From a virus: DNA of 64,000 bases. A program made the translations under genes and the position numbers. The stretch lies in IMG/VR virus record IMGVR_UViG_3300005095_000072, positions 1 through 64,000 of that record. One strand, 5' to 3'. This document shows, one piece after another, positions 1-64,000 of the stretch. How positions within the stretch are numbered: position 1 is the stretch's first letter; each line of letters begins with the position of its first letter. The notes beneath the pieces are model-generated. The model was not told the DNA's origin. It saw nothing but the letters and a program-made list of their open reading frames with translations, and did not search any database.

Positions 1-534
1 GATATTTTAACTTTAAATAATACTATTACTGAAAAGATAAATGGATTAAATATTAGAAATAATAACGGGATTATCGAAGATTTAAATGGTAATATATTTA
101 CAGCTCCTTTAATAGATATACAAATAAGACCACAAGCTGAAGAAACAGCAGAAGCTAATCAATTTGAAACTTTAAATCTAGATTTATTAGATTATACCAT
201 AGGTAATATTGAACGTATTCAGCAAGATGATGGTGAAGATTATATTCTTATTGAAGAAGATGGTATTTATGATTTCTTTATTCGAATAAATTTATATCAC
301 GATTTATATAGAGCTATATATTTGACAAAAAATGATGAGGTTATAGCAGGTAGTTTTTCACAAATAACCGACGATACTTCAAATGAAAATACTTGGGCAT
401 CTCTTGTTTCATATGCTACAGTAATATGTAATCCTGGTGATAAATTAAAAGTTAAGTATAGAACTAAAAGTGATTATGGAAATTGGAATGTTGTTAAAGT
501 TAGAAGAATAGGAGTTTTAAATGTTAATGACTGA
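1..534 (+). CDS. C-terminal part of a tail fibre / receptor-binding protein (5'-truncated by window edge)
   Basis: Frame 1 is open from base 1 to the TGA ending at 534; beta-rich C-terminus; followed by a chaperone-like ORF, as the next two fibres are. Confidence 0.6.
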   Translation, partial: DILTLNNTITEKINGLNIRNNNGIIEDLNGNIFTAPLIDIQIRPQAEETAEANQFETLNLDLLDYTIGNIERIQQDDGEDYILIEEDGIYDFFIRINLYHDLYRAIYLTKNDEVIAGSFSQITDDTSNENTWASLVSYATVICNPGDKLKVKYRTKSDYGNWNVVKVRRIGVLNVND

Positions 535-1069
535 TAGAGAATTATTTTCAAAAACAATAAGATTTTTTTGTAAAAATACTGGATTCATTATTAAAGAAGG
601 TATATTAAAATACGAAAATATAAAATTAAAAAAGAAAAATATAAATTTACCTTCTAAAGAGGAATTTGAACAAAAATATATAGAATTTGAATTACAAAAT
701 AATTTAAATAATAAATATAATTCTTGTTCTTCTTATATTTATAAATATTACTCAAGTGTTAAACAACAATCTGACTTAGCAGATAAACTTCAATATGAGG
801 TTATATTAAAAGCTAAAGAAGATGAAAATGGTGAACTAATTTATCCTAACTTAGAAAAGAATATCTTAGATAGGATAGTTAGATTTAATAACGGTGAAAG
901 TTTAGAAGATATTATATCTGATATAACGGATGAAGATAAAATAGCTTTTGAACAATTAATTAAAGTAGGTATTAGAGTTAGTTGGGTTCAATCTTGTAAA
1001 CAAGAACTTAAATTAGCTATACAGGAAAATAGAGAACCTAATTATCCTAATTATCCAGAAGGAGTATAA
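521..1069 (+). CDS. putative tail fibre assembly/chaperone protein
   Basis: GGAG RBS; directly follows a fibre gene; helical with a Pro-rich C-terminus (PNYPNYPE) typical of fibre chaperones. Confidence 0.5.
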   Translation: MLMTDRELFSKTIRFFCKNTGFIIKEGILKYENIKLKKKNINLPSKEEFEQKYIEFELQNNLNNKYNSCSSYIYKYYSSVKQQSDLADKLQYEVILKAKEDENGELIYPNLEKNILDRIVRFNNGESLEDIISDITDEDKIAFEQLIKVGIRVSWVQSCKQELKLAIQENREPNYPNYPEGV

Positions 1070-2332
1070 ATGGCTAGTGTTATAAAAAGTAAACAAGGTA
1101 ATATGATTATAGATAGTACAGGTGTTGATTCTATATTAGAATTTAAAGAAAATGGAATCCCTAAGTTTACATCTCAAGATTTATTAAATAATCTTAATGA
1201 TGTAAACATTTTAAAAGAAAAACCATTAAAGTTTGATAAAACAGTAACAGTAGGTAATAGTGGAGATTACGGAAGTATAAATGAGGCATTAGAAGCCTTA
1301 AGCGAGTATTTTCCACTGTATAAAGCAGGTGGAGTAAATGTAGAAATAAAGTTATTAGCTGGGTTCGTTATGAGAGAACAAGTTATAGTTAATGGTATAG
1401 ATTTAGGATTTATTACTATAACTGGGGAGGATGATGAGACTGTAATAAGTAGAGAAAGTTTAACATTTAAAGTTTCTGATTTAATAGATGAAGATCCTGA
1501 TGAAAGATATCCAGCATTTAGTGCTATAAGAGGAGCTACTTTACCTAAAATAGGTCAATTATTTAATATGGATACGACTGGAGAAGATGGCAAAGAATAT
1601 AATGGTTTATTTGCTATTAATAATTCAAATATTTTAGTTTTACCTTATTGCGGTGTTAAAAATGCTAGTGCATACGGTGCTTTAATTTATATAGGCTCAA
1701 AAATGGTCGCTCATTATGGAATATTTACAGGATGTGGTAAGTATGGAATTAGAGTAATAAGAAGTTCAATCCTTGAAGCTAGATATGTGGATGTTAGTAA
1801 TTCTTATATAGGAATACGAGTTGATTATGCTTCTACTGCTCAAATAGATAGTTCTATTGGTAATGATTGTGATTATGCTGGTTTATATATTAAAAACGCA
1901 AGTATAGTATCAGCATATTCATCAAGTTATAAAAATTCTGGAGTTTTAGGCGTATATTTTATAAGTTCACACGGTGATATAAGTTTATCTGATATTACAG
2001 ATTCTGGAACATATGGTTTAAGTTCAACTTATGGATCTATTGTAAATGCAACATCTGTTAATGTTTCTGGGGCAGGTTCGTACGGTGCCCGGGCTTACAA
2101 AAATTCAATATTAAACATTAGTAGCGGCGTTAGTAGAAATTGTGGTAGTTTAAGTATTGTTGCTGAAAGAGGATGTTATATAAATGCTAATGAAACAGAT
2201 TGCCAATCTAATGGTGATAATGAGTATTATGTTGGAGATACTGGTATTATAGATATATCTGGTTATACTGGTGATGCTAGAACTAATGTATCTACAAACA
2301 GTTGGAGTGCTTCTGGTGCTATTAATAATTAA
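1070..2332 (+). CDS. tail fibre/spike protein with right-handed beta-helix (pectin-lyase-like) repeats
   Basis: TVGNSGDYGSINEAL motif followed by regular G/S/N-rich ~22-aa beta-helix repeats. Confidence 0.7.
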   Translation: MASVIKSKQGNMIIDSTGVDSILEFKENGIPKFTSQDLLNNLNDVNILKEKPLKFDKTVTVGNSGDYGSINEALEALSEYFPLYKAGGVNVEIKLLAGFVMREQVIVNGIDLGFITITGEDDETVISRESLTFKVSDLIDEDPDERYPAFSAIRGATLPKIGQLFNMDTTGEDGKEYNGLFAINNSNILVLPYCGVKNASAYGALIYIGSKMVAHYGIFTGCGKYGIRVIRSSILEARYVDVSNSYIGIRVDYASTAQIDSSIGNDCDYAGLYIKNASIVSAYSSSYKNSGVLGVYFISSHGDISLSDITDSGTYGLSSTYGSIVNATSVNVSGAGSYGARAYKNSILNISSGVSRNCGSLSIVAERGCYINANETDCQSNGDNEYYVGDTGIIDISGYTGDARTNVSTNSWSASGAINN

Positions 2333-2347
2333 ACAAGAGGAGAGTAA

Positions 2348-2800
2348 ATGTACGCATATACAATAACTCATACTGGTAAAGTATGGTTAATAGATGATAG
2401 TCAAGAAGGTGTAGTTATACCACCTTGGTGTTATAATAAAGAAGGTTATCATGTAGTAGAAGAACTACCACAAGATATCAAAGACTTATTAGAACAAGAA
2501 GAAAGAGCTAAAGAGATTGAAAAGTTAAAAGATGAATTTAACGAAGGTATTATTAAATACTTAAATTCAACTTGTTTAGAATATGGTTTTACAGGTGATA
2601 GTCAAACTCAACCTTTTAGAGCTGTTGCAAACTATGTTGGTTTTGATAACGAATATAGAGAGATAGCAGAAAAGTTAGGGGCGTGGATAGCGTCTGTATT
2701 TAAAGTTGCTGAGGCTATTGAAGCTGATGTATTAGCAGGTAATAGAGAGATGCCAACACTCGATGAAGTATTAGCAGAATTACCTGTATTCCAAGAATAG
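2348..2800 (+). CDS. putative tail fibre assembly protein
   Basis: Follows a fibre gene; C-terminal PTLDEVLAELP motif common in phage fibre-associated proteins. Confidence 0.55.
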   Translation: MYAYTITHTGKVWLIDDSQEGVVIPPWCYNKEGYHVVEELPQDIKDLLEQEERAKEIEKLKDEFNEGIIKYLNSTCLEYGFTGDSQTQPFRAVANYVGFDNEYREIAEKLGAWIASVFKVAEAIEADVLAGNREMPTLDEVLAELPVFQE

Positions 2801-2810
2801 GGGTATAAAT

Positions 2811-5327
2811 ATGGGATTAGAACTTAAAAGTCAAAACGGTTCTTTAATAATAAATCCTGAAGATGGTAATGATATACAAGAAATTATATTACCACGTTCA
2901 GGTGTATATGGAAAAGATCAAGTTTATAATAAAGAAGAGATTAATAAATTTCCTAGAGTATCTACTATCGTTAATAATGCTTTATTAAACCCTGAATCTA
3001 TCAATATTTCAAATACAGAAATTAAAAAAGCTCATGCAGTAGTCACTTATACAGGTAATGGTGATACACAAGCTATTAATACTGGTATAAGTTCAGTAGA
3101 TTTTACACAATCTAATAATGGTAGCGGTAATAATGGTAGCGGATATTATCACGATAGAAATGCTGGTGATTGTATAGTAAAAAATGACGCAGGTAGTATT
3201 ATAGAAGAAGGTGAATGTAAAGTAAATTTAAGTAAAGTACATATAAAATGTAGAAGTGATGCTTTTGACAATATAGTTTTTGATGGATTACGAGGAGTTA
3301 GTAAATATATATTTACTAATAAATCAGATAGTGAAGGTTCAGGAACAACAAATGTCTTACAAGAGTTTAATGGTTCTGGTGTTGTTTTGGGTAATGGCGA
3401 TGATCAAAACAAAGATGGTAGTACATATATGTTATATCAAACATTATACACTCATATTAGATGGGGTAAAACTAACCATAATAGAAGATTTATAGAAGCT
3501 TATAACCCTATAACAAAAGAAGGTATGATAATCTATGGTGGTAGCGGTATCCAAAATCATGAAATACCACATAGTATGCAAACTGAAATAGATTTTGCTA
3601 TCGTTAAATCTTTAACACAAAGTAGACAATGGAACGGTGGTATAACAGGGAGTAGTAGATTAACAAAAACATATTGGAATGCTGGAAGTGAGTATAATAA
3701 CATTGCTTGTGTTTTAAACACCGAGAATCCAATTTTATCCACTTACAGTATGGACACACAGACAAACGGTGATGGTGATGTTTATATAGTTTACTATAAT
3801 TGCAATTCAGAAACTTTTATATCAGGAACGTATGTAGGTGATGGTAGCCATACGAGTATAATAAAAACTAAAAATTTATTAGGTGAAAATGTAAAACTAA
3901 GAAATCTTATAATTAAAAATATAAATAATATTGGATCTTGGAATCTCTTTGATACTTCTCGAGGTGATAATTTAAGATTGCAATTAAACGACTCCGTAGG
4001 TGAAGATACAATTGAATGTAAAATAAATAATGGATATTTTATTCCTAAACATTCAGGGTTAAATACACCAGGAACACAATATTTTTATTATGGTTATATA
4101 GATACTAATGCTAGTGAAATACCTGATGATACTTACTATAATCAACCTACAGATAACACTAACTTATTAATAAATCAAGGTAATTTTAGTTATACTAATG
4201 GTTTAGATATAAATGGTTATAAAAAAGAAAATGAAATATATACCGGAACTGTTTTAACTAATAATGATCTAGAAGGATTAAAATGGGTAGGTAAATATAA
4301 AAATAGTAATAGTTATAGATTTGAAGATAGAAGACCTAATGTAGGTATATATGAAAAAGAAGATGCTGATGATAATAGATTAGTGTTTCTACCTGAAACT
4401 GGTAAATTTTATGAAACATCGGGTGGTGATTTAATTACTAATGGAAAATTTGACAAAAATTTAGACGGCTGGTTTGCTGGGGAGGGAAGTGAAATATCAT
4501 TAGTAGATAATGGTATAAAAGTAAAAGTCACAGATACAACTTCCATTGCGTGGTCTGAAGGTAAAACATTAGTAAGACTTAAAAAAGGTGAAAAATATAA
4601 ATTAAAATTCACTAAAACTGAAGACGGTGGGTCAACATACGGTGGTTATATAGCTATAAATAACGAAATTGATTTTATAACAGAATATTTAGGTCCAGGG
4701 AATCTAGGAACGTTTGAGTATACCTTTACAGCTCAAACAACAGGAGAAGTTGAACTTGTTATTCGTGTACGTGAAGCCGGAGGAGATATAGGAGATTATA
4801 TAGTAATTGATGACATATCTCTATTTAAAGCTGAACCTGATATATCAGATACACCAATAGACCCTATTTCCTTTTTACCTTATCCAGTATATTTTGAAAA
4901 CGGTATACCGCAAAAAATAGAAACAAATGATATGTTACCTATAAATATATTAAAAAATCTAGAAGTTGTAGAAGATATCAAAGCTAGAAATATATATGCT
5001 GATAATTTATTTGGACAAGGATATGAATGGGTTGATGAAACTGATAAAAAAAGAATGGATGTTAATTATTTTAACGATTCTGATTATCCTATTTTTGTAT
5101 CTGTATATTTAAGAGATGATGGTGATAGTGATATTAGTTATTTTCATTCTTTATTAAAAGTAGATAACTTACTTGTAGACAGGCATGGATCAAATTCTAT
5201 TGGATCTAGTGTAGGATTTACTGTCAGTGGACTTGTACCCCCGAAATCTTATTATAGAGTGTATACAATTAGTAATGGTGCAACTAAAATAGAATTTTGG
5301 AAAGAATATAGAAAGGTTAAGAAATGA
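2811..5327 (+). CDS. long tail fibre protein with carbohydrate-binding-like module
   Basis: Repeated YTGNG/YGGSG/YVGDG units, an LITNGKFD..LDGW...IDDISL CBM-like domain, and a fibre-type C-terminus (GQGYEWVD..YFNDSDYPIFVSV). Confidence 0.7.
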   Translation: MGLELKSQNGSLIINPEDGNDIQEIILPRSGVYGKDQVYNKEEINKFPRVSTIVNNALLNPESINISNTEIKKAHAVVTYTGNGDTQAINTGISSVDFTQSNNGSGNNGSGYYHDRNAGDCIVKNDAGSIIEEGECKVNLSKVHIKCRSDAFDNIVFDGLRGVSKYIFTNKSDSEGSGTTNVLQEFNGSGVVLGNGDDQNKDGSTYMLYQTLYTHIRWGKTNHNRRFIEAYNPITKEGMIIYGGSGIQNHEIPHSMQTEIDFAIVKSLTQSRQWNGGITGSSRLTKTYWNAGSEYNNIACVLNTENPILSTYSMDTQTNGDGDVYIVYYNCNSETFISGTYVGDGSHTSIIKTKNLLGENVKLRNLIIKNINNIGSWNLFDTSRGDNLRLQLNDSVGEDTIECKINNGYFIPKHSGLNTPGTQYFYYGYIDTNASEIPDDTYYNQPTDNTNLLINQGNFSYTNGLDINGYKKENEIYTGTVLTNNDLEGLKWVGKYKNSNSYRFEDRRPNVGIYEKEDADDNRLVFLPETGKFYETSGGDLITNGKFDKNLDGWFAGEGSEISLVDNGIKVKVTDTTSIAWSEGKTLVRLKKGEKYKLKFTKTEDGGSTYGGYIAINNEIDFITEYLGPGNLGTFEYTFTAQTTGEVELVIRVREAGGDIGDYIVIDDISLFKAEPDISDTPIDPISFLPYPVYFENGIPQKIETNDMLPINILKNLEVVEDIKARNIYADNLFGQGYEWVDETDKKRMDVNYFNDSDYPIFVSVYLRDDGDSDISYFHSLLKVDNLLVDRHGSNSIGSSVGFTVSGLVPPKSYYRVYTISNGATKIEFWKEYRKVKK
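3113..3142 (+). repeat. perfect 15-nt tandem duplication (TAATAATGGTAGCGG x2; NNGSG x2) inside the tail fibre gene
   Basis: Directly visible in the sequence. Confidence 0.85.
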
Positions 5328-5983
5328 TTAAATACTATATAGATGAAAATAATAACTTATACGCCAATCCTTTAAATACAGAAGGATTGACTGAATATGA
5401 GTTCCCAATATGGAATGGTAAACCTTTACCACAACATAAGAATTTAGATCAAGTTCAAAAAGATGAAAATAGCAACTATTATGATCTATATAACGAAGAT
5501 GGGACACCTAAATTAGATGAAATTATAGTTAATTTAAAGAAAAAACTTAATAAACAAATTCTTTCTATTTCTAAAGATAAACTTTCTAAAGCTGAAAAAA
5601 TAGTATCTGAAAATCCTAGTTACACAGAGGATTATTTTGGTAAAGTTTATCAGCGTAAATATGAAAGAGCTGTAGATTGTATTACCAATGACGCTAATTG
5701 TGATAAACTTCAAAATCAAGCGGATTCTTTTAACTTAGATGTTAAAGATTACGCTCAATTAGTTATCAACATGCACGATTTATGGTATGATAAATTAGAT
5801 TCTTTTATAGACTTAATCGAATACACTCGTGTTAAGCTTAGAGATATTGTAAACACTTCTACAGATTTAGATTTACTATCTAGGATTAAAAACTCACTAT
5901 CAACTTTAAAAGATGAATTCGACGATTCAACAACTAGAGAGGATATCGATGTTTTCATAGATAATTTAGTAAGCAGTGAGTAG
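5324..5983 (+). CDS. putative tail fibre assembly/chaperone protein
   Basis: Overlaps the fibre stop (ATGA); helical; same fibre+chaperone pairing as upstream. Confidence 0.5.
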   Translation: MIKYYIDENNNLYANPLNTEGLTEYEFPIWNGKPLPQHKNLDQVQKDENSNYYDLYNEDGTPKLDEIIVNLKKKLNKQILSISKDKLSKAEKIVSENPSYTEDYFGKVYQRKYERAVDCITNDANCDKLQNQADSFNLDVKDYAQLVINMHDLWYDKLDSFIDLIEYTRVKLRDIVNTSTDLDLLSRIKNSLSTLKDEFDDSTTREDIDVFIDNLVSSE

Positions 5984-5993
5984 AGGAGGGGTA

Positions 5994-6464
5994 GTGAAAA
6001 AAAGAACATTATCTATAGCTTTTTATAAAGGAGATGGGAGTATTATAGATAAGGTTATAAGAAAATGGACTAAGTCTAGTTATTCTCATGTAGAAATTCT
6101 AATTAACACAAATAATTTCTTTTCAAGCTCCTGGAGAGATAAAGGAGTTAGATATAAAGTCTTTATCCCTGCTCCTAAAAACTGGGATATATATGAATTG
6201 TCTGTTTTAACAGAAGAACAATATAATTCATTTATATCTTTTTTTATGCAGACTTGCAGATGTAAATATGATTTAACAAATATATTTTTAACTCAGTTTA
6301 TATCTTTAAATTTAGAGAATCCAAATAAGTATATATGTTCTGAGTGGTGTGGAACTGTTTTAGATTTATTAAAAATTGTTAAAGTAGACCTTCCTTATAA
6401 ATATAATCCTGAAAATCTTTTTCAACTACTAAGAAGTCAAGGTTTTATTAAAAATGAGTTATAA
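5994..6464 (+). CDS. permuted papain-like (NlpC/P60, YiiX/YebB-like) amidase
   Basis: YSHVEI ... YDL ... YICSEW (His before Cys, permuted order); GTG start after GGAGGG. Confidence 0.7.
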   Translation: MKKRTLSIAFYKGDGSIIDKVIRKWTKSSYSHVEILINTNNFFSSSWRDKGVRYKVFIPAPKNWDIYELSVLTEEQYNSFISFFMQTCRCKYDLTNIFLTQFISLNLENPNKYICSEWCGTVLDLLKIVKVDLPYKYNPENLFQLLRSQGFIKNEL

Positions 6465-6894
6465 TGATAGAATTATGGTGGAGACAAAAATAATGGAAGA
6501 AGCTAAACTAGAAGAGTTTATTGAGATGAAACAGATGTTAAAATCTCTTGCTAATGATATGCATGAGATAAAAGAAAGTCAGAAGCAACTTGTAGAAATA
6601 GCATTTGAACAGAGAGCTATTAGGGATGAATTTTCTCAACAAAGAGTAGATATTGAAGCTAAAATAAAAAGAGTTCATAGCAGAATTGATAAAATTACTG
6701 ATAAACTAGATGAACTTGAAAAGAGAGAAATAGAATTAGATAAGCGAGAGGTTGTTATAGATAGTTTAGTTTTAAAAGTAAAAGACTTAGAAAATATAAA
6801 GAGGGAAGTAGCAGTTTTTATGTTTAAGTTCTTTGGAACTATAATTTTAACAGGTTCATTAGTTGGTTTTATTATATTTAAGTTAGTTAAGTAA
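6454..6894 (+). CDS. coiled-coil protein with C-terminal transmembrane helix (lysis-associated)
   Basis: Heptad pattern plus hydrophobic C-terminus; located upstream of the lysis genes. Confidence 0.5.
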   Translation: MSYNDRIMVETKIMEEAKLEEFIEMKQMLKSLANDMHEIKESQKQLVEIAFEQRAIRDEFSQQRVDIEAKIKRVHSRIDKITDKLDELEKREIELDKREVVIDSLVLKVKDLENIKREVAVFMFKFFGTIILTGSLVGFIIFKLVK

Positions 6895-6916
6895 AACAAA
6901 AATAAAGGAAGATAAA

Positions 6917-7234
6917 ATGAAAATTTTTAAAAAACAGTATTATATTCTAGGAGTTATATTAACTATAGTTATAGCTACAATTAATTATAATTATCTTAGT
7001 ACAAAAAGTGAAGTTAAAAAAGTAGAACAAGAAATATCGCAAATAGAAGAGTCTAATATGGAGTATGACTATGATAAAGAATTGTATTTCAAATGTAACA
7101 CAACTTTGATAGCTGATAGTGATAAAAGTATTAGCTATTGTGAGAATGTAGTGTGTAATGAACCCCTTTTATTAGGAGAGGATTTTTACTGTAAGAAAAA
7201 TCAAGAAGTAAATATAACAAAGGAAGAACAATGA
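6917..7234 (+). CDS. membrane-anchored periplasmic protein (antiholin-like candidate)
   Basis: N-terminal TM and 4 Cys in the soluble domain; immediately upstream of the holin. Confidence 0.4.
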   Translation: MKIFKKQYYILGVILTIVIATINYNYLSTKSEVKKVEQEISQIEESNMEYDYDKELYFKCNTTLIADSDKSISYCENVVCNEPLLLGEDFYCKKNQEVNITKEEQ

Positions 7235-7542
7235 ATAAAGAAGTATCAATATTTGATTGGAGTAGGTATAAAAGAATAATCCTATCTTTGATTATAGTAA
7301 CTACAGTATATTTTGCATTGTATAGTGAAGCTGTTTTAAGTTATCTTGCACCACAAGTACAAGTGGGTTTAGTAGGTATCATAAAAGCTTATATGGGAGC
7401 ATTGTTTGGGTTTATAGTAGCTCTTAAAGTTGCACCTGCTAAAGTAAATTGGAGTAAACCTATATTTAGTATAGAGTCAGGAGCATTTGTAAGAGTTATA
7501 CTTGTTTTAACTTTTATGTATGTGTCTATATATTATGCTTAA
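7231..7542 (+). CDS. putative holin
   Basis: 103 aa with three hydrophobic segments, just upstream of the endolysin. Confidence 0.6.
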   Translation: MNKEVSIFDWSRYKRIILSLIIVTTVYFALYSEAVLSYLAPQVQVGLVGIIKAYMGALFGFIVALKVAPAKVNWSKPIFSIESGAFVRVILVLTFMYVSIYYA

Positions 7543-7636
7543 GGAAGACAGACCCTAATGCAAAATATATAGGGGATAAGGATATAAATAGTGTTTTCTC
7601 TAAAGGAAACTATGATGAATATAATAGGAGATAAAA

Positions 7637-8257
7637 ATGACTAAAAAATGGTATTTGATTGTTGTAGTTCTATTGGTAGTTTTAGCAGATTTTAGTCATG
7701 CTTGGTCTTGCAAATGGACAGCTCCTTATTTTAGAAAATACACTAATCAGTATTTTGGTATAGATTACCCTTATCAATTATTTATAGCACAAGGAGCAAC
7801 TGAAAGTCATTGTAGAGCTAGAGTTATATCTAATGATGGAGTAGGTAGTCAAGGTATAGGACAGATAACTTGGAGATGGTGGAAACATAAGCTTAGAAAA
7901 CAAGATATACCTAATCTCAGAACTATTGATAACCAAACAAAAGCACAAGTTTATATAATGAAAGTTATGTATGATAGTATGAATAAAAAGCTACCTATCT
8001 GCTATAATAAAGGCTGGGTAGCTTTTCAAATGTATAATGGCGGTAATCTTGTTCTTAAAGAAGTTAAACGAGCTAAAGTGTGTAAGCATAATGTAGCTAA
8101 AATCTTTTGTAGAAGAAAGATAATCCATTTTAATAATGGAACTTCTAGGAGTGCTTGTAATATAAACTACAAGTATTCTGAGGAAATATATAGCAAAGCT
8201 AAAAGGTGGTATGGATACAACCCTGATTTATACAAAGGTAGGTGGAAATTTTGGTAA
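7637..8257 (+). CDS. endolysin, soluble lytic transglycosylase family, with N-terminal signal/SAR sequence
   Basis: SLT motifs AQGATES, GIGQIT, YNGG; hydrophobic N-terminus. Confidence 0.8.
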   Translation: MTKKWYLIVVVLLVVLADFSHAWSCKWTAPYFRKYTNQYFGIDYPYQLFIAQGATESHCRARVISNDGVGSQGIGQITWRWWKHKLRKQDIPNLRTIDNQTKAQVYIMKVMYDSMNKKLPICYNKGWVAFQMYNGGNLVLKEVKRAKVCKHNVAKIFCRRKIIHFNNGTSRSACNINYKYSEEIYSKAKRWYGYNPDLYKGRWKFW

Positions 8258-8267
8258 GGAAAACAAG

Positions 8268-8621
8268 ATGAACTATTTAAAGTTGATTTGGTCTTTTGTT
8301 AGTGATGGAAGTATATTATCTTATTTAACTATTGGGCTATTAGCTTTAAATGGGTTATCAATATATACTGCTAAAAAGTATTATGACAAATATACTATTT
8401 TAAATAATAACTACACAGTAACCCTAAACCAACTAAAAGAAGATTGTCAAGCTGAAAAAGATAAAATTTTAAAAGATTTAACCAACTGTAATGTAGCTAT
8501 GGATAATTTATCTGATTATGTAAATCAACAAGAACTTATAAAAAATAAAACTAAAAAAAGAAAAAGTTATATAAGAAAAAACTCTGTAAATGGGTATATA
8601 GATTTTATGGATATTCCTTAA
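8268..8621 (+). CDS. putative inner-membrane spanin (Rz-like)
   Basis: N-terminal TM plus coiled coil after the endolysin; AAGGA RBS before ATG 8268. Confidence 0.55.
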   Translation: MNYLKLIWSFVSDGSILSYLTIGLLALNGLSIYTAKKYYDKYTILNNNYTVTLNQLKEDCQAEKDKILKDLTNCNVAMDNLSDYVNQQELIKNKTKKRKSYIRKNSVNGYIDFMDIP

Positions 8622-8632
8622 GAGGTAAAGAG

Positions 8633-8944
8633 ATGAAAATAGTATATTATATATTAGTTACAATGCTTGTATTAAGCTTGAATAGTTGTGAGGGTAAGTC
8701 GAAGGTTGTAGAGAGTGGAAAAGTTATTATACCTGATTTCTTATTACAAGAAGAGAAAGAACCTAAAAAACCTAAAGTCCATCAAAAGTTAAAAACAGAA
8801 GTGGCAAACTATATAGTAGATTATAAAGAAAGTCTTGAAAATGCAAACCTTAAACTAAAATTTATTAGGTTTTTATATTACCTACAAATAGGAAAGGTAG
8901 ATAAACTATCTGATTTTACAAAAAATAAAAAGGAAGAACAATGA
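8633..8944 (+). CDS. putative outer-membrane spanin lipoprotein (Rz1-like)
   Basis: Signal peptide with lipobox LSLNSC, then Pro-containing segment IPDFLL..PKKP. Confidence 0.6.
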   Translation: MKIVYYILVTMLVLSLNSCEGKSKVVESGKVIIPDFLLQEEKEPKKPKVHQKLKTEVANYIVDYKESLENANLKLKFIRFLYYLQIGKVDKLSDFTKNKKEEQ

Positions 8945-9312
8945 AAATTATAGCAGGTGCAGTGAAAACTAAAGATGATGGATTACACAGTATAACCTTA
9001 GAAGACTATCCTGATAAAAGCTTTATGTATCATAGTCAGTTTAAAAAGTGGTACTGGAGATTTAAAGATGAGATGAATTGGCAAGAAGTTAAAGATAAAC
9101 AACTTATAAAAAGATTAGAAAAGTTAAAAGTGTCTATGTCATCTAAAGCTAGTGAAGATATAACAACTAGAGCTACTAAGAAATTGTTTGATATTTTATA
9201 TGCAGATAAAAAGAACATTTATAGTGTTGAGAAAATAGATTATAACAAGTTTAAGGTAGAGATTAAAGTAGACGGGAAAGTTGTTTCAGGGATAGTTGAG
9301 TTTAAGAAGTAA
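8941..9312 (+). CDS. hypothetical protein (MKIIA N-terminus)
   Basis: ORF with AAGGA RBS. Confidence 0.6.
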   Translation: MKIIAGAVKTKDDGLHSITLEDYPDKSFMYHSQFKKWYWRFKDEMNWQEVKDKQLIKRLEKLKVSMSSKASEDITTRATKKLFDILYADKKNIYSVEKIDYNKFKVEIKVDGKVVSGIVEFKK

Positions 9313-9324
9313 AAAGGAATAGTT

Positions 9325-9735
9325 ATGGCAATGTCTTTACAAAGTTTAGTAGGTAGAGTACCTAATTATCAAGATTTTAAGATAGAAGAAATAAGAGCTA
9401 AAGGCGGAACTGTAATCTCTTATAGAGATAGAGAAAATGGAAAAGCTTTAGAAACTTTAGATAAATTGATAAATATTTATACTTTTAAACCTTATTTAAA
9501 ACATTTAAAAGTTTTAAAAACAGATATGATACCTATGGGGGTAAATAAAGGACAGGTGTTAGTTCAAATAGGTTATCCAAATGTAGGAACTGATATAACA
9601 GAGCTACAAGCTTTGAAGTCTTTTATAGAAGATATGGAAAATAGCACAGATAAATTTGCTAAAGATTTATATTTAACAAACCCAACTATTGTAAAAGAGT
9701 CTATAAGAATATTAGGTAGAACACCTATTATATGA
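9325..9735 (+). CDS. hypothetical protein
   Basis: ORF with AAGGA RBS. Confidence 0.6.
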   Translation: MAMSLQSLVGRVPNYQDFKIEEIRAKGGTVISYRDRENGKALETLDKLINIYTFKPYLKHLKVLKTDMIPMGVNKGQVLVQIGYPNVGTDITELQALKSFIEDMENSTDKFAKDLYLTNPTIVKESIRILGRTPII

Positions 9736-9745
9736 AAGGTAAGTT

Positions 9746-10024
9746 ATGAAAATAATATCTTTAAGTTCAAAGAGTAGTAAAGAAACTTTTTACCCTTGTG
9801 ATGTTTTTGGGTTTAGGTATGTTATAACAGATGGAAAAGATATACTAAATCTTAACACAGGTGAAGTTAGAACTATATCACAATATAAAAAAGATATGAA
9901 AAGTTGTAAAAATAAATATGAGGATATCTATTTTCCAAGTAAGGAAAAAGCTTTAGAAACTTTTGAAAAAGCAGGAGGCAGTAAAGAATTTCCAACTTAT
10001 AAAGTATCTAAGGTATATTATTAA
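9746..10024 (+). CDS. hypothetical protein (MKIIS N-terminus)
   Basis: ORF with RBS, in operon. Confidence 0.55.
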   Translation: MKIISLSSKSSKETFYPCDVFGFRYVITDGKDILNLNTGEVRTISQYKKDMKSCKNKYEDIYFPSKEKALETFEKAGGSKEFPTYKVSKVYY

Positions 10025-10034
10025 AGGTTTAAAA

Positions 10035-10535
10035 ATGACTTATGATGAAATAAAAGAAGATGTTATTAAGATTATAAACACTATGACTAGATTTCCTATA
10101 ATGGATAATCTTATAGATAACCCTACACCTGAAGAGATTGAAAGAGCTATGCTTGATGGTGTAGAGGATATAAATAACTTTAAGCCTGTAACTGATTATG
10201 ATGTAGAAACTTTATATAATAAAGGTAGCAGGTGGAGAAGAGTATTTCATTTAGCAACTGAAATAAATATTTATAGAACTTTGGTAAAAGATTGGGTAGC
10301 TAATGGATTAGATGCTTCTATTGAAGAGTTTAACTTACCTAATAAACTACCTGATTATCAAAGCTTACTAGCAGATTTAGAACAGAAGTTTGAAAACTCT
10401 GTAAATGCTTTAAAAGCAGGGAAACCTGTTGTTAGGTTAGGTCATTATAGAACAAATAATTCAAGTACATATAGAAGTTCTGCTTATGCTAGTTCTATAT
10501 GTAGTAATTTAAGTAGTGGCAGAAAGATTTGTTAA
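10035..10535 (+). CDS. hypothetical protein, possibly head-tail adaptor/neck protein
   Basis: ATG 10035 after AAAGG; helical pattern (EEIERAMLDGVEDINNFKP) loosely like head-completion proteins; function is inference. Confidence 0.4.
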   Translation: MTYDEIKEDVIKIINTMTRFPIMDNLIDNPTPEEIERAMLDGVEDINNFKPVTDYDVETLYNKGSRWRRVFHLATEINIYRTLVKDWVANGLDASIEEFNLPNKLPDYQSLLADLEQKFENSVNALKAGKPVVRLGHYRTNNSSTYRSSAYASSICSNLSSGRKIC

Positions 10536-10554
10536 TTATTATAAAAGGACTTAT

Positions 10555-10914
10555 ATGTTAAAAATTATATCTAAGGTAGATAATTCTGTAAAGAAAGACT
10601 TAAAAGGTTATATAGTAGGTAGAACTGATTTTAAAAGAAAAAGCTATATCCCTTTAATTAAGAACTTACATAAAAAAGATTTAAAAGATAAGTTAGATGA
10701 GTATCAAGCTAAAAAAGCTTTTTTTAATCTTATAAATAAAGGTGCTAAAGAGTGGTTTAAATATTTCGGTGATAATCAGTGGAACAGTTGGAGAGACTAT
10801 TTTCCTGTAGAGTTAAGAAAAGCTTTAGCAGAAGAGATGTATCAAGATTTTGTTAATGATAAACCTGATATAATTCCCGAACCAAAGGAAAAAATAATAA
10901 GTCTTTCTAAGTAG
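10555..10914 (+). CDS. hypothetical protein
   Basis: AAGGA RBS before ATG 10555 (MLKIISK). Confidence 0.55.
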   Translation: MLKIISKVDNSVKKDLKGYIVGRTDFKRKSYIPLIKNLHKKDLKDKLDEYQAKKAFFNLINKGAKEWFKYFGDNQWNSWRDYFPVELRKALAEEMYQDFVNDKPDIIPEPKEKIISLSK

Positions 10915-10950
10915 GTTAGCTTTTATATCTCAACTATGTATATAGTATTG

Positions 10951-11073
10951 TCAGAGGTTAAAGGCTTTGCTATAAAGATGAGAAATATGCCAATAACTCA
11001 TAAAAATCTCCTCCTCCAAAAGGTGATTTGCTCTTTTATATAGCTATTTATTACCAACTGCTTTAACCTCTGA
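10951..11073 (+). ncRNA. putative structured small RNA 1 with CUCCUCCUCC loop
   Basis: Perfect 13-bp closing stem 10951-10963/11061-11073, an inner stem, and an anti-SD-like loop at 11008-11017. Confidence 0.5.
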
Positions 11074-11084
11074 TTTATAAGTTT

Positions 11085-11219
11085 TATGTATTTAGGTATG
11101 TAGCAGGTGTTTATAGTAGTGTGCAAAAACTAGAATTGAGTTCAACTGTAAAAGCCATCGGTGTGATAAAATCTTACCTCCTTATGTTAAGTTACATCTG
11201 CTACATCTCTAAGTATATA
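11085..11219 (+). ncRNA. putative structured small RNA 2 with ACCUCCUUA in loop
   Basis: ~26-bp closing stem 11085-11110/11194-11219 (G-U pairs, one mismatch); loop carries a 16S-3'-end-like sequence at 11176-11184. Confidence 0.5.
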
Positions 11220-11236
11220 AATTGTAAAGGAAAGAG

Positions 11237-11806
11237 ATGAAAGAGATAAAAACTGCAAAATATAATAGTAAAGAGTTTCCATTAGAGAGAAAGCTTATAG
11301 ATGTAACTAAGTTCGACAGTTTTAATCAAACTAAAAGAGATTGTTTATTAACTTCTTTAGCTCAATTTAAAAATTTAAGTTATGAATTGTTGAAAGATAT
11401 AAGATGGTCTATCAATAGTGCTGATATAAACCATCATCTTTTAAAAATAGCTAGAGCTTCGGGTGAATTAAATATATACTATAGAAAGATTGAAATTTCT
11501 AACTATTTCACAATTAAGCCTATTGTTTTTCAAGGCGAATATCTTATTAACCTACCTAGAAAATCCAAAATAGAGATTGTAGAGAATGTAGAAAACAACT
11601 ATATAAAGTTTTTGTATAGATATAAAATAAAAAATACAACTGATTTAGTGGGTTATAAAATTAAACTTGTAAAAATTGGTGTTATGTTTGTAGCACCTGA
11701 AAAAGAAAAATATAAGTATATAGGAAGTATAAAAACTATGATAGGTCAAATGCTTGTATATGTATATCAATCTAAAAAAGAGTTCAAAGATTTAGACAAT
11801 GGTTGA
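11237..11806 (+). CDS. hypothetical protein
   Basis: ORF with AAGGA RBS. Confidence 0.6.
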   Translation: MKEIKTAKYNSKEFPLERKLIDVTKFDSFNQTKRDCLLTSLAQFKNLSYELLKDIRWSINSADINHHLLKIARASGELNIYYRKIEISNYFTIKPIVFQGEYLINLPRKSKIEIVENVENNYIKFLYRYKIKNTTDLVGYKIKLVKIGVMFVAPEKEKYKYIGSIKTMIGQMLVYVYQSKKEFKDLDNG

Positions 11807-13169
11807 GTTTCATAAATTTCCTTTAGAGTTAAAACCTAAAGATATAAACTCTTCTGACATTGTTAATCCCTCTAAGGTAGTTACACCTTTAGAAGCAATT
11901 ATTTTACTGTATTATGCAACTTTAGATGCTAAAGAGTATAAAGAATGTCATATACCTTATGAGTTTAAAGAGTATGCAGAGTTTATGTATAATGAAGCAG
12001 GGTTTGATACTTCTTTATTAATTGTTGATTTAAAGCTAAAAGAGATAAACTATCCTTTAGATGAAGATTTAATAATAAATTTATTTACAGGCGGGAAAGA
12101 TAGTTTTACTTCTTATGTTAAGTATTCTCATTTGAATTTGAAGTCTAAAGAGAAGAACATATTTATAAAAGGATTAAATAAAGCTTATGTTTATGAATAT
12201 AAACAAGCTGAGTTCTTAGCTAACTATTTAAATATTGATTTAGATATTGTTGAAGTACATCTCCCTAAATTGTTAAATCAACCTGAGCATCCTATGAAAA
12301 ATTTATTGACTTATATGTTAGCTATAGAGTTCTATAAAGTAATACCCTCTATTTTTTCTTTCGGCTATGTTGAAGGAACTCTCCATAATAATTTAGGAGA
12401 AGAACTAGAAGAAGAGGACGAAGAAGAAAGTAAGAAACTAGATGAGTTTATACTTGAAGGCAAAAAAGGTAATTTCAGAGGGAGTTATCAATCACAACTT
12501 GTTACAGGTGATTCAGTAGAAGCATCTATCTTGTCTAAGTTTTTATTATGGCAGGTATATGGATATTTCTCTGATAATACAACAGGAACTAAAGATGAGG
12601 TAGAAGCATATCAATATATGAACTCTTATGGAGTAGGACACGAAAGTGCATCTTGTATGATGTTAGTTAATTTTAAGGTTAATATGAGAAATGTACAGTT
12701 ACCAAGATGGACTTTAAATATTGAAGGTAAAAATGTAATAGCAGGTTATCTTGTTAAGGAAGATAAATCAATATTGTATTTATATCAGTTAAAAGATATG
12801 CTAGAGGATAGCTCTAAAGGGTTAAATTTAAAAGTTATAGATACATTAGGTAATTTGGTATTAATTAAAGATAAAAGCTCTCTAAAGCTAAATATGGTAT
12901 ATAAAAAAGATTTCATAGGAGATTATGAATGTGTAGGAAGTTGTTTTAAGTGTGCTGAAAGACATTTAGTATATGAAAGACACTTTGGTTATAATTATAA
13001 TCCTAAGTTCATACAACGATGTATAGAAGTCTTGATTAAGTTCATGGTTACAAAAGAAAATAAAAATAATGTAGATACAACTTCATACACTAAAGATGTA
13101 TTAAAAATAAAGTGGAGTGAAATACCTAAGAAGTATCAAAAGAGATTACAGAGAGATAATTTTATATAA
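11799..13169 (+). CDS. QueC-like PP-loop (adenine nucleotide alpha-hydrolase) enzyme
   Basis: PP-loop LFTGGKDS; C-terminal SC...CVGSCFKC metal-binding cluster. Confidence 0.65.
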   Translation: MVEFHKFPLELKPKDINSSDIVNPSKVVTPLEAIILLYYATLDAKEYKECHIPYEFKEYAEFMYNEAGFDTSLLIVDLKLKEINYPLDEDLIINLFTGGKDSFTSYVKYSHLNLKSKEKNIFIKGLNKAYVYEYKQAEFLANYLNIDLDIVEVHLPKLLNQPEHPMKNLLTYMLAIEFYKVIPSIFSFGYVEGTLHNNLGEELEEEDEEESKKLDEFILEGKKGNFRGSYQSQLVTGDSVEASILSKFLLWQVYGYFSDNTTGTKDEVEAYQYMNSYGVGHESASCMMLVNFKVNMRNVQLPRWTLNIEGKNVIAGYLVKEDKSILYLYQLKDMLEDSSKGLNLKVIDTLGNLVLIKDKSSLKLNMVYKKDFIGDYECVGSCFKCAERHLVYERHFGYNYNPKFIQRCIEVLIKFMVTKENKNNVDTTSYTKDVLKIKWSEIPKKYQKRLQRDNFI

Positions 13170-13189
13170 ATTTTTTAAAGGATAGCACG

Positions 13190-13390
13190 ATGTTAGATAA
13201 GATAGATTTACTTTTGTTTAGGTTGTTTTTATACATAAAGCTCAAGGTAAGAACTAAAGTCTATATTGATTGTAACACTTTGATTTTTGAAATGGAATAT
13301 AAAAACACTATTTATAAGCAATATGATTATGATAAGAGTTGTAAAAAAGATATAGTAAGATGGTTAAAAAGTGTAAGGAAGTATAAATAA
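13190..13390 (+). CDS. hypothetical protein
   Basis: ORF with AAGGA RBS. Confidence 0.5.
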   Translation: MLDKIDLLLFRLFLYIKLKVRTKVYIDCNTLIFEMEYKNTIYKQYDYDKSCKKDIVRWLKSVRKYK

Positions 13391-13392
13391 AA

Positions 13393-15267
13393 ATGCACTT
13401 AATTAAATGGAAGAAAATAAAGAACTTTAATTTACTTGATAAGGTAGATAATGATTACTTAAATAAGAAGTATCAATTAAGACCTTTCCAAAAAGAGGGA
13501 GTACAGTTCTTAAGGTTTTCTTTTCATTCTATTTTAGCATTACCCACTGGGTTAGGAAAAACATTTACATCTTTATCTGCATACACTTATTTAAAAACAA
13601 GATTTAACAAACATGGTAAAGATTTAAAATTAATTTATGTATCAGAGAAAAGTATATTACCTCAAACTAACTATGAGGATTTACCTAAATTCTTTTATGG
13701 TTTATCTAGTGTTATGATATTTGAAAACACTAAAACTCAAAGAGATAAATTGTATGATGAATTTGTAGAAGAACAGAGAGATATTTTGTTTTTGAACTAT
13801 CACACATTGAGAAATGACTTTGATATAATTAAGCAAATGGTGAAGTTCATTGAGAAAGAACAAGGTAATAAAATTATATTTATATATGACGAAGCAGATA
13901 ATTTATCAGGAGAAACTTCGCAAATACATAAAGTAGCTAAAGATTTGTCTAATATGTCTTATAGAGCTTGGGCTTTAACAGCTACACCTACAAAAGGTAA
14001 CTTAGAACATATATTTAATATTTTTAGAGCGATAGGGGTTAAGGTTATAAGTAAAGCTCAATTTAGAAAAGATTATTGTATTACAGAAAAGAATTATATA
14101 GCTTCTATTAAATATCAAGGTAATAAAGTGGGTGTAGTATTCGGACAGCCAACTAAAAATATAGGAGTTATATTTAGAGGCTCATTTAGAAAGTTATTAT
14201 ATATTGCTAAGTATTACCATAGAATAGAACTTTTAGGAGTTCCAACTCATGGAAGCTTAAAGTTTTTCAATAAAAATAAAATGACTTTTCAGTTCATATT
14301 ACCTTTAAAGTTCGTAGGAAAAAGCACTATATCTCTTAGGTTATACAATGATAAGGAAAAGACTAAAAAAGATATTTATTTAGATATATCAATGTTTCCT
14401 AGTGAAAGTATTATTGGTTATAAGAACATAGATAAGTTCAAAGAAACCTTTAGAGATTATATTATAGTTAAAAGTAAAAAAGAGGTGGCTAAGGATATAC
14501 CTCCATTTACAAGGCATAAACTATCTTTAATTGAAGATAAAGTGACTTTCTTAGCTATTCAAAAGTATTATATTGAAGAAGATAGATACAACTACACTAA
14601 AATAAATATAGCATTAACAACTCCCCAGCTGTTAGATGAAAGTATTGATTATTATTATATAAATGAAAAAGTAAAAGAGTTAATACGGCTTATATATAAG
14701 TTCAAGGAAGCAGATGAAAAAGCTATAATATTTAATCCTTATAGCTCTTCATTGGTTAGAGTGATAGAGATATTAGTAAAAGAGGGCTATTTAAAAGAAA
14801 ATGAGTTCTCAGTTATTTATGGAGATACTGAGGATAGAGATGAAGAGAAGCAAAGATACCTAAATGATAAAGAGTGCAGATTTTTATTTATTACAACTGC
14901 AGGAGGTAAAGGGTTGAACTTACAAGTTACTTCTCATTTGGTCTTTTTAACTTTACCTATTGATGCGGGTATGTTAATACAGTTAGCAGGGAGGTTAGCT
15001 AGACTTGGATTAACTGTTAAACATCTTAATTTGTGGTTTTTATTACAGAATAACACTTATGATATTGATATGTATAATTTAGTATTTAATCAAATAGCAT
15101 TTATTCATAAATATAACCCAGACTTATTAGATGAAGGTCTTTTTGATGAAGCTTATGAGAAGAACTTTGTAAAAATAGAAAATGATAAAGATAGAGATAA
15201 ATTTTTGAAAAAGAGCTTATCTAATAGAAAAGCACGATATTTAGGAAAATATAAGAAAGGGATATAA
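13393..15267 (+). CDS. SNF2-family (SF2) helicase/ATPase
   Basis: LRPFQKEGV, PTGLGKT, DEAD, LTATP, AGGKGLNLQ, QLAGRLAR motifs. Confidence 0.85.
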   Translation: MHLIKWKKIKNFNLLDKVDNDYLNKKYQLRPFQKEGVQFLRFSFHSILALPTGLGKTFTSLSAYTYLKTRFNKHGKDLKLIYVSEKSILPQTNYEDLPKFFYGLSSVMIFENTKTQRDKLYDEFVEEQRDILFLNYHTLRNDFDIIKQMVKFIEKEQGNKIIFIYDEADNLSGETSQIHKVAKDLSNMSYRAWALTATPTKGNLEHIFNIFRAIGVKVISKAQFRKDYCITEKNYIASIKYQGNKVGVVFGQPTKNIGVIFRGSFRKLLYIAKYYHRIELLGVPTHGSLKFFNKNKMTFQFILPLKFVGKSTISLRLYNDKEKTKKDIYLDISMFPSESIIGYKNIDKFKETFRDYIIVKSKKEVAKDIPPFTRHKLSLIEDKVTFLAIQKYYIEEDRYNYTKINIALTTPQLLDESIDYYYINEKVKELIRLIYKFKEADEKAIIFNPYSSSLVRVIEILVKEGYLKENEFSVIYGDTEDRDEEKQRYLNDKECRFLFITTAGGKGLNLQVTSHLVFLTLPIDAGMLIQLAGRLARLGLTVKHLNLWFLLQNNTYDIDMYNLVFNQIAFIHKYNPDLLDEGLFDEAYEKNFVKIENDKDRDKFLKKSLSNRKARYLGKYKKGI

Positions 15268-15452
15268 TGGAGAAAAGAGTTAGAATATATCTATATGAGT
15301 TAAAAGATAGAGAAGGAAAGCTTATTGATACTCATATAACTAAGCAAGAAGTAACTCCTAAAAATAGAAGATTCTTTAAAGGGCTAATGAAAATGAAGTA
15401 CGGTGGAAATGTAGTATCTATAAGGAAAAAGAGAGGAGTTTATTATGAATAA
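15267..15452 (+). CDS. hypothetical protein
   Basis: Translationally coupled small ORF. Confidence 0.5.
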   Translation: MEKRVRIYLYELKDREGKLIDTHITKQEVTPKNRRFFKGLMKMKYGGNVVSIRKKRGVYYE

Positions 15453-15717
15453 AGATAACTATAAGTTTATATGCAATATTAATATAAAAAATAATGGTGA
15501 TTGGTGGAGATATATTCAAGAGCAGTTGAACACTAAAAAAGTTAGATATGAACTTAGAAAAGGTGCAACTGATATTTATAAAAATAAATTAGGAGATTCT
15601 TATAGAAGATTGTTTATTCATCAAGATGATGTACCTATGTATAAAAAGATAGATGAAAATTATAATTATATAATAAAACTATTGATTAGCAAGGGAAGAC
15701 AAAATGGCAGAAAATAA
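15445..15717 (+). CDS. hypothetical protein
   Basis: GAGGAG RBS, coupled ORF. Confidence 0.55.
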   Translation: MNKDNYKFICNINIKNNGDWWRYIQEQLNTKKVRYELRKGATDIYKNKLGDSYRRLFIHQDDVPMYKKIDENYNYIIKLLISKGRQNGRK

Positions 15718-16252
15718 AGAACAAGTTTGTCCTTTATGCAGAGGAAGAGGGGCTGTTTTAAAAGACGGAAAATTTAAAAAATGCAAGTGCATCATAGAAA
15801 AAGAGATTAAGAGTTATCTTAAACCTTTAGAGAAATACAAAGTAAATAAAAAGCTAGATATATCAAATATTGATAAAGATATATTGTTCTATAAGAATGT
15901 AAAATATACTTCTTTTATGAATAGAGTTAAATCATTTTTGTTTAAGAAGTTCTTTGATGGAGAACCTGATTATTTAATAGTAACAGGAGGAGAATACACT
16001 TCTTATTATGTGGTAGGAGAAGAAAGAGACTTCCACTATATAGATTATCTTTTCTTGATATTAGGGAGAGATAATTATAACCAAAGCTTACAAACAACTA
16101 TGCTAACATTGTTAAATGATAGGAAAATAAACAACTTAAAAACTTGGATATATATTTATCCTAATACCTCAAAAAGTAAGCTTGTTGATTTATATGGAGA
16201 AGAGTTCTACGAGTTTATAATGGATAAAGAACTGCAAAAAGTAATTAAATAA
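15704..16252 (+). CDS. DnaC/DnaI-like helicase loader (Zn-finger plus degenerate AAA)
   Basis: CPLCRGRG..CKC N-terminus; immediately upstream of the DnaB-like helicase; no intact Walker A. Confidence 0.55.
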   Translation: MAENKEQVCPLCRGRGAVLKDGKFKKCKCIIEKEIKSYLKPLEKYKVNKKLDISNIDKDILFYKNVKYTSFMNRVKSFLFKKFFDGEPDYLIVTGGEYTSYYVVGEERDFHYIDYLFLILGRDNYNQSLQTTMLTLLNDRKINNLKTWIYIYPNTSKSKLVDLYGEEFYEFIMDKELQKVIK

Positions 16253-16264
16253 GGAATTGAAGAG

Positions 16265-17710
16265 ATGGGTATTATAGGGAATAAAGGAAAAGACTATGCA
16301 CTTAATATTCTTAAAACTATATTGTATAATAAGGTTACGACTGAGTTTGATTATATAGAGGGTAGAGAGGAATTAGTATTTAAAGAAGAAGGACAATTAA
16401 AATTCTATGAGTTCATCCTAGAGTATTATAGAAAATATGATGTTATACCATCTTTAAAATATTGTAAAGAGTTCTTTAGTGCAGAGAAAGACAATCCTGC
16501 TAAGATGGTATATAATCAAATTAGACAGAAGTCAGTAGAAAAGATAAAAGATAATATTAGAGCTACAATAGATTTACAGTTAAGAACTTCTTTATATGTA
16601 GTATCTAAGAATATTGCTAAAGAGTTTCAAGCAGACCTTAAATTAGGTAATCCCTCTGAATTAGAAAGCACAGTAGATAAGTTACAAGAAGACTTAATTT
16701 TTATAAAAAACAACTTAGCAGAAAAGAAGTCTGTTGAAGGGTTACTACACGAGAAAACAAATGCTAAAGATAAGTATCTAAGTAAGTATAAAAAGAGAAA
16801 ACTAAACGATGGTTACTATATAGCTAAGTTTGGTGTAGATTTGTTAGACAATACAATAGGTGGTATCCATTCAGTCGATTTTATATCTATTGTGGGATAT
16901 GTTAAGCAGTTTAAATCTACACTAGCTAGACAAATAGGTTATAACTTTCTAACACAGGTAAAAAATGTAGTCTTTATAACTTTAGAGATGAGTTATGATG
17001 ATATTGAAAATCATTTTTATACACTCCATGCAAATAATACTAAAAGATTTGGATTTGATAAACCTAAGATAACGAATAAAGCTGTAAAGGAAGCAACTTT
17101 AGATGGAGAAGCAGAAGAGTATTTTTTAGACACTGTTATACCCGATTTTACAGAGGCGGAGGATTTAGGCTCATTGTATATTAAACAACCTGAGGGTAAT
17201 TATACATTAGACCATTTAAAATCAGACTTAAATAAAATACATAAAAATATCATGCCCATTGATTTAGTTATTATTGATAGTCCTCTTCAGATGTATCCTT
17301 ATTTAGGTAGTAGAAGAAGTAGAGAGGAAATGAACACAATGATAGCAGATATAAGGAATTTGTCTTTAACTTTTAATGGTGGTGAAGGACTTCCTATTAT
17401 AGCTACATTTCAGATTAATAGAAGTGGTTACGATGAAATGCTTAGAGGTAAAAGGAACTTATATGATTTAACTGCTATTGCTGAATATAATGAAGTTGAG
17501 AGGTCATCTACTCATGTAATATCTACAGCTCAAACAGAAGATATGAGAGAAAGTAATGAAGTACAGTTACAACATTTAGCAAGTAGAGAAACTGAGTTAT
17601 TTGAAACTAAGAAAGTTATGATAGACCCTCAAACAGGTGTTTATTTTAATACAGACAATAAGTTCGACGAAGAAGATGTCGATAGCATCATTGATGAGAT
17701 AGATATTTAA
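16265..17710 (+). CDS. dnaB: DnaB-like replicative helicase
   Basis: LDNTIGG, variant Walker A GYVKQFKST, FITLEMS, VIIDS, ATFQINR motifs. Confidence 0.8.
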   Translation: MGIIGNKGKDYALNILKTILYNKVTTEFDYIEGREELVFKEEGQLKFYEFILEYYRKYDVIPSLKYCKEFFSAEKDNPAKMVYNQIRQKSVEKIKDNIRATIDLQLRTSLYVVSKNIAKEFQADLKLGNPSELESTVDKLQEDLIFIKNNLAEKKSVEGLLHEKTNAKDKYLSKYKKRKLNDGYYIAKFGVDLLDNTIGGIHSVDFISIVGYVKQFKSTLARQIGYNFLTQVKNVVFITLEMSYDDIENHFYTLHANNTKRFGFDKPKITNKAVKEATLDGEAEEYFLDTVIPDFTEAEDLGSLYIKQPEGNYTLDHLKSDLNKIHKNIMPIDLVIIDSPLQMYPYLGSRRSREEMNTMIADIRNLSLTFNGGEGLPIIATFQINRSGYDEMLRGKRNLYDLTAIAEYNEVERSSTHVISTAQTEDMRESNEVQLQHLASRETELFETKKVMIDPQTGVYFNTDNKFDEEDVDSIIDEIDI

Positions 17711-17715
17711 GGGGG

Positions 17716-17898
17716 TTGAAGATGAAAGGATACACTGTTTTAGAATTAGCTGAAATGAAAGGAATACATAAAGCTAATATTGAGATAATGAGTAAAGAGA
17801 GAACTGATATTATAAAAGTAAGAAAAGAAGAACTTATAAAATTAGAAGAGTTCATTATAGAACTATTGGATTTATTACTCTTTGAAAAATCTAAATAA
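17716..17898 (+). CDS. hypothetical protein
   Basis: Small ORF in operon. Confidence 0.45.
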   Translation: MKMKGYTVLELAEMKGIHKANIEIMSKERTDIIKVRKEELIKLEEFIIELLDLLLFEKSK

Positions 17899-17909
17899 AG
17901 AGGTTTAAA

Positions 17910-18116
17910 ATGACAATAGAACAAATCATAGTATATGTATATCTTTATATAGGAGTTTTTGTTGCACTTCAAATATTATCTGAGAATACATATATGGAGA
18001 GTTTATGGGAAGATTTTAAGTATTTTTGGAAGGACTTATCTTTTTGGATAACAGTATTTGCTTTAATTGTAGGGTGGGTAGTTTTCTTTTATATTTATTT
18101 ACAAGATGAACAGTAA
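17910..18116 (+). CDS. small membrane protein
   Basis: Two hydrophobic segments; GAGG RBS. Confidence 0.55.
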   Translation: MTIEQIIVYVYLYIGVFVALQILSENTYMESLWEDFKYFWKDLSFWITVFALIVGWVVFFYIYLQDEQ

Positions 18117-18207
18117 AAGGTAGGTAATTTTATGCTGTTAATTATGTATATTACATCTAAGAGATTAAAAAATATAAAGATTCTAAAGATAAAAAGGTAG
18201 GTGTATA

Positions 18208-18696
18208 ATGAATGAAACAAATAATAAAAATAAAATATGTATAAAACCTAAGCAAGGTTATGGAACTGTGTGTTTAAATTGTATGTATTTTGCTAACACA
18301 TACAATAATTATATTACAGCAGAAACAGAGTATTTTGAACCAGATTTTTTGGGTGCTTTATTGAAATGTAATTCTAAAATAGTTAGCAAAAAACCAATTG
18401 AAAGTTATATTCATATATTTAATAAAGACCAATTAGTTGATATATTAAATCATTTAGACAATATAAATTTGTATTTTACAATGTTTAAGTCTAGTGTAGA
18501 TGATTGTATAAAAACTAAGTTAGTATTTAGGTTTAACACAGAAGAAAATAAAGAAACTGTTTTTAGATACCAAACAAGCACAGCTATTCAAGCTTTACAA
18601 GTGCAAGAGTTCATAAATAAGTGGATAGAAGATAATAAACATAAAATAAATAAAATAAAATTCAACCTTGTAGGGGAGGACAAAGATGATAAGTAG
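18208..18696 (+). CDS. hypothetical protein
   Basis: ORF in operon. Confidence 0.55.
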   Translation: MNETNNKNKICIKPKQGYGTVCLNCMYFANTYNNYITAETEYFEPDFLGALLKCNSKIVSKKPIESYIHIFNKDQLVDILNHLDNINLYFTMFKSSVDDCIKTKLVFRFNTEENKETVFRYQTSTAIQALQVQEFINKWIEDNKHKINKIKFNLVGEDKDDK

Positions 18697-18913
18697 TTTT
18701 ATAATGGCAGGGGCATTTTATACTTTTTCTGCTAAAACATTTGAAGATATGCAGGTCGCTTATATTAAAAATAAAGAACCTAAGCAGGTTATAATAGCAG
18801 TTCAACCTTTAAAATGTGATAGGGTTATTGAAAATAAAACTAAAATGTATTCTATATGTGTAGCAGATGGTAAAAAGTTATACACTCATTATAGTAATAT
18901 TCAAATAAAATAA
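18686..18913 (+). CDS. hypothetical protein
   Basis: GGAGG RBS. Confidence 0.5.
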   Translation: MISSFIMAGAFYTFSAKTFEDMQVAYIKNKEPKQVIIAVQPLKCDRVIENKTKMYSICVADGKKLYTHYSNIQIK

Positions 18914-18924
18914 AAGGAAGAACG

Positions 18925-19566
18925 ATGGAAAAAATAAAACAAATAGACAATTTCAAAGATTATATAGAGTTAGCTCTAAGAACTGAATCTATAAATAATC
19001 CTCTATGTGCTACAGATGGACTTCATAGATTATTACATGGAACTATTGGTGTAGTTACAGAAGTAAATGAACTAAGAGTAGCTTTAAATCTTAATGACAA
19101 TGTAAATACATTAGAAGAGATTGGAGATATATTTTGGTATATAGCTATAATTACAAACTGCTTGGTGGAAGATTTTAATTTTAAAGATAATGAGAATAGT
19201 CATTTAGTGGAAGATATAAACTTCTTACTCTTTGAAGCTATAACACCAACTGATAATATCTTTGATAAGATATACAATAGCTCAACTGATAGCTTAGATT
19301 TGCTAAAGAAAGTCTTATTCTATAATAAACCTGTCATAAATGTTATAGATGATTTAGGAATTAACTTGTTAAATACAGCTTTATATGCTTCTGAGTTAGT
19401 TAGACAAATGGGTGAAGATATATCTGTAGTATTAGCTACAAATATAAATAAGTTAAAAGCTAGATACCCTGAGAAGTACTCAGATAGTAAAGCAGATGAA
19501 AGAGACTTAAATACAGAAAGAGATATACTTACTGATTCTTTTACTATTAAACCTTTAGAAGACTAG
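18925..19566 (+). CDS. MazG-like nucleotide pyrophosphohydrolase
   Basis: LHGTIGVVTEVNEL..LEEIGDIFWY and NINKLKARYP motifs. Confidence 0.8.
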   Translation: MEKIKQIDNFKDYIELALRTESINNPLCATDGLHRLLHGTIGVVTEVNELRVALNLNDNVNTLEEIGDIFWYIAIITNCLVEDFNFKDNENSHLVEDINFLLFEAITPTDNIFDKIYNSSTDSLDLLKKVLFYNKPVINVIDDLGINLLNTALYASELVRQMGEDISVVLATNINKLKARYPEKYSDSKADERDLNTERDILTDSFTIKPLED

Positions 19567-19599
19567 GTAGTGAAATAGTTTTCTAAAAAAGGATAAATA

Positions 19600-19935
19600 A
19601 TGAAGATTATAGCAATGAAGTCATCAACGGTAAAATTTACAGCACCTAAAATCGAAAATATGTTTGTTAGAGAGCTGAAAAGACTTCCTAAGTTAAATAA
19701 AATATTTTCTAATATAGTAACTGTAGTTACTAAAAAGCTTAGAGATAAGACAGAATTTATTTTTAGTTTAAATTTCAATGAAGCTTTGAGTAATGATTTA
19801 AAAGAAAAATATAGTATGCTTGTAAAGATGTCTATCGCTCATAAGCTTAAGGGTAGTAATTACAGAGTAGAGATAAAGCAGATTAAATCTGTTAAGGATA
19901 ATGAGTTAAGATATAAGGTTATAGTGTATATTTAA
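19600..19935 (+). CDS. hypothetical protein (MKIIA N-terminus)
   Basis: AAGGA RBS. Confidence 0.55.
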   Translation: MKIIAMKSSTVKFTAPKIENMFVRELKRLPKLNKIFSNIVTVVTKKLRDKTEFIFSLNFNEALSNDLKEKYSMLVKMSIAHKLKGSNYRVEIKQIKSVKDNELRYKVIVYI

Positions 19936-19945
19936 TTATATCATA

Positions 19946-19978
19946 TTTAAGCTAGTTTTAAGTTTATTATGATATAAT
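19946..19978 (+). promoter_or_regulatory. host sigma70-type promoter (Campylobacterota style)
   Basis: TTTAAGctagtTTTAAG...TGaTATAAT; near-identical copies at 23267 and 31320. Confidence 0.75.
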
Positions 19979-20383
19979 TATAGATGGTTAAAAAGTTAAA
20001 GCTCTTTGGCTATTGTTCTTTTTATGTTTATATTTGTTTAGAGAAAATTATAATATAAGTAGCTTTATATAAAAGTTTATGTAATCGCAATTTATATTCC
20101 ATAATATAGAGTTTCAAACTAAGTGCTATATAAGATTTGTTAGAAAAAATAATATAGAGGGCTGTTAAATGGCTATATAAAGCAAAAGTATTATAAAAGA
20201 GTATCAAAGTATATCTTAGTCATCTATGGCTCTTAGAATCTAGTTTAAGAGTGATTAAGATATATAATCAAGCAAATATAAATATATGTTCTTTAAAAAG
20301 ATAATGTTAAAAATCTAAATATTACTAAAGCTTATAGTATCTCTAATCCTTAAAGATTTTAAAAATTCTAATAAGGAAAGAAA
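19979..20383 (+). ncRNA. structured 5' leader A (homologous to leader B), with boxA-like motifs and the 5' arm of a long-range stem
   Basis: Shares ordered blocks with 31354-31771; 20314-20348 is complementary to 22322-22354. Confidence 0.65.
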
Positions 20384-22297
20384 ATGAAAAAATTTGATAA
20401 ATTTCAAAGAGATATTATAAATTATGAAGTAAAAGAGGATTCATGTCTTACAGTCCAAGCAGGTGCAGGTAGTGGTAAATCAACTACAATGGTCGGAAAG
20501 TGTATGAGATTGATTGAAGATGGATTAAATCCTAGTTCGATATTGATGACTACATTTTCTAATAAGTCTGTGAGAGATTTAAAACATAAATTTAAAGCAA
20601 TGTATCCTAATCAAATAAAGTTACCTCAGATAACAACTTTACATAGTTTTGGTATTTACCTTTTAAAAGAGGTTATAGGTCTTGATTTTAAAGTTATAAA
20701 TGAAAGTCAAGCTACTAAGCTAATGTTAGAGGTGTTAGAAGAGGAAGGCTTTTTTGAAGATGTAGAAGATAAGCAAAAATACCCTTTTGCTAAAACAGTT
20801 CAAGAATATATAGCTGTTTATAAAGAGCAGAACTTAGGGTATCTTGAAATATTGTCAGATAAAGACTTTGATATTTTTCAATATTCAAATGAAGTAACTA
20901 AGGTCTTTAATCGTTTTCAATTCTTAAGAATAGCAAAAGCATATCATAACAAAAAACAAAGTGAAGAGGTCTTAGACTTCGGAGATTTGGTATATGAAGC
21001 TTTTCATATCTTAAGAGAAAATGAAGAGATTTTAGAAGATGTTAGAAAAATGTTTAAGTTTGCTATAATCGACGAAGCTCAAGATATTAATCAAGTTCAA
21101 TGGGATTTGATTATGCTTATCTTTCAAGGAAAGAAACTTGTCGCTGTTGGTGATAGAGTCCAAAATATCTATAATTTTAGATATTCTATGCCTGAGAACT
21201 TTACTCCTGATTATTTAGGTAAATTTTTCTCTAATGTTAAAGAATTAGAGTTAAAATATAACTATAGGAGTAAAAAAGAGATAGTGGAATTTGGAAACAT
21301 TGTGAGAGTCATTGCAGGTAATACTTTGCAGTTGTTACCATATCAAGAGAGCAAACCTGACTCTGTGAGATTTGAAGCTGTATATGATAATGTACAAGAA
21401 GGTAATAAAGTTGCTGAAATCATAAAGGATTTGGTAGAAAATCAAGGTTACGATTATAAAGATATTAGTATAGTTATTCGTGGCAATGCTGTTATTAAAA
21501 CTATAGTTGAACCTTCTCTTATTAAAGAGAAAATCCCTTATCTTATTAAAAATAATACCACTGGGGCAAAAATGACAGATAGGCTTTCAACGGAGTTGTT
21601 TTTTAATGCTTTGTCTGTAGTCTATGATATAAATGATAAGTTTGCTTTTGTGGATTTTTTAAGAGAGTTGGATTATCCTTTGGAAGAAATAGAAAAAGTA
21701 TCAGATTTTCTGCAAAATAATCCTTTAGAAGATGTTACGAGCTTAGATGATGAGTTCATAACAGATTTGTATAATAATTTTGTATCTATGCATGATTTGC
21801 TTGATGGTTATGATAAAGTTGAAATCATCTTATCTGATATATATCATATTATTAAAAATAATGTAAATTCGGTCTATGGTGGGGATTTAAGTTTAGTGTA
21901 TAAATCTATTGTAAATCTTTGGTATAACATCAAGGCTGAAAATACAGAGAGTAGTATAAAAGAGACTCTCCAAGAGATGATAGTAAGGGTAAGAGATTTT
22001 GATGAAGCAAAAGAAGCAAACAAAGTACAGTTAGGAACTATCCATAGTTTTAAAGGATTGGAAAGTAAAGTATCTATAGTTTGTGGATTTACAAGCTTTC
22101 GCCCTAAGAAAGACCCTCTTAATGATGAAGCAAATATGCTTTATGTGCAAGTATCAAGAGCTATGGAAAAGCTATTTATAGTAAATAGCTACAATTTTGT
22201 TAGCAAGAATTTTAAAACAAGTGAAGGTTATATAAATGAGTATCTTTCAAGTGCTGTTTTAAAATATAAAAGGCTTAGAGGTTTGATAAGAGGTTAA
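20384..22297 (+). CDS. UvrD/PcrA/Rep-family SF1A helicase (paralogue 1, acidic)
   Basis: AGAGSGKS, TFSNKS, TLHSFG, IIDEAQD, VGD..Q, NYRS, TIHSFKGLE, YVQVSRA. Confidence 0.9.
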   Translation: MKKFDKFQRDIINYEVKEDSCLTVQAGAGSGKSTTMVGKCMRLIEDGLNPSSILMTTFSNKSVRDLKHKFKAMYPNQIKLPQITTLHSFGIYLLKEVIGLDFKVINESQATKLMLEVLEEEGFFEDVEDKQKYPFAKTVQEYIAVYKEQNLGYLEILSDKDFDIFQYSNEVTKVFNRFQFLRIAKAYHNKKQSEEVLDFGDLVYEAFHILRENEEILEDVRKMFKFAIIDEAQDINQVQWDLIMLIFQGKKLVAVGDRVQNIYNFRYSMPENFTPDYLGKFFSNVKELELKYNYRSKKEIVEFGNIVRVIAGNTLQLLPYQESKPDSVRFEAVYDNVQEGNKVAEIIKDLVENQGYDYKDISIVIRGNAVIKTIVEPSLIKEKIPYLIKNNTTGAKMTDRLSTELFFNALSVVYDINDKFAFVDFLRELDYPLEEIEKVSDFLQNNPLEDVTSLDDEFITDLYNNFVSMHDLLDGYDKVEIILSDIYHIIKNNVNSVYGGDLSLVYKSIVNLWYNIKAENTESSIKETLQEMIVRVRDFDEAKEANKVQLGTIHSFKGLESKVSIVCGFTSFRPKKDPLNDEANMLYVQVSRAMEKLFIVNSYNFVSKNFKTSEGYINEYLSSAVLKYKRLRGLIRG

Positions 22298-22321
22298 AAT
22301 CCTCTTATCATAAATGTATAT

Positions 22322-22354
22322 GATTAGAGTCTATAAGCTTTAGTAATATTTAGA
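22322..22354 (+). other. 3' arm of long-range stem A (inverted repeat of 20314-20348)
   Basis: 24-nt perfect plus 8-nt perfect reverse complement separated by an internal loop. Confidence 0.85.
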
Positions 22355-22365
22355 GAGGTAAAAAG

Positions 22366-23271
22366 ATGAGTGAAAATCAAGATATAAAGCTGTTAGAAAA
22401 AACAGACGATTTACTATGGGTAGTAGAAAATGAAAAGTTTGTCTATGATAGTGGCAACTGGTTTTGTATAGCTGAAAGCTGTGAAGGTTGTGAGTATAAA
22501 GAGGTATGTCAGTATGAAGAAGATGAACTTGAAATATCTCTTATTAAAGCTACAAGACGAAATGTAGGGGCAGGGTTTAAGGAAGATATAGGAGATGAAC
22601 CATCTTCTGAGAAAATAGATATAAATAAATTAGAAAAGTATCAAAATAAACATCTTAAGTGGATTGATAATGAAAAAGGTTATTTACCTATAAGTAATAA
22701 GAGGATATATAAAAAGATTATAAATATAAAAGAAACCAACTATAAAAAGAATGAAATACCTTTCGTTTTATATAGTGAAGATGATGAAGCTTATTATTGT
22801 GTTAGACAAGTTTGTTCTAATTGTAAATATCTTGATAAGTGCAAGGTAGAGTTACAAGAGAAAGACTTTCAAATGTTAGTAGTGTCTAATGATATTCGTA
22901 GTCAAGAACCTAGAGGATTTACAATTTTATCTAAAGAACCAAATTGGGTTTCTGTCTTTGTTAACGACAATCTGAGACAGGAAAAAGGGTTATTAGATTT
23001 TATAGATTTTATTTTTAGAGAAGAGTTAAGGGTAGATGTAAAATCAGACCAAGCTTATTTTACATATCTTGATAATAGATTTTTCTTTGATAGAACTTTA
23101 CTTTATAAATTAAATTACAATTGTTTGAAATATCAAGAAACTGAAAAAGTAGAGTATAAGAGAGAGATAGAAAAGTTAATTAAACACTTTAAAGAAGATT
23201 ATAACAACTTTAAGGAAAATGAGTTAGGAAAAACAGTTAAAATAGCAAATATAAAAAATTTAAAGATTTAA
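22366..23271 (+). CDS. hypothetical protein with two Cys4 clusters
   Basis: CIAESCEGCEYKEVC and CVRQVCSNCKYLDKC. Confidence 0.6.
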   Translation: MSENQDIKLLEKTDDLLWVVENEKFVYDSGNWFCIAESCEGCEYKEVCQYEEDELEISLIKATRRNVGAGFKEDIGDEPSSEKIDINKLEKYQNKHLKWIDNEKGYLPISNKRIYKKIINIKETNYKKNEIPFVLYSEDDEAYYCVRQVCSNCKYLDKCKVELQEKDFQMLVVSNDIRSQEPRGFTILSKEPNWVSVFVNDNLRQEKGLLDFIDFIFREELRVDVKSDQAYFTYLDNRFFFDRTLLYKLNYNCLKYQETEKVEYKREIEKLIKHFKEDYNNFKENELGKTVKIANIKNLKI

Positions 23272-23299
23272 GCTTGTTTTAAAGTTATTATGATATAAT
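23267..23299 (+). promoter_or_regulatory. host sigma70-type promoter upstream of the sigma-like gene
   Basis: TTTAAGcttgtTTTAAAgttattaTGaTATAAT. Confidence 0.7.
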
Positions 23300-23327
23300 T
23301 AAATATCTAAAAATTTTAAGGAAAAAG

Positions 23328-24416
23328 GTGGGTAATATGGCATTATATAAGACTATTGAAATTTTGGAAAAGTCTATATGGGAGCAGTTGAGAATAGCAG
23401 GATTAAAAGAGATAGCAGAACAAGAGAAAATAAATATAGCATCTCTTTTATGGAACTTATCTTCTAAATATTTATCGTATTATATAGAGGATATTAAAGA
23501 AGAACTTTTATATGATATGTTTGTTGATGTATATCTTAGAAAGTTGGAGCAGTTAGAAGAAACTTATAACAAGAAACAAAAATTATACACTTTCTTATAT
23601 AGTATAATGAAGAACTCTCTTATATATCATAGTAATAAAAGGTTACAAGTATTACAAATGCAAAAAGATGTAAATCCTATTGAAGACGAAAGTGAAGGTG
23701 AAGCTTGGGATAGAGTTACAATGGGTAAATCTTCTGTTAAAACTACATCCACTTATGGTGATGATTTATATTATGATAGTTTAATAGAGGATTATACTAA
23801 TCTTCTAAATAGTATTCTCCTTGAAGAGAGAGAAGTAGATAACCCTAAAAAAGTTATAGATAGTCTTAAAAAGAAAATAGATAAGCTTAAAGAACAAAAA
23901 TATAAAGCTGAGGGGTTTATGTCTAATGAAAAAATAGTATCTAGTAAGTTTGCAGATATGTATAGACCTGATTACAATGATATAGATGTAGAGGGAGAAG
24001 AAGATTATAAAAAATATGTAGATATGTTAAAAAATAAGCTGTTAGAGAAAGTTTATAAGTTCAGACAAGAATATATTAAAAGTTGGGATGATAAAAAGTT
24101 AAAAGTCATAGATTTACTAATTAATGATTTTTCTTTTAGTGAGATAGCATATCTGTATGGGGTAACAGGGGTTACTATTTCTAAGTGGGTAGAACAGATT
24201 AAAGATGCTTTTATAGAGGTAGGAGAAGAGTTAGAGTTTTTTACAGATGATAACTCTCTCATAAATTCTATCATAGATTGGCTAGATTGTGTAGATGAAA
24301 GTAAAAACACTAAAAAGATTTTAAGAATAGATATGAGTATCGTAGAACAAAATGTTTGTAATTTGTTTGGAGAAGACTTTCTTAGAGAGATAAAGCAATA
24401 TGAAAACAAAAGGTAA
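23328..24416 (+). CDS. putative phage RNA polymerase sigma factor (ECF-like sigma2 plus sigma4 HTH)
   Basis: ELLYDMFVDVY..LYTFLYSIMKNSLIYH resembles ECF region 2; FSFSEIAYLYGVTGVTISKW is a region-4-like HTH. Confidence 0.6.
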   Translation: MGNMALYKTIEILEKSIWEQLRIAGLKEIAEQEKINIASLLWNLSSKYLSYYIEDIKEELLYDMFVDVYLRKLEQLEETYNKKQKLYTFLYSIMKNSLIYHSNKRLQVLQMQKDVNPIEDESEGEAWDRVTMGKSSVKTTSTYGDDLYYDSLIEDYTNLLNSILLEEREVDNPKKVIDSLKKKIDKLKEQKYKAEGFMSNEKIVSSKFADMYRPDYNDIDVEGEEDYKKYVDMLKNKLLEKVYKFRQEYIKSWDDKKLKVIDLLINDFSFSEIAYLYGVTGVTISKWVEQIKDAFIEVGEELEFFTDDNSLINSIIDWLDCVDESKNTKKILRIDMSIVEQNVCNLFGEDFLREIKQYENKR

Positions 24417-24933
24417 AAGCTTTAAGTGGCAAAAGCTAACTAAAGAAGAGATAAGTAATATTATCTCTTTTATCAATAATAGTGTAGATTTTGTAGATGT
24501 ATTAGAGAAGAACTGTAATATTAGTTTATCTCATAATCAATTACCTACAAACATATTTTGTCCTTTTCATGATGATATAGATGAACCCTCTGCTAGGGTG
24601 TATGCGAATAACTCTGGTATGTATTGTTACGGTTGTGGTAGGAATTATACTTCCTATGATGTTGTGAAAATTGTAAATGGCTTTAAATTCGCTCAGGTGG
24701 TCGATTATTTTAAAAGCGAGTATAATATTGAGATTAATCAAGATTCGCTCTTAGATGGGAATTATGAGCTGAACAGGAGGGTATCTTATTATATCAATAA
24801 GCTAAGAGATAGTGATAAGCAATTATCTAAAAAAGATATAGATAAAATATCTTTTTATCTCAAAAGCTCTTTTGCTAAGGATAGATTATCAGTTAATTTA
24901 AAGAAAACTGTAAATAGTATTATATATCAATAA
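24400..24933 (+). CDS. stand-alone primase CHC2 zinc-binding domain protein
   Basis: CPFHDD..PS..V......YCYGCG. Confidence 0.8.
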   Translation: MKTKGKSFKWQKLTKEEISNIISFINNSVDFVDVLEKNCNISLSHNQLPTNIFCPFHDDIDEPSARVYANNSGMYCYGCGRNYTSYDVVKIVNGFKFAQVVDYFKSEYNIEINQDSLLDGNYELNRRVSYYINKLRDSDKQLSKKDIDKISFYLKSSFAKDRLSVNLKKTVNSIIYQ

Positions 24934-24944
24934 AAGGTGGGTAG

Positions 24945-26708
24945 ATGAAGTGCGACATTAATTTAGTAAGCTTAGTTCATTTAGATTTGTTAGAAGATGT
25001 TGAATATAGAAATGCACTTATAAAAAGCGAAGATAGAATAAAAGAAACTATATGTAAAAAAGTTCCTTATGATGGATTATTTAGAAAAGAGCTATTAGAA
25101 AAAAGTAAAACTTTCAAATGGTTAAAAGATGTTGAAACTATTTTGATACATAATACAAATGGAGAAGTTACTGACGAAGATTTTTTAATGGAGTTCGCAG
25201 ATAATCTGTTAGATGAAGCTTTGGAAATAAGTAAAGATTTAGTAGGAATTGAAGAGGATTTACCTTTAATAGCACTAGATTTAGAAACAACTGGGTTAGA
25301 TACTTCTGTTACAAGTGAAGGTGGAGAACTAAAAATAAAATCTGAAATTGTAGGAGTCTGTTTAGCTAGTTCATCAGATAGAGGTTATTATCTACCTGTA
25401 ATGCATACAGAAGAGGATGGGGTTAAGAACTTAGATTTAAAAGCTGTATTAAAGATGTTACAGTATTTAGTTGATAACTCTTTTATTATTTATCATAATT
25501 ATTACTATGATGGTAGTATCTTAGCTAATAATAAAATTAGATTGAATTATAACTATGCTGACACTCTTCTCATTGCAGATAGTATAGGTATGAAAGAATG
25601 GGACGGTGTTTTTGGGATAGGATTGAAGTTCTTATCTCAATATTGGTTAGATAGAAAAATGTTAGAGATACACGAGATGTTAGGTAGAAAAGATATTGTT
25701 ATGTTTAACTCTTTAGCTAGTAATGACGCTGTTGTTTATGGAGCAAGTGATGCTATGAACACCTATGGGTTATTTGAAGTAATGGTGTTAAATGCTGATG
25801 ATGAAGATAACCCTTATATATTTAATAAAACTGCTATGAAGTTAGATGTTAAGACTTTAAATCATATAATTTCAATGTTTAGGTGGGGATTACCTATTGA
25901 TTATGAAGCTCTTAAAAGAAGTATATACACTTTAGAAAGACGGATTATGATTATGCAAAGGGTTTATGCTGATTATGAAATAACTGATGGGTATTCTATT
26001 TCAAGTGCAGAACAAGTTAATTTTATGTTAGGTAAATTTTTCTCTGATAGATATTTAGAGAGATATGGAATGGAGCTAACTGTTGATTCTGATTTGAACT
26101 CTAAAGTTATGAAAGATTTGAAAAAGAAACTATTTGATGATTTTGGATTAGAGTTAAAAATAAAGAAACTAAAGAACTCGGAAAAGTTACAGTTCGCAAC
26201 TAGAAAAATAGGAAAAAGTGGAGTACCTGTTTTAGTGTGGGTGCAAAATAATATAGATAAGTGGGATTTTATAGACGAAGACGAAAGAAATGATGTTTAT
26301 TGGCTTTGTAAATTAATTGAAAATTATAGAAGTATGATAACTGAACAAGGTCGTCTTGGGAAGATGTATCGTTATGCTTATAATGATAGTAACAATATGG
26401 TTAGAGTTGGAATTAAACTTAACTTCAACGGGGCTGATACAAAAAGACTAAGTAATATGAGTGGAAAAGGCTCTGATAGAATTAGCTTGAATATTACTAA
26501 AACTGGGAAAGTAAATGCTAAGTTTATAGCAGGAGATGGTATCTGTGGTATAAATGCACAAGGTGTTCCCTCAACTCCTCATAAAACTATTAAAGCTAAA
26601 CGGCTGAAAGTTTTACCTGATGATATGCTTGATTATCTTTCTGAGGAATACTCTTTATTAGATGAATATCACAAAGATTTGTTGATAAATATATCTGCTA
26701 AGAAGTAA
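24945..26708 (+). CDS. family A DNA polymerase, N-terminal half (3'-5' exonuclease plus thumb)
   Basis: DLETTGL, HNYYYD, DTLL, YGASDA exonuclease motifs; DTKRLS..INAQGVP (TGRLS/NLQNIP equivalents); stops before motifs A-C. Confidence 0.8.
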   Translation: MKCDINLVSLVHLDLLEDVEYRNALIKSEDRIKETICKKVPYDGLFRKELLEKSKTFKWLKDVETILIHNTNGEVTDEDFLMEFADNLLDEALEISKDLVGIEEDLPLIALDLETTGLDTSVTSEGGELKIKSEIVGVCLASSSDRGYYLPVMHTEEDGVKNLDLKAVLKMLQYLVDNSFIIYHNYYYDGSILANNKIRLNYNYADTLLIADSIGMKEWDGVFGIGLKFLSQYWLDRKMLEIHEMLGRKDIVMFNSLASNDAVVYGASDAMNTYGLFEVMVLNADDEDNPYIFNKTAMKLDVKTLNHIISMFRWGLPIDYEALKRSIYTLERRIMIMQRVYADYEITDGYSISSAEQVNFMLGKFFSDRYLERYGMELTVDSDLNSKVMKDLKKKLFDDFGLELKIKKLKNSEKLQFATRKIGKSGVPVLVWVQNNIDKWDFIDEDERNDVYWLCKLIENYRSMITEQGRLGKMYRYAYNDSNNMVRVGIKLNFNGADTKRLSNMSGKGSDRISLNITKTGKVNAKFIAGDGICGINAQGVPSTPHKTIKAKRLKVLPDDMLDYLSEEYSLLDEYHKDLLINISAKK

Positions 26709-26722
26709 AAAAGTAGGAAAAG

Positions 26723-28720
26723 ATGAAACGACTTAAAAAGGCAAAAAGAAACACACTTATAAAAATTGATGGTGTTACCTTAGATAAATATCAAAGTAAA
26801 GTTTATAAGAAAAATATTGATAATAATGAAGCACTTATAATTCAAGCAGTGGCAGGAGCAGGTAAATCTACTACAATGATATATAAAGCTTATAGGTATA
26901 TTGTTAAAGATAAGGTAGAACCTGAAAAAATATTATTAACAACTTTTAGTAATAAATCTGCTAGAGATTTAAAGAATAAATTTAAAAAGGTTGCTAGAGG
27001 AAAGATAACAGGAAGTCCTATTATCACAACTATTCATTCTTTTGGTATTCATATTATTAAAAAATATTTAGGTAATACAACTCCTATCATATTATCTGAG
27101 TGGAAGTCAATATTACTTATAAGAGAGATAGCAGATGATATAGGTTTATTTGTAACAGAAGACGATATACCATTAAAAAAGAAAGAGCAAACTGTAATAG
27201 CTAGAAAAATCTATGAAGCTTTAGACTATTTAAAATCTAATATGATAATAAATAGTATTGATAAGTTCAAGGAAAAAGACTTTAATATTCACGATTACAA
27301 AAACTATGAAGCTTATTTTACTTCTATAGCTTTTAATGAAGTTGCATACAGGTATGAAAAGCAAAAAGAAAAGTTAAAGATGTATGATTACCACGATTTA
27401 GTTTTTAAGATATATTCTATATTAGTTCATCAACCTACAATATTGAAAAAAGTCAAAAAAGATTTAGAAGTATTTATTATAGATGAAGCACAAGATTTAG
27501 ACAGTTCTCAATGGGCTATGCTGTTGCTGTTAGCTAAAGGAAAAAAGCTCATAGCTGTTGGAGATAAAATGCAGAACATATATAATTTTAGATATTCTGT
27601 ACCTCATAATTTTACTGTAGAGTATTTATCAAAACATTTCAAAAAAGTTCATAAGTTACCTTTGGTAAATAATTATAGAAGTACAAAAAATATAGTAAAT
27701 GTTTCTAATTTAGTCCGTAAGTTATATAAGGATGAGTTAGAAGCTGTAGCTATAAAAAGCAAAGAACAGAACTCTGTTAAGATAATATATGCTAGAAGTA
27801 ATATCCAAGAGGGTAAATTAATAACTGACAATATAAAAAGATTGAGAAAAGAGGGGTATAACTATAAAGATATAACTATCATCTGTAGGAGTAATAGTTA
27901 TATAAAAACTGTAGTTGAACCTGCTTTAGTTAGAGACAATCTACCATATAATATTTTAACTAAGTCTGTCGCTAAGAAACTAACAGATAAAGTATCTAAT
28001 CAAATATACTTCAATATTTTATCATTAATAGTTAATCCAAATGATTTTACAGCTTTAGCAGACTTATCTGCTTATATTAGAGATTGTGGGGAGAAATTTC
28101 AAAACGATTTAACTAAACAATTATTAAAGTATGGTGATATAAGGAAAGTTAGATTTGATACTAAACAGGCTAAATATAAGCTAGATAAAGTAATAAAAGT
28201 ATATCAGTATATATTTGCTATAAGAAAGAATTTAAGGTCTGTAAATGAAATGCACAAAGCTTTAGATGTTATATCTTATTTAGTTCGCTCAGAGTTCAAG
28301 GAAGATATATTATCAAAGAAAGAACAAGATACTATTGAAAAGGTTATTACTAATTGGGTTAATTATTATGCTAAGGACGGCATAGTAGATGTATTTGAGA
28401 ACTTAAATCAAGTACTATTCGAGATAGATAGTTTTGATGAAGACGAAGAAGTGGATAAAGTTAAGGTAGGAACTATTCATTCTCAAAAAGGACTTGATAA
28501 TCCTGTTTCTATTGTATCAGGCTTTAATACATATAAGCCAAGATCAGACCCTTTAAATGATGAGTGCAATATGTTATATGTACAGTTATCTCGTGCAGTA
28601 GATAAACTAATAATAATAGTTTCAGATAAGTATGTCTTAAAAGATGGAACTGTGTTAAATGGTAATATATTAGCTCCTATGAAAAAGATATTAGATGTCG
28701 TTTATTTTAATAAACAGTAA
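26723..28720 (+). CDS. UvrD/PcrA/Rep-family SF1A helicase (paralogue 2, basic)
   Basis: AVAGAGKS, TFSNKS, IIDEAQD, NYRS, TIHSQKG, YVQLSRA. Confidence 0.9.
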   Translation: MKRLKKAKRNTLIKIDGVTLDKYQSKVYKKNIDNNEALIIQAVAGAGKSTTMIYKAYRYIVKDKVEPEKILLTTFSNKSARDLKNKFKKVARGKITGSPIITTIHSFGIHIIKKYLGNTTPIILSEWKSILLIREIADDIGLFVTEDDIPLKKKEQTVIARKIYEALDYLKSNMIINSIDKFKEKDFNIHDYKNYEAYFTSIAFNEVAYRYEKQKEKLKMYDYHDLVFKIYSILVHQPTILKKVKKDLEVFIIDEAQDLDSSQWAMLLLLAKGKKLIAVGDKMQNIYNFRYSVPHNFTVEYLSKHFKKVHKLPLVNNYRSTKNIVNVSNLVRKLYKDELEAVAIKSKEQNSVKIIYARSNIQEGKLITDNIKRLRKEGYNYKDITIICRSNSYIKTVVEPALVRDNLPYNILTKSVAKKLTDKVSNQIYFNILSLIVNPNDFTALADLSAYIRDCGEKFQNDLTKQLLKYGDIRKVRFDTKQAKYKLDKVIKVYQYIFAIRKNLRSVNEMHKALDVISYLVRSEFKEDILSKKEQDTIEKVITNWVNYYAKDGIVDVFENLNQVLFEIDSFDEDEEVDKVKVGTIHSQKGLDNPVSIVSGFNTYKPRSDPLNDECNMLYVQLSRAVDKLIIIVSDKYVLKDGTVLNGNILAPMKKILDVVYFNKQ

Positions 28721-28739
28721 AAACAATAAAGGAAAGAAG

Positions 28740-29570
28740 ATGTTAAGATTTATAAGATACCAACTTTTTAAACATTTTAATTTATATAGAAGTGAGTTCA
28801 TCACAACTAGAGCTTTAGTCCCTATTAAGTTATTTGATGAAAAGTATTTAAAGAATGAAATAGATAGATATATTTTAAGTGAAAAGGTCGATAAACTTCA
28901 AAAGAAAAAAGAAAAGCTAGTTAAAGAAACTAAAGAGTTAGAGCAGGGGTTATCTCATTTTAAAGGTAAAGTAGATAAAGAACTGTTTGATTTAATGAAG
29001 CAGTATTTAGAGTTAAGAGAGAAATTAGCTACCTCTAAAGAAGATTTAGAAGATATACAAAAAATGAAAGAAGACTTTTTAAATCAAGATAGTAGTAATA
29101 AAAAACAAAAAACTATAAAAAAGAAACCTAAATATGAAAAGAAAACTAAATTATATAAACATCTTGCTAGTATATATCATCCAGATAAAGCACCAAAAGA
29201 TAAGAAAGATTTGTATAAAGATATATTTATAGAACTTAATGAAATTTATAGATTAGGTGATTATAAGGCTTTAGTGAAGTTTCAAAAAAGAGTTAAACAG
29301 ATGTTATTTAAAAGTAAAAGAGTTTCTTTTTTAAGGAAAGTATTAAAGCAGTTAAAACAAGAGATAGCTATGTATTCTAAACAACTGGAAGAAGCTAAGA
29401 AGACTGAAATATATAAAAATTATATTATGTGTAAGGATAATCCTTATTATATGAGTGTGTATATCAGAAAAGAGAGACATAAGTTACAAAGAACTATAGA
29501 AGAATTAGAAAATATTTATTACAGCTCAATAAGAAATAGTATTACAAGATATGAGTATAACATTTTGTAA
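28740..29570 (+). CDS. coiled-coil protein with internal J-domain (DnaJ-like)
   Basis: LYKHLASIYHPDK....FIELNEIY (HPD motif). Confidence 0.7.
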   Translation: MLRFIRYQLFKHFNLYRSEFITTRALVPIKLFDEKYLKNEIDRYILSEKVDKLQKKKEKLVKETKELEQGLSHFKGKVDKELFDLMKQYLELREKLATSKEDLEDIQKMKEDFLNQDSSNKKQKTIKKKPKYEKKTKLYKHLASIYHPDKAPKDKKDLYKDIFIELNEIYRLGDYKALVKFQKRVKQMLFKSKRVSFLRKVLKQLKQEIAMYSKQLEEAKKTEIYKNYIMCKDNPYYMSVYIRKERHKLQRTIEELENIYYSSIRNSITRYEYNIL

Positions 29571-29580
29571 AGGATTAAGT

Positions 29581-30000
29581 ATGGATAAGAACAAAACCAT
29601 AGATGAAAATATAAAGATAAGAGAAAGATGGAATAATCTTATAGGAACTGATGTTAGATACCACTTTGGAGAGTGGGTGTTTAATACAGAACCTAATTTA
29701 AAAGATTCTCAATATTTTGTTATAGAGGATATAGAGAAGAGAGAAATACTTGGTGGAGTTCTTTTTGTAGTTAAAAATGACCATATTTTTATAGATAAGA
29801 TATATTCAACTACAAAAGGTTATGGAACTAAGTTACTCGATATAGTTATAGCTATCAGTAGAACTATGTATAATAATTTACCTATTTTATTAAAGGTATA
29901 TAATGATAATGTCTTAGGGTTTTATCTTAAGAATTATTTTAAAATAAAAGATGTACGAAATGATTATAAGCTCATGGAGTATTTTAAAGATTCTAAATAA
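29581..30000 (+). CDS. GNAT-family acetyltransferase
   Basis: KGYGTKLL motif A; L.V..DNVLGFYLKNYF motif B. Confidence 0.7.
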   Translation: MDKNKTIDENIKIRERWNNLIGTDVRYHFGEWVFNTEPNLKDSQYFVIEDIEKREILGGVLFVVKNDHIFIDKIYSTTKGYGTKLLDIVIAISRTMYNNLPILLKVYNDNVLGFYLKNYFKIKDVRNDYKLMEYFKDSK

Positions 30001-30011
30001 AAGGAAGAACT

Positions 30012-30692
30012 ATGGAAGTTGGAACTCAAGAATATCTTGTCAATGATATAGAAACTGTAATTAAATACATCGGTGAAAAGATTGGTGTAGATTATGAAGT
30101 AACTTTAGACAATGAAGATAGCAGTAGAGGTAGTATAGTAATTTTTGAGTTAGAAGAGGAGGAGCATTTAGCTTTGAGAAACTTCATAAGTAAAAATAGC
30201 TTATGGTTAGAGGATAACAAACAAGATGATAGTATTAGGTTTAAACTTTTAGAAAGACGAGTTTCCTATAAAGAAGCACTTGAGATATGTTCTGAACAAG
30301 GTTGGAGATTAATCTCTAAAAATGATATAGATAATCCAAAATTAATAGAGCTATTGAGAGAGAAACAACCTAAAAATTTTATATGGTGCAAGGAAGAAGC
30401 ACCTAGAAAATCTGAGTGGGATTCTATGGTAGCTACTCATCAATATGCTATATATTTTGAAAATGATAAGATTGAACTGTGTGATATATCTCCTCTGAGG
30501 TTAGAAAGAGTCATTGTAAAGATAGACAAGAATAAAGTTAATATAGGTGATAAGGTAGTACATAATAACAAAATAAAGACAGTAACTCATATAGTATATA
30601 GAGTAGAAGATTTAACAGAAATATATAGATTAAACAGTGAAGACGAGTGGTTAAAAAGAAGTGAGTTCATAACTAAAGAGGATTTAAGATGA
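30012..30692 (+). CDS. hypothetical protein
   Basis: AAGGA RBS. Confidence 0.6.
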   Translation: MEVGTQEYLVNDIETVIKYIGEKIGVDYEVTLDNEDSSRGSIVIFELEEEEHLALRNFISKNSLWLEDNKQDDSIRFKLLERRVSYKEALEICSEQGWRLISKNDIDNPKLIELLREKQPKNFIWCKEEAPRKSEWDSMVATHQYAIYFENDKIELCDISPLRLERVIVKIDKNKVNIGDKVVHNNKIKTVTHIVYRVEDLTEIYRLNSEDEWLKRSEFITKEDLR

Positions 30693-30928
30693 AAAAAGCT
30701 AAAAATAGAACAGTAAGCATCGATGAGATTATAGACTTCTTAGATGAGAATAATTTTAGTTATATGTTGAACTTAGGTTATGTTAGTGGTATAGGTATAA
30801 ATGTTTTAAGAATAAAATTTTATGATAAAGATGGAGAACCTATAAACGATTTAAGGTTTATTATAGATGTATATCAAGATGTAATAGAACAGTTACAAAG
30901 TGAGTTAAAAAGGAACGGATTATTATGA
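30689..30928 (+). CDS. hypothetical protein
   Basis: GAGGA RBS, coupled. Confidence 0.55.
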   Translation: MKKAKNRTVSIDEIIDFLDENNFSYMLNLGYVSGIGINVLRIKFYDKDGEPINDLRFIIDVYQDVIEQLQSELKRNGLL

Positions 30929-31290
30929 TATATGTTAGCAATTTTGCTAGTCTTAGAAAGATAGACAAAGATAATAAATATAAAGATTTAGAAAGAGTTG
31001 CTATTGTTAGGTATAAGTTAAAATTCTTAGATAATTTTTCTAATTTGAAGTTCGATAGATTTATAGCTCCAAGTTCAAGATTGTTAGATGAGTTTAAAGC
31101 ATGTAAAGTAAATCAAGATTTTTATAAGAGAGTTTATTTAAAGAAGTTAGATAAGATAGGTCATAAAAAGTTATATAGTAGATATAAGAATAAAATCTTG
31201 TTATGTTATTGTGGTAAAGGTAAATTTTGTCATAGATATTTGTTTATGGATTATATGCTTAAAAATGGTTATAATGTTAAGGAAATATAA
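30925..31290 (+). CDS. DUF488-like protein
   Basis: IAPS..LL...Y...LLCYC....FCHR motif. Confidence 0.7.
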   Translation: MIYVSNFASLRKIDKDNKYKDLERVAIVRYKLKFLDNFSNLKFDRFIAPSSRLLDEFKACKVNQDFYKRVYLKKLDKIGHKKLYSRYKNKILLCYCGKGKFCHRYLFMDYMLKNGYNVKEI

Positions 31291-31319
31291 TCTTATAGAA
31301 AATTCAAAATTATATTAGA

Positions 31320-31353
31320 TTTAAGCTAGTTTTAAGAATTAGTATGGTATAAT
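31320..31353 (+). promoter_or_regulatory. host sigma70-type promoter (Campylobacterota style)
   Basis: TTTAAGctagtTTTAAG...TGgTATAAT. Confidence 0.75.
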
Positions 31354-31771
31354 TATCTTAGATAAAGAGGTAAAAGGCTTTATCTATGTTCTTTATCTTT
31401 ATGGTGTTTAGAGAAATTTTATAAGCTAGTATGCTTATATGAAGATTTAAGTAAATCCAAATCATCTAAGCTTTAGGTGGTGGGGTGTTAAATTGGATTA
31501 TAAGAGGAAATCTTATAAAAGAGTATCAAAGCTTAAGAGGTTTAATAAAAGCTCTTATATCTCAATTCTATTAAGATATAATGGTAAATCTTTTGAGTAT
31601 TCAAGCATTATAAAGATAGTGTTATTTAAAAATTTAATGTTAATTGGAAATATCCTTTATAAGGCTAGTTCCTTAGTCATAAAAAATATCTATCTATTTA
31701 TGCTTATTTTTATAAGTAGGTATAGATAGGTTAAATCCTAAAATTTTAAAAATTCTTATAAGGAGCAAATT
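31354..31771 (+). ncRNA. structured 5' leader B (homologous to leader A), with boxA-like motifs and the 5' arm of a long-range stem
   Basis: Shares ordered blocks with leader A; 31643-31678 is complementary to 32589-32624. Confidence 0.65.
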
Positions 31772-32581
31772 ATGGCAGAGAAAAAAGGAACTAGTTTAGT
31801 AGGTAAAGTTGTTGAAGTTGGTGGAAAAGAGTATAAAGTCATCGATGAAACAAAAAGTGTTCTTAAATGTGAGGATTCAAAAGGTGTTACAAAAAATATC
31901 TTAAAGAAAGCAAAAGCATTTAAAAGCTTAAAAATCATTGGTGATGCAGAAGCTCATGAGGCTAAAGAAACAAAAAAACCTACAAAAGAGGAGAAAGAGG
32001 TCGAGAAAAAATCATCTCCAAAAGCTGAGGTAAAACCTGTTGCTAAAGAGATAGACCCTGATGAGTGGGATAAGGAAAGTGGAAAACTTCTCTTAGAAGC
32101 TGAAGCAGAGGGGCAAGATAGTCCAGACTTCCTTTATGAGAGTTATCGTCATGTTGAGTTTTGGGTATATTCAATCCAAAGAGCTACAAAGGCTCAGAGA
32201 GTAGAATATATAAAAGCAAAGCTCAAAAAAGAGGGTAAAAATAGTCCATTTGGATTAATGTTATCTTCTTATAAAAGAGGTAACAAAATCAATCTTGATA
32301 GAGCGAAGCTCATCGATATGGTTTTAGTTGATAGAGTGCAAGAAGGTAAAAGAGTCAAAAAGCTAAATGTTGCTAAAATCATGGAAGAGCTTGATAAGCT
32401 TAAAGGTAGAAGTAGAAGCAAAATCAAGAGAGAAGAGTATGAAAGACTTATTCATCTTGTTCCTGATGACGGTATCGATGGTTTTCAAGGTTGGGCTTTC
32501 TATATGATAAGTGGAGAGTTTTACAGAGATATAGGTCTTAAGCTTACAACTAAAGAGCTTGAAGCTTTTGATTTATATTAA
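31772..32581 (+). CDS. hypothetical early protein (distant paralogue of 33749..35089)
   Basis: Strong AAGGAG RBS; small N-terminal beta domain plus K/E-rich linker. Confidence 0.7.
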   Translation: MAEKKGTSLVGKVVEVGGKEYKVIDETKSVLKCEDSKGVTKNILKKAKAFKSLKIIGDAEAHEAKETKKPTKEEKEVEKKSSPKAEVKPVAKEIDPDEWDKESGKLLLEAEAEGQDSPDFLYESYRHVEFWVYSIQRATKAQRVEYIKAKLKKEGKNSPFGLMLSSYKRGNKINLDRAKLIDMVLVDRVQEGKRVKKLNVAKIMEELDKLKGRSRSKIKREEYERLIHLVPDDGIDGFQGWAFYMISGEFYRDIGLKLTTKELEAFDLY

Positions 32582-32588
32582 GATATAA

Positions 32589-32624
32589 GGCTAGGGAGCT
32601 AGTCTTATAAAGGATATTTTCAAT
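32589..32624 (+). other. 3' arm of long-range stem B (inverted repeat of 31643-31678)
   Basis: 36 contiguous pairs: 31 Watson-Crick plus 5 G-U. Confidence 0.85.
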
Positions 32625-32650
32625 ATTCTAAAAATTCTAAGGAGTAAATC

Positions 32651-33289
32651 ATGAGTTTAAAAGTTAGAAAGTTAGGTGACTATGGTTGGGCTGTATATAA
32701 AGATAGTAAAGTAGAATTTACTGTTAATGGTTTAACTGACCTAGTAGATAATCTAAGGAATATAGGGTTAGAGGATAAAGCAATAAACTCTATGATAGAT
32801 GAAGCTAACCTATTTGCTAATAAATGGTATATGGGTATAGATTTAGAGTCAGATGGAGTTTATCCTGATGAACCTACCTATGTTGATTGGATATATGAAT
32901 ATGAGAAGTTTAATGATAAGTTCGGCTATAAAGATTGGAGAGAGCTTAGGTTAGCTTTAGCAAAAACTGACTATAGTAAGCTGTCTGATATAGAAAAACA
33001 AGCTTATGGAAAGTGGGAAGTCTATGAAATAGAGGAGAAAACTGCTACAGCTTGTTTTGGCTGTGTTAAAAGTATGGCTAAGGTTGTTAGTTTAGGAAAT
33101 ATGCAAAAAGTTATAAGCTCCATCCCTAAAGAGTATCATAGCTTACCTGTAACATTGGATTTGGATAGAGATTACACTTGGAGTGAAGTAGAGAGAATCT
33201 TTGTAGTTTCTAAGGGGGATTTAGAATTAAATGAATGTAGTTTCTTTATGTATGAAGGCTGTCAAGTTATCATTGAAGGAGGTGCATAA
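32651..33289 (+). CDS. hypothetical early protein
   Basis: AAGGAG RBS. Confidence 0.65.
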   Translation: MSLKVRKLGDYGWAVYKDSKVEFTVNGLTDLVDNLRNIGLEDKAINSMIDEANLFANKWYMGIDLESDGVYPDEPTYVDWIYEYEKFNDKFGYKDWRELRLALAKTDYSKLSDIEKQAYGKWEVYEIEEKTATACFGCVKSMAKVVSLGNMQKVISSIPKEYHSLPVTLDLDRDYTWSEVERIFVVSKGDLELNECSFFMYEGCQVIIEGGA

Positions 33290-33294
33290 AGCTT

Positions 33295-33325
33295 AAGGTT
33301 AGATGATTTCTCACCTAACCTTTTT
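33295..33325 (+). terminator. intrinsic terminator
   Basis: AAGGTTAGATGA-tttc-TCACCTAACCTT plus T tract. Confidence 0.6.
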
Positions 33326-33352
33326 AATTAGTAAAAGTAGAAAGGAAAAAAG

Positions 33353-33694
33353 ATGTATCAAGTGAAAATAGTTAAAGATTTAAAAACTATAACTTTATTA
33401 GGTAGAACTAAGAAAGATGTACTGCAACAAGTTCAAACACTAAATCTTGCAAGTTTATTTGCAGAACAAAAAGCTGAGGTAAAACCTTTAAAAGTCATTG
33501 TAGAAGCTGAAAGTGATTCTAATGTTACAATGGTTTCTTACATAGATAATAAAGAAAAAGCTAAAGAGTATGTTAAAACTTACGGGTTAGGTGAGATATA
33601 TTCTATTTTAGAGTTTAATAATAAAGTTAAAAAATATCAAAACAATGAAGGTGTAGTTAAATCTGTACAAATATGTAAGGTTAAAAGTTTATAA
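33353..33694 (+). CDS. hypothetical protein
   Basis: AAGGA RBS. Confidence 0.6.
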   Translation: MYQVKIVKDLKTITLLGRTKKDVLQQVQTLNLASLFAEQKAEVKPLKVIVEAESDSNVTMVSYIDNKEKAKEYVKTYGLGEIYSILEFNNKVKKYQNNEGVVKSVQICKVKSL

Positions 33695-33748
33695 AAAGAC
33701 TTTGTATAAAATACAGTAGCTAAATAAATAAGAACAGGAGGTATATAT

Positions 33749-35089
33749 GTGGAAGAACTAAAAGAGTTAAAAGTTGGTGAGAAATTTAAGTATCTATCTC
33801 AAGAATACGAGATAGTAGATATAACCGACAGTGGGGTGATGATACAAAGAGTTAAAAGGTTAGATAATGAGTTAGCTATATTTGTTAAGTTCAACTCAGA
33901 GAGATTTTATAAGGTATTTAAAGAGTTCAATATAGAGAACTTAGAAATACCTGATGTAGAGGACGGAGATGATGAAGGCTTAGATGTAGAGCTTGTTAAG
34001 ATGAATGAAGAAACAAAGGAATGGGAAAGTGACCCTTATTTAAAGTTTCTTTTTATGCTACAAAAAAGCAACACGAAGTTAGAAAACAGAAAAGAGGTTA
34101 CGGCTTACTTAAAGGAAGAACTTTTAAAAGATGATGAATTGAAGTTCTATCGTAGGCTAGTTATGGAGTTATGGCTTAGAAGAGCAGGTCTTATAGCTTT
34201 TGACAGAGATATTTTGTATAAGGCTATTGAAAAGGTAAAGAGAAGACCTGAAAGTTACTCCTCTTTAGAGATAGTAAATAATCTTTTAAAGCAGGTAGAT
34301 AAGCACTTAAACAGAGGAGAACCTTTAACACTAAAAGAAGCTAAAGAGCTTGTTAAGTATCTACCTTATGAAGCTGAAGATATAGTAGTCTTAATGCTAG
34401 ATGGATTTGATACAGGTGACGAGTTGTGGCTAACAGATTTAACTGTTGAGAAATTGTTAAAAGAGACATCTCATATAGCAGAACAAAGTAAAGGTGGTTC
34501 AATAAAAGAGCCTGACAATGTATATAATAAAGATAGCAAAATAAAAATTGCTAGAATCAAAAATTTTAAGAAGGAGATAGAAGAGATGGGACTAGAAAGT
34601 TTGTCAGATAAAACAGTAGCAGAAATGCTAAAAGCTTTAGAAGAAGAGGCAGATAAAAGAGGTCTGTTTGAAGATGAAGAATCAGAGGAAACAGAAGATG
34701 AGGGGCTTGAGGAAGAGCTAGACGATGATGAAGATGACGAGGAAATCGAAGAGGAAGCAGAAGATGAAGACTTTGAGCCTTATACAAAAGAGGAGCTTGA
34801 AGAGCTAGAGTTAGATGAACTTATTGAGATAGCAGAAGAAGACTTCGAGTTAAGTGTTCCAAAAAAAGCTAAAAAAGCAAAAGTTATAAAAATGATACTT
34901 GATGCACAAGAAGAAGAGCCTGAAGAGGAAGACATAGAAGATGAGGATGAAGAAGAGCTTGAAATGCCTGATTTTGAGAGTATGTCTTTAAGAGAGCTTA
35001 GAAAAGAAGCTAAAGAAGAGGGGATAGATATAAAAGGTCTATCAAAAGATGAATTGATTGAAGAGCTAAAAGCTTTATATGAAGAGTAG
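33749..35089 (+). CDS. acidic protein with two C-terminal Rho-N-like (helix-extension-helix) domains
   Basis: ELEELELDELIEIAEE..KAKVIKMIL and FESMSLRELRKEAKEEGI..LSKDELIEEL separated by D/E tracts; AGGAGG RBS, GTG start. Confidence 0.65.
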   Translation: MEELKELKVGEKFKYLSQEYEIVDITDSGVMIQRVKRLDNELAIFVKFNSERFYKVFKEFNIENLEIPDVEDGDDEGLDVELVKMNEETKEWESDPYLKFLFMLQKSNTKLENRKEVTAYLKEELLKDDELKFYRRLVMELWLRRAGLIAFDRDILYKAIEKVKRRPESYSSLEIVNNLLKQVDKHLNRGEPLTLKEAKELVKYLPYEAEDIVVLMLDGFDTGDELWLTDLTVEKLLKETSHIAEQSKGGSIKEPDNVYNKDSKIKIARIKNFKKEIEEMGLESLSDKTVAEMLKALEEEADKRGLFEDEESEETEDEGLEEELDDDEDDEEIEEEAEDEDFEPYTKEELEELELDELIEIAEEDFELSVPKKAKKAKVIKMILDAQEEEPEEEDIEDEDEEELEMPDFESMSLRELRKEAKEEGIDIKGLSKDELIEELKALYEE

Positions 35090-35139
35090 CAGATAGTTTA
35101 AAAGGTTAGCAATAGCAGGTATATAAAATGCACAATCAT

Positions 35140-35173
35140 CTCTTAGAGGGATAATCTCCCTCTAAGAGCTTTT
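35140..35173 (+). terminator. intrinsic terminator
   Basis: Perfect 12-bp stem CTCTTAGAGGGA/TCCCTCTAAGAG plus T tract. Confidence 0.7.
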
Positions 35174-35240
35174 ACAAAGTTTATTATTTAAATAGATTTT
35201 GTAAAGGAAATATAAATACAAGACGATGAGGTAAAGAACA

Positions 35241-35999
35241 ATGGCTAAGATAGATTTAGATGAATTGAAAAGAATAAGAGAGAAGTATCAAAAACAATTT
35301 ACAGAGCTTAGTGAAGTAATGAAAGCTTTAAAAGAGGATTCAGAGGTTAATTATAACAAAGCTAAAAAAGAGATTGAAAAATATAACAACACTTCTCTAA
35401 CATTAGCTAGTGTTACAGATAGAGTAATTAATAAGCATAAGAACTCTTTAAATGGGTTGAAAGACATACATAATAGTCTGTTTAATATTCAAAAAATAAG
35501 TGAACTGTTTAGAGCTGTGTATATAATAAGAGATACAGAGATATTGTCGGATGCTAAGAATTTATGGGATAATATCTCAGTTGAGTTCTCAGGAGACTTA
35601 GAAGTCGTAGAGCTGTTAAATACAAACACGGCAATAGAAAGAGAGCTGTATTATATCTTTAGAGGGGAGTATAGTAACTATTCCTATATAAGAGCATATA
35701 GTCAAAATTTAGATAATCTTGTTAAGTATATAGATAATCAAATATATGGGTTAAATCGTCTTGATAATCTTATTCAAAAGTTAGAGGGGATTAAGTTCAA
35801 TGAGATGTTTGCTGATGGCTCAGAGGGGAGCACTAATGTAGATGAGTATTCAGTCAGTATGTCAGATATTGATGAAGATGACTATAATACAACTTCATCT
35901 GTTTCTAAACCAAAAGCTAAAAGTAGAGAATCTATAAAGAAAACTAGAAAATCAAGACCTTCTTTAGGTAAAAGATTAAGAAGAGTCAAAGATGAGTAA
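35241..35999 (+). CDS. hypothetical helical protein
   Basis: GAGG RBS; coiled-coil with a basic tail. Confidence 0.6.
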   Translation: MAKIDLDELKRIREKYQKQFTELSEVMKALKEDSEVNYNKAKKEIEKYNNTSLTLASVTDRVINKHKNSLNGLKDIHNSLFNIQKISELFRAVYIIRDTEILSDAKNLWDNISVEFSGDLEVVELLNTNTAIERELYYIFRGEYSNYSYIRAYSQNLDNLVKYIDNQIYGLNRLDNLIQKLEGIKFNEMFADGSEGSTNVDEYSVSMSDIDEDDYNTTSSVSKPKAKSRESIKKTRKSRPSLGKRLRRVKDE

Positions 36000-36001
36000 A
36001 T

Positions 36002-37363
36002 ATGAATAGAACTAATAGAGCTACCTCAGAAGAACTTACTAAGTTATTAGTAGATAAGCTTGTTAAAGAGTTAAAGGAAGGACAGGATTTATTTCTTACA
36101 GGCTCAGGGGGAGTTGGAAAATCATATATAACTAGATTAATTGTTAAAGAGTTCAAAAGTCCAACTATCTTAGGTAGCACTAATCAGTCAGCTTTGAATA
36201 TAAATGGAGCAACTTTACATAAGGTGTTTAAGTTAGAAACCTGCAAAAATATCAAGCAGTTAAAGGCTTATGACAGAGATAAAATAAAGAAGTTACAAGC
36301 TAGATATAACAGAAGTGAAGAGATTGTTAAGGAGTGGCATTTCAGACCTATAAAAGAGGTCTTAAATAAAACAGACTTAATTTTAATAGATGAAATATCC
36401 ATGATAAGTAAAGACACTTTTGATTTGTTTATATACAGACTAAAATCTTTAGCAGATAAGAAAATCCCTATATTGGTTGTAGGGGATTTTTATCAGTTAC
36501 CACCTGTTAATTCAGATTTAGCTTTTCTTAGTAAATATTGGAAATTCAAAACTTATGAGTTAGCAGTTATAAAGAGAACTAATGAAGTTAAGTTCAGTAA
36601 AGCTCAAATTGCGATTAGAGAGGGGAAAAAGTCCAAGCTAGTAAAATCATTAATAGATGTGTTATCTTCTCGTAAAACAGCTCCTAGTGGTGATGCTTTG
36701 AGGTTATATCCTTTAAATAAGCAAGTAAAAGCTTATAATGCTAAGAAGTTAAAAGAGCTTGAAGAGAAATCTAATAATATTGTATATACTTTCAAAACAG
36801 AGTTAGTGTTTAAGGAAGATTATATACCTAATTTTAGGGTGGATAGTTTTATAAACTCTTTACAAGTGAAAGACAGTATTAAGCTAGTAGTAGGAGCTAG
36901 AATATTGTTTATAGCAACTTATGATGGATTATATTACAATGGAGAAAGAGGAACTATCTTAGATATAAACACAGTAACAGGAGTTATAAGAGTTAAAAAA
37001 GATAATGGTAGTATTGTAGAGGTTGAAAGATTTATATTTTCAGATAAAACATATACGGTAGTAGATGGTAAGCTAACTCTTAAAAAAGAAATTGAAGTAT
37101 CTCAGTATCCTATGATATTAGCTTATGCTGTTACTATTCATAAAACACAAGGAATGACTATTGACTCACAAATAGTAATAGATTGTAAAAATTTGTTTGC
37201 TGAAGGACAGTTTTATGTAGCTATATCAAGAGCAACTAGATTAAAGAACATATATTTAAAAGATGTTGATATAAATAAGCATATCAGACCTAATATAAAG
37301 GTAAAGCAGTTTTATAATAAGTTGAAAAAGAATAATCAACTTATAAGGTTGGAGAATTATTAA
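36002..37363 (+). CDS. PIF1/RecD-like SF1B helicase
   Basis: TGSGGVGKS, NGATLH, LIDEISM, VGDFYQLPPV, LAYAVTIHKTQGMT, YVAISRA. Confidence 0.9.
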   Translation: MNRTNRATSEELTKLLVDKLVKELKEGQDLFLTGSGGVGKSYITRLIVKEFKSPTILGSTNQSALNINGATLHKVFKLETCKNIKQLKAYDRDKIKKLQARYNRSEEIVKEWHFRPIKEVLNKTDLILIDEISMISKDTFDLFIYRLKSLADKKIPILVVGDFYQLPPVNSDLAFLSKYWKFKTYELAVIKRTNEVKFSKAQIAIREGKKSKLVKSLIDVLSSRKTAPSGDALRLYPLNKQVKAYNAKKLKELEEKSNNIVYTFKTELVFKEDYIPNFRVDSFINSLQVKDSIKLVVGARILFIATYDGLYYNGERGTILDINTVTGVIRVKKDNGSIVEVERFIFSDKTYTVVDGKLTLKKEIEVSQYPMILAYAVTIHKTQGMTIDSQIVIDCKNLFAEGQFYVAISRATRLKNIYLKDVDINKHIRPNIKVKQFYNKLKKNNQLIRLENY

Positions 37364-37387
37364 ATATTTTATAAATTGAGGTAAGAA

Positions 37388-37924
37388 ATGAACAAAGAAA
37401 AACAGATACAAGAGTATAAAGATAGAATGAAAAATATAACAACTGTAGCTTCAAGAAGAACTGGTTTAATTCTTGGTTATAGAGTTAGAATGTCTGTTAA
37501 TGGTAAAGAGCATAGAAAATCTTTTAATATAAGTGAATACAATTCAGTTTCATTGGCTTTAGATGAAGCTAAAAAGTATAGAGATAATTTGTTAAGTAAA
37601 AGAAAAACAAGAGAAGCACAGATAAGTAGTAGAACAGGTTATCCTAATATGACCATAAAAATAGATAAAGATAATTATTCTTTATTGGTTGTTTATGGTA
37701 GAGGTAGAGAGAAAGCATTTAGCATAGACCAGTATGGTTATAAAGTTGCTATGATACAAGGAGCTATATGGTTAAAGAACACTTTTAAGAATGTAAAATA
37801 TACAGAAGGATTATGGGATAATTTATCCACTAGAGTTGGTATGCTATATTTGAAAGATAGACTACCTAAAGAAAAATATGATAACATATTAGAAAAGACA
37901 CAGTTCTCTAATTCTGTAATGTAA
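37388..37924 (+). CDS. AP2-domain-like DNA-binding protein
   Basis: YRVRMSVNGKEHRKSF....Y......ALDEAKKYR, plus a second degenerate copy. Confidence 0.6.
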   Translation: MNKEKQIQEYKDRMKNITTVASRRTGLILGYRVRMSVNGKEHRKSFNISEYNSVSLALDEAKKYRDNLLSKRKTREAQISSRTGYPNMTIKIDKDNYSLLVVYGRGREKAFSIDQYGYKVAMIQGAIWLKNTFKNVKYTEGLWDNLSTRVGMLYLKDRLPKEKYDNILEKTQFSNSVM

Positions 37925-37986
37925 TTAAAGGTAGAACTGTGTATAATAGTATGTATATTAAAAATAAATCTAAAAAAGGAGAAAGT

Positions 37987-38829
37987 ATGAGTATAAAAAG
38001 AAGAACTAAAAAGAAAGCTAAAGATGAAGAGGTTAAAGAGACTGCAAAAAAGTCATCTTGGAGAAATAAAGCTGAGAAGCTAAAAGAAGCTGAACCTGAG
38101 AAAACAGATATAGAGGTCTATAAGCTCGAAAAGAAAGACCAAAAAGGTAGAATAGGCTTTCCTTTAACAGATGAGAACGGTGATGTAGTGATGATAAAGG
38201 TTGTTTATTTTAAAACTAAGTTCAAGCAAACATTAGCAGATGGAAAGTGGCACTCTTTTGTAGCTCCTGAACATAATCCTGAGTTAATGGCTATGTGTGA
38301 AGCTCATCCTATGTTAGAGAAAAAAGTAGAGAGAGTGACTCCTATAATTGTTTATGAAACAGATAGAAAAGGCAAAGTTATAGGGGATAGCTATGATATT
38401 ATGGCTCTTAAGATAAACAACCCTAGATTAATAGAGTTACAGGAGATAGATGAAGAGGACAATCTTGCAGAAGTTGATGTTAGAGTATCATTGAACCCAT
38501 CTAAAGATGTTAAGTTCCAAGAGATGAGATTCAAAGCTCTTAAAGATTGTCTATGGAGAGATAAGCTAGACACAGAAGAGATAGTTAAAGAGGTCGAAGC
38601 TTATGCAGATAGTGGAAAGCTTGAAAATGTCTTAGCATTTACTTATGATGACGATAAAATAGAAGCACTAGTAAGTGATGAGGAGTATGATGAAGACGAA
38701 GAAGAGTATGAAGATGATGAGGTAACAGAAGAAGACATTGATGAAGAAGAGTATGAAGATGACAATATAGATGATGAAGAAGAGGAAGAACCTGCTCCAA
38801 AGAAAAGAGCTAGAAAGAGAAGGAGGTAA
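37987..38829 (+). CDS. putative single-stranded DNA-binding protein
   Basis: Beta-rich core with a long acidic C-terminal tail, in the recombination cluster; AAGGAG RBS. Confidence 0.55.
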   Translation: MSIKRRTKKKAKDEEVKETAKKSSWRNKAEKLKEAEPEKTDIEVYKLEKKDQKGRIGFPLTDENGDVVMIKVVYFKTKFKQTLADGKWHSFVAPEHNPELMAMCEAHPMLEKKVERVTPIIVYETDRKGKVIGDSYDIMALKINNPRLIELQEIDEEDNLAEVDVRVSLNPSKDVKFQEMRFKALKDCLWRDKLDTEEIVKEVEAYADSGKLENVLAFTYDDDKIEALVSDEEYDEDEEEYEDDEVTEEDIDEEEYEDDNIDDEEEEEPAPKKRARKRRR

Positions 38830-38831
38830 TT

Positions 38832-39239
38832 ATGTATCCTTCTGATATTTTTAGAAAAAGTGTCTTTTTAGTTATAGTATTAACTTTTGTGGGGATACCT
38901 TTATATAAGTCAGTAGCAGACAGACCTTTGATAGAGAAATATAGTGAAGGTGTTATGACTAATGTATCTCCTACAAAGCTATCTCATAAAGGTTGGTATT
39001 GGAAAACTTGGGAGGGGTGGATACCTTTAGGTATGACTTCTGATGGTGATGGTAATCCTATGCTTGATAAGTGGTATTTTAGTATAGATAATGTTTCTAA
39101 TCAAAAAGAGATTATATCTTGTATAAGAAACAATAAAAGAGTTAATCTTTACTACACTGATAATATTATAGTTCCATACAAACTAGGAGAAGACCATTTA
39201 GTATATAAATGTGAACCATCAAATAAAGATAAACAGTAG
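38832..39239 (+). CDS. membrane-anchored hypothetical protein
   Basis: N-terminal TM; KLSHKGWYWKTWEG motif. Confidence 0.6.
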   Translation: MYPSDIFRKSVFLVIVLTFVGIPLYKSVADRPLIEKYSEGVMTNVSPTKLSHKGWYWKTWEGWIPLGMTSDGDGNPMLDKWYFSIDNVSNQKEIISCIRNNKRVNLYYTDNIIVPYKLGEDHLVYKCEPSNKDKQ

Positions 39240-39252
39240 GGTAAAACCTCTG

Positions 39253-39315
39253 TTTATCTCACTTAAGTAATTAAGGTTGTATTGTAGTAAGTATAAATTG
39301 TTTAAGTGAGATAAA
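39253..39315 (+). promoter_or_regulatory. RBS-sequestering 20-bp hairpin containing a TATAAAT motif, upstream of endonuclease VII
   Basis: 39253-39272 pairs with 39296-39315 (2 G-U), ending at the ATG. Confidence 0.6.
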
Positions 39316-39936
39316 ATGGGTAAAGAACAGCAAAAGATACAGCTTAAAAGATTAAGGAAATTAAAACCTCTAGGAAATCAAGCACAGAGAGATTTTAAGT
39401 ATCCTTTGTATCAAATGTCAAATAAAGATATTAAAGAGGTTAGAGAGCTGTTATATGAAGAACAAAAAGGTATATGTCCTATATGTGAATATAAGATTGA
39501 TAAGAGTATAGCAGTATTAGACCATCTTCATAAAGAGAAAGGACAAGTAAATGGAGAAGATGGAGCAGGTGCTATCAGACAAATGCTCTGTTTTCAATGC
39601 AATTCTCTTGATGGCAAATTGTTAAAACAGTTTCAAAGGTCAGGGCTTAAGAAGTATATAAAGTTCGACCATTGGGTGGAAAATTATTTAAGATATATAA
39701 GAAAAAAACCTAAATTGATAAAAGGAAAGTTATATATCCACCCAACAGAAAAAGAAGATGATTTATATATGGGGAAACAGTTATTCAATAAATTAAATAA
39801 ACTGTATAAAGAAAAATATCCTAATAGAAAACCTTTAGAAGTACCTAAAAGTATAAAAACTAGAGGAAAGTTTAGGGGTAAATGGAAGATAACTAAAAAG
39901 TGGGAAGATTTGTTAAAGGAGTTCAACCTTGAATAA
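39316..39936 (+). CDS. recombination endonuclease VII (Holliday junction resolvase)
   Basis: EQKGICPIC..VLDHLH..IRQMLCFQCN. Confidence 0.85.
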   Translation: MGKEQQKIQLKRLRKLKPLGNQAQRDFKYPLYQMSNKDIKEVRELLYEEQKGICPICEYKIDKSIAVLDHLHKEKGQVNGEDGAGAIRQMLCFQCNSLDGKLLKQFQRSGLKKYIKFDHWVENYLRYIRKKPKLIKGKLYIHPTEKEDDLYMGKQLFNKLNKLYKEKYPNRKPLEVPKSIKTRGKFRGKWKITKKWEDLLKEFNLE

Positions 39937-40114
39937 AGGATTGATTATTTTAAGAAAGTACGATAAAGTTACAAAAGGTGGCAAAAATAAAAGAGTTATT
40001 TTCTTATGCAGACAGTGTAAAGAAAAAGTAGATATGAATTACACTTGGTATAAGAAGTATGTAGAAAAAGAGCAGTTGTGTAGAAATTGTCAAAAGAAGA
40101 ACAAGGAGAAATAA
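39929..40114 (+). CDS. small zinc-finger protein
   Basis: CRQC...CRNC. Confidence 0.5.
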   Translation: MNKGLIILRKYDKVTKGGKNKRVIFLCRQCKEKVDMNYTWYKKYVEKEQLCRNCQKKNKEK

Positions 40115-40116
40115 AG

Positions 40117-41508
40117 ATGGGTAAAGGTTTCACTAAAGATATAATAAAACAAATACAAACTAAGTTCGGAAAAGAAAATGAAGATATAATATACAACCCT
40201 GATAAACCTATTGATTCTGTTTCTAGTGGCTCAGTAGTAGCTGATATGATAGTAAGAGACAAAGGTGATGGAGGGCTGTTAATAAAAGGTAGAATGACCG
40301 AGATATTTGGACCTGAGTCTAGCGGAAAAACCACCTTTGCTTTGCAGTCCATAGTTCAAGCACAAGAAAAAGGGTGGGTAGGGGCTTTCTTAGATTATGA
40401 ACAAACTTTTGATTATGATTATGCAAGAGCTTTAGGAGTTAAGATTGATGATAGCTTAATAGTTATTCAACCTGACGATGCAGAACAAGGAGAGAAAGTC
40501 CTTAATTACCTTGTAGGAGTAGGTAAAGATAATAAATTCCTTAAAAACCCACCTGTAGAGCTTGATTATCTTATAATAGATAGTATCGCCGCTTGTGCAC
40601 CTCGTAAGCTTATAGCTATTGAAAATTCAACAGGAGAAGGAGGAACTAAAGCCCTCCACGCCGCCTATTGGAGTAACTTTATAAGAAAACTAAACAGTAT
40701 CGCTAAGAAAAGGAAGATAGCTATATATCTAACTAATCAAGTTCGTAATAAGTTTAGTATGGGAGGGCAATTCCAAGCACAAGCTATGAAAGACACAGGT
40801 ATAGGAGCAGGGTTTAGTCAAGATGCAGGTTGGACTACAACAGGAGGACAAGCTGTAAGGTTTTATATGTCTGTGAGAAATCTTGTTTATCAAGCTAAGA
40901 AGTTAAAAGAAGTTAGAGAAGTGAACGGTGTTGAAAAAGATGTTGATGAAGCTATGTGGGTAGAGTTCAAAAATGTTAAAAATAAAATATCAGCACCTTT
41001 TAGAAAAGGTAGAGTAGTTATAAGATATGGACAAGGAACTGATGATTTACCTCCTATATTAGATTATCTGAAAGCAAATAAAGTTATTGTTACAAGTGGA
41101 GCTAAATATGTTTATAACTCATTAGATGGTAATCTTGACATAGAAGCTATAGGGGAAAAGAAGTTCAAAAAGTTAATAACTGATGAAGTATTTGAAGATA
41201 TGAAAGAACAGTATAAGCAGTTAAAAGCTATGGAGAACCCATTTGAAAATATAGATGAAGATATGAAAGCATTTATAACTGATGAAGACGAAGAAGAGTT
41301 AGATGATAGCATAGAGTTTGAGGAAGTTGACACCAACGAAGAAAATACAGATTTTGGAGAGGAAGATATACCTTTGAAAGATATGAATATAAAACAACTT
41401 GAAGCTCTTGTAGAAGAACTAAAAGAAGAGGATGGTATAGAAATTAAAATTAAAGGTAAAAAAACTAAAGCAAAATTGGTAAAGGAACTTTCAAAGTATT
41501 ATGAGTAA
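40117..41508 (+). CDS. recA: RecA-family recombinase with acidic linker and C-terminal Rho-N-like domain
   Basis: GRMTEIFGPESSGKTT, IIDSIAA, TNQVR, TTGGQA, KNK..PF. Confidence 0.9.
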   Translation: MGKGFTKDIIKQIQTKFGKENEDIIYNPDKPIDSVSSGSVVADMIVRDKGDGGLLIKGRMTEIFGPESSGKTTFALQSIVQAQEKGWVGAFLDYEQTFDYDYARALGVKIDDSLIVIQPDDAEQGEKVLNYLVGVGKDNKFLKNPPVELDYLIIDSIAACAPRKLIAIENSTGEGGTKALHAAYWSNFIRKLNSIAKKRKIAIYLTNQVRNKFSMGGQFQAQAMKDTGIGAGFSQDAGWTTTGGQAVRFYMSVRNLVYQAKKLKEVREVNGVEKDVDEAMWVEFKNVKNKISAPFRKGRVVIRYGQGTDDLPPILDYLKANKVIVTSGAKYVYNSLDGNLDIEAIGEKKFKKLITDEVFEDMKEQYKQLKAMENPFENIDEDMKAFITDEDEEELDDSIEFEEVDTNEENTDFGEEDIPLKDMNIKQLEALVEELKEEDGIEIKIKGKKTKAKLVKELSKYYE

Positions 41509-42343
41509 ATCAAACAATATAGATAGTATAAAAGTTAAGAAATCTAAGATACGAAAAAAGAGGATTAAAAAATCTTCTAAAGATAGCATTGTTAATAGTA
41601 GTACTAAAGAAATTAAGTTTCAAGATATGATTAATGATGTTACTTTAGGAGAAAGTGAAGAGTTGATTAAGCTTATTCCTAATAATTCCGTAGATTTAGT
41701 AATAACAGACCCTCCTTATCTTATGGATGCTGAAAGGAAGAATAATAGAGGAACTACTATTCACTCCTTACAAAAGTTCGACGATAAAGAGTTCTTAGCT
41801 TTATGCAATGGCTTTGATATAGATTTTTTCTTAGGTGAGTTTCAAAGAGTACTTAAAAAAGTAAATATGTTTATATTTTGTAGCAATAAACAGGTATCCT
41901 CTTTAATGAAGTGGGGAGAAGATAGAGGTTACATTGTTAATTTACTTGTGTGGCATAAATATAATGCAACTCCTTTTTCTAATGGAGTATATAAAGCAGA
42001 CGTTGAGTTCATAGTGCATATTAGAGAAGGTGGGAGCATTTTTAAAGGTAAATCAACTATAAAAAATAAAGTCTTTAAAATACCTAGTGTAGTGAGTAAG
42101 TATGGACATCCAACTGAAAAACCTGTATTCTTTTATCAAAGATTTATTGATTTATGTGCTAATGATGGAGATTTAATACTAGACCCATTTGCAGGTAGTG
42201 GCACTTTAGCAGAAGCTTGTAATCATCATAAAAACATAAAGAATTTGAAGTTTATCTTATTTGAAAAATCAGAGAAATACTATAAAGTTTGTAAAGAAAG
42301 GATTAAAGGAACTTCTAAAGATTGGAGTAGTTTTTTCAAATAG
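41501..42343 (+). CDS. DNA N6-adenine/N4-cytosine methyltransferase (beta class)
   Basis: VDLVITDPPY ... HPTEKP ... ILDPFAGSGT. Confidence 0.9.
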   Translation: MSKSNNIDSIKVKKSKIRKKRIKKSSKDSIVNSSTKEIKFQDMINDVTLGESEELIKLIPNNSVDLVITDPPYLMDAERKNNRGTTIHSLQKFDDKEFLALCNGFDIDFFLGEFQRVLKKVNMFIFCSNKQVSSLMKWGEDRGYIVNLLVWHKYNATPFSNGVYKADVEFIVHIREGGSIFKGKSTIKNKVFKIPSVVSKYGHPTEKPVFFYQRFIDLCANDGDLILDPFAGSGTLAEACNHHKNIKNLKFILFEKSEKYYKVCKERIKGTSKDWSSFFK

Positions 42344-42382
42344 AACTTAGTATATTGTTGTAAAGATTTTAAGAGGAAAGAA

Positions 42383-42814
42383 ATGAAGCAAGTTATAGAC
42401 GATAGTGGAGTTATTGATAGTAGTGTAAAAAGATTATATGATTTGATAAAAGATATAGCAGTTATCATTATTCCTCTTTATAGAAAACCTATAACATTAT
42501 ACTTTAAAAATAGTAAAATATCTTACAATGAAATTGATAATCCTTTAGACGAAGAAGATGAGTATCTGACTATTCATTTAGAATTATCTGAACCTATTTC
42601 TTTATCTAGTATAGTTAGTTATGGAGAGTCAATAACTAAAGATAATTATTTGAGTAATCCTCAATATTTTGTTTTTAAACAGTTATTAGAAACTGAAATT
42701 GAAAACAGATTTAGAAAGTATATGAATTGCACTGTAGAAATTGAAGATATAAATGATGGGTTAAGCAATGATGAATTGATATATGAAATCAATGTAAAGG
42801 TTTATAATGGGTAA
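42383..42814 (+). CDS. hypothetical protein
   Basis: GAGGA RBS. Confidence 0.55.
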   Translation: MKQVIDDSGVIDSSVKRLYDLIKDIAVIIIPLYRKPITLYFKNSKISYNEIDNPLDEEDEYLTIHLELSEPISLSSIVSYGESITKDNYLSNPQYFVFKQLLETEIENRFRKYMNCTVEIEDINDGLSNDELIYEINVKVYNG

Positions 42815-44021
42815 AGGAAAAAACATATATACATTAAAATTACATAACTTTCAAAGAATAAAAGAACAAGAGCTTAAATTCTTTGGATTTACAGTAATTG
42901 AAGGAGCATCAGACTTAGGTAAATCTTCTATAAGAAGAGCTATTAGCTTAGTAACTCAAAATCAATGGAATAAATCTTTTGTTAGAGACGGAGAGAAGAG
43001 CTGTATTGTTAATTTTAGTTCTAATGATTTTAAGATAGAGTGTAATAGAGGGGGTAAACTAAACAAGTTCAAGTTAGTTAAAGATGGTAAAACATACATC
43101 TATGAAAAAACAGGAAAAGATGTACCAGAGAAAATAAAAGAAGTAGGCTTCGATTATCTGCATTTAAAAAATGAAAAGCTGAACTTAAATATAGTAGGGC
43201 AGTTCGACCCTCTCTTTATGGTAGGCTTTAATACAACTATGAATACAAATATTTTAAATAGTATCTTTGATATTGATTATATTGAAAAAGCAGGGGAGTT
43301 ATTAGTCAAGGACTTTAATTCTCAAAAAAGAGAACTGAAAAGAGAATTACAGGCTTTAGAGAAAAAAGAAAAAGAGCTACAATACAACAAAGAGCTTTTA
43401 GAAAAATATACCAACTTAGAAAAAGCTTTATCTGTAGTAGATAGAATATCTTTATATAAAGATTATTTCAATAAAGAGAAAGAGGTCAGTATTTTAGATT
43501 TAAGGCTTAAAAAGCTTCAAGGTATATCAAAGTATAGAGAAGTTATTAAAAAGCTAAATAAGCTTAGTTCTGTGGCTCAAAAAAGGGTTAAATATATAAA
43601 AGATTTAAAGATAATCCAAAAGAGGATAAATTTATATAACAATATTGTTATAATTGATGATATAAACCATTTAAAAGAAATCCACTTAGAAAGAGAAGAG
43701 TTAGAAAAAGAGCTTAAAAATTTATTTAAGAAAAATGAACTATTAAAATATATTAGCATTGTTAAGTCTATTAACCACTATAACCATATATTTTTAGAGT
43801 ATAGTATTAAGTCAATGAAAGTAGAACTTATAAAGAAAGTAGAAAGTTATTATAAGATAGATAAGTACTTAAGTATATATGAAAAGTATCAAAAAGTGCA
43901 AAAAGATATTAAGCTTATTGTTAAGAGATATAAAGAAGTTAAAAAGAAATTAGATAATATGACTTGTCCAACTTGTGGTAGTGTATTATCTAAAGTTCAT
44001 AATCATAAAGGAAAGAGATGA
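42807..44021 (+). CDS. SbcC/Rad50-like ATPase, N-terminal half (Walker A, Q-loop, coiled coil, zinc hook)
   Basis: LHNFQ, GASDLGKSS, IVGQFDP; ends CPTCG. Confidence 0.8.
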   Translation: MGKGKNIYTLKLHNFQRIKEQELKFFGFTVIEGASDLGKSSIRRAISLVTQNQWNKSFVRDGEKSCIVNFSSNDFKIECNRGGKLNKFKLVKDGKTYIYEKTGKDVPEKIKEVGFDYLHLKNEKLNLNIVGQFDPLFMVGFNTTMNTNILNSIFDIDYIEKAGELLVKDFNSQKRELKRELQALEKKEKELQYNKELLEKYTNLEKALSVVDRISLYKDYFNKEKEVSILDLRLKKLQGISKYREVIKKLNKLSSVAQKRVKYIKDLKIIQKRINLYNNIVIIDDINHLKEIHLEREELEKELKNLFKKNELLKYISIVKSINHYNHIFLEYSIKSMKVELIKKVESYYKIDKYLSIYEKYQKVQKDIKLIVKRYKEVKKKLDNMTCPTCGSVLSKVHNHKGKR

Positions 44022-44473
44022 AAATTAAAGCAAGTGTATATAATAAACAACCTATTTTAATGATAGAGGAAATAAAAGATAACAACAAATATATAAATAT
44101 GGATTCTGTAGCTCCTGATGTAGTTCAAACAATAACTAGAGAGTATGTAGAGGCAGAACTTAGAATAGTCGCAGACGAAGCCCAATCATTGTCTATGTTT
44201 AAGGATGAGGCTGTTAAGAAATTAACAAAACAGTATGTAGAGAATCACATGGTTGTAGAAAGGCATTACACAGAAATACCTTACACACATTCATATATAG
44301 CTAGATTAAAAGTTGCAGAAGATAAAGATATACAAGAACTAAGAGTGTGTAAAGAAAAGGTTATAAATTTAGAAACTGCTGTTGAGTTACAAAAACAGAT
44401 GATAGACTCAAAAGATAAGATAATAGAAGAGCTAAAAAATAGAACTATATGGGATTATATATCTATATGGTGA
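44018..44473 (+). CDS. hypothetical protein
   Basis: Coupled ORF, AAGGA RBS. Confidence 0.55.
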   Translation: MKIKASVYNKQPILMIEEIKDNNKYINMDSVAPDVVQTITREYVEAELRIVADEAQSLSMFKDEAVKKLTKQYVENHMVVERHYTEIPYTHSYIARLKVAEDKDIQELRVCKEKVINLETAVELQKQMIDSKDKIIEELKNRTIWDYISIW

Positions 44474-44481
44474 GGTAATCT

Positions 44482-45543
44482 ATGGAGAAGTTAGTAGATA
44501 GTTTCTTTGTCATAAAAGACCCTCATAACAGATTTGGTTTTAATGTTCCTATATCAAGGCAAGATACCTATTTTGATGAGATTAAAGATAAATATAAACA
44601 TTTAAAAGAGCTTGGAAAAAAGTATAATGTTAAAAAGCTTTATATAGCAGGGGATATAAATGACATAAAGACTTTACATCTATGGTTATTTAAACATACT
44701 AAATTGAACTCAAAAGTATTAGAAGATTTAAAAGAGCAGTTTAATATTTTTACGATAGCAGGTAATCACGATTTACCTTATTCATCTAAAGAGTATAAAC
44801 AGGAAAGTGTCTATCAGCACTATGTAGATAACAATTTAATCAACGATATTGATAATAGATATATAGTTCATAAAAGTTATATAATTGTAGGACTAGACTT
44901 TGAATCAAAGATAAAGAACTTAGAAGATAGACTTAAAAAAGTAAATGCTAAATTTAAGAGATTGAAGAGTAAATACCCTCAAAAAAAGATGATTGTAATG
45001 TTTCATGAACATATAACACCTAATCCTGATAATGAACCTGAGTTAAAGTATTCAACTTATTTTAGTTATGATTATTTAGCTAAGAAGTATAAATATATAG
45101 ATATGTTTATAGCAGGTCATTACCATAAAGGCTACCCAACTACAACATATAAAAGAAAGATATTTGTAAATCCTTTTAATTTTGCAAGGTTAGCTAGAAG
45201 TAACTACACTTTAGATGGCTCACATAAACCAACTGTAACAATGGTTAGATTTTATAAAAACAAAGATAAAATTATTGTTAAGTATAAAGATATAGTATTG
45301 AGGCATAAACCTTTTGAGGAAGCTATCAAGATAGATAAAATATTAGAAGAAGCTAAGGCTGAACTTTCTATAGATGAGTTTGTAAGCAATATAAACTCTT
45401 TAGATGATATTAAGTCAATGCTTAGTGATGATAATCTTTCAATGTATGATATTGATAAGCTTGATGAAGCTAACCTAAGTGATGAAGTTAAGGAAAAAAT
45501 AAAGTATTACATATCTTCTGCTAAAGAAAGTCAAAGAGGGTAA
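44482..45543 (+). CDS. SbcD/Mre11-like metallophosphoesterase nuclease
   Basis: DPH, AGDI, GNHD, MFHE, GHYH motifs. Confidence 0.85.
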   Translation: MEKLVDSFFVIKDPHNRFGFNVPISRQDTYFDEIKDKYKHLKELGKKYNVKKLYIAGDINDIKTLHLWLFKHTKLNSKVLEDLKEQFNIFTIAGNHDLPYSSKEYKQESVYQHYVDNNLINDIDNRYIVHKSYIIVGLDFESKIKNLEDRLKKVNAKFKRLKSKYPQKKMIVMFHEHITPNPDNEPELKYSTYFSYDYLAKKYKYIDMFIAGHYHKGYPTTTYKRKIFVNPFNFARLARSNYTLDGSHKPTVTMVRFYKNKDKIIVKYKDIVLRHKPFEEAIKIDKILEEAKAELSIDEFVSNINSLDDIKSMLSDDNLSMYDIDKLDEANLSDEVKEKIKYYISSAKESQRG

Positions 45544-45547
45544 AAAG

Positions 45548-46498
45548 ATGAGTGAAAATTCTAATAGACGAGTAATTAGTAGGAAATACCAAAGACCAAT
45601 ATATGTATCTTATAGTATGTATAAATGTTATAAGAGCTGTAAAGAATGGTTTAGGCAGAAGTATATACTTAAAAAACAAGTAACATCTGACAATGAAGAT
45701 TATAATGGTTATCATAGTGCAGTAGGTAAAGCTATTCAAGCAGTTTTTGAAAATGTTATAAATAAAGGTATCAACTATAAAGATTTAGATATTTTATTTC
45801 AAAAAATAGACAAAGATATAATCAATATTTCAAATATCTTATATAGCGATATTGATAAGATAAACTCAATGGATAGAGTTGTTAGTATTGATGGAAACAC
45901 TATTATAAAAGAGTTCGAGCCAACTCATATAAAATCTCTAAGTGGTGGAACTTTAAAAAGTGCTAGGATTGATTTTATAAGAGAGGTGATATCTGTTTAT
46001 AAAAACCCTTTAAAAACTTTGTTAAGTACTTATGATGTTAAACATATATCAAGTGAAGTGAAATTAAGTTACCTAAATAAAGAGTTGAACTTAAATATGA
46101 ATGGAATATTAGACTTTCTAATTTATGATAAAGCTTCAGATAGTTATATTATATTTGATGGGAAAAGAACTTATAATCCTGATTATATAGATAAAGAACA
46201 GCTAATATTTTATAAAATACTTGTAGAGAAGAACTATAAAAAGAAAGTTAAAAAACTAGGCTTTATAGATTTTACAACAGGTGAAACACATCTTATTAAA
46301 GTAACTGAAAAAGATGTTAAAGAGTATCTAAAAGATTTATCTAAGTTTGCTAATGATTATAGTAATATAGAGAAAGAACAAAAATGTAAAATAGGCTACC
46401 ACTGTAATTGGTGTCCTATAAATAATGATTGTTTAGTTTATAGCAAAAAGACTGTATATGATGGTAAGAAATTAAAATATCAAAAGATTAAAGGGTAA
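45548..46498 (+). CDS. PD-(D/E)XK Cas4/AddB-like exonuclease with Fe-S Cys motif
   Basis: SYS..KCYKSC, SEVK, GILDFL, IFDGK, QLIFY, CNWCPINNDC. Confidence 0.8.
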   Translation: MSENSNRRVISRKYQRPIYVSYSMYKCYKSCKEWFRQKYILKKQVTSDNEDYNGYHSAVGKAIQAVFENVINKGINYKDLDILFQKIDKDIINISNILYSDIDKINSMDRVVSIDGNTIIKEFEPTHIKSLSGGTLKSARIDFIREVISVYKNPLKTLLSTYDVKHISSEVKLSYLNKELNLNMNGILDFLIYDKASDSYIIFDGKRTYNPDYIDKEQLIFYKILVEKNYKKKVKKLGFIDFTTGETHLIKVTEKDVKEYLKDLSKFANDYSNIEKEQKCKIGYHCNWCPINNDCLVYSKKTVYDGKKLKYQKIKG

Positions 46499-46501
46499 AA
46501 G

Positions 46502-46633
46502 ATGGCATGGATACCTTTTCTAAATGACGAAGAGAACGAGAGCTTTAGGGATCTATTTGAAGAAATAGATATAAGTGATTCTGAACAAGAATATTACCCT
46601 TGTGAAGATGATGCAGAGGAAGACAATGACTAA
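46502..46633 (+). CDS. small highly acidic protein (43 aa; not in the ORF track)
   Basis: MAWIPFLNDEENESFRDLFEEIDISDSEQEYYPCEDDAEEDND; fills the gap and couples to the next ORF. Confidence 0.5.
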   Translation: MAWIPFLNDEENESFRDLFEEIDISDSEQEYYPCEDDAEEDND

Positions 46634-47051
46634 GCTAAGTAGAATAGATTTAGTAGCTTTGTGTAGCAATTATTGTGATTTATATGAGAAAGAATCAACT
46701 AGCAAACAATTAGAGTTTTATAAAACAAAATTAGGAGTTAAGGTTAATAGAAAATCTAGCAACACTTTTGTTAGGATTTATAATTCATTTGCTAGAGAAG
46801 AGTATAAGATAGGTGATAAAGATGATATGAGTGTCAATAAACTACTATATTTTGTTTTTAGGGCAATACCTTATAAAGTTCCTTTAGGTGATATGAATAA
46901 ATATCTTTTAGACACTAAGTTAGATGTAGATGTTAATCAAATATCTAAGAAAGAGAAAAAAGAACTGGTAGAGAAAACTGTTAATGACAAGTTAAATAAA
47001 TATTGGAAAGAAAAAGGATACATAGATGGGAAAAGTGAAGAAGATAAATGA
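46626..47051 (+). CDS. hypothetical protein
   Basis: ATG 46626 after GAGGA. Confidence 0.55.
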   Translation: MTKLSRIDLVALCSNYCDLYEKESTSKQLEFYKTKLGVKVNRKSSNTFVRIYNSFAREEYKIGDKDDMSVNKLLYFVFRAIPYKVPLGDMNKYLLDTKLDVDVNQISKKEKKELVEKTVNDKLNKYWKEKGYIDGKSEEDK

Positions 47052-47313
47052 AGATGAAATACTTGAAAAGTTTGAAGAACTTAAGTTAGATGAAAAGAAT
47101 TTATCTAAGCAGAAAACTAAGTTAGAGTTAGAGCTTGATAGGTTAGAGGAAGAACTGAATGAGCTTGAAGAGGATTTATCCAAAGATTTAGGTAAAGATA
47201 TATCTATTAACTCAGAAGAAGACTTAGAGGATTTAGAGTTAATTAAGAAAGATTATCTAAAAAAAGCTAACGAGCTTATAGAAGAAATAGAGGAGCTTGA
47301 AAAAGATGGCTAA
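47026..47313 (+). CDS. small acidic coiled-coil protein (possible SbcC-associated piece)
   Basis: Strong heptad repeat; lies between the SbcC halves. Confidence 0.55.
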   Translation: MGKVKKINEDEILEKFEELKLDEKNLSKQKTKLELELDRLEEELNELEEDLSKDLGKDISINSEEDLEDLELIKKDYLKKANELIEEIEELEKDG

Positions 47314-47494
47314 ATATCTTAAGCAAAATGGAGATAGAGTTAAATTTAACAACTGCTATGTCAAGATTGACAATAAAGGTAGATTGTATATAGAGGAGGG
47401 TAGTGTAAAGAGGTATGTAGTTAAATGCAACGGCAATATTGATTATGCTACAAAAGATAAAATAAAAGAAGTTACTAAAACAAATAGAACTTAA
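47306..47494 (+). CDS. hypothetical protein
   Basis: Coupled small ORF. Confidence 0.45.
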   Translation: MAKYLKQNGDRVKFNNCYVKIDNKGRLYIEEGSVKRYVVKCNGNIDYATKDKIKEVTKTNRT

Positions 47495-47520
47495 TTTTAA
47501 AAGTTATAAAAGGATAAAAG

Positions 47521-48285
47521 ATGGGATTACAGATATTTAGTATAGATATAGAAACAACTGGTTTATCTCCTGATAACTCAGATTTATTGGAAATAGGGTT
47601 AGCTTATTATGATTTTGAAAAGATGAAAGGAAAGACTTATCAAGAGATGTTAAGTGAAGTTCCTAAAAGAAAAATCATAACTAAGTTAAAGAAGTATAAT
47701 CAACTTCAAGGAAATATAGTTGCTTTTGAAATGCACTTAACAAGTGGGCTTTTACAGAACTATAAAAATTTAGATAAGGTTGAAGATATTGAACTTGAAG
47801 AAGATGTAGTTGTAGCTCACAGCTCTTTTGATGTTATAATACAGATATATAAATTTATGCTTGATGTAGGATATATTACAGATAAAGAGTTAAAAGAAAA
47901 AGGATTAGAGTTTTTAACAGCAAACTACTATAATCTAGACGATGTTGTTTCTATAGTTAAAGATTATAATTTCAGAAAAACAATAACGGTAGCAGGTAAA
48001 AATGTAGCAAGTTTTGATATACCTTATTTACAAAACTTGCTACTTGAATGGAATAAGTATATGAGAGTTCGTCATAGAGTATTTGATCCTACAGTATTTT
48101 TCTATGATAAGAGCTTAGATAGACTTCCTGATTTAAAACAATGTATGGATATCGCTAAAAATACAGATGAGAGTTTTCCTAGTGGAGAAGTTGCTCATGA
48201 TTCTTTAAGTGATTGTTTAGATGTGTTAAAATTGATACACTATGTAAATAATAGATATGATATATCTAAAACTTTAATAAATTAA
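47521..48285 (+). CDS. DEDDh-family 3'-5' exonuclease
   Basis: SIDIETTGL, AGKNVASFD, HDSLSDC. Confidence 0.8.
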   Translation: MGLQIFSIDIETTGLSPDNSDLLEIGLAYYDFEKMKGKTYQEMLSEVPKRKIITKLKKYNQLQGNIVAFEMHLTSGLLQNYKNLDKVEDIELEEDVVVAHSSFDVIIQIYKFMLDVGYITDKELKEKGLEFLTANYYNLDDVVSIVKDYNFRKTITVAGKNVASFDIPYLQNLLLEWNKYMRVRHRVFDPTVFFYDKSLDRLPDLKQCMDIAKNTDESFPSGEVAHDSLSDCLDVLKLIHYVNNRYDISKTLIN

Positions 48286-48298
48286 AAGGAGATAATAA

Positions 48299-49477
48299 AT
48301 GTCAGAAGAGAAAAAGAGAAGAAGACCTAAAGCTATGAGAAGCAAAAAGGCAAAAGATATTAAAAATGATATAAACACTGAAGTAGAGGATAATTACACT
48401 GTAGCTACTTCAAGTATCGGAGATAGTGCTAAGTTTTCTTTAACAAAAGACCAAATAGCTAGAATTGTAAAAGCTATGAAACCTGTTGTAAGAGAAGATA
48501 AGTTCAAAGTTGAGGTGAATCCTGCAGGTAGTAATATAATTGTATCTGTTGATGAACAAGGATTTCAAATAGGTGTTAATCTTGGAGTGCAAACTATAAA
48601 AACTAACGAAAAGTTTGTATTTTACATAGATAAATCTATTTTGCAAAGGCTTTCTGGTATAGTAGCAGATGAAATAAAATTCGATATAACTTCTGAGAAT
48701 ATGAAGTTAGATATAGCAGGAACTGCTCTTAATTTAGGTTTAACTATTGAAGAGTTTGATGTAGATTTAAACTATAAAAGTGATATATCTGAGGTTAAAC
48801 CCAATGACTGGTTAAGTGAAATGTTAAACCGTATATCTGTTAGTAAAATAGCAGATGGTAGCCCTCTCGCACCTGTTATAGCTTTAGGAAAAGACATAAG
48901 ATATGGCTCATTAAAAAACTTGTCTCTGTATAAAAAAGGCTTTAGCAAAATAAATGTTAATGTATTACCTGAGTTTGTGAATTTTATGAAAAATGCTACA
49001 ACTTTAGGAGATAACATAGAGTTTATACAAGACAATGAAAACAAGCAATTTATAGTGAAAGTAGATAATGTTATCTATAAGACTTCTATGCTTGATATTC
49101 AATTTCCTGCTGATGTTGCTAAAATGCTAGAAGAGTTAGAAAGTGAAAGCACAGCCGAGTTTAGTAGAACTAACTTATTGCTATCTTTAGAGAGATTATC
49201 TATTCCTCTTATAGGGGCAAAAACACCTGAAATAAATATTGCTTTTCAAGAGGACAAACAAAATGCTTGGGTAGTGGTTTATAGTGTAGGTAATCAAGCG
49301 AGTAATGATATATGGGAAGCGTCTTTTGTAGAAGGAACTTCAAGTGCTATTGTAAATATATACAACTTAATGGGAGCTTTAGGGGTGGTAGATGAGAATG
49401 TTACAATAATCAACTATCAAAACTTCTTAGTGGTAAGAGATACAGTACAAGATATTTTATTAGCTAAATATCTATAA
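48299..49477 (+). CDS. putative DNA sliding clamp (DnaN/beta-clamp-like)
   Basis: ~350-aa core with three repeats; AEFSRTNLLLSLERLSI resembles the DnaN domain III helix. Confidence 0.55.
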   Translation: MSEEKKRRRPKAMRSKKAKDIKNDINTEVEDNYTVATSSIGDSAKFSLTKDQIARIVKAMKPVVREDKFKVEVNPAGSNIIVSVDEQGFQIGVNLGVQTIKTNEKFVFYIDKSILQRLSGIVADEIKFDITSENMKLDIAGTALNLGLTIEEFDVDLNYKSDISEVKPNDWLSEMLNRISVSKIADGSPLAPVIALGKDIRYGSLKNLSLYKKGFSKINVNVLPEFVNFMKNATTLGDNIEFIQDNENKQFIVKVDNVIYKTSMLDIQFPADVAKMLEELESESTAEFSRTNLLLSLERLSIPLIGAKTPEINIAFQEDKQNAWVVVYSVGNQASNDIWEASFVEGTSSAIVNIYNLMGALGVVDENVTIINYQNFLVVRDTVQDILLAKYL

Positions 49478-49485
49478 GTAAGTTG

Positions 49486-49624
49486 TGAGTGTTTTGTATG
49501 TCATTGTTAAGTGGAGAAATGCAATGACACAAACACTCATCTTTTTCCTTTTCCTCTAAGAAGTCAGCATGGTAGCTTAGATAAAAAGCAAACTTTACCC
49601 ATCGCAACTCTTGCTACCGTGCTG
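49486..49624 (+). ncRNA. putative structured RNA (two hairpins plus pyrimidine tract)
   Basis: Stems 49486-49506/49522-49539 and 49565-49576/49613-49624; more GC-rich than the flanks. Confidence 0.5.
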
Positions 49625-49649
49625 TTGGATTTATAAATTTTAAGGATAA

Positions 49650-50345
49650 ATGAGTATGACTGGTATAACTTTAGAACAAGTAAAAGAAAGAAAAAACTAC
49701 TTAAAAGCTGTTACAGATGTCTTGGAAAAAGATTGTACTATTTTAAAATCTGATATAGATAATTTAACTAAAGATATATTGATATTAGAGAAGGCTAATG
49801 AGTTCATAACCTTATCCATTGAGAATAAAGTGTCTTTAGTTAAAGATAGAGTAGAAGAGCTTGTAAATTCAGGCTTAAATGCTATATTTAGAAAAGATAT
49901 ACAGTTTCAAATAAAAGCTAGTGTTAAATATTCTAAAACAGTTTTTGATTTAGTTATAAAGAAAAAAGAAGTAGAAGGGCTTACAGAAGCTCATGGAGGT
50001 GGGGTACTTTCATTAGTAGCTTTTATTTTAAGAGTAGTTGTAGTTATGTTATCTAGCAGACGGAGGTTTATAGTCTTTGATGAGAGCTTAAGTCAAGTAT
50101 CTGCTAAGTATCAACCTTTATTATCTGAGTTCATAAGTAAGCTATGTAAAGAACTAGATTTTACATTTGTTTTAATAAGTCATCAACCTTTATTATCTCA
50201 ATATGCAGATATTGTTTATGAAGCACAAGATAAAGGAAAAGAGACTATATTTATTCAAAAAGGATTAAAAGATGGAAATTGTAGTAACAAAAAACAACAA
50301 AGAGTACGAAGTAGAAAAGCTAAACTTAGTTCTAGGAGAAAATGA
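49650..50345 (+). CDS. SbcC/Rad50-like ATPase, C-terminal half
   Basis: Short coiled coil, signature-like EAHGGG, Walker B IVFDES, H-loop LISH. Confidence 0.8.
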   Translation: MSMTGITLEQVKERKNYLKAVTDVLEKDCTILKSDIDNLTKDILILEKANEFITLSIENKVSLVKDRVEELVNSGLNAIFRKDIQFQIKASVKYSKTVFDLVIKKKEVEGLTEAHGGGVLSLVAFILRVVVVMLSSRRRFIVFDESLSQVSAKYQPLLSEFISKLCKELDFTFVLISHQPLLSQYADIVYEAQDKGKETIFIQKGLKDGNCSNKKQQRVRSRKAKLSSRRK

Positions 50346-50481
50346 TAAGCCTGAAAAGCTAGAAGTTACCTATCTATATGAAGATAGTGAAGGCAGTTTA
50401 AGATATGGAACTGTAGAACTTGATTTAGAGGATAAGGGTAATCAATCAACTGTGTATAATGGGTATATGAATCTAAAATAA
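50272..50481 (+). CDS. hypothetical protein
   Basis: AAGGA RBS; overlaps the SbcC-C tail. Confidence 0.5.
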   Translation: MEIVVTKNNKEYEVEKLNLVLGENDKPEKLEVTYLYEDSEGSLRYGTVELDLEDKGNQSTVYNGYMNLK

Positions 50482-50509
50482 AAAGATAATCCAAAGGAGA
50501 TATTGAATA

Positions 50510-51088
50510 ATGAATGATACATACAGAGACACAAAAATAGAAAAAGTATTGAAGTTAAAATCATTAAGAGATGAAGATAAGGATTTTTATGTTAAAGCTC
50601 TAAATAGTGATATAGTTTTATATAGCATAGATGATAAAGCTAGTATTCTCACAAATGAGTTAAGTTGCACTAAGTTCGACTATGATAGTTTAGATATTTA
50701 TTCTACAGATGGAACTATGTTAGATAGCTCTTTTATAAAAGAAGACAGTAAAACTGTTATAGCAAACACTTTAAGTGCTTTGGATTTAGTTTCTAAGAGT
50801 GCTAAGGATGATATAGAATTTATAAAAAATGTATCTATTTATTTAGATAATAACAATATTAGATTTATTGTAGAGTTAAATGATAAACTAGATACTGATG
50901 ATATTTCTAAGTTCGTAGGTAAAGAGTTCAGCAATCTTAATTTTGTTAAAAAGATTTATATAATGAACTCAGGACAGTATAATAAAAAAGTAAGTATGTA
51001 TTACTTGAACACAGGGTTTAAACATAGAGATAGCAATGGAAAAAGAAACATTCAAAAAAACACCAAAAAGAACTTTAAAACTAAATAA
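50510..51088 (+). CDS. hypothetical protein
   Basis: AAGGAG RBS. Confidence 0.55.
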   Translation: MNDTYRDTKIEKVLKLKSLRDEDKDFYVKALNSDIVLYSIDDKASILTNELSCTKFDYDSLDIYSTDGTMLDSSFIKEDSKTVIANTLSALDLVSKSAKDDIEFIKNVSIYLDNNNIRFIVELNDKLDTDDISKFVGKEFSNLNFVKKIYIMNSGQYNKKVSMYYLNTGFKHRDSNGKRNIQKNTKKNFKTK

Positions 51089-51743
51089 AGAGTATTCACA
51101 GAAAGATATAGAGAAAATATATAATCTCTCTATATCGTCCTCTAATAAGAAAAAAGCTTCAAGGTATATCAAAGGTCAAAGAGGGTTAAGAAATACAAAT
51201 ATAGGCTATATACTGAATGAACAGGATTATAAAATTCATAATAGTTTAGTTATCCCCCTTCATAATATATTTGGCAAGGTTGCAGGAGTAGAGCTTCGTA
51301 GTTTAGATGAAGAACAAGTTAGATATAATAAACTATATTCAAATAAATTGTATATCCCTCTATATGGTTTTCCAAATAAACATACAACTTCTAATTATGT
51401 TATTTTAACTGAAGGAGTTTTTGACACTTTATCTTTGATAGAATTAGGTTACAACTCAGTTACAGGGTTAAGAGCTTCTGTATCAAGTTTAGTTTTACAC
51501 TATATGGCTATCTTCTTTGATAAGATAATCATAGCTTTTGATAATGATAGTGCAGGGAGAAATGGAACTAAAAAAATATATGATTTTTATAACAAGTATT
51601 ATTCAGATATTGAGATAGATATATTAGATATTGACTATTCTTTATTTGATGTGAACACTAAAGATATAAATGATATATTTAAGCTATTCAAAGATAAAGG
51701 AAAGAAGTATTTAAAGGAAGTTATAGAAGAGACTTTGTATTAA
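51036..51743 (+). CDS. DnaG-like primase catalytic (TOPRIM) domain lacking the Zn-binding domain
   Basis: YIKGQRGL, LVIPLHN..G, ILTEGVFD, IAFDNDSAG, KDIND. Confidence 0.85.
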   Translation: MEKETFKKTPKRTLKLNKEYSQKDIEKIYNLSISSSNKKKASRYIKGQRGLRNTNIGYILNEQDYKIHNSLVIPLHNIFGKVAGVELRSLDEEQVRYNKLYSNKLYIPLYGFPNKHTTSNYVILTEGVFDTLSLIELGYNSVTGLRASVSSLVLHYMAIFFDKIIIAFDNDSAGRNGTKKIYDFYNKYYSDIEIDILDIDYSLFDVNTKDINDIFKLFKDKGKKYLKEVIEETLY

Positions 51744-51770
51744 ATACATAAATTAAAACAAGGAGAACTT

Positions 51771-52466
51771 ATGAAAGTGATAGGCGAAACAGTAGAAAAT
51801 TTTGGAGATACAACTGAAGAGATTATAAAAGAAGAAGAGATAAGAGAAACAACAGAACCTGCAGGGGTTAAAACCAAAGGTAGGTCTTTTTATGGTAATT
51901 TAACAATAACTACATTTGTTAAAGAAAGAGACTTTGAAAAAGGTGAGTTCATACTAGGAGTAGACTTTTCAACAGATAAGCAAGATAGCATAGTAGCTTT
52001 TGAAATAGAGGATAAAAAGCTAACTGATATTTTTAATAAGTCTGTTAATAGTCAAGTTAATAGAAGTGGGTTAGAGATGTTTTTAACTAAAGGTTTCTTA
52101 AAAGCTATTCAAGATAGCATAGACCTAAATAAATTTGAAAAGTCTTTAAATGAAGTCGATGAAAAGTTTAAGGCTAAACTAGAGGAAGTTTATAGTTATG
52201 AAATATCTAATGGATTAATTGAAGAGAAAGAGTCTGATATATCAACTGTCGCTTCAAAAATAGAAGAGGTCGAGCAAAAGAAAGATAAAAAAGATAACCA
52301 ACCTAAGGTAATTGACATATCTCTTGATGAAAAATCCAACACTGGTGATATAGAAGATGATGAAATACCTGAAAATTACCAACCATTGAAGTCTAGTGTA
52401 AAGGTTGATGAAGAGATAGAAGAAAAAGAACCTTCTTTGGAGTCTGTAGCTAAGTTGTCTATATAG
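51771..52466 (+). CDS. hypothetical acidic protein
   Basis: AAGGAG RBS. Confidence 0.6.
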   Translation: MKVIGETVENFGDTTEEIIKEEEIRETTEPAGVKTKGRSFYGNLTITTFVKERDFEKGEFILGVDFSTDKQDSIVAFEIEDKKLTDIFNKSVNSQVNRSGLEMFLTKGFLKAIQDSIDLNKFEKSLNEVDEKFKAKLEEVYSYEISNGLIEEKESDISTVASKIEEVEQKKDKKDNQPKVIDISLDEKSNTGDIEDDEIPENYQPLKSSVKVDEEIEEKEPSLESVAKLSI

Positions 52467-52591
52467 CTTAGAACTGCTTAGCAGATGAACAAAATGATAA
52501 GTTGGGTTAGTTTGTTTAGTTAAAAATGTATATATAAATATGAGATTTGCTTTAGCTTATCTCAATAAAAATTCTTAAGTAAGGAGCAGAA

Positions 52592-52987
52592 ATGCCAGAA
52601 GTTAAAGACGAGTGTCAAGTTGTAGAGGTAAATAGCTTAAATGAGTTCAATAAAGTTCTAAATGAGAATGAACTTGTTATGGTAGATTTTTGGGCTGAGT
52701 GGTGTGGACCTTGTCGTATGTTACATCCTGTGTTAGATGAAGTGAAAAAAGAAGCACTTTTTAGAAACAGAGGTTTAGTAATAGCAAAGGTAAATGTTGA
52801 TAAAGCAGAAGAGGTAGCAATCCATAACAATATAAGAAGTATCCCAACTTTGAGATATTTCAAAAATGGTGAGCTACAAAAAGAGACTGTAGGGCTACAA
52901 AGCTTAGATGCTATAAAAGAGGTTATCAATAGTATAGATGATGAAGGTAGAAGAAACCCAACTGTAGAAGATATGCAGTTAAGCTAA
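52592..52987 (+). CDS. trxA: thioredoxin
   Basis: VDFWAEWCGPC, KVNVD, IRSIPT. Confidence 0.95.
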   Translation: MPEVKDECQVVEVNSLNEFNKVLNENELVMVDFWAEWCGPCRMLHPVLDEVKKEALFRNRGLVIAKVNVDKAEEVAIHNNIRSIPTLRYFKNGELQKETVGLQSLDAIKEVINSIDDEGRRNPTVEDMQLS

Positions 52988-53004
52988 AGCAAGTGCAAAA
53001 GGAA

Positions 53005-53036
53005 AAAGACAGGGAGTTAATTCTCTGTCTTTCTTT
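53005..53036 (+). terminator. intrinsic terminator
   Basis: AAAGACAGGGAG-ttaa-TTCTCTGTCTTT plus T tract. Confidence 0.6.
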
Positions 53037-53211
53037 AAGTATATAAGAGTATGTTTAAAGACAGACAGAATAAAGGTTAAGGTATATATGGAGAAGTTAA
53101 GAAAGAGATTGAAAGTAGCTAATAGATTAATAGCATTATTTTTAATAGAGTTATTAACTCCTATAACTTTTAAAAGTTTTCATATACAATATCCTAAAAT
53201 GGATAAGAAGT

Positions 53212-53742
53212 TTGAAAATCAATATATCTAAACTCTTATATTATTCTCCATTAAAGAAAAGTAAAAGAGGTAAAGAGGTTATAAGAATTCTTGCTGAAAC
53301 TTATAATAAACCTGAAGACTATATCTTAGAAAGATTTGCTATTTATCTTGGAGCTTTAATTAAAGCAAAAGTTAAAAAAGCTATAAAAACTCAAAGGATA
53401 AAAGGAAGACCTATGAAGATGGTTTATCCTTCTTTGTCTGAAAGCTATAAGAAAAGAAAGAATTATAAAAATAGAGATAAATTTTATTTGAATACTGAGA
53501 TGTTTTATAAAGAACTTAAAGCTTGGAAAAGAGGAGAAAATATTTATATTGGGTTTCCTAAGAGATTAAAGCATAAGAACGGAGCATATTTATCTGATAT
53601 ATTAGTATATCTTGAAAAAGGAACTAGCAGGATACCTCCTAGACCTTTATTTTCAGTAGTAGTTACAAGTATAGCTAAGAACATTATATATTATTTATAT
53701 AGCTTTGTTAAAAAAGTAGCAAAAAACGAAATAAAATTGTAA
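53212..53742 (+). CDS. HK97 gp10/Mu gpG-like virion morphogenesis (tail completion) protein
   Basis: PSLSESYKKRK and YLEKGTSRIPPRPLF motifs; start uncertain. Confidence 0.6.
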   Translation: MKINISKLLYYSPLKKSKRGKEVIRILAETYNKPEDYILERFAIYLGALIKAKVKKAIKTQRIKGRPMKMVYPSLSESYKKRKNYKNRDKFYLNTEMFYKELKAWKRGENIYIGFPKRLKHKNGAYLSDILVYLEKGTSRIPPRPLFSVVVTSIAKNIIYYLYSFVKKVAKNEIKL

Positions 53743-53753
53743 AAGGGTTTAAG

Positions 53754-54662
53754 ATGAATAGAAAAGTTTATAAGTGTTCTAACTGTGGTGATTTTCATTC
53801 TTTTATTATTAATATATCTGCTGGAAAAACTTTAGCAAGATGTAGTAATTGTAATTGGGTGTATTTAGAGAACGATTTGATAGAAAAAGGTTATCAACCT
53901 ACATCTAATTGTAATGATTTGGTGGATAGTGTATCTTATAGTTTAAAAATTACTTCAATAGAAGAGTTAAAAAACAAACATAACACTAAGCATAGTGCAG
54001 AGAAAATTTTTAATAATTATTTTAGTAATTTCAAAATTACTAAAAATAGTGATGTAAATCCTGCTACACAGATAGCTTGTCAAGTTTATCTAAAACATTT
54101 ATCAAATGATGAGATAAAAGGGCTATTAAGAAACCAAGTTCATAATGCTTATAAAATGTTAAAAGATGCAATGAATCTTTTAGATAATGGGCTTTTAACA
54201 TATTCTAAACCTATATTTAAAGGTCATCAAGTTCCTTATAGTCAAATAGAAGCAACTTTTGACATAATAGCTATTCATTATTACAGAGAGTTAAATCAAG
54301 CTCAACAAGAAGTATATGAGAGCTTAGTAAAAGAACAGGAGAATTTAAAAGCAAAGGCAAAATTTGTTTATTTAGCAGTTAAATTTAAAAAATATCTTAA
54401 CAAGTGGAAAAGAAATCTAAACAATTTAAAGTTAGTAAATAAAATAAAAGAAACTTTATCCCAACCTAATATTTATAAAAAAGATTATATAATTCTTTAT
54501 AGGAGTCAAAAATATATTATATACTTAGATTTGTTCTCTTATAAATATATGAGAGTTGGGCTTAAAATAGGCGAACCTAAAAATGATGAGTTCTATGCAG
54601 ATATATATTTAAACATTGCAGGAAATATAGTTATTGTTAGTAAGCAAACTGTGTATATTTAA
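53754..54662 (+). CDS. hypothetical protein with N-terminal zinc ribbon
   Basis: CSNC...CSNC. Confidence 0.6.
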   Translation: MNRKVYKCSNCGDFHSFIINISAGKTLARCSNCNWVYLENDLIEKGYQPTSNCNDLVDSVSYSLKITSIEELKNKHNTKHSAEKIFNNYFSNFKITKNSDVNPATQIACQVYLKHLSNDEIKGLLRNQVHNAYKMLKDAMNLLDNGLLTYSKPIFKGHQVPYSQIEATFDIIAIHYYRELNQAQQEVYESLVKEQENLKAKAKFVYLAVKFKKYLNKWKRNLNNLKLVNKIKETLSQPNIYKKDYIILYRSQKYIIYLDLFSYKYMRVGLKIGEPKNDEFYADIYLNIAGNIVIVSKQTVYI

Positions 54663-54694
54663 TATGAAAATTCTATAAATTGTAAAGGTATAAA

Positions 54695-55162
54695 ATGGAT
54701 TATATAGTAGATGGAGTAAAGATTTTAGAAATTATGAAGCACGAGCCTAAACCATTACCTTGTGAAAAATGTTATGGCTCATGTTGTGGTAAGAAAGTAC
54801 ATTTCTCTAAAAAAGATTTAAAGAGGATACAAAAGAAATACACTTCTTTAATTGAGAAATTAAAAATATATGCAGTTCAATTAGATAAAAAGACTTTTCA
54901 GTTTGAATCAGATTTAGAGAGTTATAAAAAAGATTGGTATTGTATCTTTTATGATAAAAATAGTAACAAATGTTTGATATATGAGGAAAGACCTCAGGTA
55001 TGTAGAATGTATGGAAAGTCTAAACTATTATTATGTCCTTTTGAAGGGATGGATTATGTACCTGAAAAAGGAAGTGCAGAAGAACAAGATTTAGTTATAC
55101 AAACTCAGATTAAACAATCTCAAACTTTGTTAGGTAGTTTTAATAAACTAGCAAATATATAA
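54695..55162 (+). CDS. YkgJ-family CxxCxxCC Fe-S/Zn cluster protein
   Basis: CEKCYGSCC, CIFYD...CLIYEERPQVCRMY. Confidence 0.8.
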   Translation: MDYIVDGVKILEIMKHEPKPLPCEKCYGSCCGKKVHFSKKDLKRIQKKYTSLIEKLKIYAVQLDKKTFQFESDLESYKKDWYCIFYDKNSNKCLIYEERPQVCRMYGKSKLLLCPFEGMDYVPEKGSAEEQDLVIQTQIKQSQTLLGSFNKLANI

Positions 55163-55179
55163 ATTCTAGGAGGAAAAAG

Positions 55180-55521
55180 ATGGGAGATTTTTTAAATATA
55201 AGACATTATTTAGAAAATATAATAGATAGAGTGGAGGATTTAAAAGCAGGTCTTGATGAAGAGAATTTAATAAAGATAAAATGTAGTGATATATGGGATG
55301 GGATAGCAGGTAATATTTATCTTGATAAAGATATGAGAATGATATATCTAACAAGTGAAACTACATTTAAAAGATTATATAAAGAAACTGAGTTCTCTAA
55401 TATAAATGAAAGCTCTTGGTTAGTTTTTAAAATAGAAGATACTGAACTATTTGCAATAGATATAGATTATTCTATTGTCTTAGAAGATATTTACCAAAGA
55501 TTTACAGAGGAAGAACTGTGA
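55180..55521 (+). CDS. hypothetical protein
   Basis: AGGAGG RBS. Confidence 0.6.
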   Translation: MGDFLNIRHYLENIIDRVEDLKAGLDEENLIKIKCSDIWDGIAGNIYLDKDMRMIYLTSETTFKRLYKETEFSNINESSWLVFKIEDTELFAIDIDYSIVLEDIYQRFTEEEL

Positions 55522-56324
55522 GGCAAAGAACTATAAAAGATATGTTAGATATATTTCATCAGATAGCTAGTAATGGTTATTCTTTAAATCAAGTATATTC
55601 AGATTTTTTAGAGATAACTGCTATTTCTTTTAGAACTTCTGTTGTAGATGAAAAAACAAGAGAGAAGATAGAAGAACAATATAGTAGATTTTTAGATAAA
55701 TATAAAGCAGATAATATGAAATTGTTTGCTAAAGTTTTAGCAGTACTAGTTGAGTTACAAGAACAAGAGTATAGAGATTATTTAGGAGAGTTAGCAAGTG
55801 AAGTTGCTATATTGAGTAATAAGAAAGGTCAAGTCTTTACACCTTTACATATTTCAGATATGATGGTAAAAATGACTTTAAATCAAGATAGTATTAAGAA
55901 AGCATATAAAGAACAGGGTTATATAACTATTTTAGAACCCTCTGCAGGGACTGGTGCATTTTTAGTATCTATAGCTAGACAAGGAATAAAAGGGGAGTTA
56001 CCTTGTAATTTTCAAAAGGAAATAAAGATTCAAGCTTGGGAACTAGATAGAACTGTTTTCTTTGGACTGTATATTCAAGCTTGTCTATTAGGGTTAGATG
56101 CTGAGATAATAAATGGAAACACTTTAACAAGAGAGGTTTATGAAAGATGGATAACTCCTGTATCTCATATAAATAGAATGGAAAGCATTATATCTAATAT
56201 TTTTACTAAACCTAAAGAACAGGATATATTTAAAGATAGTGATGTTAAACTTGATAGGTCTATAAAAGATAGGATAGCAAAGATGAGTGAGAGACTAAAA
56301 AGAGGTGATTTTGATGAAGATTAA
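55518..56324 (+). CDS. HsdM-like N6 methyltransferase-fold protein lacking the catalytic NPPY motif
   Basis: GQVFTP, ILEPSAGTGAFL, WELD, GNTL; no (N/D)PP(Y/F) follows. Confidence 0.7.
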   Translation: MRQRTIKDMLDIFHQIASNGYSLNQVYSDFLEITAISFRTSVVDEKTREKIEEQYSRFLDKYKADNMKLFAKVLAVLVELQEQEYRDYLGELASEVAILSNKKGQVFTPLHISDMMVKMTLNQDSIKKAYKEQGYITILEPSAGTGAFLVSIARQGIKGELPCNFQKEIKIQAWELDRTVFFGLYIQACLLGLDAEIINGNTLTREVYERWITPVSHINRMESIISNIFTKPKEQDIFKDSDVKLDRSIKDRIAKMSERLKRGDFDED

Positions 56325-56430
56325 AAATTATTCTCAAAATTGGATTTTAAGAGCTAAAGATAGTTATCATAAGTTAGAGAGTGTTTTAGATGTTTTCTTT
56401 CTTAAAATAGCTAATTTTGTTAAGTTGTAA
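56314..56430 (+). CDS. small hypothetical protein (38 aa)
   Basis: GAGGTG RBS; coupled to both neighbours. Confidence 0.35.
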   Translation: MKIKNYSQNWILRAKDSYHKLESVLDVFFLKIANFVKL

Positions 56431-56439
56431 GGAAATAAG

Positions 56440-57135
56440 ATGAGTAAAGAGAAAAGAAAAAATTTATATATCAATACAGAGGGGTTAGATAAGTCAGGTA
56501 AATCAACTTTACTGAATCAAATAAATGGTTACTTTAATAGTAAATTTTTTACAGTAGCAGAGGAACTAGAAATTGGTAAAGAGAGTCCATTTGACTTAAG
56601 TAGAGCTATAAGGTCTTATTTGTCTTTTAGCTCCGAAGAACTTGTCATAGATAAAGAATTATATAATAAGATGGCAGGGATTTTATTTACAGCAAATAGA
56701 TTTAGGCTTGAAGCTTATGTAAAATCTCAAACAACAGTTAAACATCTTATTATGGGTAGAGGTATAGTATCAACTTTAGTATATGCAGAGATAGATGATT
56801 TACATTATAATAATTTGATAAAAGAAATAAACTTAACTAAGCAGTTAATCACTCAACCTGATATTATATTTTACCTCGATATAGATATGAACACTTATAT
56901 AAATAGATTAGGTAATAACTATTCTGAGTTAGAGAGCTATGAAGCAGATATACATAGTTTTAACAAATATAAAGCTCGTTATGCTAAATACCTTGATGTT
57001 ATGGAGAAAAGTGGAGTACAGGTTATTAAGTTAGATGGTAGGGATAAACCTGAAATTATCTATAACAATTTTGTTATAGAGATAATAAAAGCAAGACCAG
57101 ATTTAAACAATAAAAATAGTATATATTTTATATAA
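56440..57135 (+). CDS. tmk: thymidylate (dNMP) kinase
   Basis: EGLDKSGKST P-loop, LFTANR, PDIIFYLD. Confidence 0.85.
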   Translation: MSKEKRKNLYINTEGLDKSGKSTLLNQINGYFNSKFFTVAEELEIGKESPFDLSRAIRSYLSFSSEELVIDKELYNKMAGILFTANRFRLEAYVKSQTTVKHLIMGRGIVSTLVYAEIDDLHYNNLIKEINLTKQLITQPDIIFYLDIDMNTYINRLGNNYSELESYEADIHSFNKYKARYAKYLDVMEKSGVQVIKLDGRDKPEIIYNNFVIEIIKARPDLNNKNSIYFI

Positions 57136-57147
57136 AGAGGATTAAAT

Positions 57148-57375
57148 ATGAGACTAGAGGGTATTAAAACAGGTAAAAGTTTTATGTTCGCTGAGATTGA
57201 GTTACTTGCAGATAAAATGAACTTTAAGTTAGAAGAGTTGGGGGGAAATATTATAGGTAAAAACTTTTTAGTATTGGAAAATCCTTATAAAAAAGATGAA
57301 CTATATTCTTTTATTTTAACTGATGTTAATCCTGCTTACATTTATACTTGTATTTATGCAAATAGTAAGGATTAG
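57148..57375 (+). CDS. hypothetical protein
   Basis: GAGG RBS. Confidence 0.55.
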   Translation: MRLEGIKTGKSFMFAEIELLADKMNFKLEELGGNIIGKNFLVLENPYKKDELYSFILTDVNPAYIYTCIYANSKD

Positions 57376-57378
57376 TCT

Positions 57379-57987
57379 GTGAGTAAACACTTAAAAGGAA
57401 CTTCTTTAGCAGGTGGTAGTAATATACACCAAAGGGTAGAAAATGATTTTTATGCAACTGACCCAAAATCTGTAGAAGATTTGCTTATAAATTATGATAT
57501 TGATGGAAGTTCTTTTTATGAACCTTGTTGTGGGCAAGGTCATATATCTAAAGTGTTAGAATGGTATTATCCTAAAGCTAAACATTATGCATCTGATTTA
57601 GTATATAGAGGTTATGGACAGGGAAATATAGATTTTTTAAATACAAGCATTAATAACTTACCTATTAAAGGTAAAAAAGTAGATTGGATAATAACTAACC
57701 CACCTTTTAAGTTAGCACAAGAGTTTATAGATAAAAGCTTACAACTTACAAATATTGGTGTAGCTATATTCTTGAAAATTCAGTTTTTAGAAGGACAAAA
57801 AAGAAAAGAATGGCATCAAAAATTACCTTTGAACTTTGTATATGTTTTTAGCTCAAGGCAGTTAGTTCTTAATAATGGAGAGAGGATTAACCCTAAAACA
57901 GGAAAAGAATGGTCAAGTACTATGTGCTTTGCTTGGTTTATCTGGAAACATGGGTATAGTGGAGAACCAATAATAAGGTGGGTATGA
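57379..57987 (+). CDS. small phage DNA adenine methyltransferase
   Basis: DFYATD, EPCCGQG, IITNPPF. Confidence 0.85.
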   Translation: MSKHLKGTSLAGGSNIHQRVENDFYATDPKSVEDLLINYDIDGSSFYEPCCGQGHISKVLEWYYPKAKHYASDLVYRGYGQGNIDFLNTSINNLPIKGKKVDWIITNPPFKLAQEFIDKSLQLTNIGVAIFLKIQFLEGQKRKEWHQKLPLNFVYVFSSRQLVLNNGERINPKTGKEWSSTMCFAWFIWKHGYSGEPIIRWV

Positions 57988-58460
57988 TGAAAAAAGAAAT
58001 AGATGATAGCTTTGTAACAGCTTGGGGGCAGGTTACTTTAAAAACAGATGCTAGTGGCAGTAGGTTAAAAGATTTTAATTTCAGACAATTTATGGCAAAG
58101 TTTATGTATGAACCTATTTTTTCAAATTTTGAAGAAACTTTTAAAAGTGCATTAGAGAAACAACTAGAGGGTTACATGCCTAACCACTTGAGAAAATATG
58201 TTAAATATGAGATAATACAAGATAAAAGTAATGTATCTATTGTACCTAAAAATGTATTTACAATTTTTCTTATGATGGGTAAAATACAATATGCTTTAGA
58301 TAAAATCCCTGAACTTTATTATGATAAAGAAAGATATGAAGATAACAAATTTCTTGTATATTATTTTAGAGATGAAAACAATGAAGGGTTTAATTTTATA
58401 AGAAAAGAAGAACTTGCTATAAAAAATATAATTTTAAATGAAGATAAGAAAAAGGATTAA
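57978..58460 (+). CDS. hypothetical protein
   Basis: ORF in operon. Confidence 0.55.
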   Translation: MGMMKKEIDDSFVTAWGQVTLKTDASGSRLKDFNFRQFMAKFMYEPIFSNFEETFKSALEKQLEGYMPNHLRKYVKYEIIQDKSNVSIVPKNVFTIFLMMGKIQYALDKIPELYYDKERYEDNKFLVYYFRDENNEGFNFIRKEELAIKNIILNEDKKKD

Positions 58461-58462
58461 AA

Positions 58463-59122
58463 ATGGAAGTAGAACTGTTACACAATACACCTTTACACAT
58501 AGCGAGTAAAGCTATAAGAACTGCTTGGCAGAGTTTTGATAAAAGTGATAACGGAGGACAAAAAGATAAAGAGCTTATAGATAGAGTAGGGAATAAGTTT
58601 AAACATAGTTCAACTTTAGAGCATCTGGTTTATACTTTTTATATTAAAGGAATAAGTAGAGCATTATTACAGGAATTAGCAAGGCATAGGATAGCAAGTC
58701 TTACCGTAAAATCAACTAGATACACATTAAAAGAATTGAAAGAGGAAAAAATAAAGTGGTTTAATATAGCAGGTGAAGTTACAGATGAAGCATACAACCT
58801 TGTAGAGAAATATTGTGTATTACCTAAAGACTTAGATTTTGAAGATGAAGTTAAATTTAAAATTGCTTTAGCTAATTCTTTAGGAACAATAGCTAACTCT
58901 AAATTATCAAATGATAGGATAAAGTATTTACTGCCTGAAAGTTATAAAACAGAGCTTACTTACACTATAAATGCTAGAAGCTTACAGAACTTTTTAAGTT
59001 TAAGAAGTGATAAATCGGCTTTATGGGAGATTAGGATATTAGCTCGTAAGTTGTATGAAGCTTTACCTAATGAACATAAATATTTATTTGGAGATTGTAT
59101 GAAGGATATAAAAAGAACTTAA
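58463..59122 (+). CDS. thyX: flavin-dependent thymidylate synthase
   Basis: HSSTLEH, SRALLQELARHRIASLTVKSTRY, NARSLQNF..LR..ALWEIR. Confidence 0.95.
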   Translation: MEVELLHNTPLHIASKAIRTAWQSFDKSDNGGQKDKELIDRVGNKFKHSSTLEHLVYTFYIKGISRALLQELARHRIASLTVKSTRYTLKELKEEKIKWFNIAGEVTDEAYNLVEKYCVLPKDLDFEDEVKFKIALANSLGTIANSKLSNDRIKYLLPESYKTELTYTINARSLQNFLSLRSDKSALWEIRILARKLYEALPNEHKYLFGDCMKDIKRT

Positions 59123-59173
59123 AACATATTTTGATGAGTATTTAAGTATAGTGTAAAAATAGGAACATATAAA

Positions 59174-59509
59174 ATGAGTAAAAATAAAGACTGGAGAAAT
59201 AGTAGAATCTATAGAATATGGAAGATAACTGTTATAAGAAGAGATAGAGTTTGTCAAGTATGTGGCAGTAGAAAAAAGAGACAAGCACATCATATAAATT
59301 CTGCCAGATATTTTCCTCATTTAAGGTTTATAGCAGACAATGGTATATGCTTATGTTATAGTTGTCATTTTCATTTTTATCATATATTATTTAAAGGCGG
59401 AACTAAAAAGAAAACAACTAAAGAGGATTTTGTTAAATTTATGGAGATAGCAAAACATTATATTGAAGTAGGTAAAGGATTAAAAGGTGAGTCAAAAGGA
59501 AATATCTAA
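59174..59509 (+). CDS. HNH endonuclease
   Basis: RD..CQVCG....AHH...NGICLCYSCH. Confidence 0.85.
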   Translation: MSKNKDWRNSRIYRIWKITVIRRDRVCQVCGSRKKRQAHHINSARYFPHLRFIADNGICLCYSCHFHFYHILFKGGTKKKTTKEDFVKFMEIAKHYIEVGKGLKGESKGNI

Positions 59510-61094
59510 AGAACAGGTAGATTTATTTCATGTATCTAAGGTAAATAAGTTATCTAAAGCAAGACTTCATAAGTTAAGAGATATGGTGATATTTAAAAAC
59601 TCTCCATATCTTAATAAAGAAACTTTTGAAAAAGCATATAACAAATATAAAAAATATGTTAATTATAAATGGAAGAACTTACTTCATAAATCAGATGAAG
59701 AGTTATCTCAAATAATGATGGCTTGTGCTTATAATTATTATCTCAACAAAGACCATTATTTAAAACAAAGACCAGATGCAAATACAAGAGATTTAACTTT
59801 ATTCTTAGATACTAGATTATCTAAAGCCTATGATAGAAAAAATAAAATGTTATTGAAAAATAAGCTAGGTATAGTATTTCTTAATTATTTTGTTAAGGAA
59901 TTTATCATAGCAACCAGGGTAGATGGTAAAGAAGATAAGTCAGTATTGAAAACATCTGAAAATTGGAAACAGTTGTATAGAACTACAATAAAAACAGTTT
60001 ATCTTGGAGATGACCCAACCCCTGCAAATATATTTTCTACATTGAGGTTTAGTGATGGAGCACAGATACCATCTAATTTTAGACCTTTAAGTGCAGGTTG
60101 GATATTTTATAATTATGGTTTTTTACCTAATAAAGATAAAACTAAAGATATATATTTGCATTGTAGCTCTGAAGGGTTTTTAGGAAGATTGTTGTCGACT
60201 TTTTATATAGCATACCATAATCCTAATTATAATATACATTACTATACTATAGACCCAAATATTAATGTAGTAAAAGCTTTTGATGAAGTGGTAGAGTTTC
60301 TTAAAGATTATGGAAAAGTTAAGAACTGGTTTCCTAAGATTTTTAATATAGGTTCTGAACAAGATGAAGCTGATTTTTATAAATTGTATGGTAAGAAGTT
60401 CCATGTATCATTCACAAGCCCACCTTATTTTAATTTAGAAAAATATGCAGAGACTTATACAATACAGGCAGTCTTAGACATTGAAAATAAAACCAAAAAA
60501 GAATACTATGTAATTGATGATAAAAAAGAAAATATTACTTATATAGAAGCATTGAAGTTATATAGAAAGGGCAACACTGTTTTGTATAAAGATAATAATT
60601 TTAATATAGAAGAGAAACATAGTGAGAGTGATAAAATAGAAATAATAGATAGAGGTCAATACAGACAAGAACTTGCTAGTAAGTTAAAAATAGGTGATAA
60701 GATAAAGAGAAACAACTTGGTATATAAGATTATTAAAGTGAATAAAGTAGGTCAATCAATGAGATTTAAATCTTATGATGCTTGGAATGAGTATTTTTTG
60801 AGACCAACTGTAAAGAACATATATAACTGTTTAAACGATAGTTGTTATTTGTTGTTAAATGTAGTTAATATAAAAACTCATCCAACTTTAGAAAATGATA
60901 CCATTAGAATAGCAAAAGAGAATAATTTTAAACATATAGATACATTGAAGTTCAAAATACAAAGAGTACCGGGTTCTGTTAAACTTAAAGATGGTAGCAC
61001 AGTTCTCCTGAAAGAGTTTAAGAAAGATTGGGAACCGATATTTGTATTTCAAAAAGGAGAAGATAAAAATAAAGTTGTTAAATCTGACGAGTAA
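59487..61094 (+). CDS. phage DNA methyltransferase-like protein (SPPY) with internal insertion
   Basis: SNFRP, degenerate SAM motif CSSEGFLGRLL, IDPN, FTSPPYF..EKY, EPIFVF. Confidence 0.75.
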   Translation: MSQKEISKEQVDLFHVSKVNKLSKARLHKLRDMVIFKNSPYLNKETFEKAYNKYKKYVNYKWKNLLHKSDEELSQIMMACAYNYYLNKDHYLKQRPDANTRDLTLFLDTRLSKAYDRKNKMLLKNKLGIVFLNYFVKEFIIATRVDGKEDKSVLKTSENWKQLYRTTIKTVYLGDDPTPANIFSTLRFSDGAQIPSNFRPLSAGWIFYNYGFLPNKDKTKDIYLHCSSEGFLGRLLSTFYIAYHNPNYNIHYYTIDPNINVVKAFDEVVEFLKDYGKVKNWFPKIFNIGSEQDEADFYKLYGKKFHVSFTSPPYFNLEKYAETYTIQAVLDIENKTKKEYYVIDDKKENITYIEALKLYRKGNTVLYKDNNFNIEEKHSESDKIEIIDRGQYRQELASKLKIGDKIKRNNLVYKIIKVNKVGQSMRFKSYDAWNEYFLRPTVKNIYNCLNDSCYLLLNVVNIKTHPTLENDTIRIAKENNFKHIDTLKFKIQRVPGSVKLKDGSTVLLKEFKKDWEPIFVFQKGEDKNKVVKSDE

Positions 61095-61204
61095 TGATTT
61101 AACAAAATCAGGATAGAGCTATCTTAAAGATAGAGGGGATTCGGGAGGGCGAAAAACAGTTGTATGACTTTGGACGGTTATATGACTTAGAAAAGGAGTC
61201 CATT

Positions 61205-61519
61205 ATGAAAAGATTTATGCTAATGCTTGTAGCAATGGTAGGTGCACTATTCAGTGCTAGTTTTGGTGGTAACAAAGGTGGTAAAGCTTCCGACCTAACT
61301 GCTGTTAAAAAAGGTAAAGCAAGTCCTCTAAGATTTACTAAAGGTAAAAAAGGAACACCTGAGTTGAAAGCAGGTAAAGGAAGACTTACAGAAACCACTA
61401 AAAAAGCTATGGATAGAAGAACCAATGTAAAAGGTGGTGGAACTACAGCAAGAGGTAAAGTCGGAGGACCAAACACTCCTAAAGTAGCTCCTACAAGAAA
61501 ACCTAGAAGAAAAAAGTAA
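61205..61519 (+). CDS. signal-peptide-bearing, Gly/Lys/Arg-rich cationic small protein
   Basis: AAGGAG RBS; MKRFMLMLVAMVGALFSA followed by a basic low-complexity region; own terminator. Confidence 0.7.
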   Translation: MKRFMLMLVAMVGALFSASFGGNKGGKASDLTAVKKGKASPLRFTKGKKGTPELKAGKGRLTETTKKAMDRRTNVKGGGTTARGKVGGPNTPKVAPTRKPRRKK

Positions 61520-61546
61520 TTTAGCTTTTAGGAAACCAACTTTTAG

Positions 61547-61582
61547 AAAGAGTAGTTAGAGTAAAACCTGCTACTCTTTTTC
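61547..61582 (+). terminator. intrinsic terminator
   Basis: AAAGAGTAG...CTACTCTTT plus T tract. Confidence 0.55.
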
Positions 61583-61716
61583 TATTTATAATAACTTCAA
61601 TTAACTTACTTCAAACAATTTAATACAACTTAATTTCCAAATCTTTTTAATTGTTAATATTTAATAGAAAGTTTTTAGACTTGTATATATTCAAATAGTA
61701 ATATATAGGAGAAAAG

Positions 61717-64000
61717 ATGAAAAGAGATATAAGAGTCCAAAAGAGAAAAGGAAATCTTGAGCCTTTAGATATATCTAAAATTAGAAAGCAAACTAAAATA
61801 GCAGAGTTGTACGAAGATACAAGTTTGTCTGAGCTGGAGGTAGACTCACATTTACAATTTTATGATGGAATAAAAACAGAAGATATACAACAAACTCTTA
61901 TAAAAACAGCAGTAGATAAAATAAGTATAAGAAGACCTAATTGGACATTTGTAGCTTCTAGGTTGTTTTTATCTGATTTATGGCATAAGTTTGGTTTAGT
62001 ATATGGTAAAGATGAAAATGAAGTAACTCTAAAAGATGTTATTGATTACGGTATCAAAAGAAAGAAATATATAAGAACTTTAAATATTGATTATACAGAA
62101 GAGCAAATAAATGAACTTCATAATTATATGGATTTTGACAGAGACCATCAATTTACTTACTTAGGTATAAAAACTTTATATGACAGATATTTAGTAAAAG
62201 AAGATAACGGTTATCCTATTGAGATGCCACAATATATGTTTATGTTGATAGCTATGTATCTTGCTGGTAAAGAACAAGATAAAATGAATTGGACTAAGAA
62301 GTTCTATGATATGATAAGTAAGTTTGAAGTAATGATGGCAACCCCAACTCTTTCAAATGCCAGAACATTAAGACATCAATTAAGCTCCTGCTATGTAGGT
62401 TCAACTCCTGATAATATAGAAGGTATCTTTGATAGTTATAAAGAAATGGCACTGTTATCTAAATATGGTGGTGGTATCGGTTGGGACTGGTCTAAGGTAA
62501 GGGCTATGAAAGGAGAGATAGCTGGATTTAAAGGGGTAGCAGGTGGTGTAGTTCCTTTTCTTAAAATTGCTAATGATTTAGCAGTAGCAGTAGACCAGTT
62601 AGGCACTCGTGCTGGGAGTATAGCAGTTTTTCTACCAACTTGGCATTTAGATTTAATGGATTTCCTAGACTTAAAAAAGAACTCAGGAGAAGAGAGAAGA
62701 AGAACACACGATTTATTTCCTGCTTTATGGATAGACGATTATTTTATGGAATGTGTAGAGCTTGATAAAGATTGGTATTTATATGACCCTCATTCTGTAA
62801 AACAAAGATATAATATAGAACTAGACGAGTTACAAGGTAACGATTTAAAAAGAATGCTGGTTAAGTTAGCTAATGATGATAAAATCCTAAAAGAAAAATT
62901 TAAAGCCAAAGAGGTATGGAGAAAAGCACTAACCTCTTATTTTGAGTCAGGTAATCCTTTTTTAGCATTTAAGGATACAGCAAACAGAAGAAACCCAAAT
63001 AAGCATAATGGTATTATACGGTCATCCAATTTGTGTGTAACAGGTGATACGAAGATATTGACTAAAGAGTTCGGTGATATTGAGATAAATAAAGTAGTTA
63101 ATCAATCTTTAACTGTTTGGAATGGAAAAGAGTGGTCTGAAAATGTTACAATAACTCAAACTGCAATAGACTATCCTAATCTGTATAAAGTGATTATAAG
63201 TAATTTTGAAGATGGAAGAGCAGTTGAAATAAAAGCCACAGATTATCATAAATGGTATAATTCTATAGGAGAAGAATTTAGAACTAAAGATTTAAAAAAA
63301 GGTATGATTTTAGAAAGCTTTATGTTGCCTGATGGAAAAATTGAAAATAAATATGTAATCACTTATATTGAGAAGTTACTTTTACCTGAAGACACTTATT
63401 GTGCTTTAGAACCTAAAAGAAACAGGTTAATGTTTAATGGAGTCTTAACTGGTAATTGTACTGAAATCTACCAAAATACCGAGCCAAATGATTATAAATA
63501 TAACCTTTGGTTTAAAGGTTATGAAACTGCTCCTATAACTTTACATGAAAATAAAATTGTTAGTGTTATAGACCAGTCTGATACTTTAGATGGATATGAA
63601 GTCTTATACACTATAACTGTTAAAGAGCTTACAGGTGGAGAACATATTCTTTTTAATATTGAAGAGAAAAATGTATCTTTCTTTGGACAAGTAACTTGTA
63701 TAGAGAAAACACAAGGTCAAAATGGTAAAACTGCTGTTTGTAATCTTGCTAGTGTAAATCTATCTAAGATAAATACTAAAAAAGATTTTGAAAGAATTAT
63801 CCCTATAGCTATAAGAGCTTTAGATAATGTTATTGATTTGAATTATTACCCAACTAAAAAAGCTGAAAGAGCTAATAAAGAGAACAGAGCTATTGGTTTA
63901 GGTATGATGGGTGAAGCACAAATGTTAGCAGATAATAAGATAATGTTTGGAACTAAGCTACATCTTGAAAAGATAAATAGTATTTGTGAAATGTTTAGTT
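61717..64000 (+). CDS. nrdA: class Ia ribonucleotide reductase alpha subunit, intein-containing (3'-truncated by window edge)
   Basis: ATP-cone VQKRKG, ATPTLSNA, LSSCY, GGGIG, SNL[intein]CTEI, VCNLAS, RAIGLG; absent from the ORF track because it lacks a stop. Confidence 0.95.
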   Translation, partial: MKRDIRVQKRKGNLEPLDISKIRKQTKIAELYEDTSLSELEVDSHLQFYDGIKTEDIQQTLIKTAVDKISIRRPNWTFVASRLFLSDLWHKFGLVYGKDENEVTLKDVIDYGIKRKKYIRTLNIDYTEEQINELHNYMDFDRDHQFTYLGIKTLYDRYLVKEDNGYPIEMPQYMFMLIAMYLAGKEQDKMNWTKKFYDMISKFEVMMATPTLSNARTLRHQLSSCYVGSTPDNIEGIFDSYKEMALLSKYGGGIGWDWSKVRAMKGEIAGFKGVAGGVVPFLKIANDLAVAVDQLGTRAGSIAVFLPTWHLDLMDFLDLKKNSGEERRRTHDLFPALWIDDYFMECVELDKDWYLYDPHSVKQRYNIELDELQGNDLKRMLVKLANDDKILKEKFKAKEVWRKALTSYFESGNPFLAFKDTANRRNPNKHNGIIRSSNLCVTGDTKILTKEFGDIEINKVVNQSLTVWNGKEWSENVTITQTAIDYPNLYKVIISNFEDGRAVEIKATDYHKWYNSIGEEFRTKDLKKGMILESFMLPDGKIENKYVITYIEKLLLPEDTYCALEPKRNRLMFNGVLTGNCTEIYQNTEPNDYKYNLWFKGYETAPITLHENKIVSVIDQSDTLDGYEVLYTITVKELTGGEHILFNIEEKNVSFFGQVTCIEKTQGQNGKTAVCNLASVNLSKINTKKDFERIIPIAIRALDNVIDLNYYPTKKAERANKENRAIGLGMMGEAQMLADNKIMFGTKLHLEKINSICEMFS
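63034..63456 (+). mobile_element. mini-intein (141 aa, no homing endonuclease) in the NrdA active-site loop
   Basis: SNL|CVTGDTKILT ... ATDYHKW (block B TxxH) ... YC..EP......FNGVLTGN|CTEI. Confidence 0.9.

What the first reader, a model, noticed from the sequence alone, without database searches (positions are those of the whole stretch)
19946..32624. Pre-rRNA-like packaging of phage mRNAs: ORFs looped out by long-range 5'UTR/3'UTR stems placed directly after a boxA-like motif
Seen directly, twice. Unit A: 20314-20348 (TCTAAATATTACTAAAGCTTATAG-tat-CTCTAATC) is the reverse complement of 22322-22354 (24 perfect plus 8 perfect bp) and encloses the whole 1.9-kb UvrD-1 gene. Unit B: 31643-31678 pairs with 32589-32624 over 36 contiguous bp and encloses the 0.8-kb gene 31772..32581. 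All 5 non-Watson-Crick positions in B are G-U on the + strand, which points to RNA-level selection. The two stems share no sequence, yet each starts within ~3 nt of the same conserved block TGTT(C/A)TTTAAAAA..TAATGTTAA (20287, 31620). Established knowledge: rRNA operons have a promoter, then boxB/boxA (TGyTCTTT...), then a long stem enclosing 16S; NusA/B/E/G-SuhB promote antitermination and stem formation, and RNase III cuts the stem. Inference: the phage mimics rrn architecture so that early mRNAs are made processively and excised or stabilised as end-paired (or possibly circularised) transcripts. I know of no description of this for phage protein-coding genes.
Basis: partly seen in the sequence, partly recalled or inferred. 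Interest (0 to 1): 0.9.

Follow-up and report, generated by a model that had tools for sequence, protein, structure and literature searches.

The report
Phage genes wrapped in long RNA stems
In an uncultured 118-kb phage, two genes each sit inside a long RNA helix formed by the two untranslated ends of their message, right after a short motif like the boxA signal of ribosomal RNA operons, so the messages look like small rRNA precursors.

Summary
Unit A pairs 20314-20348 with 22322-22354 (24+8 Watson-Crick bp) around a UvrD-type helicase gene. Unit B pairs 31643-31678 with 32589-32624 (36 contiguous bp, 5 G-U, all on the + strand) around a 269-aa gene of unknown function. They are the two best helices in the 118-kb genome (scores 74.5 and 53.0; maxima of 5 shuffles 36-39.5).

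New here: the two upstream gaps are homologous throughout. Each has a host-type extended -10 promoter, a 5' hairpin, TGTTCTTT, a covarying stem closing about 230 nt, the GTTMTTTAAAA block, then the ORF-enclosing stem. The one relative whose DNA I could fetch (G001; proteins 25-71% identical) has a 22-bp (extended about 38-bp) helix of unrelated sequence around the gene B orthologue, after the same block. Its UvrD flanks are also complementary, but more weakly, and that helix is not in the minimum-energy fold.

An RNA-level, sense-strand function is well supported. RNase III cutting and Nus/boxA involvement are inferred. The host is unknown, no RNA data were listed, and the boxA match is short and imperfect. 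I found no published description. Earlier notes of this scan report the same design in other phages.

The parts
19946..19978 (+). Promoter of unit A: TTTAAGCTAGTTTTAAG, 7 nt, then TGATATAAT (extended -10). It is one of 5 copies of this promoter type in the genome.
   Evidence: Copies at 19946, 23267, 31320, 65911 and 73194. The transcription start about 7 nt after the -10 is inferred.
19985..20021 (+). 5' terminal hairpin (about 19985-20012) followed by the first boxA-like TGTTCTTT (20014-20021).
   Evidence: The hairpin is in the MFE. TGTTCTTT occurs only 3 times on the + strand of the 118-kb genome, and all 3 are in the two leaders.
20023..20286 (+). Leader RNA A, closed by a long-range stem (20023-20043 with 20267-20286; 17 WC + 2 G-U) around about 230 nt.
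   Evidence: dG -16.5 on the + strand, -8.4 on the - strand. The homologous stem in leader B has a different sequence.
20287..20310 (+). Conserved block A2: TGTTCTTTAAAAAGATAATGTTAA (boxA-like GTTCTTTAAAA plus AATGTTAA).
   Evidence: Exact match to GYTCTTTAANA (consensus taken from PMC5725501).
20314..20348 (+). 5' arm of the helix that encloses the unit A ORF.
   Evidence: dG -42.0; 24/24 in the MFE of the 2.1-kb unit.
20384..22297 (+). Enclosed gene A: UvrD/PcrA-type superfamily 1 helicase, 637 aa.
   Evidence: PF00580, E=8.9e-49; phrog_1967, E=9.8e-71.
22322..22354 (+). 3' arm of the unit A helix. It starts 24 nt after the stop codon and ends at the Shine-Dalgarno sequence of the next gene (ATG at 22366).
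31320..31353 (+). Promoter of unit B, same type as in unit A, with TGGTATAAT.
31360..31394 (+). 5' terminal hairpin (31360-31385) followed by the first boxA-like TGTTCTTT (31387-31394).
31393..31619 (+). Leader RNA B, closed by a long-range stem (31393-31413 with 31600-31619; 15 WC + 4 G-U).
   Evidence: dG -17.9 on the + strand, -8.3 on the - strand.
31620..31643 (+). Conserved block B2: TGTTATTTAAAAATTTAATGTTAA. It has A where boxA has its C.
   Evidence: The same A variant is found in the G001 orthologue.
31643..31678 (+). 5' arm of the helix that encloses the unit B ORF.
   Evidence: dG -54.8; 36/36 in the MFE, mean pair probability 0.99.
31772..32581 (+). Enclosed gene B: 269-aa protein of unknown function.
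   Evidence: No Pfam or PHROG family. No homologue in the word-based search. Orthologue in G001 at 37% identity, E=4e-46. The Atlas gave no lead.
32589..32624 (+). 3' arm of the unit B helix. It starts 7 nt after the stop codon.

Best explanation
Host RNA polymerase starts at two copies of an early, extended -10 promoter. Each transcript begins with a small hairpin and a boxA-like UGUUCUUU. Next comes a roughly 230-nt folded leader closed by its own stem, then a second boxA-like block (GUUMUUUAAAA-N4-AWUGUUAA), and then one ORF whose 5' and 3' untranslated ends pair into a 32-36 bp helix.

Shown: the helices exist, act on the sense RNA strand, lie wholly outside the coding sequence, and are kept at one orthologous gene in a diverged relative although the arm sequence has changed completely.

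Inferred:
(1) A 32-36 bp duplex is a substrate for the host double-strand RNA endonuclease RNase III. Cutting would release the ORF from the leader and from the downstream polycistronic RNA. It would leave an mRNA whose two ends stay paired in the inner half of the helix and are therefore shielded from 5'-end-dependent and 3' exonucleases.
(2) The boxA-like motifs load the host NusB/NusE-based antitermination complex. This carries the polymerase through about 330 nt of untranslated leader, and, as proposed for pre-rRNA, keeps the 5' arm near the polymerase until the 3' arm is made 0.9-2 kb later.
For: Anatomy is.

Significance: helix scores are 74.5 and 53.0, against shuffle maxima of 36-39.5 (5 shuffles). 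The local tests give 77 and 64, against about 24-27 +/- 4.

Sense-strand RNA: all 5 non-Watson-Crick pairs in B are G-U on the + strand. The + strand duplex is more stable than the - strand duplex in 5 of 6 helices, which hold 16 G-U pairs in all.

Thermodynamics: the helix is in the MFE for A (24/24), B (36/36, probability 0.99) and B' (21/22, probability 0.90).

Conservation:
- G001 shares 69 ORFs with this genome at 25-71% identity.
- G001's best helix genome-wide (48687-48708 with 49614-49635) encloses the gene B orthologue. Locally it extends to about 38 pairs (SW 56 against 28.3 +/- 3.9; dG -42.0).
- That helix directly follows GGGTTATTTAAAATCATATTGTTAAGC.

In G000, only the two genes that have the long leader have enclosing stems. 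The next-best gap pairs score 37 or less.

No intrinsic terminator-like site was found in 19800-23400 or 31200-33400, so the arms lie inside longer transcripts.

Established knowledge seen in papers:
- rrn operons have boxB/boxA/boxC followed by 25-40 bp leader-trailer helices that RNase III cuts (PMC10250234, passages).
- B. subtilis rrn transcripts begin with a small hairpin directly followed by a boxA-like sequence (PMC13753749, passages).
- B. subtilis RNase III cuts 10-36 bp duplexes formed over as much as 505 nt within mRNAs (PMC11780869, section 24).
- T7 has a boxA behind its early promoters (PMC3709561, passage).
Against: - There is no transcript, cleavage or stability data. No sequencing run was listed.
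- The host is unknown, so the motif could not be compared with the host's own rrn boxA.
- The boxA match is short. GYTCTTTAANA also occurs at 2839 (+) and 5 times on the - strand. TGTTCTTT on the + strand is not over-represented (3 seen, 2.5 expected). The copies in B and G001 carry A at the C position, and a C4T/T6C double mutant abolishes E. coli boxA function (PMC5725501, passage).
- G001 has no forward match to the consensus.
- In 2 of the 27 IMG/VR stretches that carry the block (L035, L052), it reads as an UP element plus a -35 (TTGTTA, 17 nt, TATAAT). Only G001 shows a clear stem after it.
- The UvrD stem in G001 is weak: 0/23 in the MFE, and one of 25 shuffles reached 43 against its 47.
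- Covariation rests on a single relative.
- Neither phage encodes RNase III, NusB or NusG, so every factor would have to come from the host.
Confidence: 0.5

Rival explanations
1. The helices work as uncut 5'UTR/3'UTR clamps, as in B. subtilis hbs or S. aureus icaR mRNA. They would tune stability or translation of the enclosed gene or the downstream gene. The conserved block would not be boxA but a binding site for another host or phage protein, or simply part of the fold.
For: This rival shares all the structural evidence of the main reading. The 3' arm of A ends at the Shine-Dalgarno sequence of the next gene. Part of the block (AUUGUUAA) is itself paired in the extended G001 helix. The C-to-A variant is kept in both B orthologues, which fits a motif that differs from boxA. 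Precedents were seen in search listings and abstracts (PMC5737220, PMC3868564).
Against: A 32-36 bp near-perfect duplex is longer than the duplexes RNase III is reported to cut (10-36 bp, PMC11780869), so escaping cleavage would need a special reason. The repeated order hairpin, UGUUCUUU, stem, twice per leader, is the rrn order.
Confidence: 0.27
2. The conserved block is a promoter (A-rich UP element plus a -35-like TGTTAA/TTGTTA). The mRNA would then start at or inside the 5' arm, and the helix would simply cap a primary 5' end. No Nus factors would be involved.
For: In L035 and L052 the same 23-nt motif is followed at 17 nt by TG-TATAAT. GATAAT at 20300-20305 is -10-like, and a start about 7 nt further on would fall at the first arm base.
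Against: No acceptable -10 lies 16-18 nt after TGTTAA in A, B or G001 B'. The -35 positions that would go with GATAAT/TTTAAT read TATAAA/ATAAAG, and there is no TG extension (read). The block occurs only twice in the genome, whereas the real promoter type occurs 5 times. The consensus promoter scan is uninformative in this AT-rich DNA (22 found, 21.2 expected).
Confidence: 0.1
3. The repeats act at the DNA level, as remnants or substrates of recombination: inversion, a mobile gene cassette, or terminal inverted repeats.
For: Inverted repeats that flank genes are typical of mobile elements. A's arms are perfect Watson-Crick, so they carry no strand information.
Against: - All 5 differences in B, and 16 across the six helices, are G-U on the coding strand.
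- I saw no target-site duplication when reading the arm flanks.
- The enclosed genes are a helicase and a conserved phage protein, not a recombinase.
- The gene B locus is syntenic in G001, while the arm sequences are unrelated. This is what selection for pairing would give, not common descent of a repeat.
Confidence: 0.03

Closest known systems
Bacterial rrn operon leader and spacer: boxB hairpin, boxA, boxC, then the 16S and 23S leader-trailer helices cut by RNase III (PMC10250234; B. subtilis version in PMC13753749)
   Same: The order of parts matches: strong host promoter, small 5' hairpin, U-rich GUUCUUU-type motif, then the 5' strand of a 19-36 bp helix whose partner lies 0.2-2 kb downstream. 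The module occurs twice in one transcript. The helix lengths fall in the 25-40 bp range reported for rRNA, and the loop sizes (0.9 and 2.0 kb) are like those of 16S and 23S.
   Different: The looped-out RNA is a translated protein-coding ORF with its own Shine-Dalgarno sequence, not an rRNA. No boxC equivalent was identified. Two of the four window copies depart from boxA in the AA that follows TCTTT, and one departs at the conserved C. Nus binding and RNase III cutting are untested.
Phage T7 early region: boxA behind host promoters A1-A3 (PMC3709561, passage). That RNase III cuts between the early genes is my recollection, not from a call.
   Same: A phage uses a host promoter and boxA, and dsRNA processing splits a polycistronic early RNA into stable messages.
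   Different: As I recall them, the T7 RNase III sites are local hairpins between genes. Here the duplex is formed by the two ends of one gene's message across 0.9-2 kb.
[quoted passage not shown]
   Same: mRNA duplexes of 10-36 bp form between distant segments and are cut on both strands with a 2-nt offset.
   Different: The reported spans reach 505 nt. They are not described as enclosing a whole ORF from UTR to UTR or as following a boxA.
5'UTR/3'UTR pairing in hbs (B. subtilis) and icaR (S. aureus) mRNAs (PMC5737220 and PMC3868564; search listings and abstracts only)
   Same: The two untranslated ends of a bacterial mRNA pair and control its stability or translation.
   Different: Those are single cellular genes with shorter pairings, they have no boxA-like leader, and they are not phage genes.

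Membership tests
rrn-type antitermination site (boxA, NusB/NusE-binding RNA) | Sequence matches the boxA consensus (E. coli UGCUCUUUAACA; gamma-proteobacteria GYTCTTTAANA; B. subtilis AUGAUCUUUGAAA; Taylorella TGTTCTTTAACA). | tested here: inconclusive
   20288 GTTCTTTAAAA matches GYTCTTTAANA exactly. 31621 GTTATTTAAAA and the G001 copy have A at the C position. 20015 and 31388 keep GTTCTTT but not the AA that follows. The consensus also occurs at 6 other places in the genome. Consensus sequences were read in PMC5725501, PMC13753749 and PMC2666751 (passages).
rrn-type antitermination site (boxA, NusB/NusE-binding RNA) | Identical or near-identical to the boxA of the host's own rrn leader and spacer. 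| not testable with these tools
   The host is unknown.
rrn-type antitermination site (boxA, NusB/NusE-binding RNA) | Position: in the transcript shortly after a promoter, after a boxB-like hairpin, and before the 5' strand of a long helix. | tested here: met
   Hairpin, then TGTTCTTT, then the stem at 5-8 nt for the first copies. The block precedes the stem by 22-26 nt for the second copies, measured from the GTT start.
rrn-type antitermination site (boxA, NusB/NusE-binding RNA) | Binds NusB/NusE and confers resistance to termination. | not testable with these tools
   This needs binding or read-through assays.
Leader-trailer (processing) helix, RNase III substrate | Long-range duplex of about two helical turns or more, formed by sequences that flank the looped-out RNA on the transcribed strand. 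| tested here: met
   A has 24+8 bp and B has 36 bp. Both are in the MFE of the whole unit. Asymmetry favours the + strand.
Leader-trailer (processing) helix, RNase III substrate | Pairing is kept in relatives while the sequence changes (covariation). | tested here: met
   Met for gene B: the G001 helix has an unrelated sequence and scores SW 56 against 28.3 +/- 3.9. Inconclusive for UvrD: SW 47 against about 27-28 +/- 4.4, but 0/23 in the MFE. Only one relative was available.
Leader-trailer (processing) helix, RNase III substrate | Staggered cleavage of both strands by RNase III. | not testable with these tools
   No RNA run was listed. Neither phage encodes an RNase III.

The most novel reading that the evidence does not exclude
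Phages of several unrelated lineages build some early messages as small pre-rRNAs. A host promoter and a boxA recruit the rRNA antitermination and chaperone complex, which escorts the transcript and helps its two ends pair across kilobases. RNase III then releases a translated mRNA whose ends stay clamped together. This would be a general, so far undescribed way of making stable, insulated mRNAs by borrowing the ribosome-biogenesis machinery. Here it is combined with a stem-closed non-coding RNA of about 230 nt released from the same transcript.
Probability: 0.3. Interest if true: 0.85.

Novelty: new variant of a known kind. Interest (0 to 1): 0.66.

Why it matters
If these helices are made and cut as inferred, the boxA/Nus complex and RNase III are used by phages to build protein-coding messages with protected, paired ends. 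Until now that machinery has been treated as dedicated to rRNA, with a few regulatory exceptions. Three questions would become directly testable: how kilobase-range RNA pairing is achieved while the RNA is being translated, how mRNA ends are protected in bacteria, and whether the rrn antitermination complex acts as a general RNA chaperone. It would also offer a compact natural design for insulating and stabilising single genes inside operons. If the motif is not boxA, the conserved UTR-to-UTR helices still stand as an unusually long-range mRNA structure in a phage.

Tried and rejected
Relatives
- No DNA match among 50,697 phage records. Only matches below 60% identity for UvrD, terminase and a 525-aa protein.
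- Single-protein scans of IMG/VR with UvrD and gene B found nothing. Alignment-based and pattern scans found only one contig, G001.
- The metagenome scan gave only an unrelated 27% helicase.
- The word-based homologue search found no relative of gene B, although G001 has one at 37% identity.
- Seven UvrD orthologues at 49-53% identity exist (P0005-P0011), but I could not fetch their DNA.
- G002 is a 144-kb phage-like contig in a MAG that shares 57 ORFs with this genome. It has only the UvrD2 paralogue (34% against 28% identity), no gene B match and no intergenic enclosing helix. It therefore says nothing either way.

Other negatives
- No Rfam family at E<=1 in 19000-33500. No tRNA gene in the window.
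- Sequencing runs: none was listed, and no RNA holder was listed.
- Consensus promoter and terminator scans are uninformative here.
- RNAduplex on whole gaps gave meaningless long AT-rich pairings, so I replaced it with contiguous-helix and Smith-Waterman pairing scans.
- The block GTTMTTTAAAANNNNAWTGTTAA occurs in 27 IMG/VR stretches (28 occurrences, 27 with enough downstream sequence to test). Only G001 has a clear stem (54 against a shuffle maximum of 38). L052 (38 against 32), L032 (35 against 30) and L051 (34 against 32) are marginal.
- Circular mRNA: no RtcB. The weak RNA_ligase match is an ATP-dependent DNA ligase.
- The Atlas search gave no lead on the function of gene B.
- I did not identify the host.

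Literature
Searches listed no paper that describes phage ORFs enclosed by leader-trailer-type stems after a boxA. Subscription journals are not covered and supplements were closed.

Full report
What the window is. The window is the first 64 kb of a 118,425-bp virus record with direct terminal repeats. It is about 28% G+C, and nearly all its genes are on the + strand: ORFs cover 114 kb on the + strand and 13 kb on the - strand. It has no DNA match among 50,697 phage records, and its proteins match cultured phages only at less than 60% identity. The host is unknown.

Checking the observation. Every stated coordinate holds.
- Unit A: 20314-20337 is the perfect complement of 22331-22354 (24 bp), and 20341-20348 of 22322-22329 (8 bp), across a 3-nt/1-nt internal loop.
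- Unit A encloses ORF 20384..22297, a UvrD-type helicase (PF00580, E=8.9e-49).
- Unit B: 31643-31678 pairs with 32589-32624 over 36 contiguous positions, 31 Watson-Crick and 5 G-U. All five G-U pairs read as G-U on the + strand.
- Unit B encloses ORF 31772..32581, a 269-aa protein with no Pfam or PHROG family.
- The block TGTT(C/A)TTTAAAAA..TAATGTTAA occurs only at 20287 and 31620 in the whole genome, even with three mismatches allowed.

Is this more than chance? I scanned all contiguous helices (G-U allowed) within 3 kb and scored them GC=3, AU=2, GU=0.5.
- Unit B scores 74.5 and the 24-bp part of unit A scores 53.0. Five dinucleotide shuffles of the genome peak at 36-39.5.
- Run length alone is weaker evidence, because 4 shuffles reached 21-26 bp.
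- A gapped pairing alignment of the two gene-free gaps around each gene gives 64 (A) and 77 (B), against 24-27 +/- 4 in 60 shuffles.
- Among 77 gap pairs of the genome, the next best after A score 37 or less. Unit B was masked in that scan by a spurious 78-aa ORF in its leader, so I tested it separately.
- Only these two genes are enclosed.

What surrounds the stems. The two upstream gaps (19936-20383 and 31291-31771) are homologous from end to end, as another note on this window also says (e1-6163381). Each gap contains, in order:
- The promoter TTTAAGCTAGTTTTAAG, 7 nt, then TG(A/G)TATAAT. This is an extended -10 promoter type present five times in the genome (19946, 23267, 31320, 65911, 73194).
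- A small hairpin at the inferred 5' end.
- TGTTCTTT (20014 and 31387).
- A long-range stem that closes about 230 nt (20023-20043 with 20267-20286; 31393-31413 with 31600-31619). This stem is in the MFE of both leaders (z = -2.9 and -4.3), and its arm sequences differ between the two copies while the pairing is kept.
- The second block (20287 and 31620).
- The ORF-enclosing stem.

TGTTCTTT occurs on the + strand only three times in 118 kb, and all three are in these leaders. The raw count is not above expectation, though (2.5 in shuffles). No terminator-like site lies in either region, so the arms sit inside longer transcripts.

RNA or DNA? The evidence favours sense-strand RNA.
- Duplex energies on the + strand against the - strand are: B -54.8/-33.8, the two leader stems -16.5/-8.4 and -17.9/-8.3, G001 B' -42.0/-32.9, G001 A' -38.8/-36.8, and A -42.0/-42.6. 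The six helices hold 16 G-U pairs, which would be A-C mismatches on the other strand.
- Folding each whole unit puts the long-range helix in the minimum-energy structure for A (24/24 arm positions; 2.1 kb), B (36/36; mean pair probability 0.99) and G001 B' (21/22; 0.90).
- The arms lie entirely in untranslated sequence. The 3' arms start 24 nt (A) and 7 nt (B) after the stop codons, so translation would not keep them apart, except perhaps the innermost pairs of B.
- I saw no target-site duplication at the arm flanks. The enclosed genes are not recombinases.

Relatives. I could reach only one relative with DNA: G001, a 109,819-bp IMG/VR contig. It shares 69 ORFs with this genome in the same order, at 25-71% protein identity.
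- G001's best helix genome-wide (48687-48708 with 49614-49635; 22 bp, 2 G-U) encloses a 269-aa ORF that is the orthologue of gene B (37% identity, E=4e-46).
- On its own that helix is not beyond genome-wide chance (44.0 against shuffle maxima of 34.5-43.5). Locally it is clear: it extends to about 38 pairs, with a pairing score of 56 against 28.3 +/- 3.9.
- Its arm sequence is unrelated to the window's unit B arms.
- It directly follows GGGTTATTTAAAATCATATTGTTAAGC, the same block as the window's TGTTATTTAAAAATTTAATGTTAA, which is itself preceded by a small hairpin.
- The gene B locus is syntenic, so this is a structure kept in place while its sequence turned over.
- For UvrD the picture is weaker. 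The G001 flanks are complementary (29193-29234 with 31474-31516; score 47 against 27-28 +/- 4.4) and are preceded by a hairpin and AAAGTTCTTATAG. One of 25 shuffles reached 43, however, and the helix is absent from the MFE (0/23).
- A third, more distant phage-like contig (G002, inside a MAG) has neither gene and no comparable helix.

Is the block a boxA? Consensus sequences I read in papers:
- E. coli UGCUCUUUAACA and B. subtilis AUGAUCUUUGAAA, which sits directly after a small 5' hairpin (PMC13753749, passages).
- Gamma-proteobacteria GYTCTTTAANA (PMC5725501, passages).
- Taylorella TGTTCTTTAACA (PMC2666751, passage).

The copy at 20288 (GTTCTTTAAAA) fits GYTCTTTAANA exactly, and the order hairpin, motif, stem is that of rrn leaders. 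The following points count against it:
- The consensus occurs at six other places in this genome and never on the forward strand of G001.
- Both gene B orthologues carry A at the C position. In E. coli a C4T/T6C double mutation abolishes function (PMC5725501).
- The first copies in each leader lack the AA that follows.
- In 2 of 27 other IMG/VR stretches that carry the block, it reads as an UP element plus a -35 hexamer in front of a TG-TATAAT. No acceptable -10 follows at 16-18 nt in A, B or B'.
- Neither phage encodes RNase III, NusB or NusG.

So the boxA reading is reasonable but unproven.

Mechanism. A 32-36 bp duplex lies at or beyond the top of the 10-36 bp range that B. subtilis RNase III is reported to cut in mRNAs (PMC11780869, section 24), and inside the 25-40 bp range of rRNA leader-trailer helices (PMC10250234). 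From this I infer the following steps:
- The host enzyme cuts both strands.
- The cut frees the ORF from the leader and from the downstream genes.
- The inner half of the helix is left holding the two ends of the message together.

The boxA-like motifs would load the Nus complex to carry the polymerase through about 330 nt of untranslated leader and to favour long-range pairing, as proposed for pre-rRNA. These steps are inference.

Compared with what is known. The nearest systems are:
- The rrn leader and spacer.
- The T7 early region. Its boxA is documented in a passage of PMC3709561. That it has RNase III hairpins between genes is my recollection.
- The hbs and icaR 5'/3' UTR pairings (search listings and abstracts only).

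None of these describes a phage ORF enclosed from UTR to UTR by a leader-trailer-type helix behind a boxA-like motif. Six literature searches listed no such paper. The library lacks most subscription journals, and supplements were closed.

Earlier notes of this scan report the same design in other, unrelated phages (e1-6017491, e1-6084508, e1-6053699 and others). One of them claims that RNA breaks at the helices. I did not test those notes, and they are not independent evidence.

Verdict. An RNA-level function for the helices is well supported for unit B and likely for unit A. RNase III processing and Nus/boxA involvement are plausible inferences. I rate this a new variant of a known kind, with interest 0.66.

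Noticed in passing
window 19946, 23267, 31320 (also G000 65911 and 73194): Five copies of one promoter type: TTTAAGCTAGTTTTAAG, 7 nt, then TGATATAAT/TGGTATAAT (extended -10). Only the copies at 19946 and 31320 are followed by the long leader. The one at 23267 leads directly into a sigma-factor-like gene (23328-24416; phrog_1740, E=1e-5).
   Followed up: partly
window 19928-19945 with 23289-23306, and 19928-19950 with 19963-19985: An 18-bp perfect inverted repeat. It arises because the sequence just upstream of the 19946 promoter is the reverse complement of the -10 region of this promoter type. This makes a dyad around the -35 region and could be an operator. A weaker version exists at 31310.
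   Followed up: no
window 20023-20286 and 31393-31619: Two homologous leader RNAs of about 230 nt, each closed by its own stem. They share the blocks TGTTTAGAGAAA and TATAAAAGAGTATCAAAG and contain differing hairpins. No Rfam match. This is also the subject of note e1-6163381.
   Followed up: partly
window 10915-11236: A 320-nt gene-free gap with two adjacent long stems (10951-10972 with 11052-11073; 11061-11110 with 11194-11243). It is preceded by TGATATAAT at 10866, inside the end of the upstream ORF. This is the subject of note e1-6163382.
   Followed up: no
window 59365-59389 with 61997-62021: A 25-bp helix (3 G-U) scoring 48.5, above the maxima of all 5 shuffles. Both arms lie inside coding sequence. 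A second such helix is at G000 104584-104605 with 107090-107111 (score 44).
   Followed up: no
G001 (L003 7720-7790, 8540-8600, 9750-9810, 13310-13370, 14060-14120, 15395-15445, 20195-20240): A repeated element of about 50 nt, CTTTAAGGnATTTTTAAGC...TTATCATTTC, sits roughly 35 nt before many start codons. It may be a phage-specific promoter or a 5' UTR element, and it is absent from the window's phage.
   Followed up: no
G001 33500-33573 with 34843-34916, and 48543-48612 with 50017-50086: Two more long, imperfect complementarities between gaps (scores 61 and 59, against about 30 +/- 4-5). The first encloses five small ORFs. The second encloses gene B' plus a thioredoxin-like gene. Part of the signal comes from a repeated, partly palindromic motif (GCTTATAAGC), so they may not be real helices.
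   Followed up: partly
L018-L027 (G002 contig 1, 144,436 bp): A contig binned in a MAG labelled uncultured Flavobacteriaceae is phage-like. It shares 57 ORFs with this phage, including a terminase at 45% identity, and is probably a phage genome that was binned with a bacterium.
   Followed up: partly
window 20357-20377, 31744-31764, 32626-32646: A shared motif, TTTTAAAAATTCT(A/T)ATAAGGA, lies in front of the start codons of gene A, gene B and the gene after B. It may be a common translation-initiation region.
   Followed up: no

Follow-up and report, generated by a model that had tools for sequence, protein, structure and literature searches.

Phage leaders that may serve as rRNA-operon-like antitermination and processing cassettes around protein-coding genes

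Two leaders in the replication module of a phage genome each contain a promoter-like motif, a 5′ hairpin, a boxA-type motif, and the 5′ strand of a long helix, the 3′ strand of which lies just past the first gene. The rRNA (rrn) operons of a Campylobacterota family show the same arrangement, and in the phage the pairing of the helices is kept while their sequences differ. We favour, with a probability of roughly 55%, the interpretation that both leaders act as an rrn-operon-like antitermination and processing cassette around a protein-coding gene.

Genome setting and organization of the leaders

The window, i.e. the whole stretch of DNA that was analysed, comprises the first 64 kb (64,000 nucleotides) of the virus record IMGVR_UViG_3300005095_000072, which is 118,425 bp long and has direct terminal repeats. 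The GC content is approximately 28%, all genes are oriented on the + strand, and the GC skew is steadily positive. Both leaders are located inside the replication module, which encodes a DnaB-like helicase, MazG, two UvrD-like helicases, a primase zinc finger, a polymerase exonuclease domain, and a Dda-like helicase. No tRNAs were found within the 64-kb window, a terminator scan detected no intrinsic terminators, and neither RNase III nor a dsRNA-binding domain is encoded by the phage itself. The promoters, hairpins, leaders, and genes are as follows.

19946–19978, + strand: promoter-like motif A, TTTAAG-N5-TTTAAG-N10-TATAAT with a TG extension, an exact match to the promoter pattern
19979–20383, + strand: leader A, preceding the UvrD-like helicase gene
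19983–20014, + strand: hairpin H1-A, at the presumed 5′ end of the transcript (−8.1 kcal/mol, z = −3.2)
20384–22297, + strand: bracketed gene A, encoding a UvrD/PcrA-like helicase of 637 aa (Pfam UvrD-helicase, E = 9e-49; phrog_1967, E = 1e-70)
23267–23299, + strand: third promoter copy, with a short leader, preceding a sigma-factor-like ORF (phrog_1740, E = 1e-5)
31320–31353, + strand: promoter-like motif B, a match to the promoter pattern
31354–31771, + strand: leader B, preceding the 269-aa ORF-B
31359–31386, + strand: 5′ hairpin H1-B (−6.4 kcal/mol, z = −3.0)
31690–31729, + strand: strong local hairpin with an 18-bp stem in leader B, between the 5′ arm of the long helix and the ribosome-binding site
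31772–32581, + strand: bracketed gene B (ORF-B), 269 aa, without a Pfam or PHROG family

The sequence-only reading had placed near-identical promoters before both leaders. This holds: the 33–34-nt motif, written as the pattern TTTAAGCTWGTTTTAA-N8–16-TATAAT, has five exact matches in the genome (19946, 23267, 31320, 65911, and 73194), all on the + strand, and its reversed control has none. A long leader follows two of the five copies; in the other three cases, a start codon lies within approximately 25–60 nt. The 5′ hairpins noticed in both leaders are likewise real by their z-scores (for each, 2 of 200 shuffles were as good). Equivalents of H1-A with a different sequence are present in leader B, in both leaders of the related phage described below, and after the promoter copy at 73194 (−8.0 kcal/mol).

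Leaders A and B are paralogous. Their global alignment contains 270 matches in 327 aligned columns, with a score of 208 compared with 93.5 ± 9.3 (maximum 120.5) for 200 shuffles, and all of the motifs that had been named were found at their positions in both copies. The shared blocks are listed with the position in leader A before that in leader B.

20014 / 31387, + strand: shared block TGTTCTTT, both leaders
20035–36 / 31405–06, + strand: shared block (T)GTTTAGAGAAA, both leaders
20163 / 31486, + strand: shared block TGTTAAAT, both leaders
20191 / 31513, + strand: exact 19-mer, both leaders
20268 / 31601, + strand: TCAAGCA, both leaders
20287 / 31620, + strand: boxA-like block, both leaders
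20356 / 31743, + strand: ribosome-binding-site block ATTTTAAAAATTCT, both leaders

The AAATTCT..AAGGA block at the ribosome-binding site recurs at about five other gene starts. The exact 19-mer also occurs in three other viral contigs, in each case within coding sequence and without further similarity, and we regard these as chance matches. A second pair of hairpins had been proposed for the intervening segments; the B copy (TTATAAGA/TCTTATAA) pairs perfectly, whereas the pairing of the A copy has imperfections, and in the minimum-energy fold this stretch takes other partners. The z-scores of the whole-leader folds are modest (A, −2.49 on the + strand and −0.44 on the − strand; B, −3.34 and −3.52, respectively). 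A reading of the leaders as small ORFs was ruled out. By inspection, the block TGTTTAGAGAAA lies in different frames in the small ORFs of A and B and is not a conserved peptide; its conservation is therefore at the nucleotide level. The leaders match no Rfam family, in agreement with the novelty claimed for them: the window gave no matches at gathering scores, and the best hit of a permissive scan of both loci (E = 2.2) was far under the gathering score.

Long-range helices bracketing the first genes

An inverted-repeat scan revealed that, at both loci, the 3′ part of the leader is complementary to sequence just past the first gene. The partner strand lies 0.9–2 kb downstream, beyond the coordinates first described for the leaders.

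20314–20349, + strand: 5′ arm of helix A, with 24 contiguous Watson-Crick pairs and then 8–9 pairs past a 3-nt bulge
22321–22354, + strand: 3′ arm of helix A, reaching as far as the Shine-Dalgarno sequence of the gene that follows (ATG at 22366)
31643–31678, + strand: 5′ arm of helix B, with 36 contiguous pairs (31 Watson-Crick and 5 G·U)
32589–32624, + strand: 3′ arm of helix B, beginning 8 nt past the stop codon

In helix A, 20314–20337 pairs with 22331–22354 (24 Watson-Crick pairs), followed by the 3-nt bulge and by the pairing of 20341–20349 with 22321–22329. The RNAduplex energies were −43.2 kcal/mol for helix A (−14.4 ± 3.3 over 500 shuffles of the 3′ region) and −55.6 kcal/mol for helix B (−20.7 ± 3.9 over 500 shuffles). 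When the arms were swapped between A and B, the energy was only −16 kcal/mol, compared with −42 and −55 kcal/mol for the cognate pairs. Both helices also stand out in genome-wide scans for strands 100–8000 nt apart. With Watson-Crick pairs only, helix A is the single outlier at 24 bp, and the next helices have 18, 17, and 16 bp. With G·U pairs allowed, helix B is the longest at 36 bp, followed by a 25-bp helix in coding regions and then by helix A. The 25-bp helix (59365–59389/61997–62021) lies within an HNH gene and a ribonucleotide-reductase gene and was judged to be a chance occurrence.

Conservation in a related phage

Relatives of this phage are scarce. Known phages yielded no nucleotide match, and the identity of their proteins to helicase A was at most 26.5%; scans of viral contigs with single proteins gave no close relatives, a word-index search with ORF-B returned ORF-B itself as the sole homologue, and the sole return of a metagenome scan was an unrelated helicase. 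Closer relatives of the helicase (P0006 and P0008) are encoded on contigs of 139,849 and 142,226 bp. The sole relative found, designated G001, is a viral contig of 109,819 bp with 37–50% protein identity. Its helicase is 50% identical to helicase A, and its ORF-B orthologue (CDS 48763–49572, 269 aa) is 37% identical to ORF-B (E = 4e-46).

A structure model of ORF-B calculated from five sequences has a mean pLDDT of 73.5 and consists of two domains. The N-terminus is a small β-barrel with weak matches to KOW, Sm, and Tudor-like folds (Z = 5–6), which are possibly fortuitous. The helical C-terminus weakly resembles the DNA-binding domain of T4 DNA ligase (Z = 6.6, rmsd 4.8 over 126 residues), a score also within the range flagged as possibly fortuitous.

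Both orthologues in G001 are bracketed by helices. The longest long-range helix in the whole genome of G001, with G·U pairs allowed (48687–48708/49614–49635, 22 bp), encloses the orthologue of ORF-B. A further bracket, 29192–29234/31473–31516 (−36.2 kcal/mol), surrounds the helicase orthologue and an upstream 53-aa ORF; in 60 shuffles, the best-of-scan energy was −22.1 ± 2.7 with a minimum of −28.9, and none of the 60 was as good. This bracket is significant in compact RNAduplex windows but not in very wide ones (−59.4 vs −49.4 ± 4.7 kcal/mol). The arm sequences in G001 are unrelated to those of A and B. The pairing is thus kept despite sequence change, with four unrelated arm pairs bracketing four of four genes.

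The non-Watson-Crick positions are consistent with pairing in the + strand RNA. In five of the six helices (the four brackets and the two P2 helices described below), the duplex is stabler on the + strand than on the − strand, and the sixth, bracket A, consists entirely of Watson-Crick pairs. Over the six helices, 15 G·U pairs are predicted on the + strand vs 4 on the − strand, and the 36-bp run of helix B has 5 positions that are not Watson-Crick, each of them G·U on the + strand. We consider this asymmetry supportive but not conclusive because the + strand is rich in G and T, which itself favours G·U pairs.

The boxA-type motif and rRNA operons of a Campylobacterota family

Directly upstream of the 5′ arm in three of the four brackets, there is a bipartite motif, TGTTMTTTAAA-N7-TGTTAA, the first half of which resembles boxA. 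In the leader of the G001 helicase, a GTTCTTA remnant (GTTCTTATAGTGATAA) is all that is present, approximately 10 nt before the arm.

20287–20310, + strand: bipartite boxA-type motif A, TGTTCTTTAAAAAGATAATGTTAA, in which 20288–20298 matches GYTCTTTAANA at 11 of 11 positions
31620–31643, + strand: bipartite boxA-type motif B, TGTTATTTAAAAATTTAATGTTAA, one of the two regex matches in this genome, with A for C at position 4
48661 of G001, + strand: bipartite motif B′, GGTTATTTAAAATCATATTGTTAA, in the leader of the ORF-B orthologue

GYTCTTTAANA is the BoxA consensus of γ-proteobacteria in PMC5725501, according to which a C4T/T6C double mutation of BoxA abolishes function in E. coli. Motifs B and B′ agree with it at 10 of 11 positions, with A at position 4, although a γ-proteobacterial consensus may not be that of the host. 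A or T at position 4 is also seen in some rrn leader and spacer copies of the family described here. GYTCTTTAANA itself occurs in the phage genome at a chance-level count (2 forward and 5 reverse).

The rrn family was chosen via a scan of bacterial genomes with the phage promoter pattern, which gave 24 scattered contigs, two of them from Nautiliaceae MAGs; the Nautiliaceae lie within the Campylobacterota, and the two MAG contigs have no protein similarity to the phage. 16S loci were then sampled from the Epsilonproteobacteria/Campylobacterota class and subsequently from one family, from which 19 rrn leaders were taken. In these leaders, a TTTAAG-N10/11-TATAAT promoter, with the same spacing as in the phage promoters, is followed immediately by a hairpin and then by TGTT(C/A/T)TTT(T)AA-N7–11-(W)TGTYAA. 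A gap of 8–25 nt separates this motif from the 5′ strand (GTCAATCTTTGAAATCTAAACAAG...) of the 16S leader-trailer helix, and the complement of that strand is located after the 16S gene.

The bipartite regex, which was written after inspection of both the rrn and phage sequences, matches 16 of the 19 rrn leaders of the family. In the two phage genomes, it matches motifs A, B, and B′ only, all on the + strand, and the reversed controls gave no matches. In five complete genomes of the family, 21 of the 25 matches of a relaxed motif are in rrn operons (by coordinates, 15 in 16S leaders and 6 in the 16S–23S spacer), and the reversed pattern gave 9 matches. The sequence-only reading had suggested antitermination-type biology from the boxA-like block; this suggestion is strengthened by the near confinement of the motif to rrn operons in the family. 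When both phage genomes were searched with a profile built from the 19 rrn segments only, B′ was the top hit, with A in fifth and B in sixth place; their E-values (1.5, 9.5, and 9.6, respectively) are individually not significant.

The cassette was found in two phage genomes only, and outside these loci the occurrence of the motif alone is uninformative. Among 400 random control positions, 4 were followed by a helix of at least 19 bp, compared with 24, 36, and 22 bp for A, B, and B′. At 77 other motif sites in viral contigs (from 80 of at least 119 stretches), the longest helix after the motif had 18 bp, which is within the control range. Some observations on the family count against the parallel or do not extend it. 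In its rrn operons, the leader-trailer helix contains a further boxA-like sequence, AATCTTTGAAATCTAAA. Past the spacer motif, a 23S helix of 15 bp spanning 3.5 kb was found in one genome, and nothing clear was found in the other. A blastn comparison of the rrn leaders with both phage genomes gave short AT-rich noise only, and a 20-kb DNA search against 201 genomes of the family gave short gene-level similarities only. It is solely the resemblance of the motif and the promoter that suggests a link between the phage and this Campylobacterota family.

The central domain

The A and B leaders contain an additional domain between the 5′ hairpin and the boxA-type motif.

20014–20021, + strand: first copy of the 8-nt direct repeat TGTTCTTT, repeated exactly at 20287–20294 and thus flanking the central domain
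20022–20286, + strand: central domain A, closed by the 19-bp helix P2 (20023–20042/20268–20286)
31395–31619, + strand: central domain B, closed by P2 (31393–31412/31601–31619), with TGTTCTTT (31387) and TGTTATTT (31620) at its flanks

P2 appears independently in both minimum-energy folds, with the same dot-bracket pattern in A and B. Its energy is −16.5 kcal/mol in A (shuffles, −8.3 ± 2.5; 5 of 1000 as good) and −17.9 kcal/mol in B (shuffles, −8.0 ± 2.6; 1 of 1000 as good), and the non-cognate strand pairs reach −9.5 and −6.9 kcal/mol only. By inspection, P2 differs between A and B by three compensatory double changes and one coordinated loss of a pair, and a further helix (UAAUCGC/GCUGUUA in A, UAAAUCC/GGUGUUA in B) carries one G-C to C-G swap. 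The P2 folds and the difference between cognate and non-cognate strand energies bear out the description of the leaders, which are non-coding, as structured RNAs with covarying helices. The conserved blocks TGTTTAGAG and TCAAGCA form the inner ends of P2. Past the 19-mer, both copies contain a long hairpin in which the sequence is rearranged.

The direct repeat flanking the domain is exact (8/8) in A and has one mismatch (7/8) in B. In G001, the cassettes on both orthologues are without the central domain, and GGTTATTTAAAA comes immediately after the 5′ hairpin, as would be the case at an empty site. The domain looks like an insertion because it is absent from G001; to judge from the sequences, it would have entered the boxA site, or conversely was lost from G001 through the repeats. 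A profile of the domain detected two copies only over both phage genomes and approximately 1 Mb of other loci. Of the features of a miniature inverted-repeat element, the domain has the 19-bp termini and the target duplication, and multiple dispersed copies are lacking.

These observations modify the view of the leaders as a single RNA family of ~330 nt. They are instead mosaics in which a promoter, a 5′ hairpin, an inserted domain, and a boxA-type motif are followed by the 5′ strand of a long-range helix. The conserved single-stranded blocks, previously taken as the core, are genome-specific, since the cassette of the relative lacks the central domain.

Discussion

On the favoured interpretation, in which both leaders are rrn-operon-like cassettes, transcription would start from a strong promoter of the host rRNA-promoter type (TTTAAG-N10-TATAAT), and the RNA would open with a protective 5′ hairpin. 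The boxA-type signal TGTTMTTTAAA-N7-TGTTAA would come next on the RNA. By analogy with rRNA operons, it may load the host elongation complex containing NusB/NusE onto RNA polymerase, and this loading would make transcription processive across the long untranslated leader. A leader-trailer helix of 22–36 bp would follow, with its 5′ strand a few nucleotides past the signal and its 3′ strand just past the stop codon of the first gene. The 5′ strand might be kept close to the RNA exit channel until its partner in the trailer appears, and the resulting long duplex would be a substrate for host RNase III or, alternatively, would simply hold the mRNA in a closed loop. The helicase and ORF-B mRNAs would thereby be separated from their neighbours, their ends defined and paired, and their expression may be affected. 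The P2-closed domain of 225–265 nt would be an insertion into the boxA site, and the flanking signal may stay intact because the inserted domain folds back on itself.

Several other interpretations account for part of these observations. The leaders might be operators or, along the lines of the sequence-only reading, scaffolds for a phage RNA-binding protein that co-regulates the translation or stability of both mRNAs, with the boxA likeness being incidental, which we regard as unlikely. Such a protein would recognize single-stranded blocks of the central domain (AAAGAGUAUCAAAG and GGGYUGUUAAAU), and it would fit the long exact blocks, including the 19-mer, that stand between variable hairpins in both copies, the closure of the domain by a covarying helix, and the position of both genes in the replication module. 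However, the relative has cassettes on both orthologues without the domain, which therefore cannot be the conserved regulatory core, and the bracketing helices and the rrn-specific motif are left unexplained. A role as replication origins, in which a promoter and an AT-rich structured stretch prime or unwind the DNA, is very improbable. The origins of T4 and T7 are built in this manner, and the phage regions are long, non-coding, promoter-led, and adjacent to helicase, primase, and polymerase genes. Against this, a repeat scan found neither iterons nor tandem repeats, the GC skew climbs monotonically across both regions, and the pairing asymmetry, the compensatory changes, and the gene-spanning helices have no role in an origin.

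It is also rather improbable that the structures are traces of mobile DNA without an RNA role, in which case the domain would be a miniature inverted-repeat element and the gene-flanking repeats would be cassette ends or recombination sites. The domain does have the appearance of such an element: the 8-nt repeat TGTTCTTT/TGTTMTTT flanks a segment with inverted termini of ~19 bp, the relative has a matching empty site (H1 and then GGTTATTTAAAA), and helix A, being wholly Watson-Crick, is equally stable on either strand. But the domain occurs just twice, in one and the same context, and P2 shows compensatory changes and a coordinated pair deletion, with non-cognate strands that do not pair. The mismatches of the helices are G·U on the + strand. 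The four bracket pairs share no sequence and therefore are not sites of one recombinase, and by inspection their arms have no flanking target duplication.

The closest parallel is the rrn leader itself, with its boxA antitermination signal and a leader-trailer helix around 16S/23S rRNA that RNase III cleaves. In Enterobacteriaceae, as described in PMC10250234, 16S rRNA is flanked by a leader-trailer helix of 25–40 bp, of which more than 17 bp are required, and BoxA lies 18–19 nt before boxC, which is within the 5′ strand of the helix. The same paper presents the current model, in which boxA is anchored to NusB on the polymerase and the 5′ strand stays at the exit channel until the trailer arrives. 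The parts of the phage leaders are arranged as in the rrn leaders (PMC10250234, PMC5725501): a strong promoter and leader hairpins come first, and a boxA-type motif then precedes the 5′ strand of a helix with its partner past the product. The phage products are flanked by 24 + 8, 36, 22, and ~32 (interrupted) bp, each at least 17 bp, and here, too, the helices covary while the sequences differ. Unlike in rrn operons, the phage helices enclose a protein-coding gene with its own ribosome-binding site instead of rRNA, and the cassette may thus be said to work like the leader-trailer family without being a member of it. The gap between the motif and the helix is 0–3 nt in the phages and ~8–25 nt in the rrn leaders of the family, and the insertion of a 225–265-nt domain in the signal is peculiar to this phage.

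Among phage systems, the lambda nut site (boxA plus boxB, with the protein N) and HK022 put are similar in that an element of the nascent leader RNA, here with a boxA-like sequence, is proposed to modify RNA polymerase. In contrast to lambda nut, neither a boxB-type hairpin beside boxA nor an N-like protein was identified in the phage, and the motif is rrn-like rather than lambda-like. To our knowledge, nut and put include no long-range gene-bracketing helix. The RNase III sites of the T7 early region resemble the proposed cassette in that host RNase III cuts polycistronic transcripts into defined mRNAs with stabilizing stems; they are local hairpins between genes, whereas the strands of the phage duplexes are 0.9–2 kb apart. 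Pairing between the 5′UTR and 3′UTR controls mRNA stability in icaR of Staphylococcus aureus and hbs of Bacillus subtilis. In transcribed Correia-type miniature elements, the inverted repeats form duplexes that are cut by RNase III, and the phage domain closed by P2 and bordered by a direct repeat is similar to such an element. We know of no case among these in which a boxA-type signal or an rrn-type promoter accompanies the duplex. A limited full-text literature search found no description of leader-trailer helices around phage or bacterial protein-coding genes.

As a more tentative extension, it is possible that a phage clade, probably infecting Campylobacterota, disguises selected mRNAs as pre-rRNA. 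Through the rrn-type promoter, the boxA-type signal, and the leader-trailer helix, the host antitermination/chaperone complex and RNase III would then be recruited so that single protein-coding messages are transcribed, folded, and excised, and the boxA site would have become the landing place of a self-folding element while its signal still works. If this extension is true, the leaders would be the first known leader-trailer processing cassettes around protein-coding genes. The Nus-factor complex on rRNA operons is currently viewed as both an antiterminator and a chaperone of the long-range processing helix, and the same design on mRNAs would show that the Nus machine is general and open to hijack. 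It would offer a simple two-gene system for studying the tethering model outside ribosome assembly and, next to lambda N/Q and HK022 put, would be a third means by which phages control host elongation. Mimicry of rrn leaders may also provide a way of guessing the hosts of uncultured phages.

Helicases and the ORF-B protein

The window encodes two UvrD-like helicase paralogues (20384-22297, helicase A, and 26723-28720), which are 37% identical to each other. Both were found again on the ~140-kb contigs of relatives, as proteins P0006/P0014 and P0008/P0011. The stop codon of helicase A is overlapped by a local hairpin, GATAAGAGG..CCTCTTATC (22286-22310), located just 5' of the 3' arm of the long-range helix that brackets this gene, and no U-tract is present 3' of the hairpin. 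Part of the Dda-like helicase gene (37103-37238) resembles a chromosomal locus that many members of the Campylobacterota family sampled here carry, with nucleotide identities of 71-86% across stretches of 55-165 nt.

The other bracketed gene, ORF-B (31772-32581), has only 6 relatives among the 1.84 billion representative proteins searched. In the predicted model, its N-terminus appears to form a small beta-barrel of the KOW/Sm/Tudor-like type, which would be joined by an acidic/lysine-rich disordered linker to a C-terminal helical domain with a weak likeness to ligase DNA-binding domains.

Repeats and complementary segments

The relative phage contig G001 carries a repeated 15-mer of its own, TTATATGAGCTTTTA, at intergenic sites of the replication module, and one copy falls within the 5' arm of the helix around its helicase gene.

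Copies of TTATATGAGCTTTTA in G001:
29207
33508
34894, reverse complement

A small HNH-endonuclease-like ORF (59175-59510) is followed by a 535-aa ORF, and a ribonucleotide-reductase-like ORF starts at 61718. Within the HNH-like and ribonucleotide-reductase-like coding regions, 59365-59389 is complementary to 61997-62021 (25 bp, G.U-containing).

The rrn spacers of the bacterial genomes G043 and G044 (loci L241 and L242) contain a second copy of the boxA-type bipartite motif, ~460 nt 3' of the 16S gene and 5' of the 23S gene. This placing in both leader and spacer parallels the known boxA positions in other bacteria.

Promoter class

Positions 19928-19945, immediately 5' of promoter A (19946-19978, + strand), form a perfect 18-nt inverted repeat with 23289-23306. 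The stretch is the reverse complement of the -10 region (TATGATATAATTAAATAT), and it also pairs locally with the -10 region of promoter A itself (23 nt, 83% complementary). It may represent either a promoter firing in the opposite direction (divergent) or a palindrome resembling an operator.

A third copy of the five-copy promoter motif (23267) lies 29 nt upstream of ORF 23328-24416, which weakly matches phage RNA polymerase sigma factors (phrog_1740, E = 1e-5). This promoter class might be read by a phage sigma factor, or might drive one. On other large phage contigs, short leaders are preceded by a promoter that closely resembles this one, TTTAAGCTTGTTTTAAG-N..-TACGGTATAAT.

Loci with the similar promoter:
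L018 and L021, both on one 154,998-bp viral contig
L020, large phage contig
L024, large phage contig

Its occurrence on these contigs suggests that several uncultured phages have a common promoter class.
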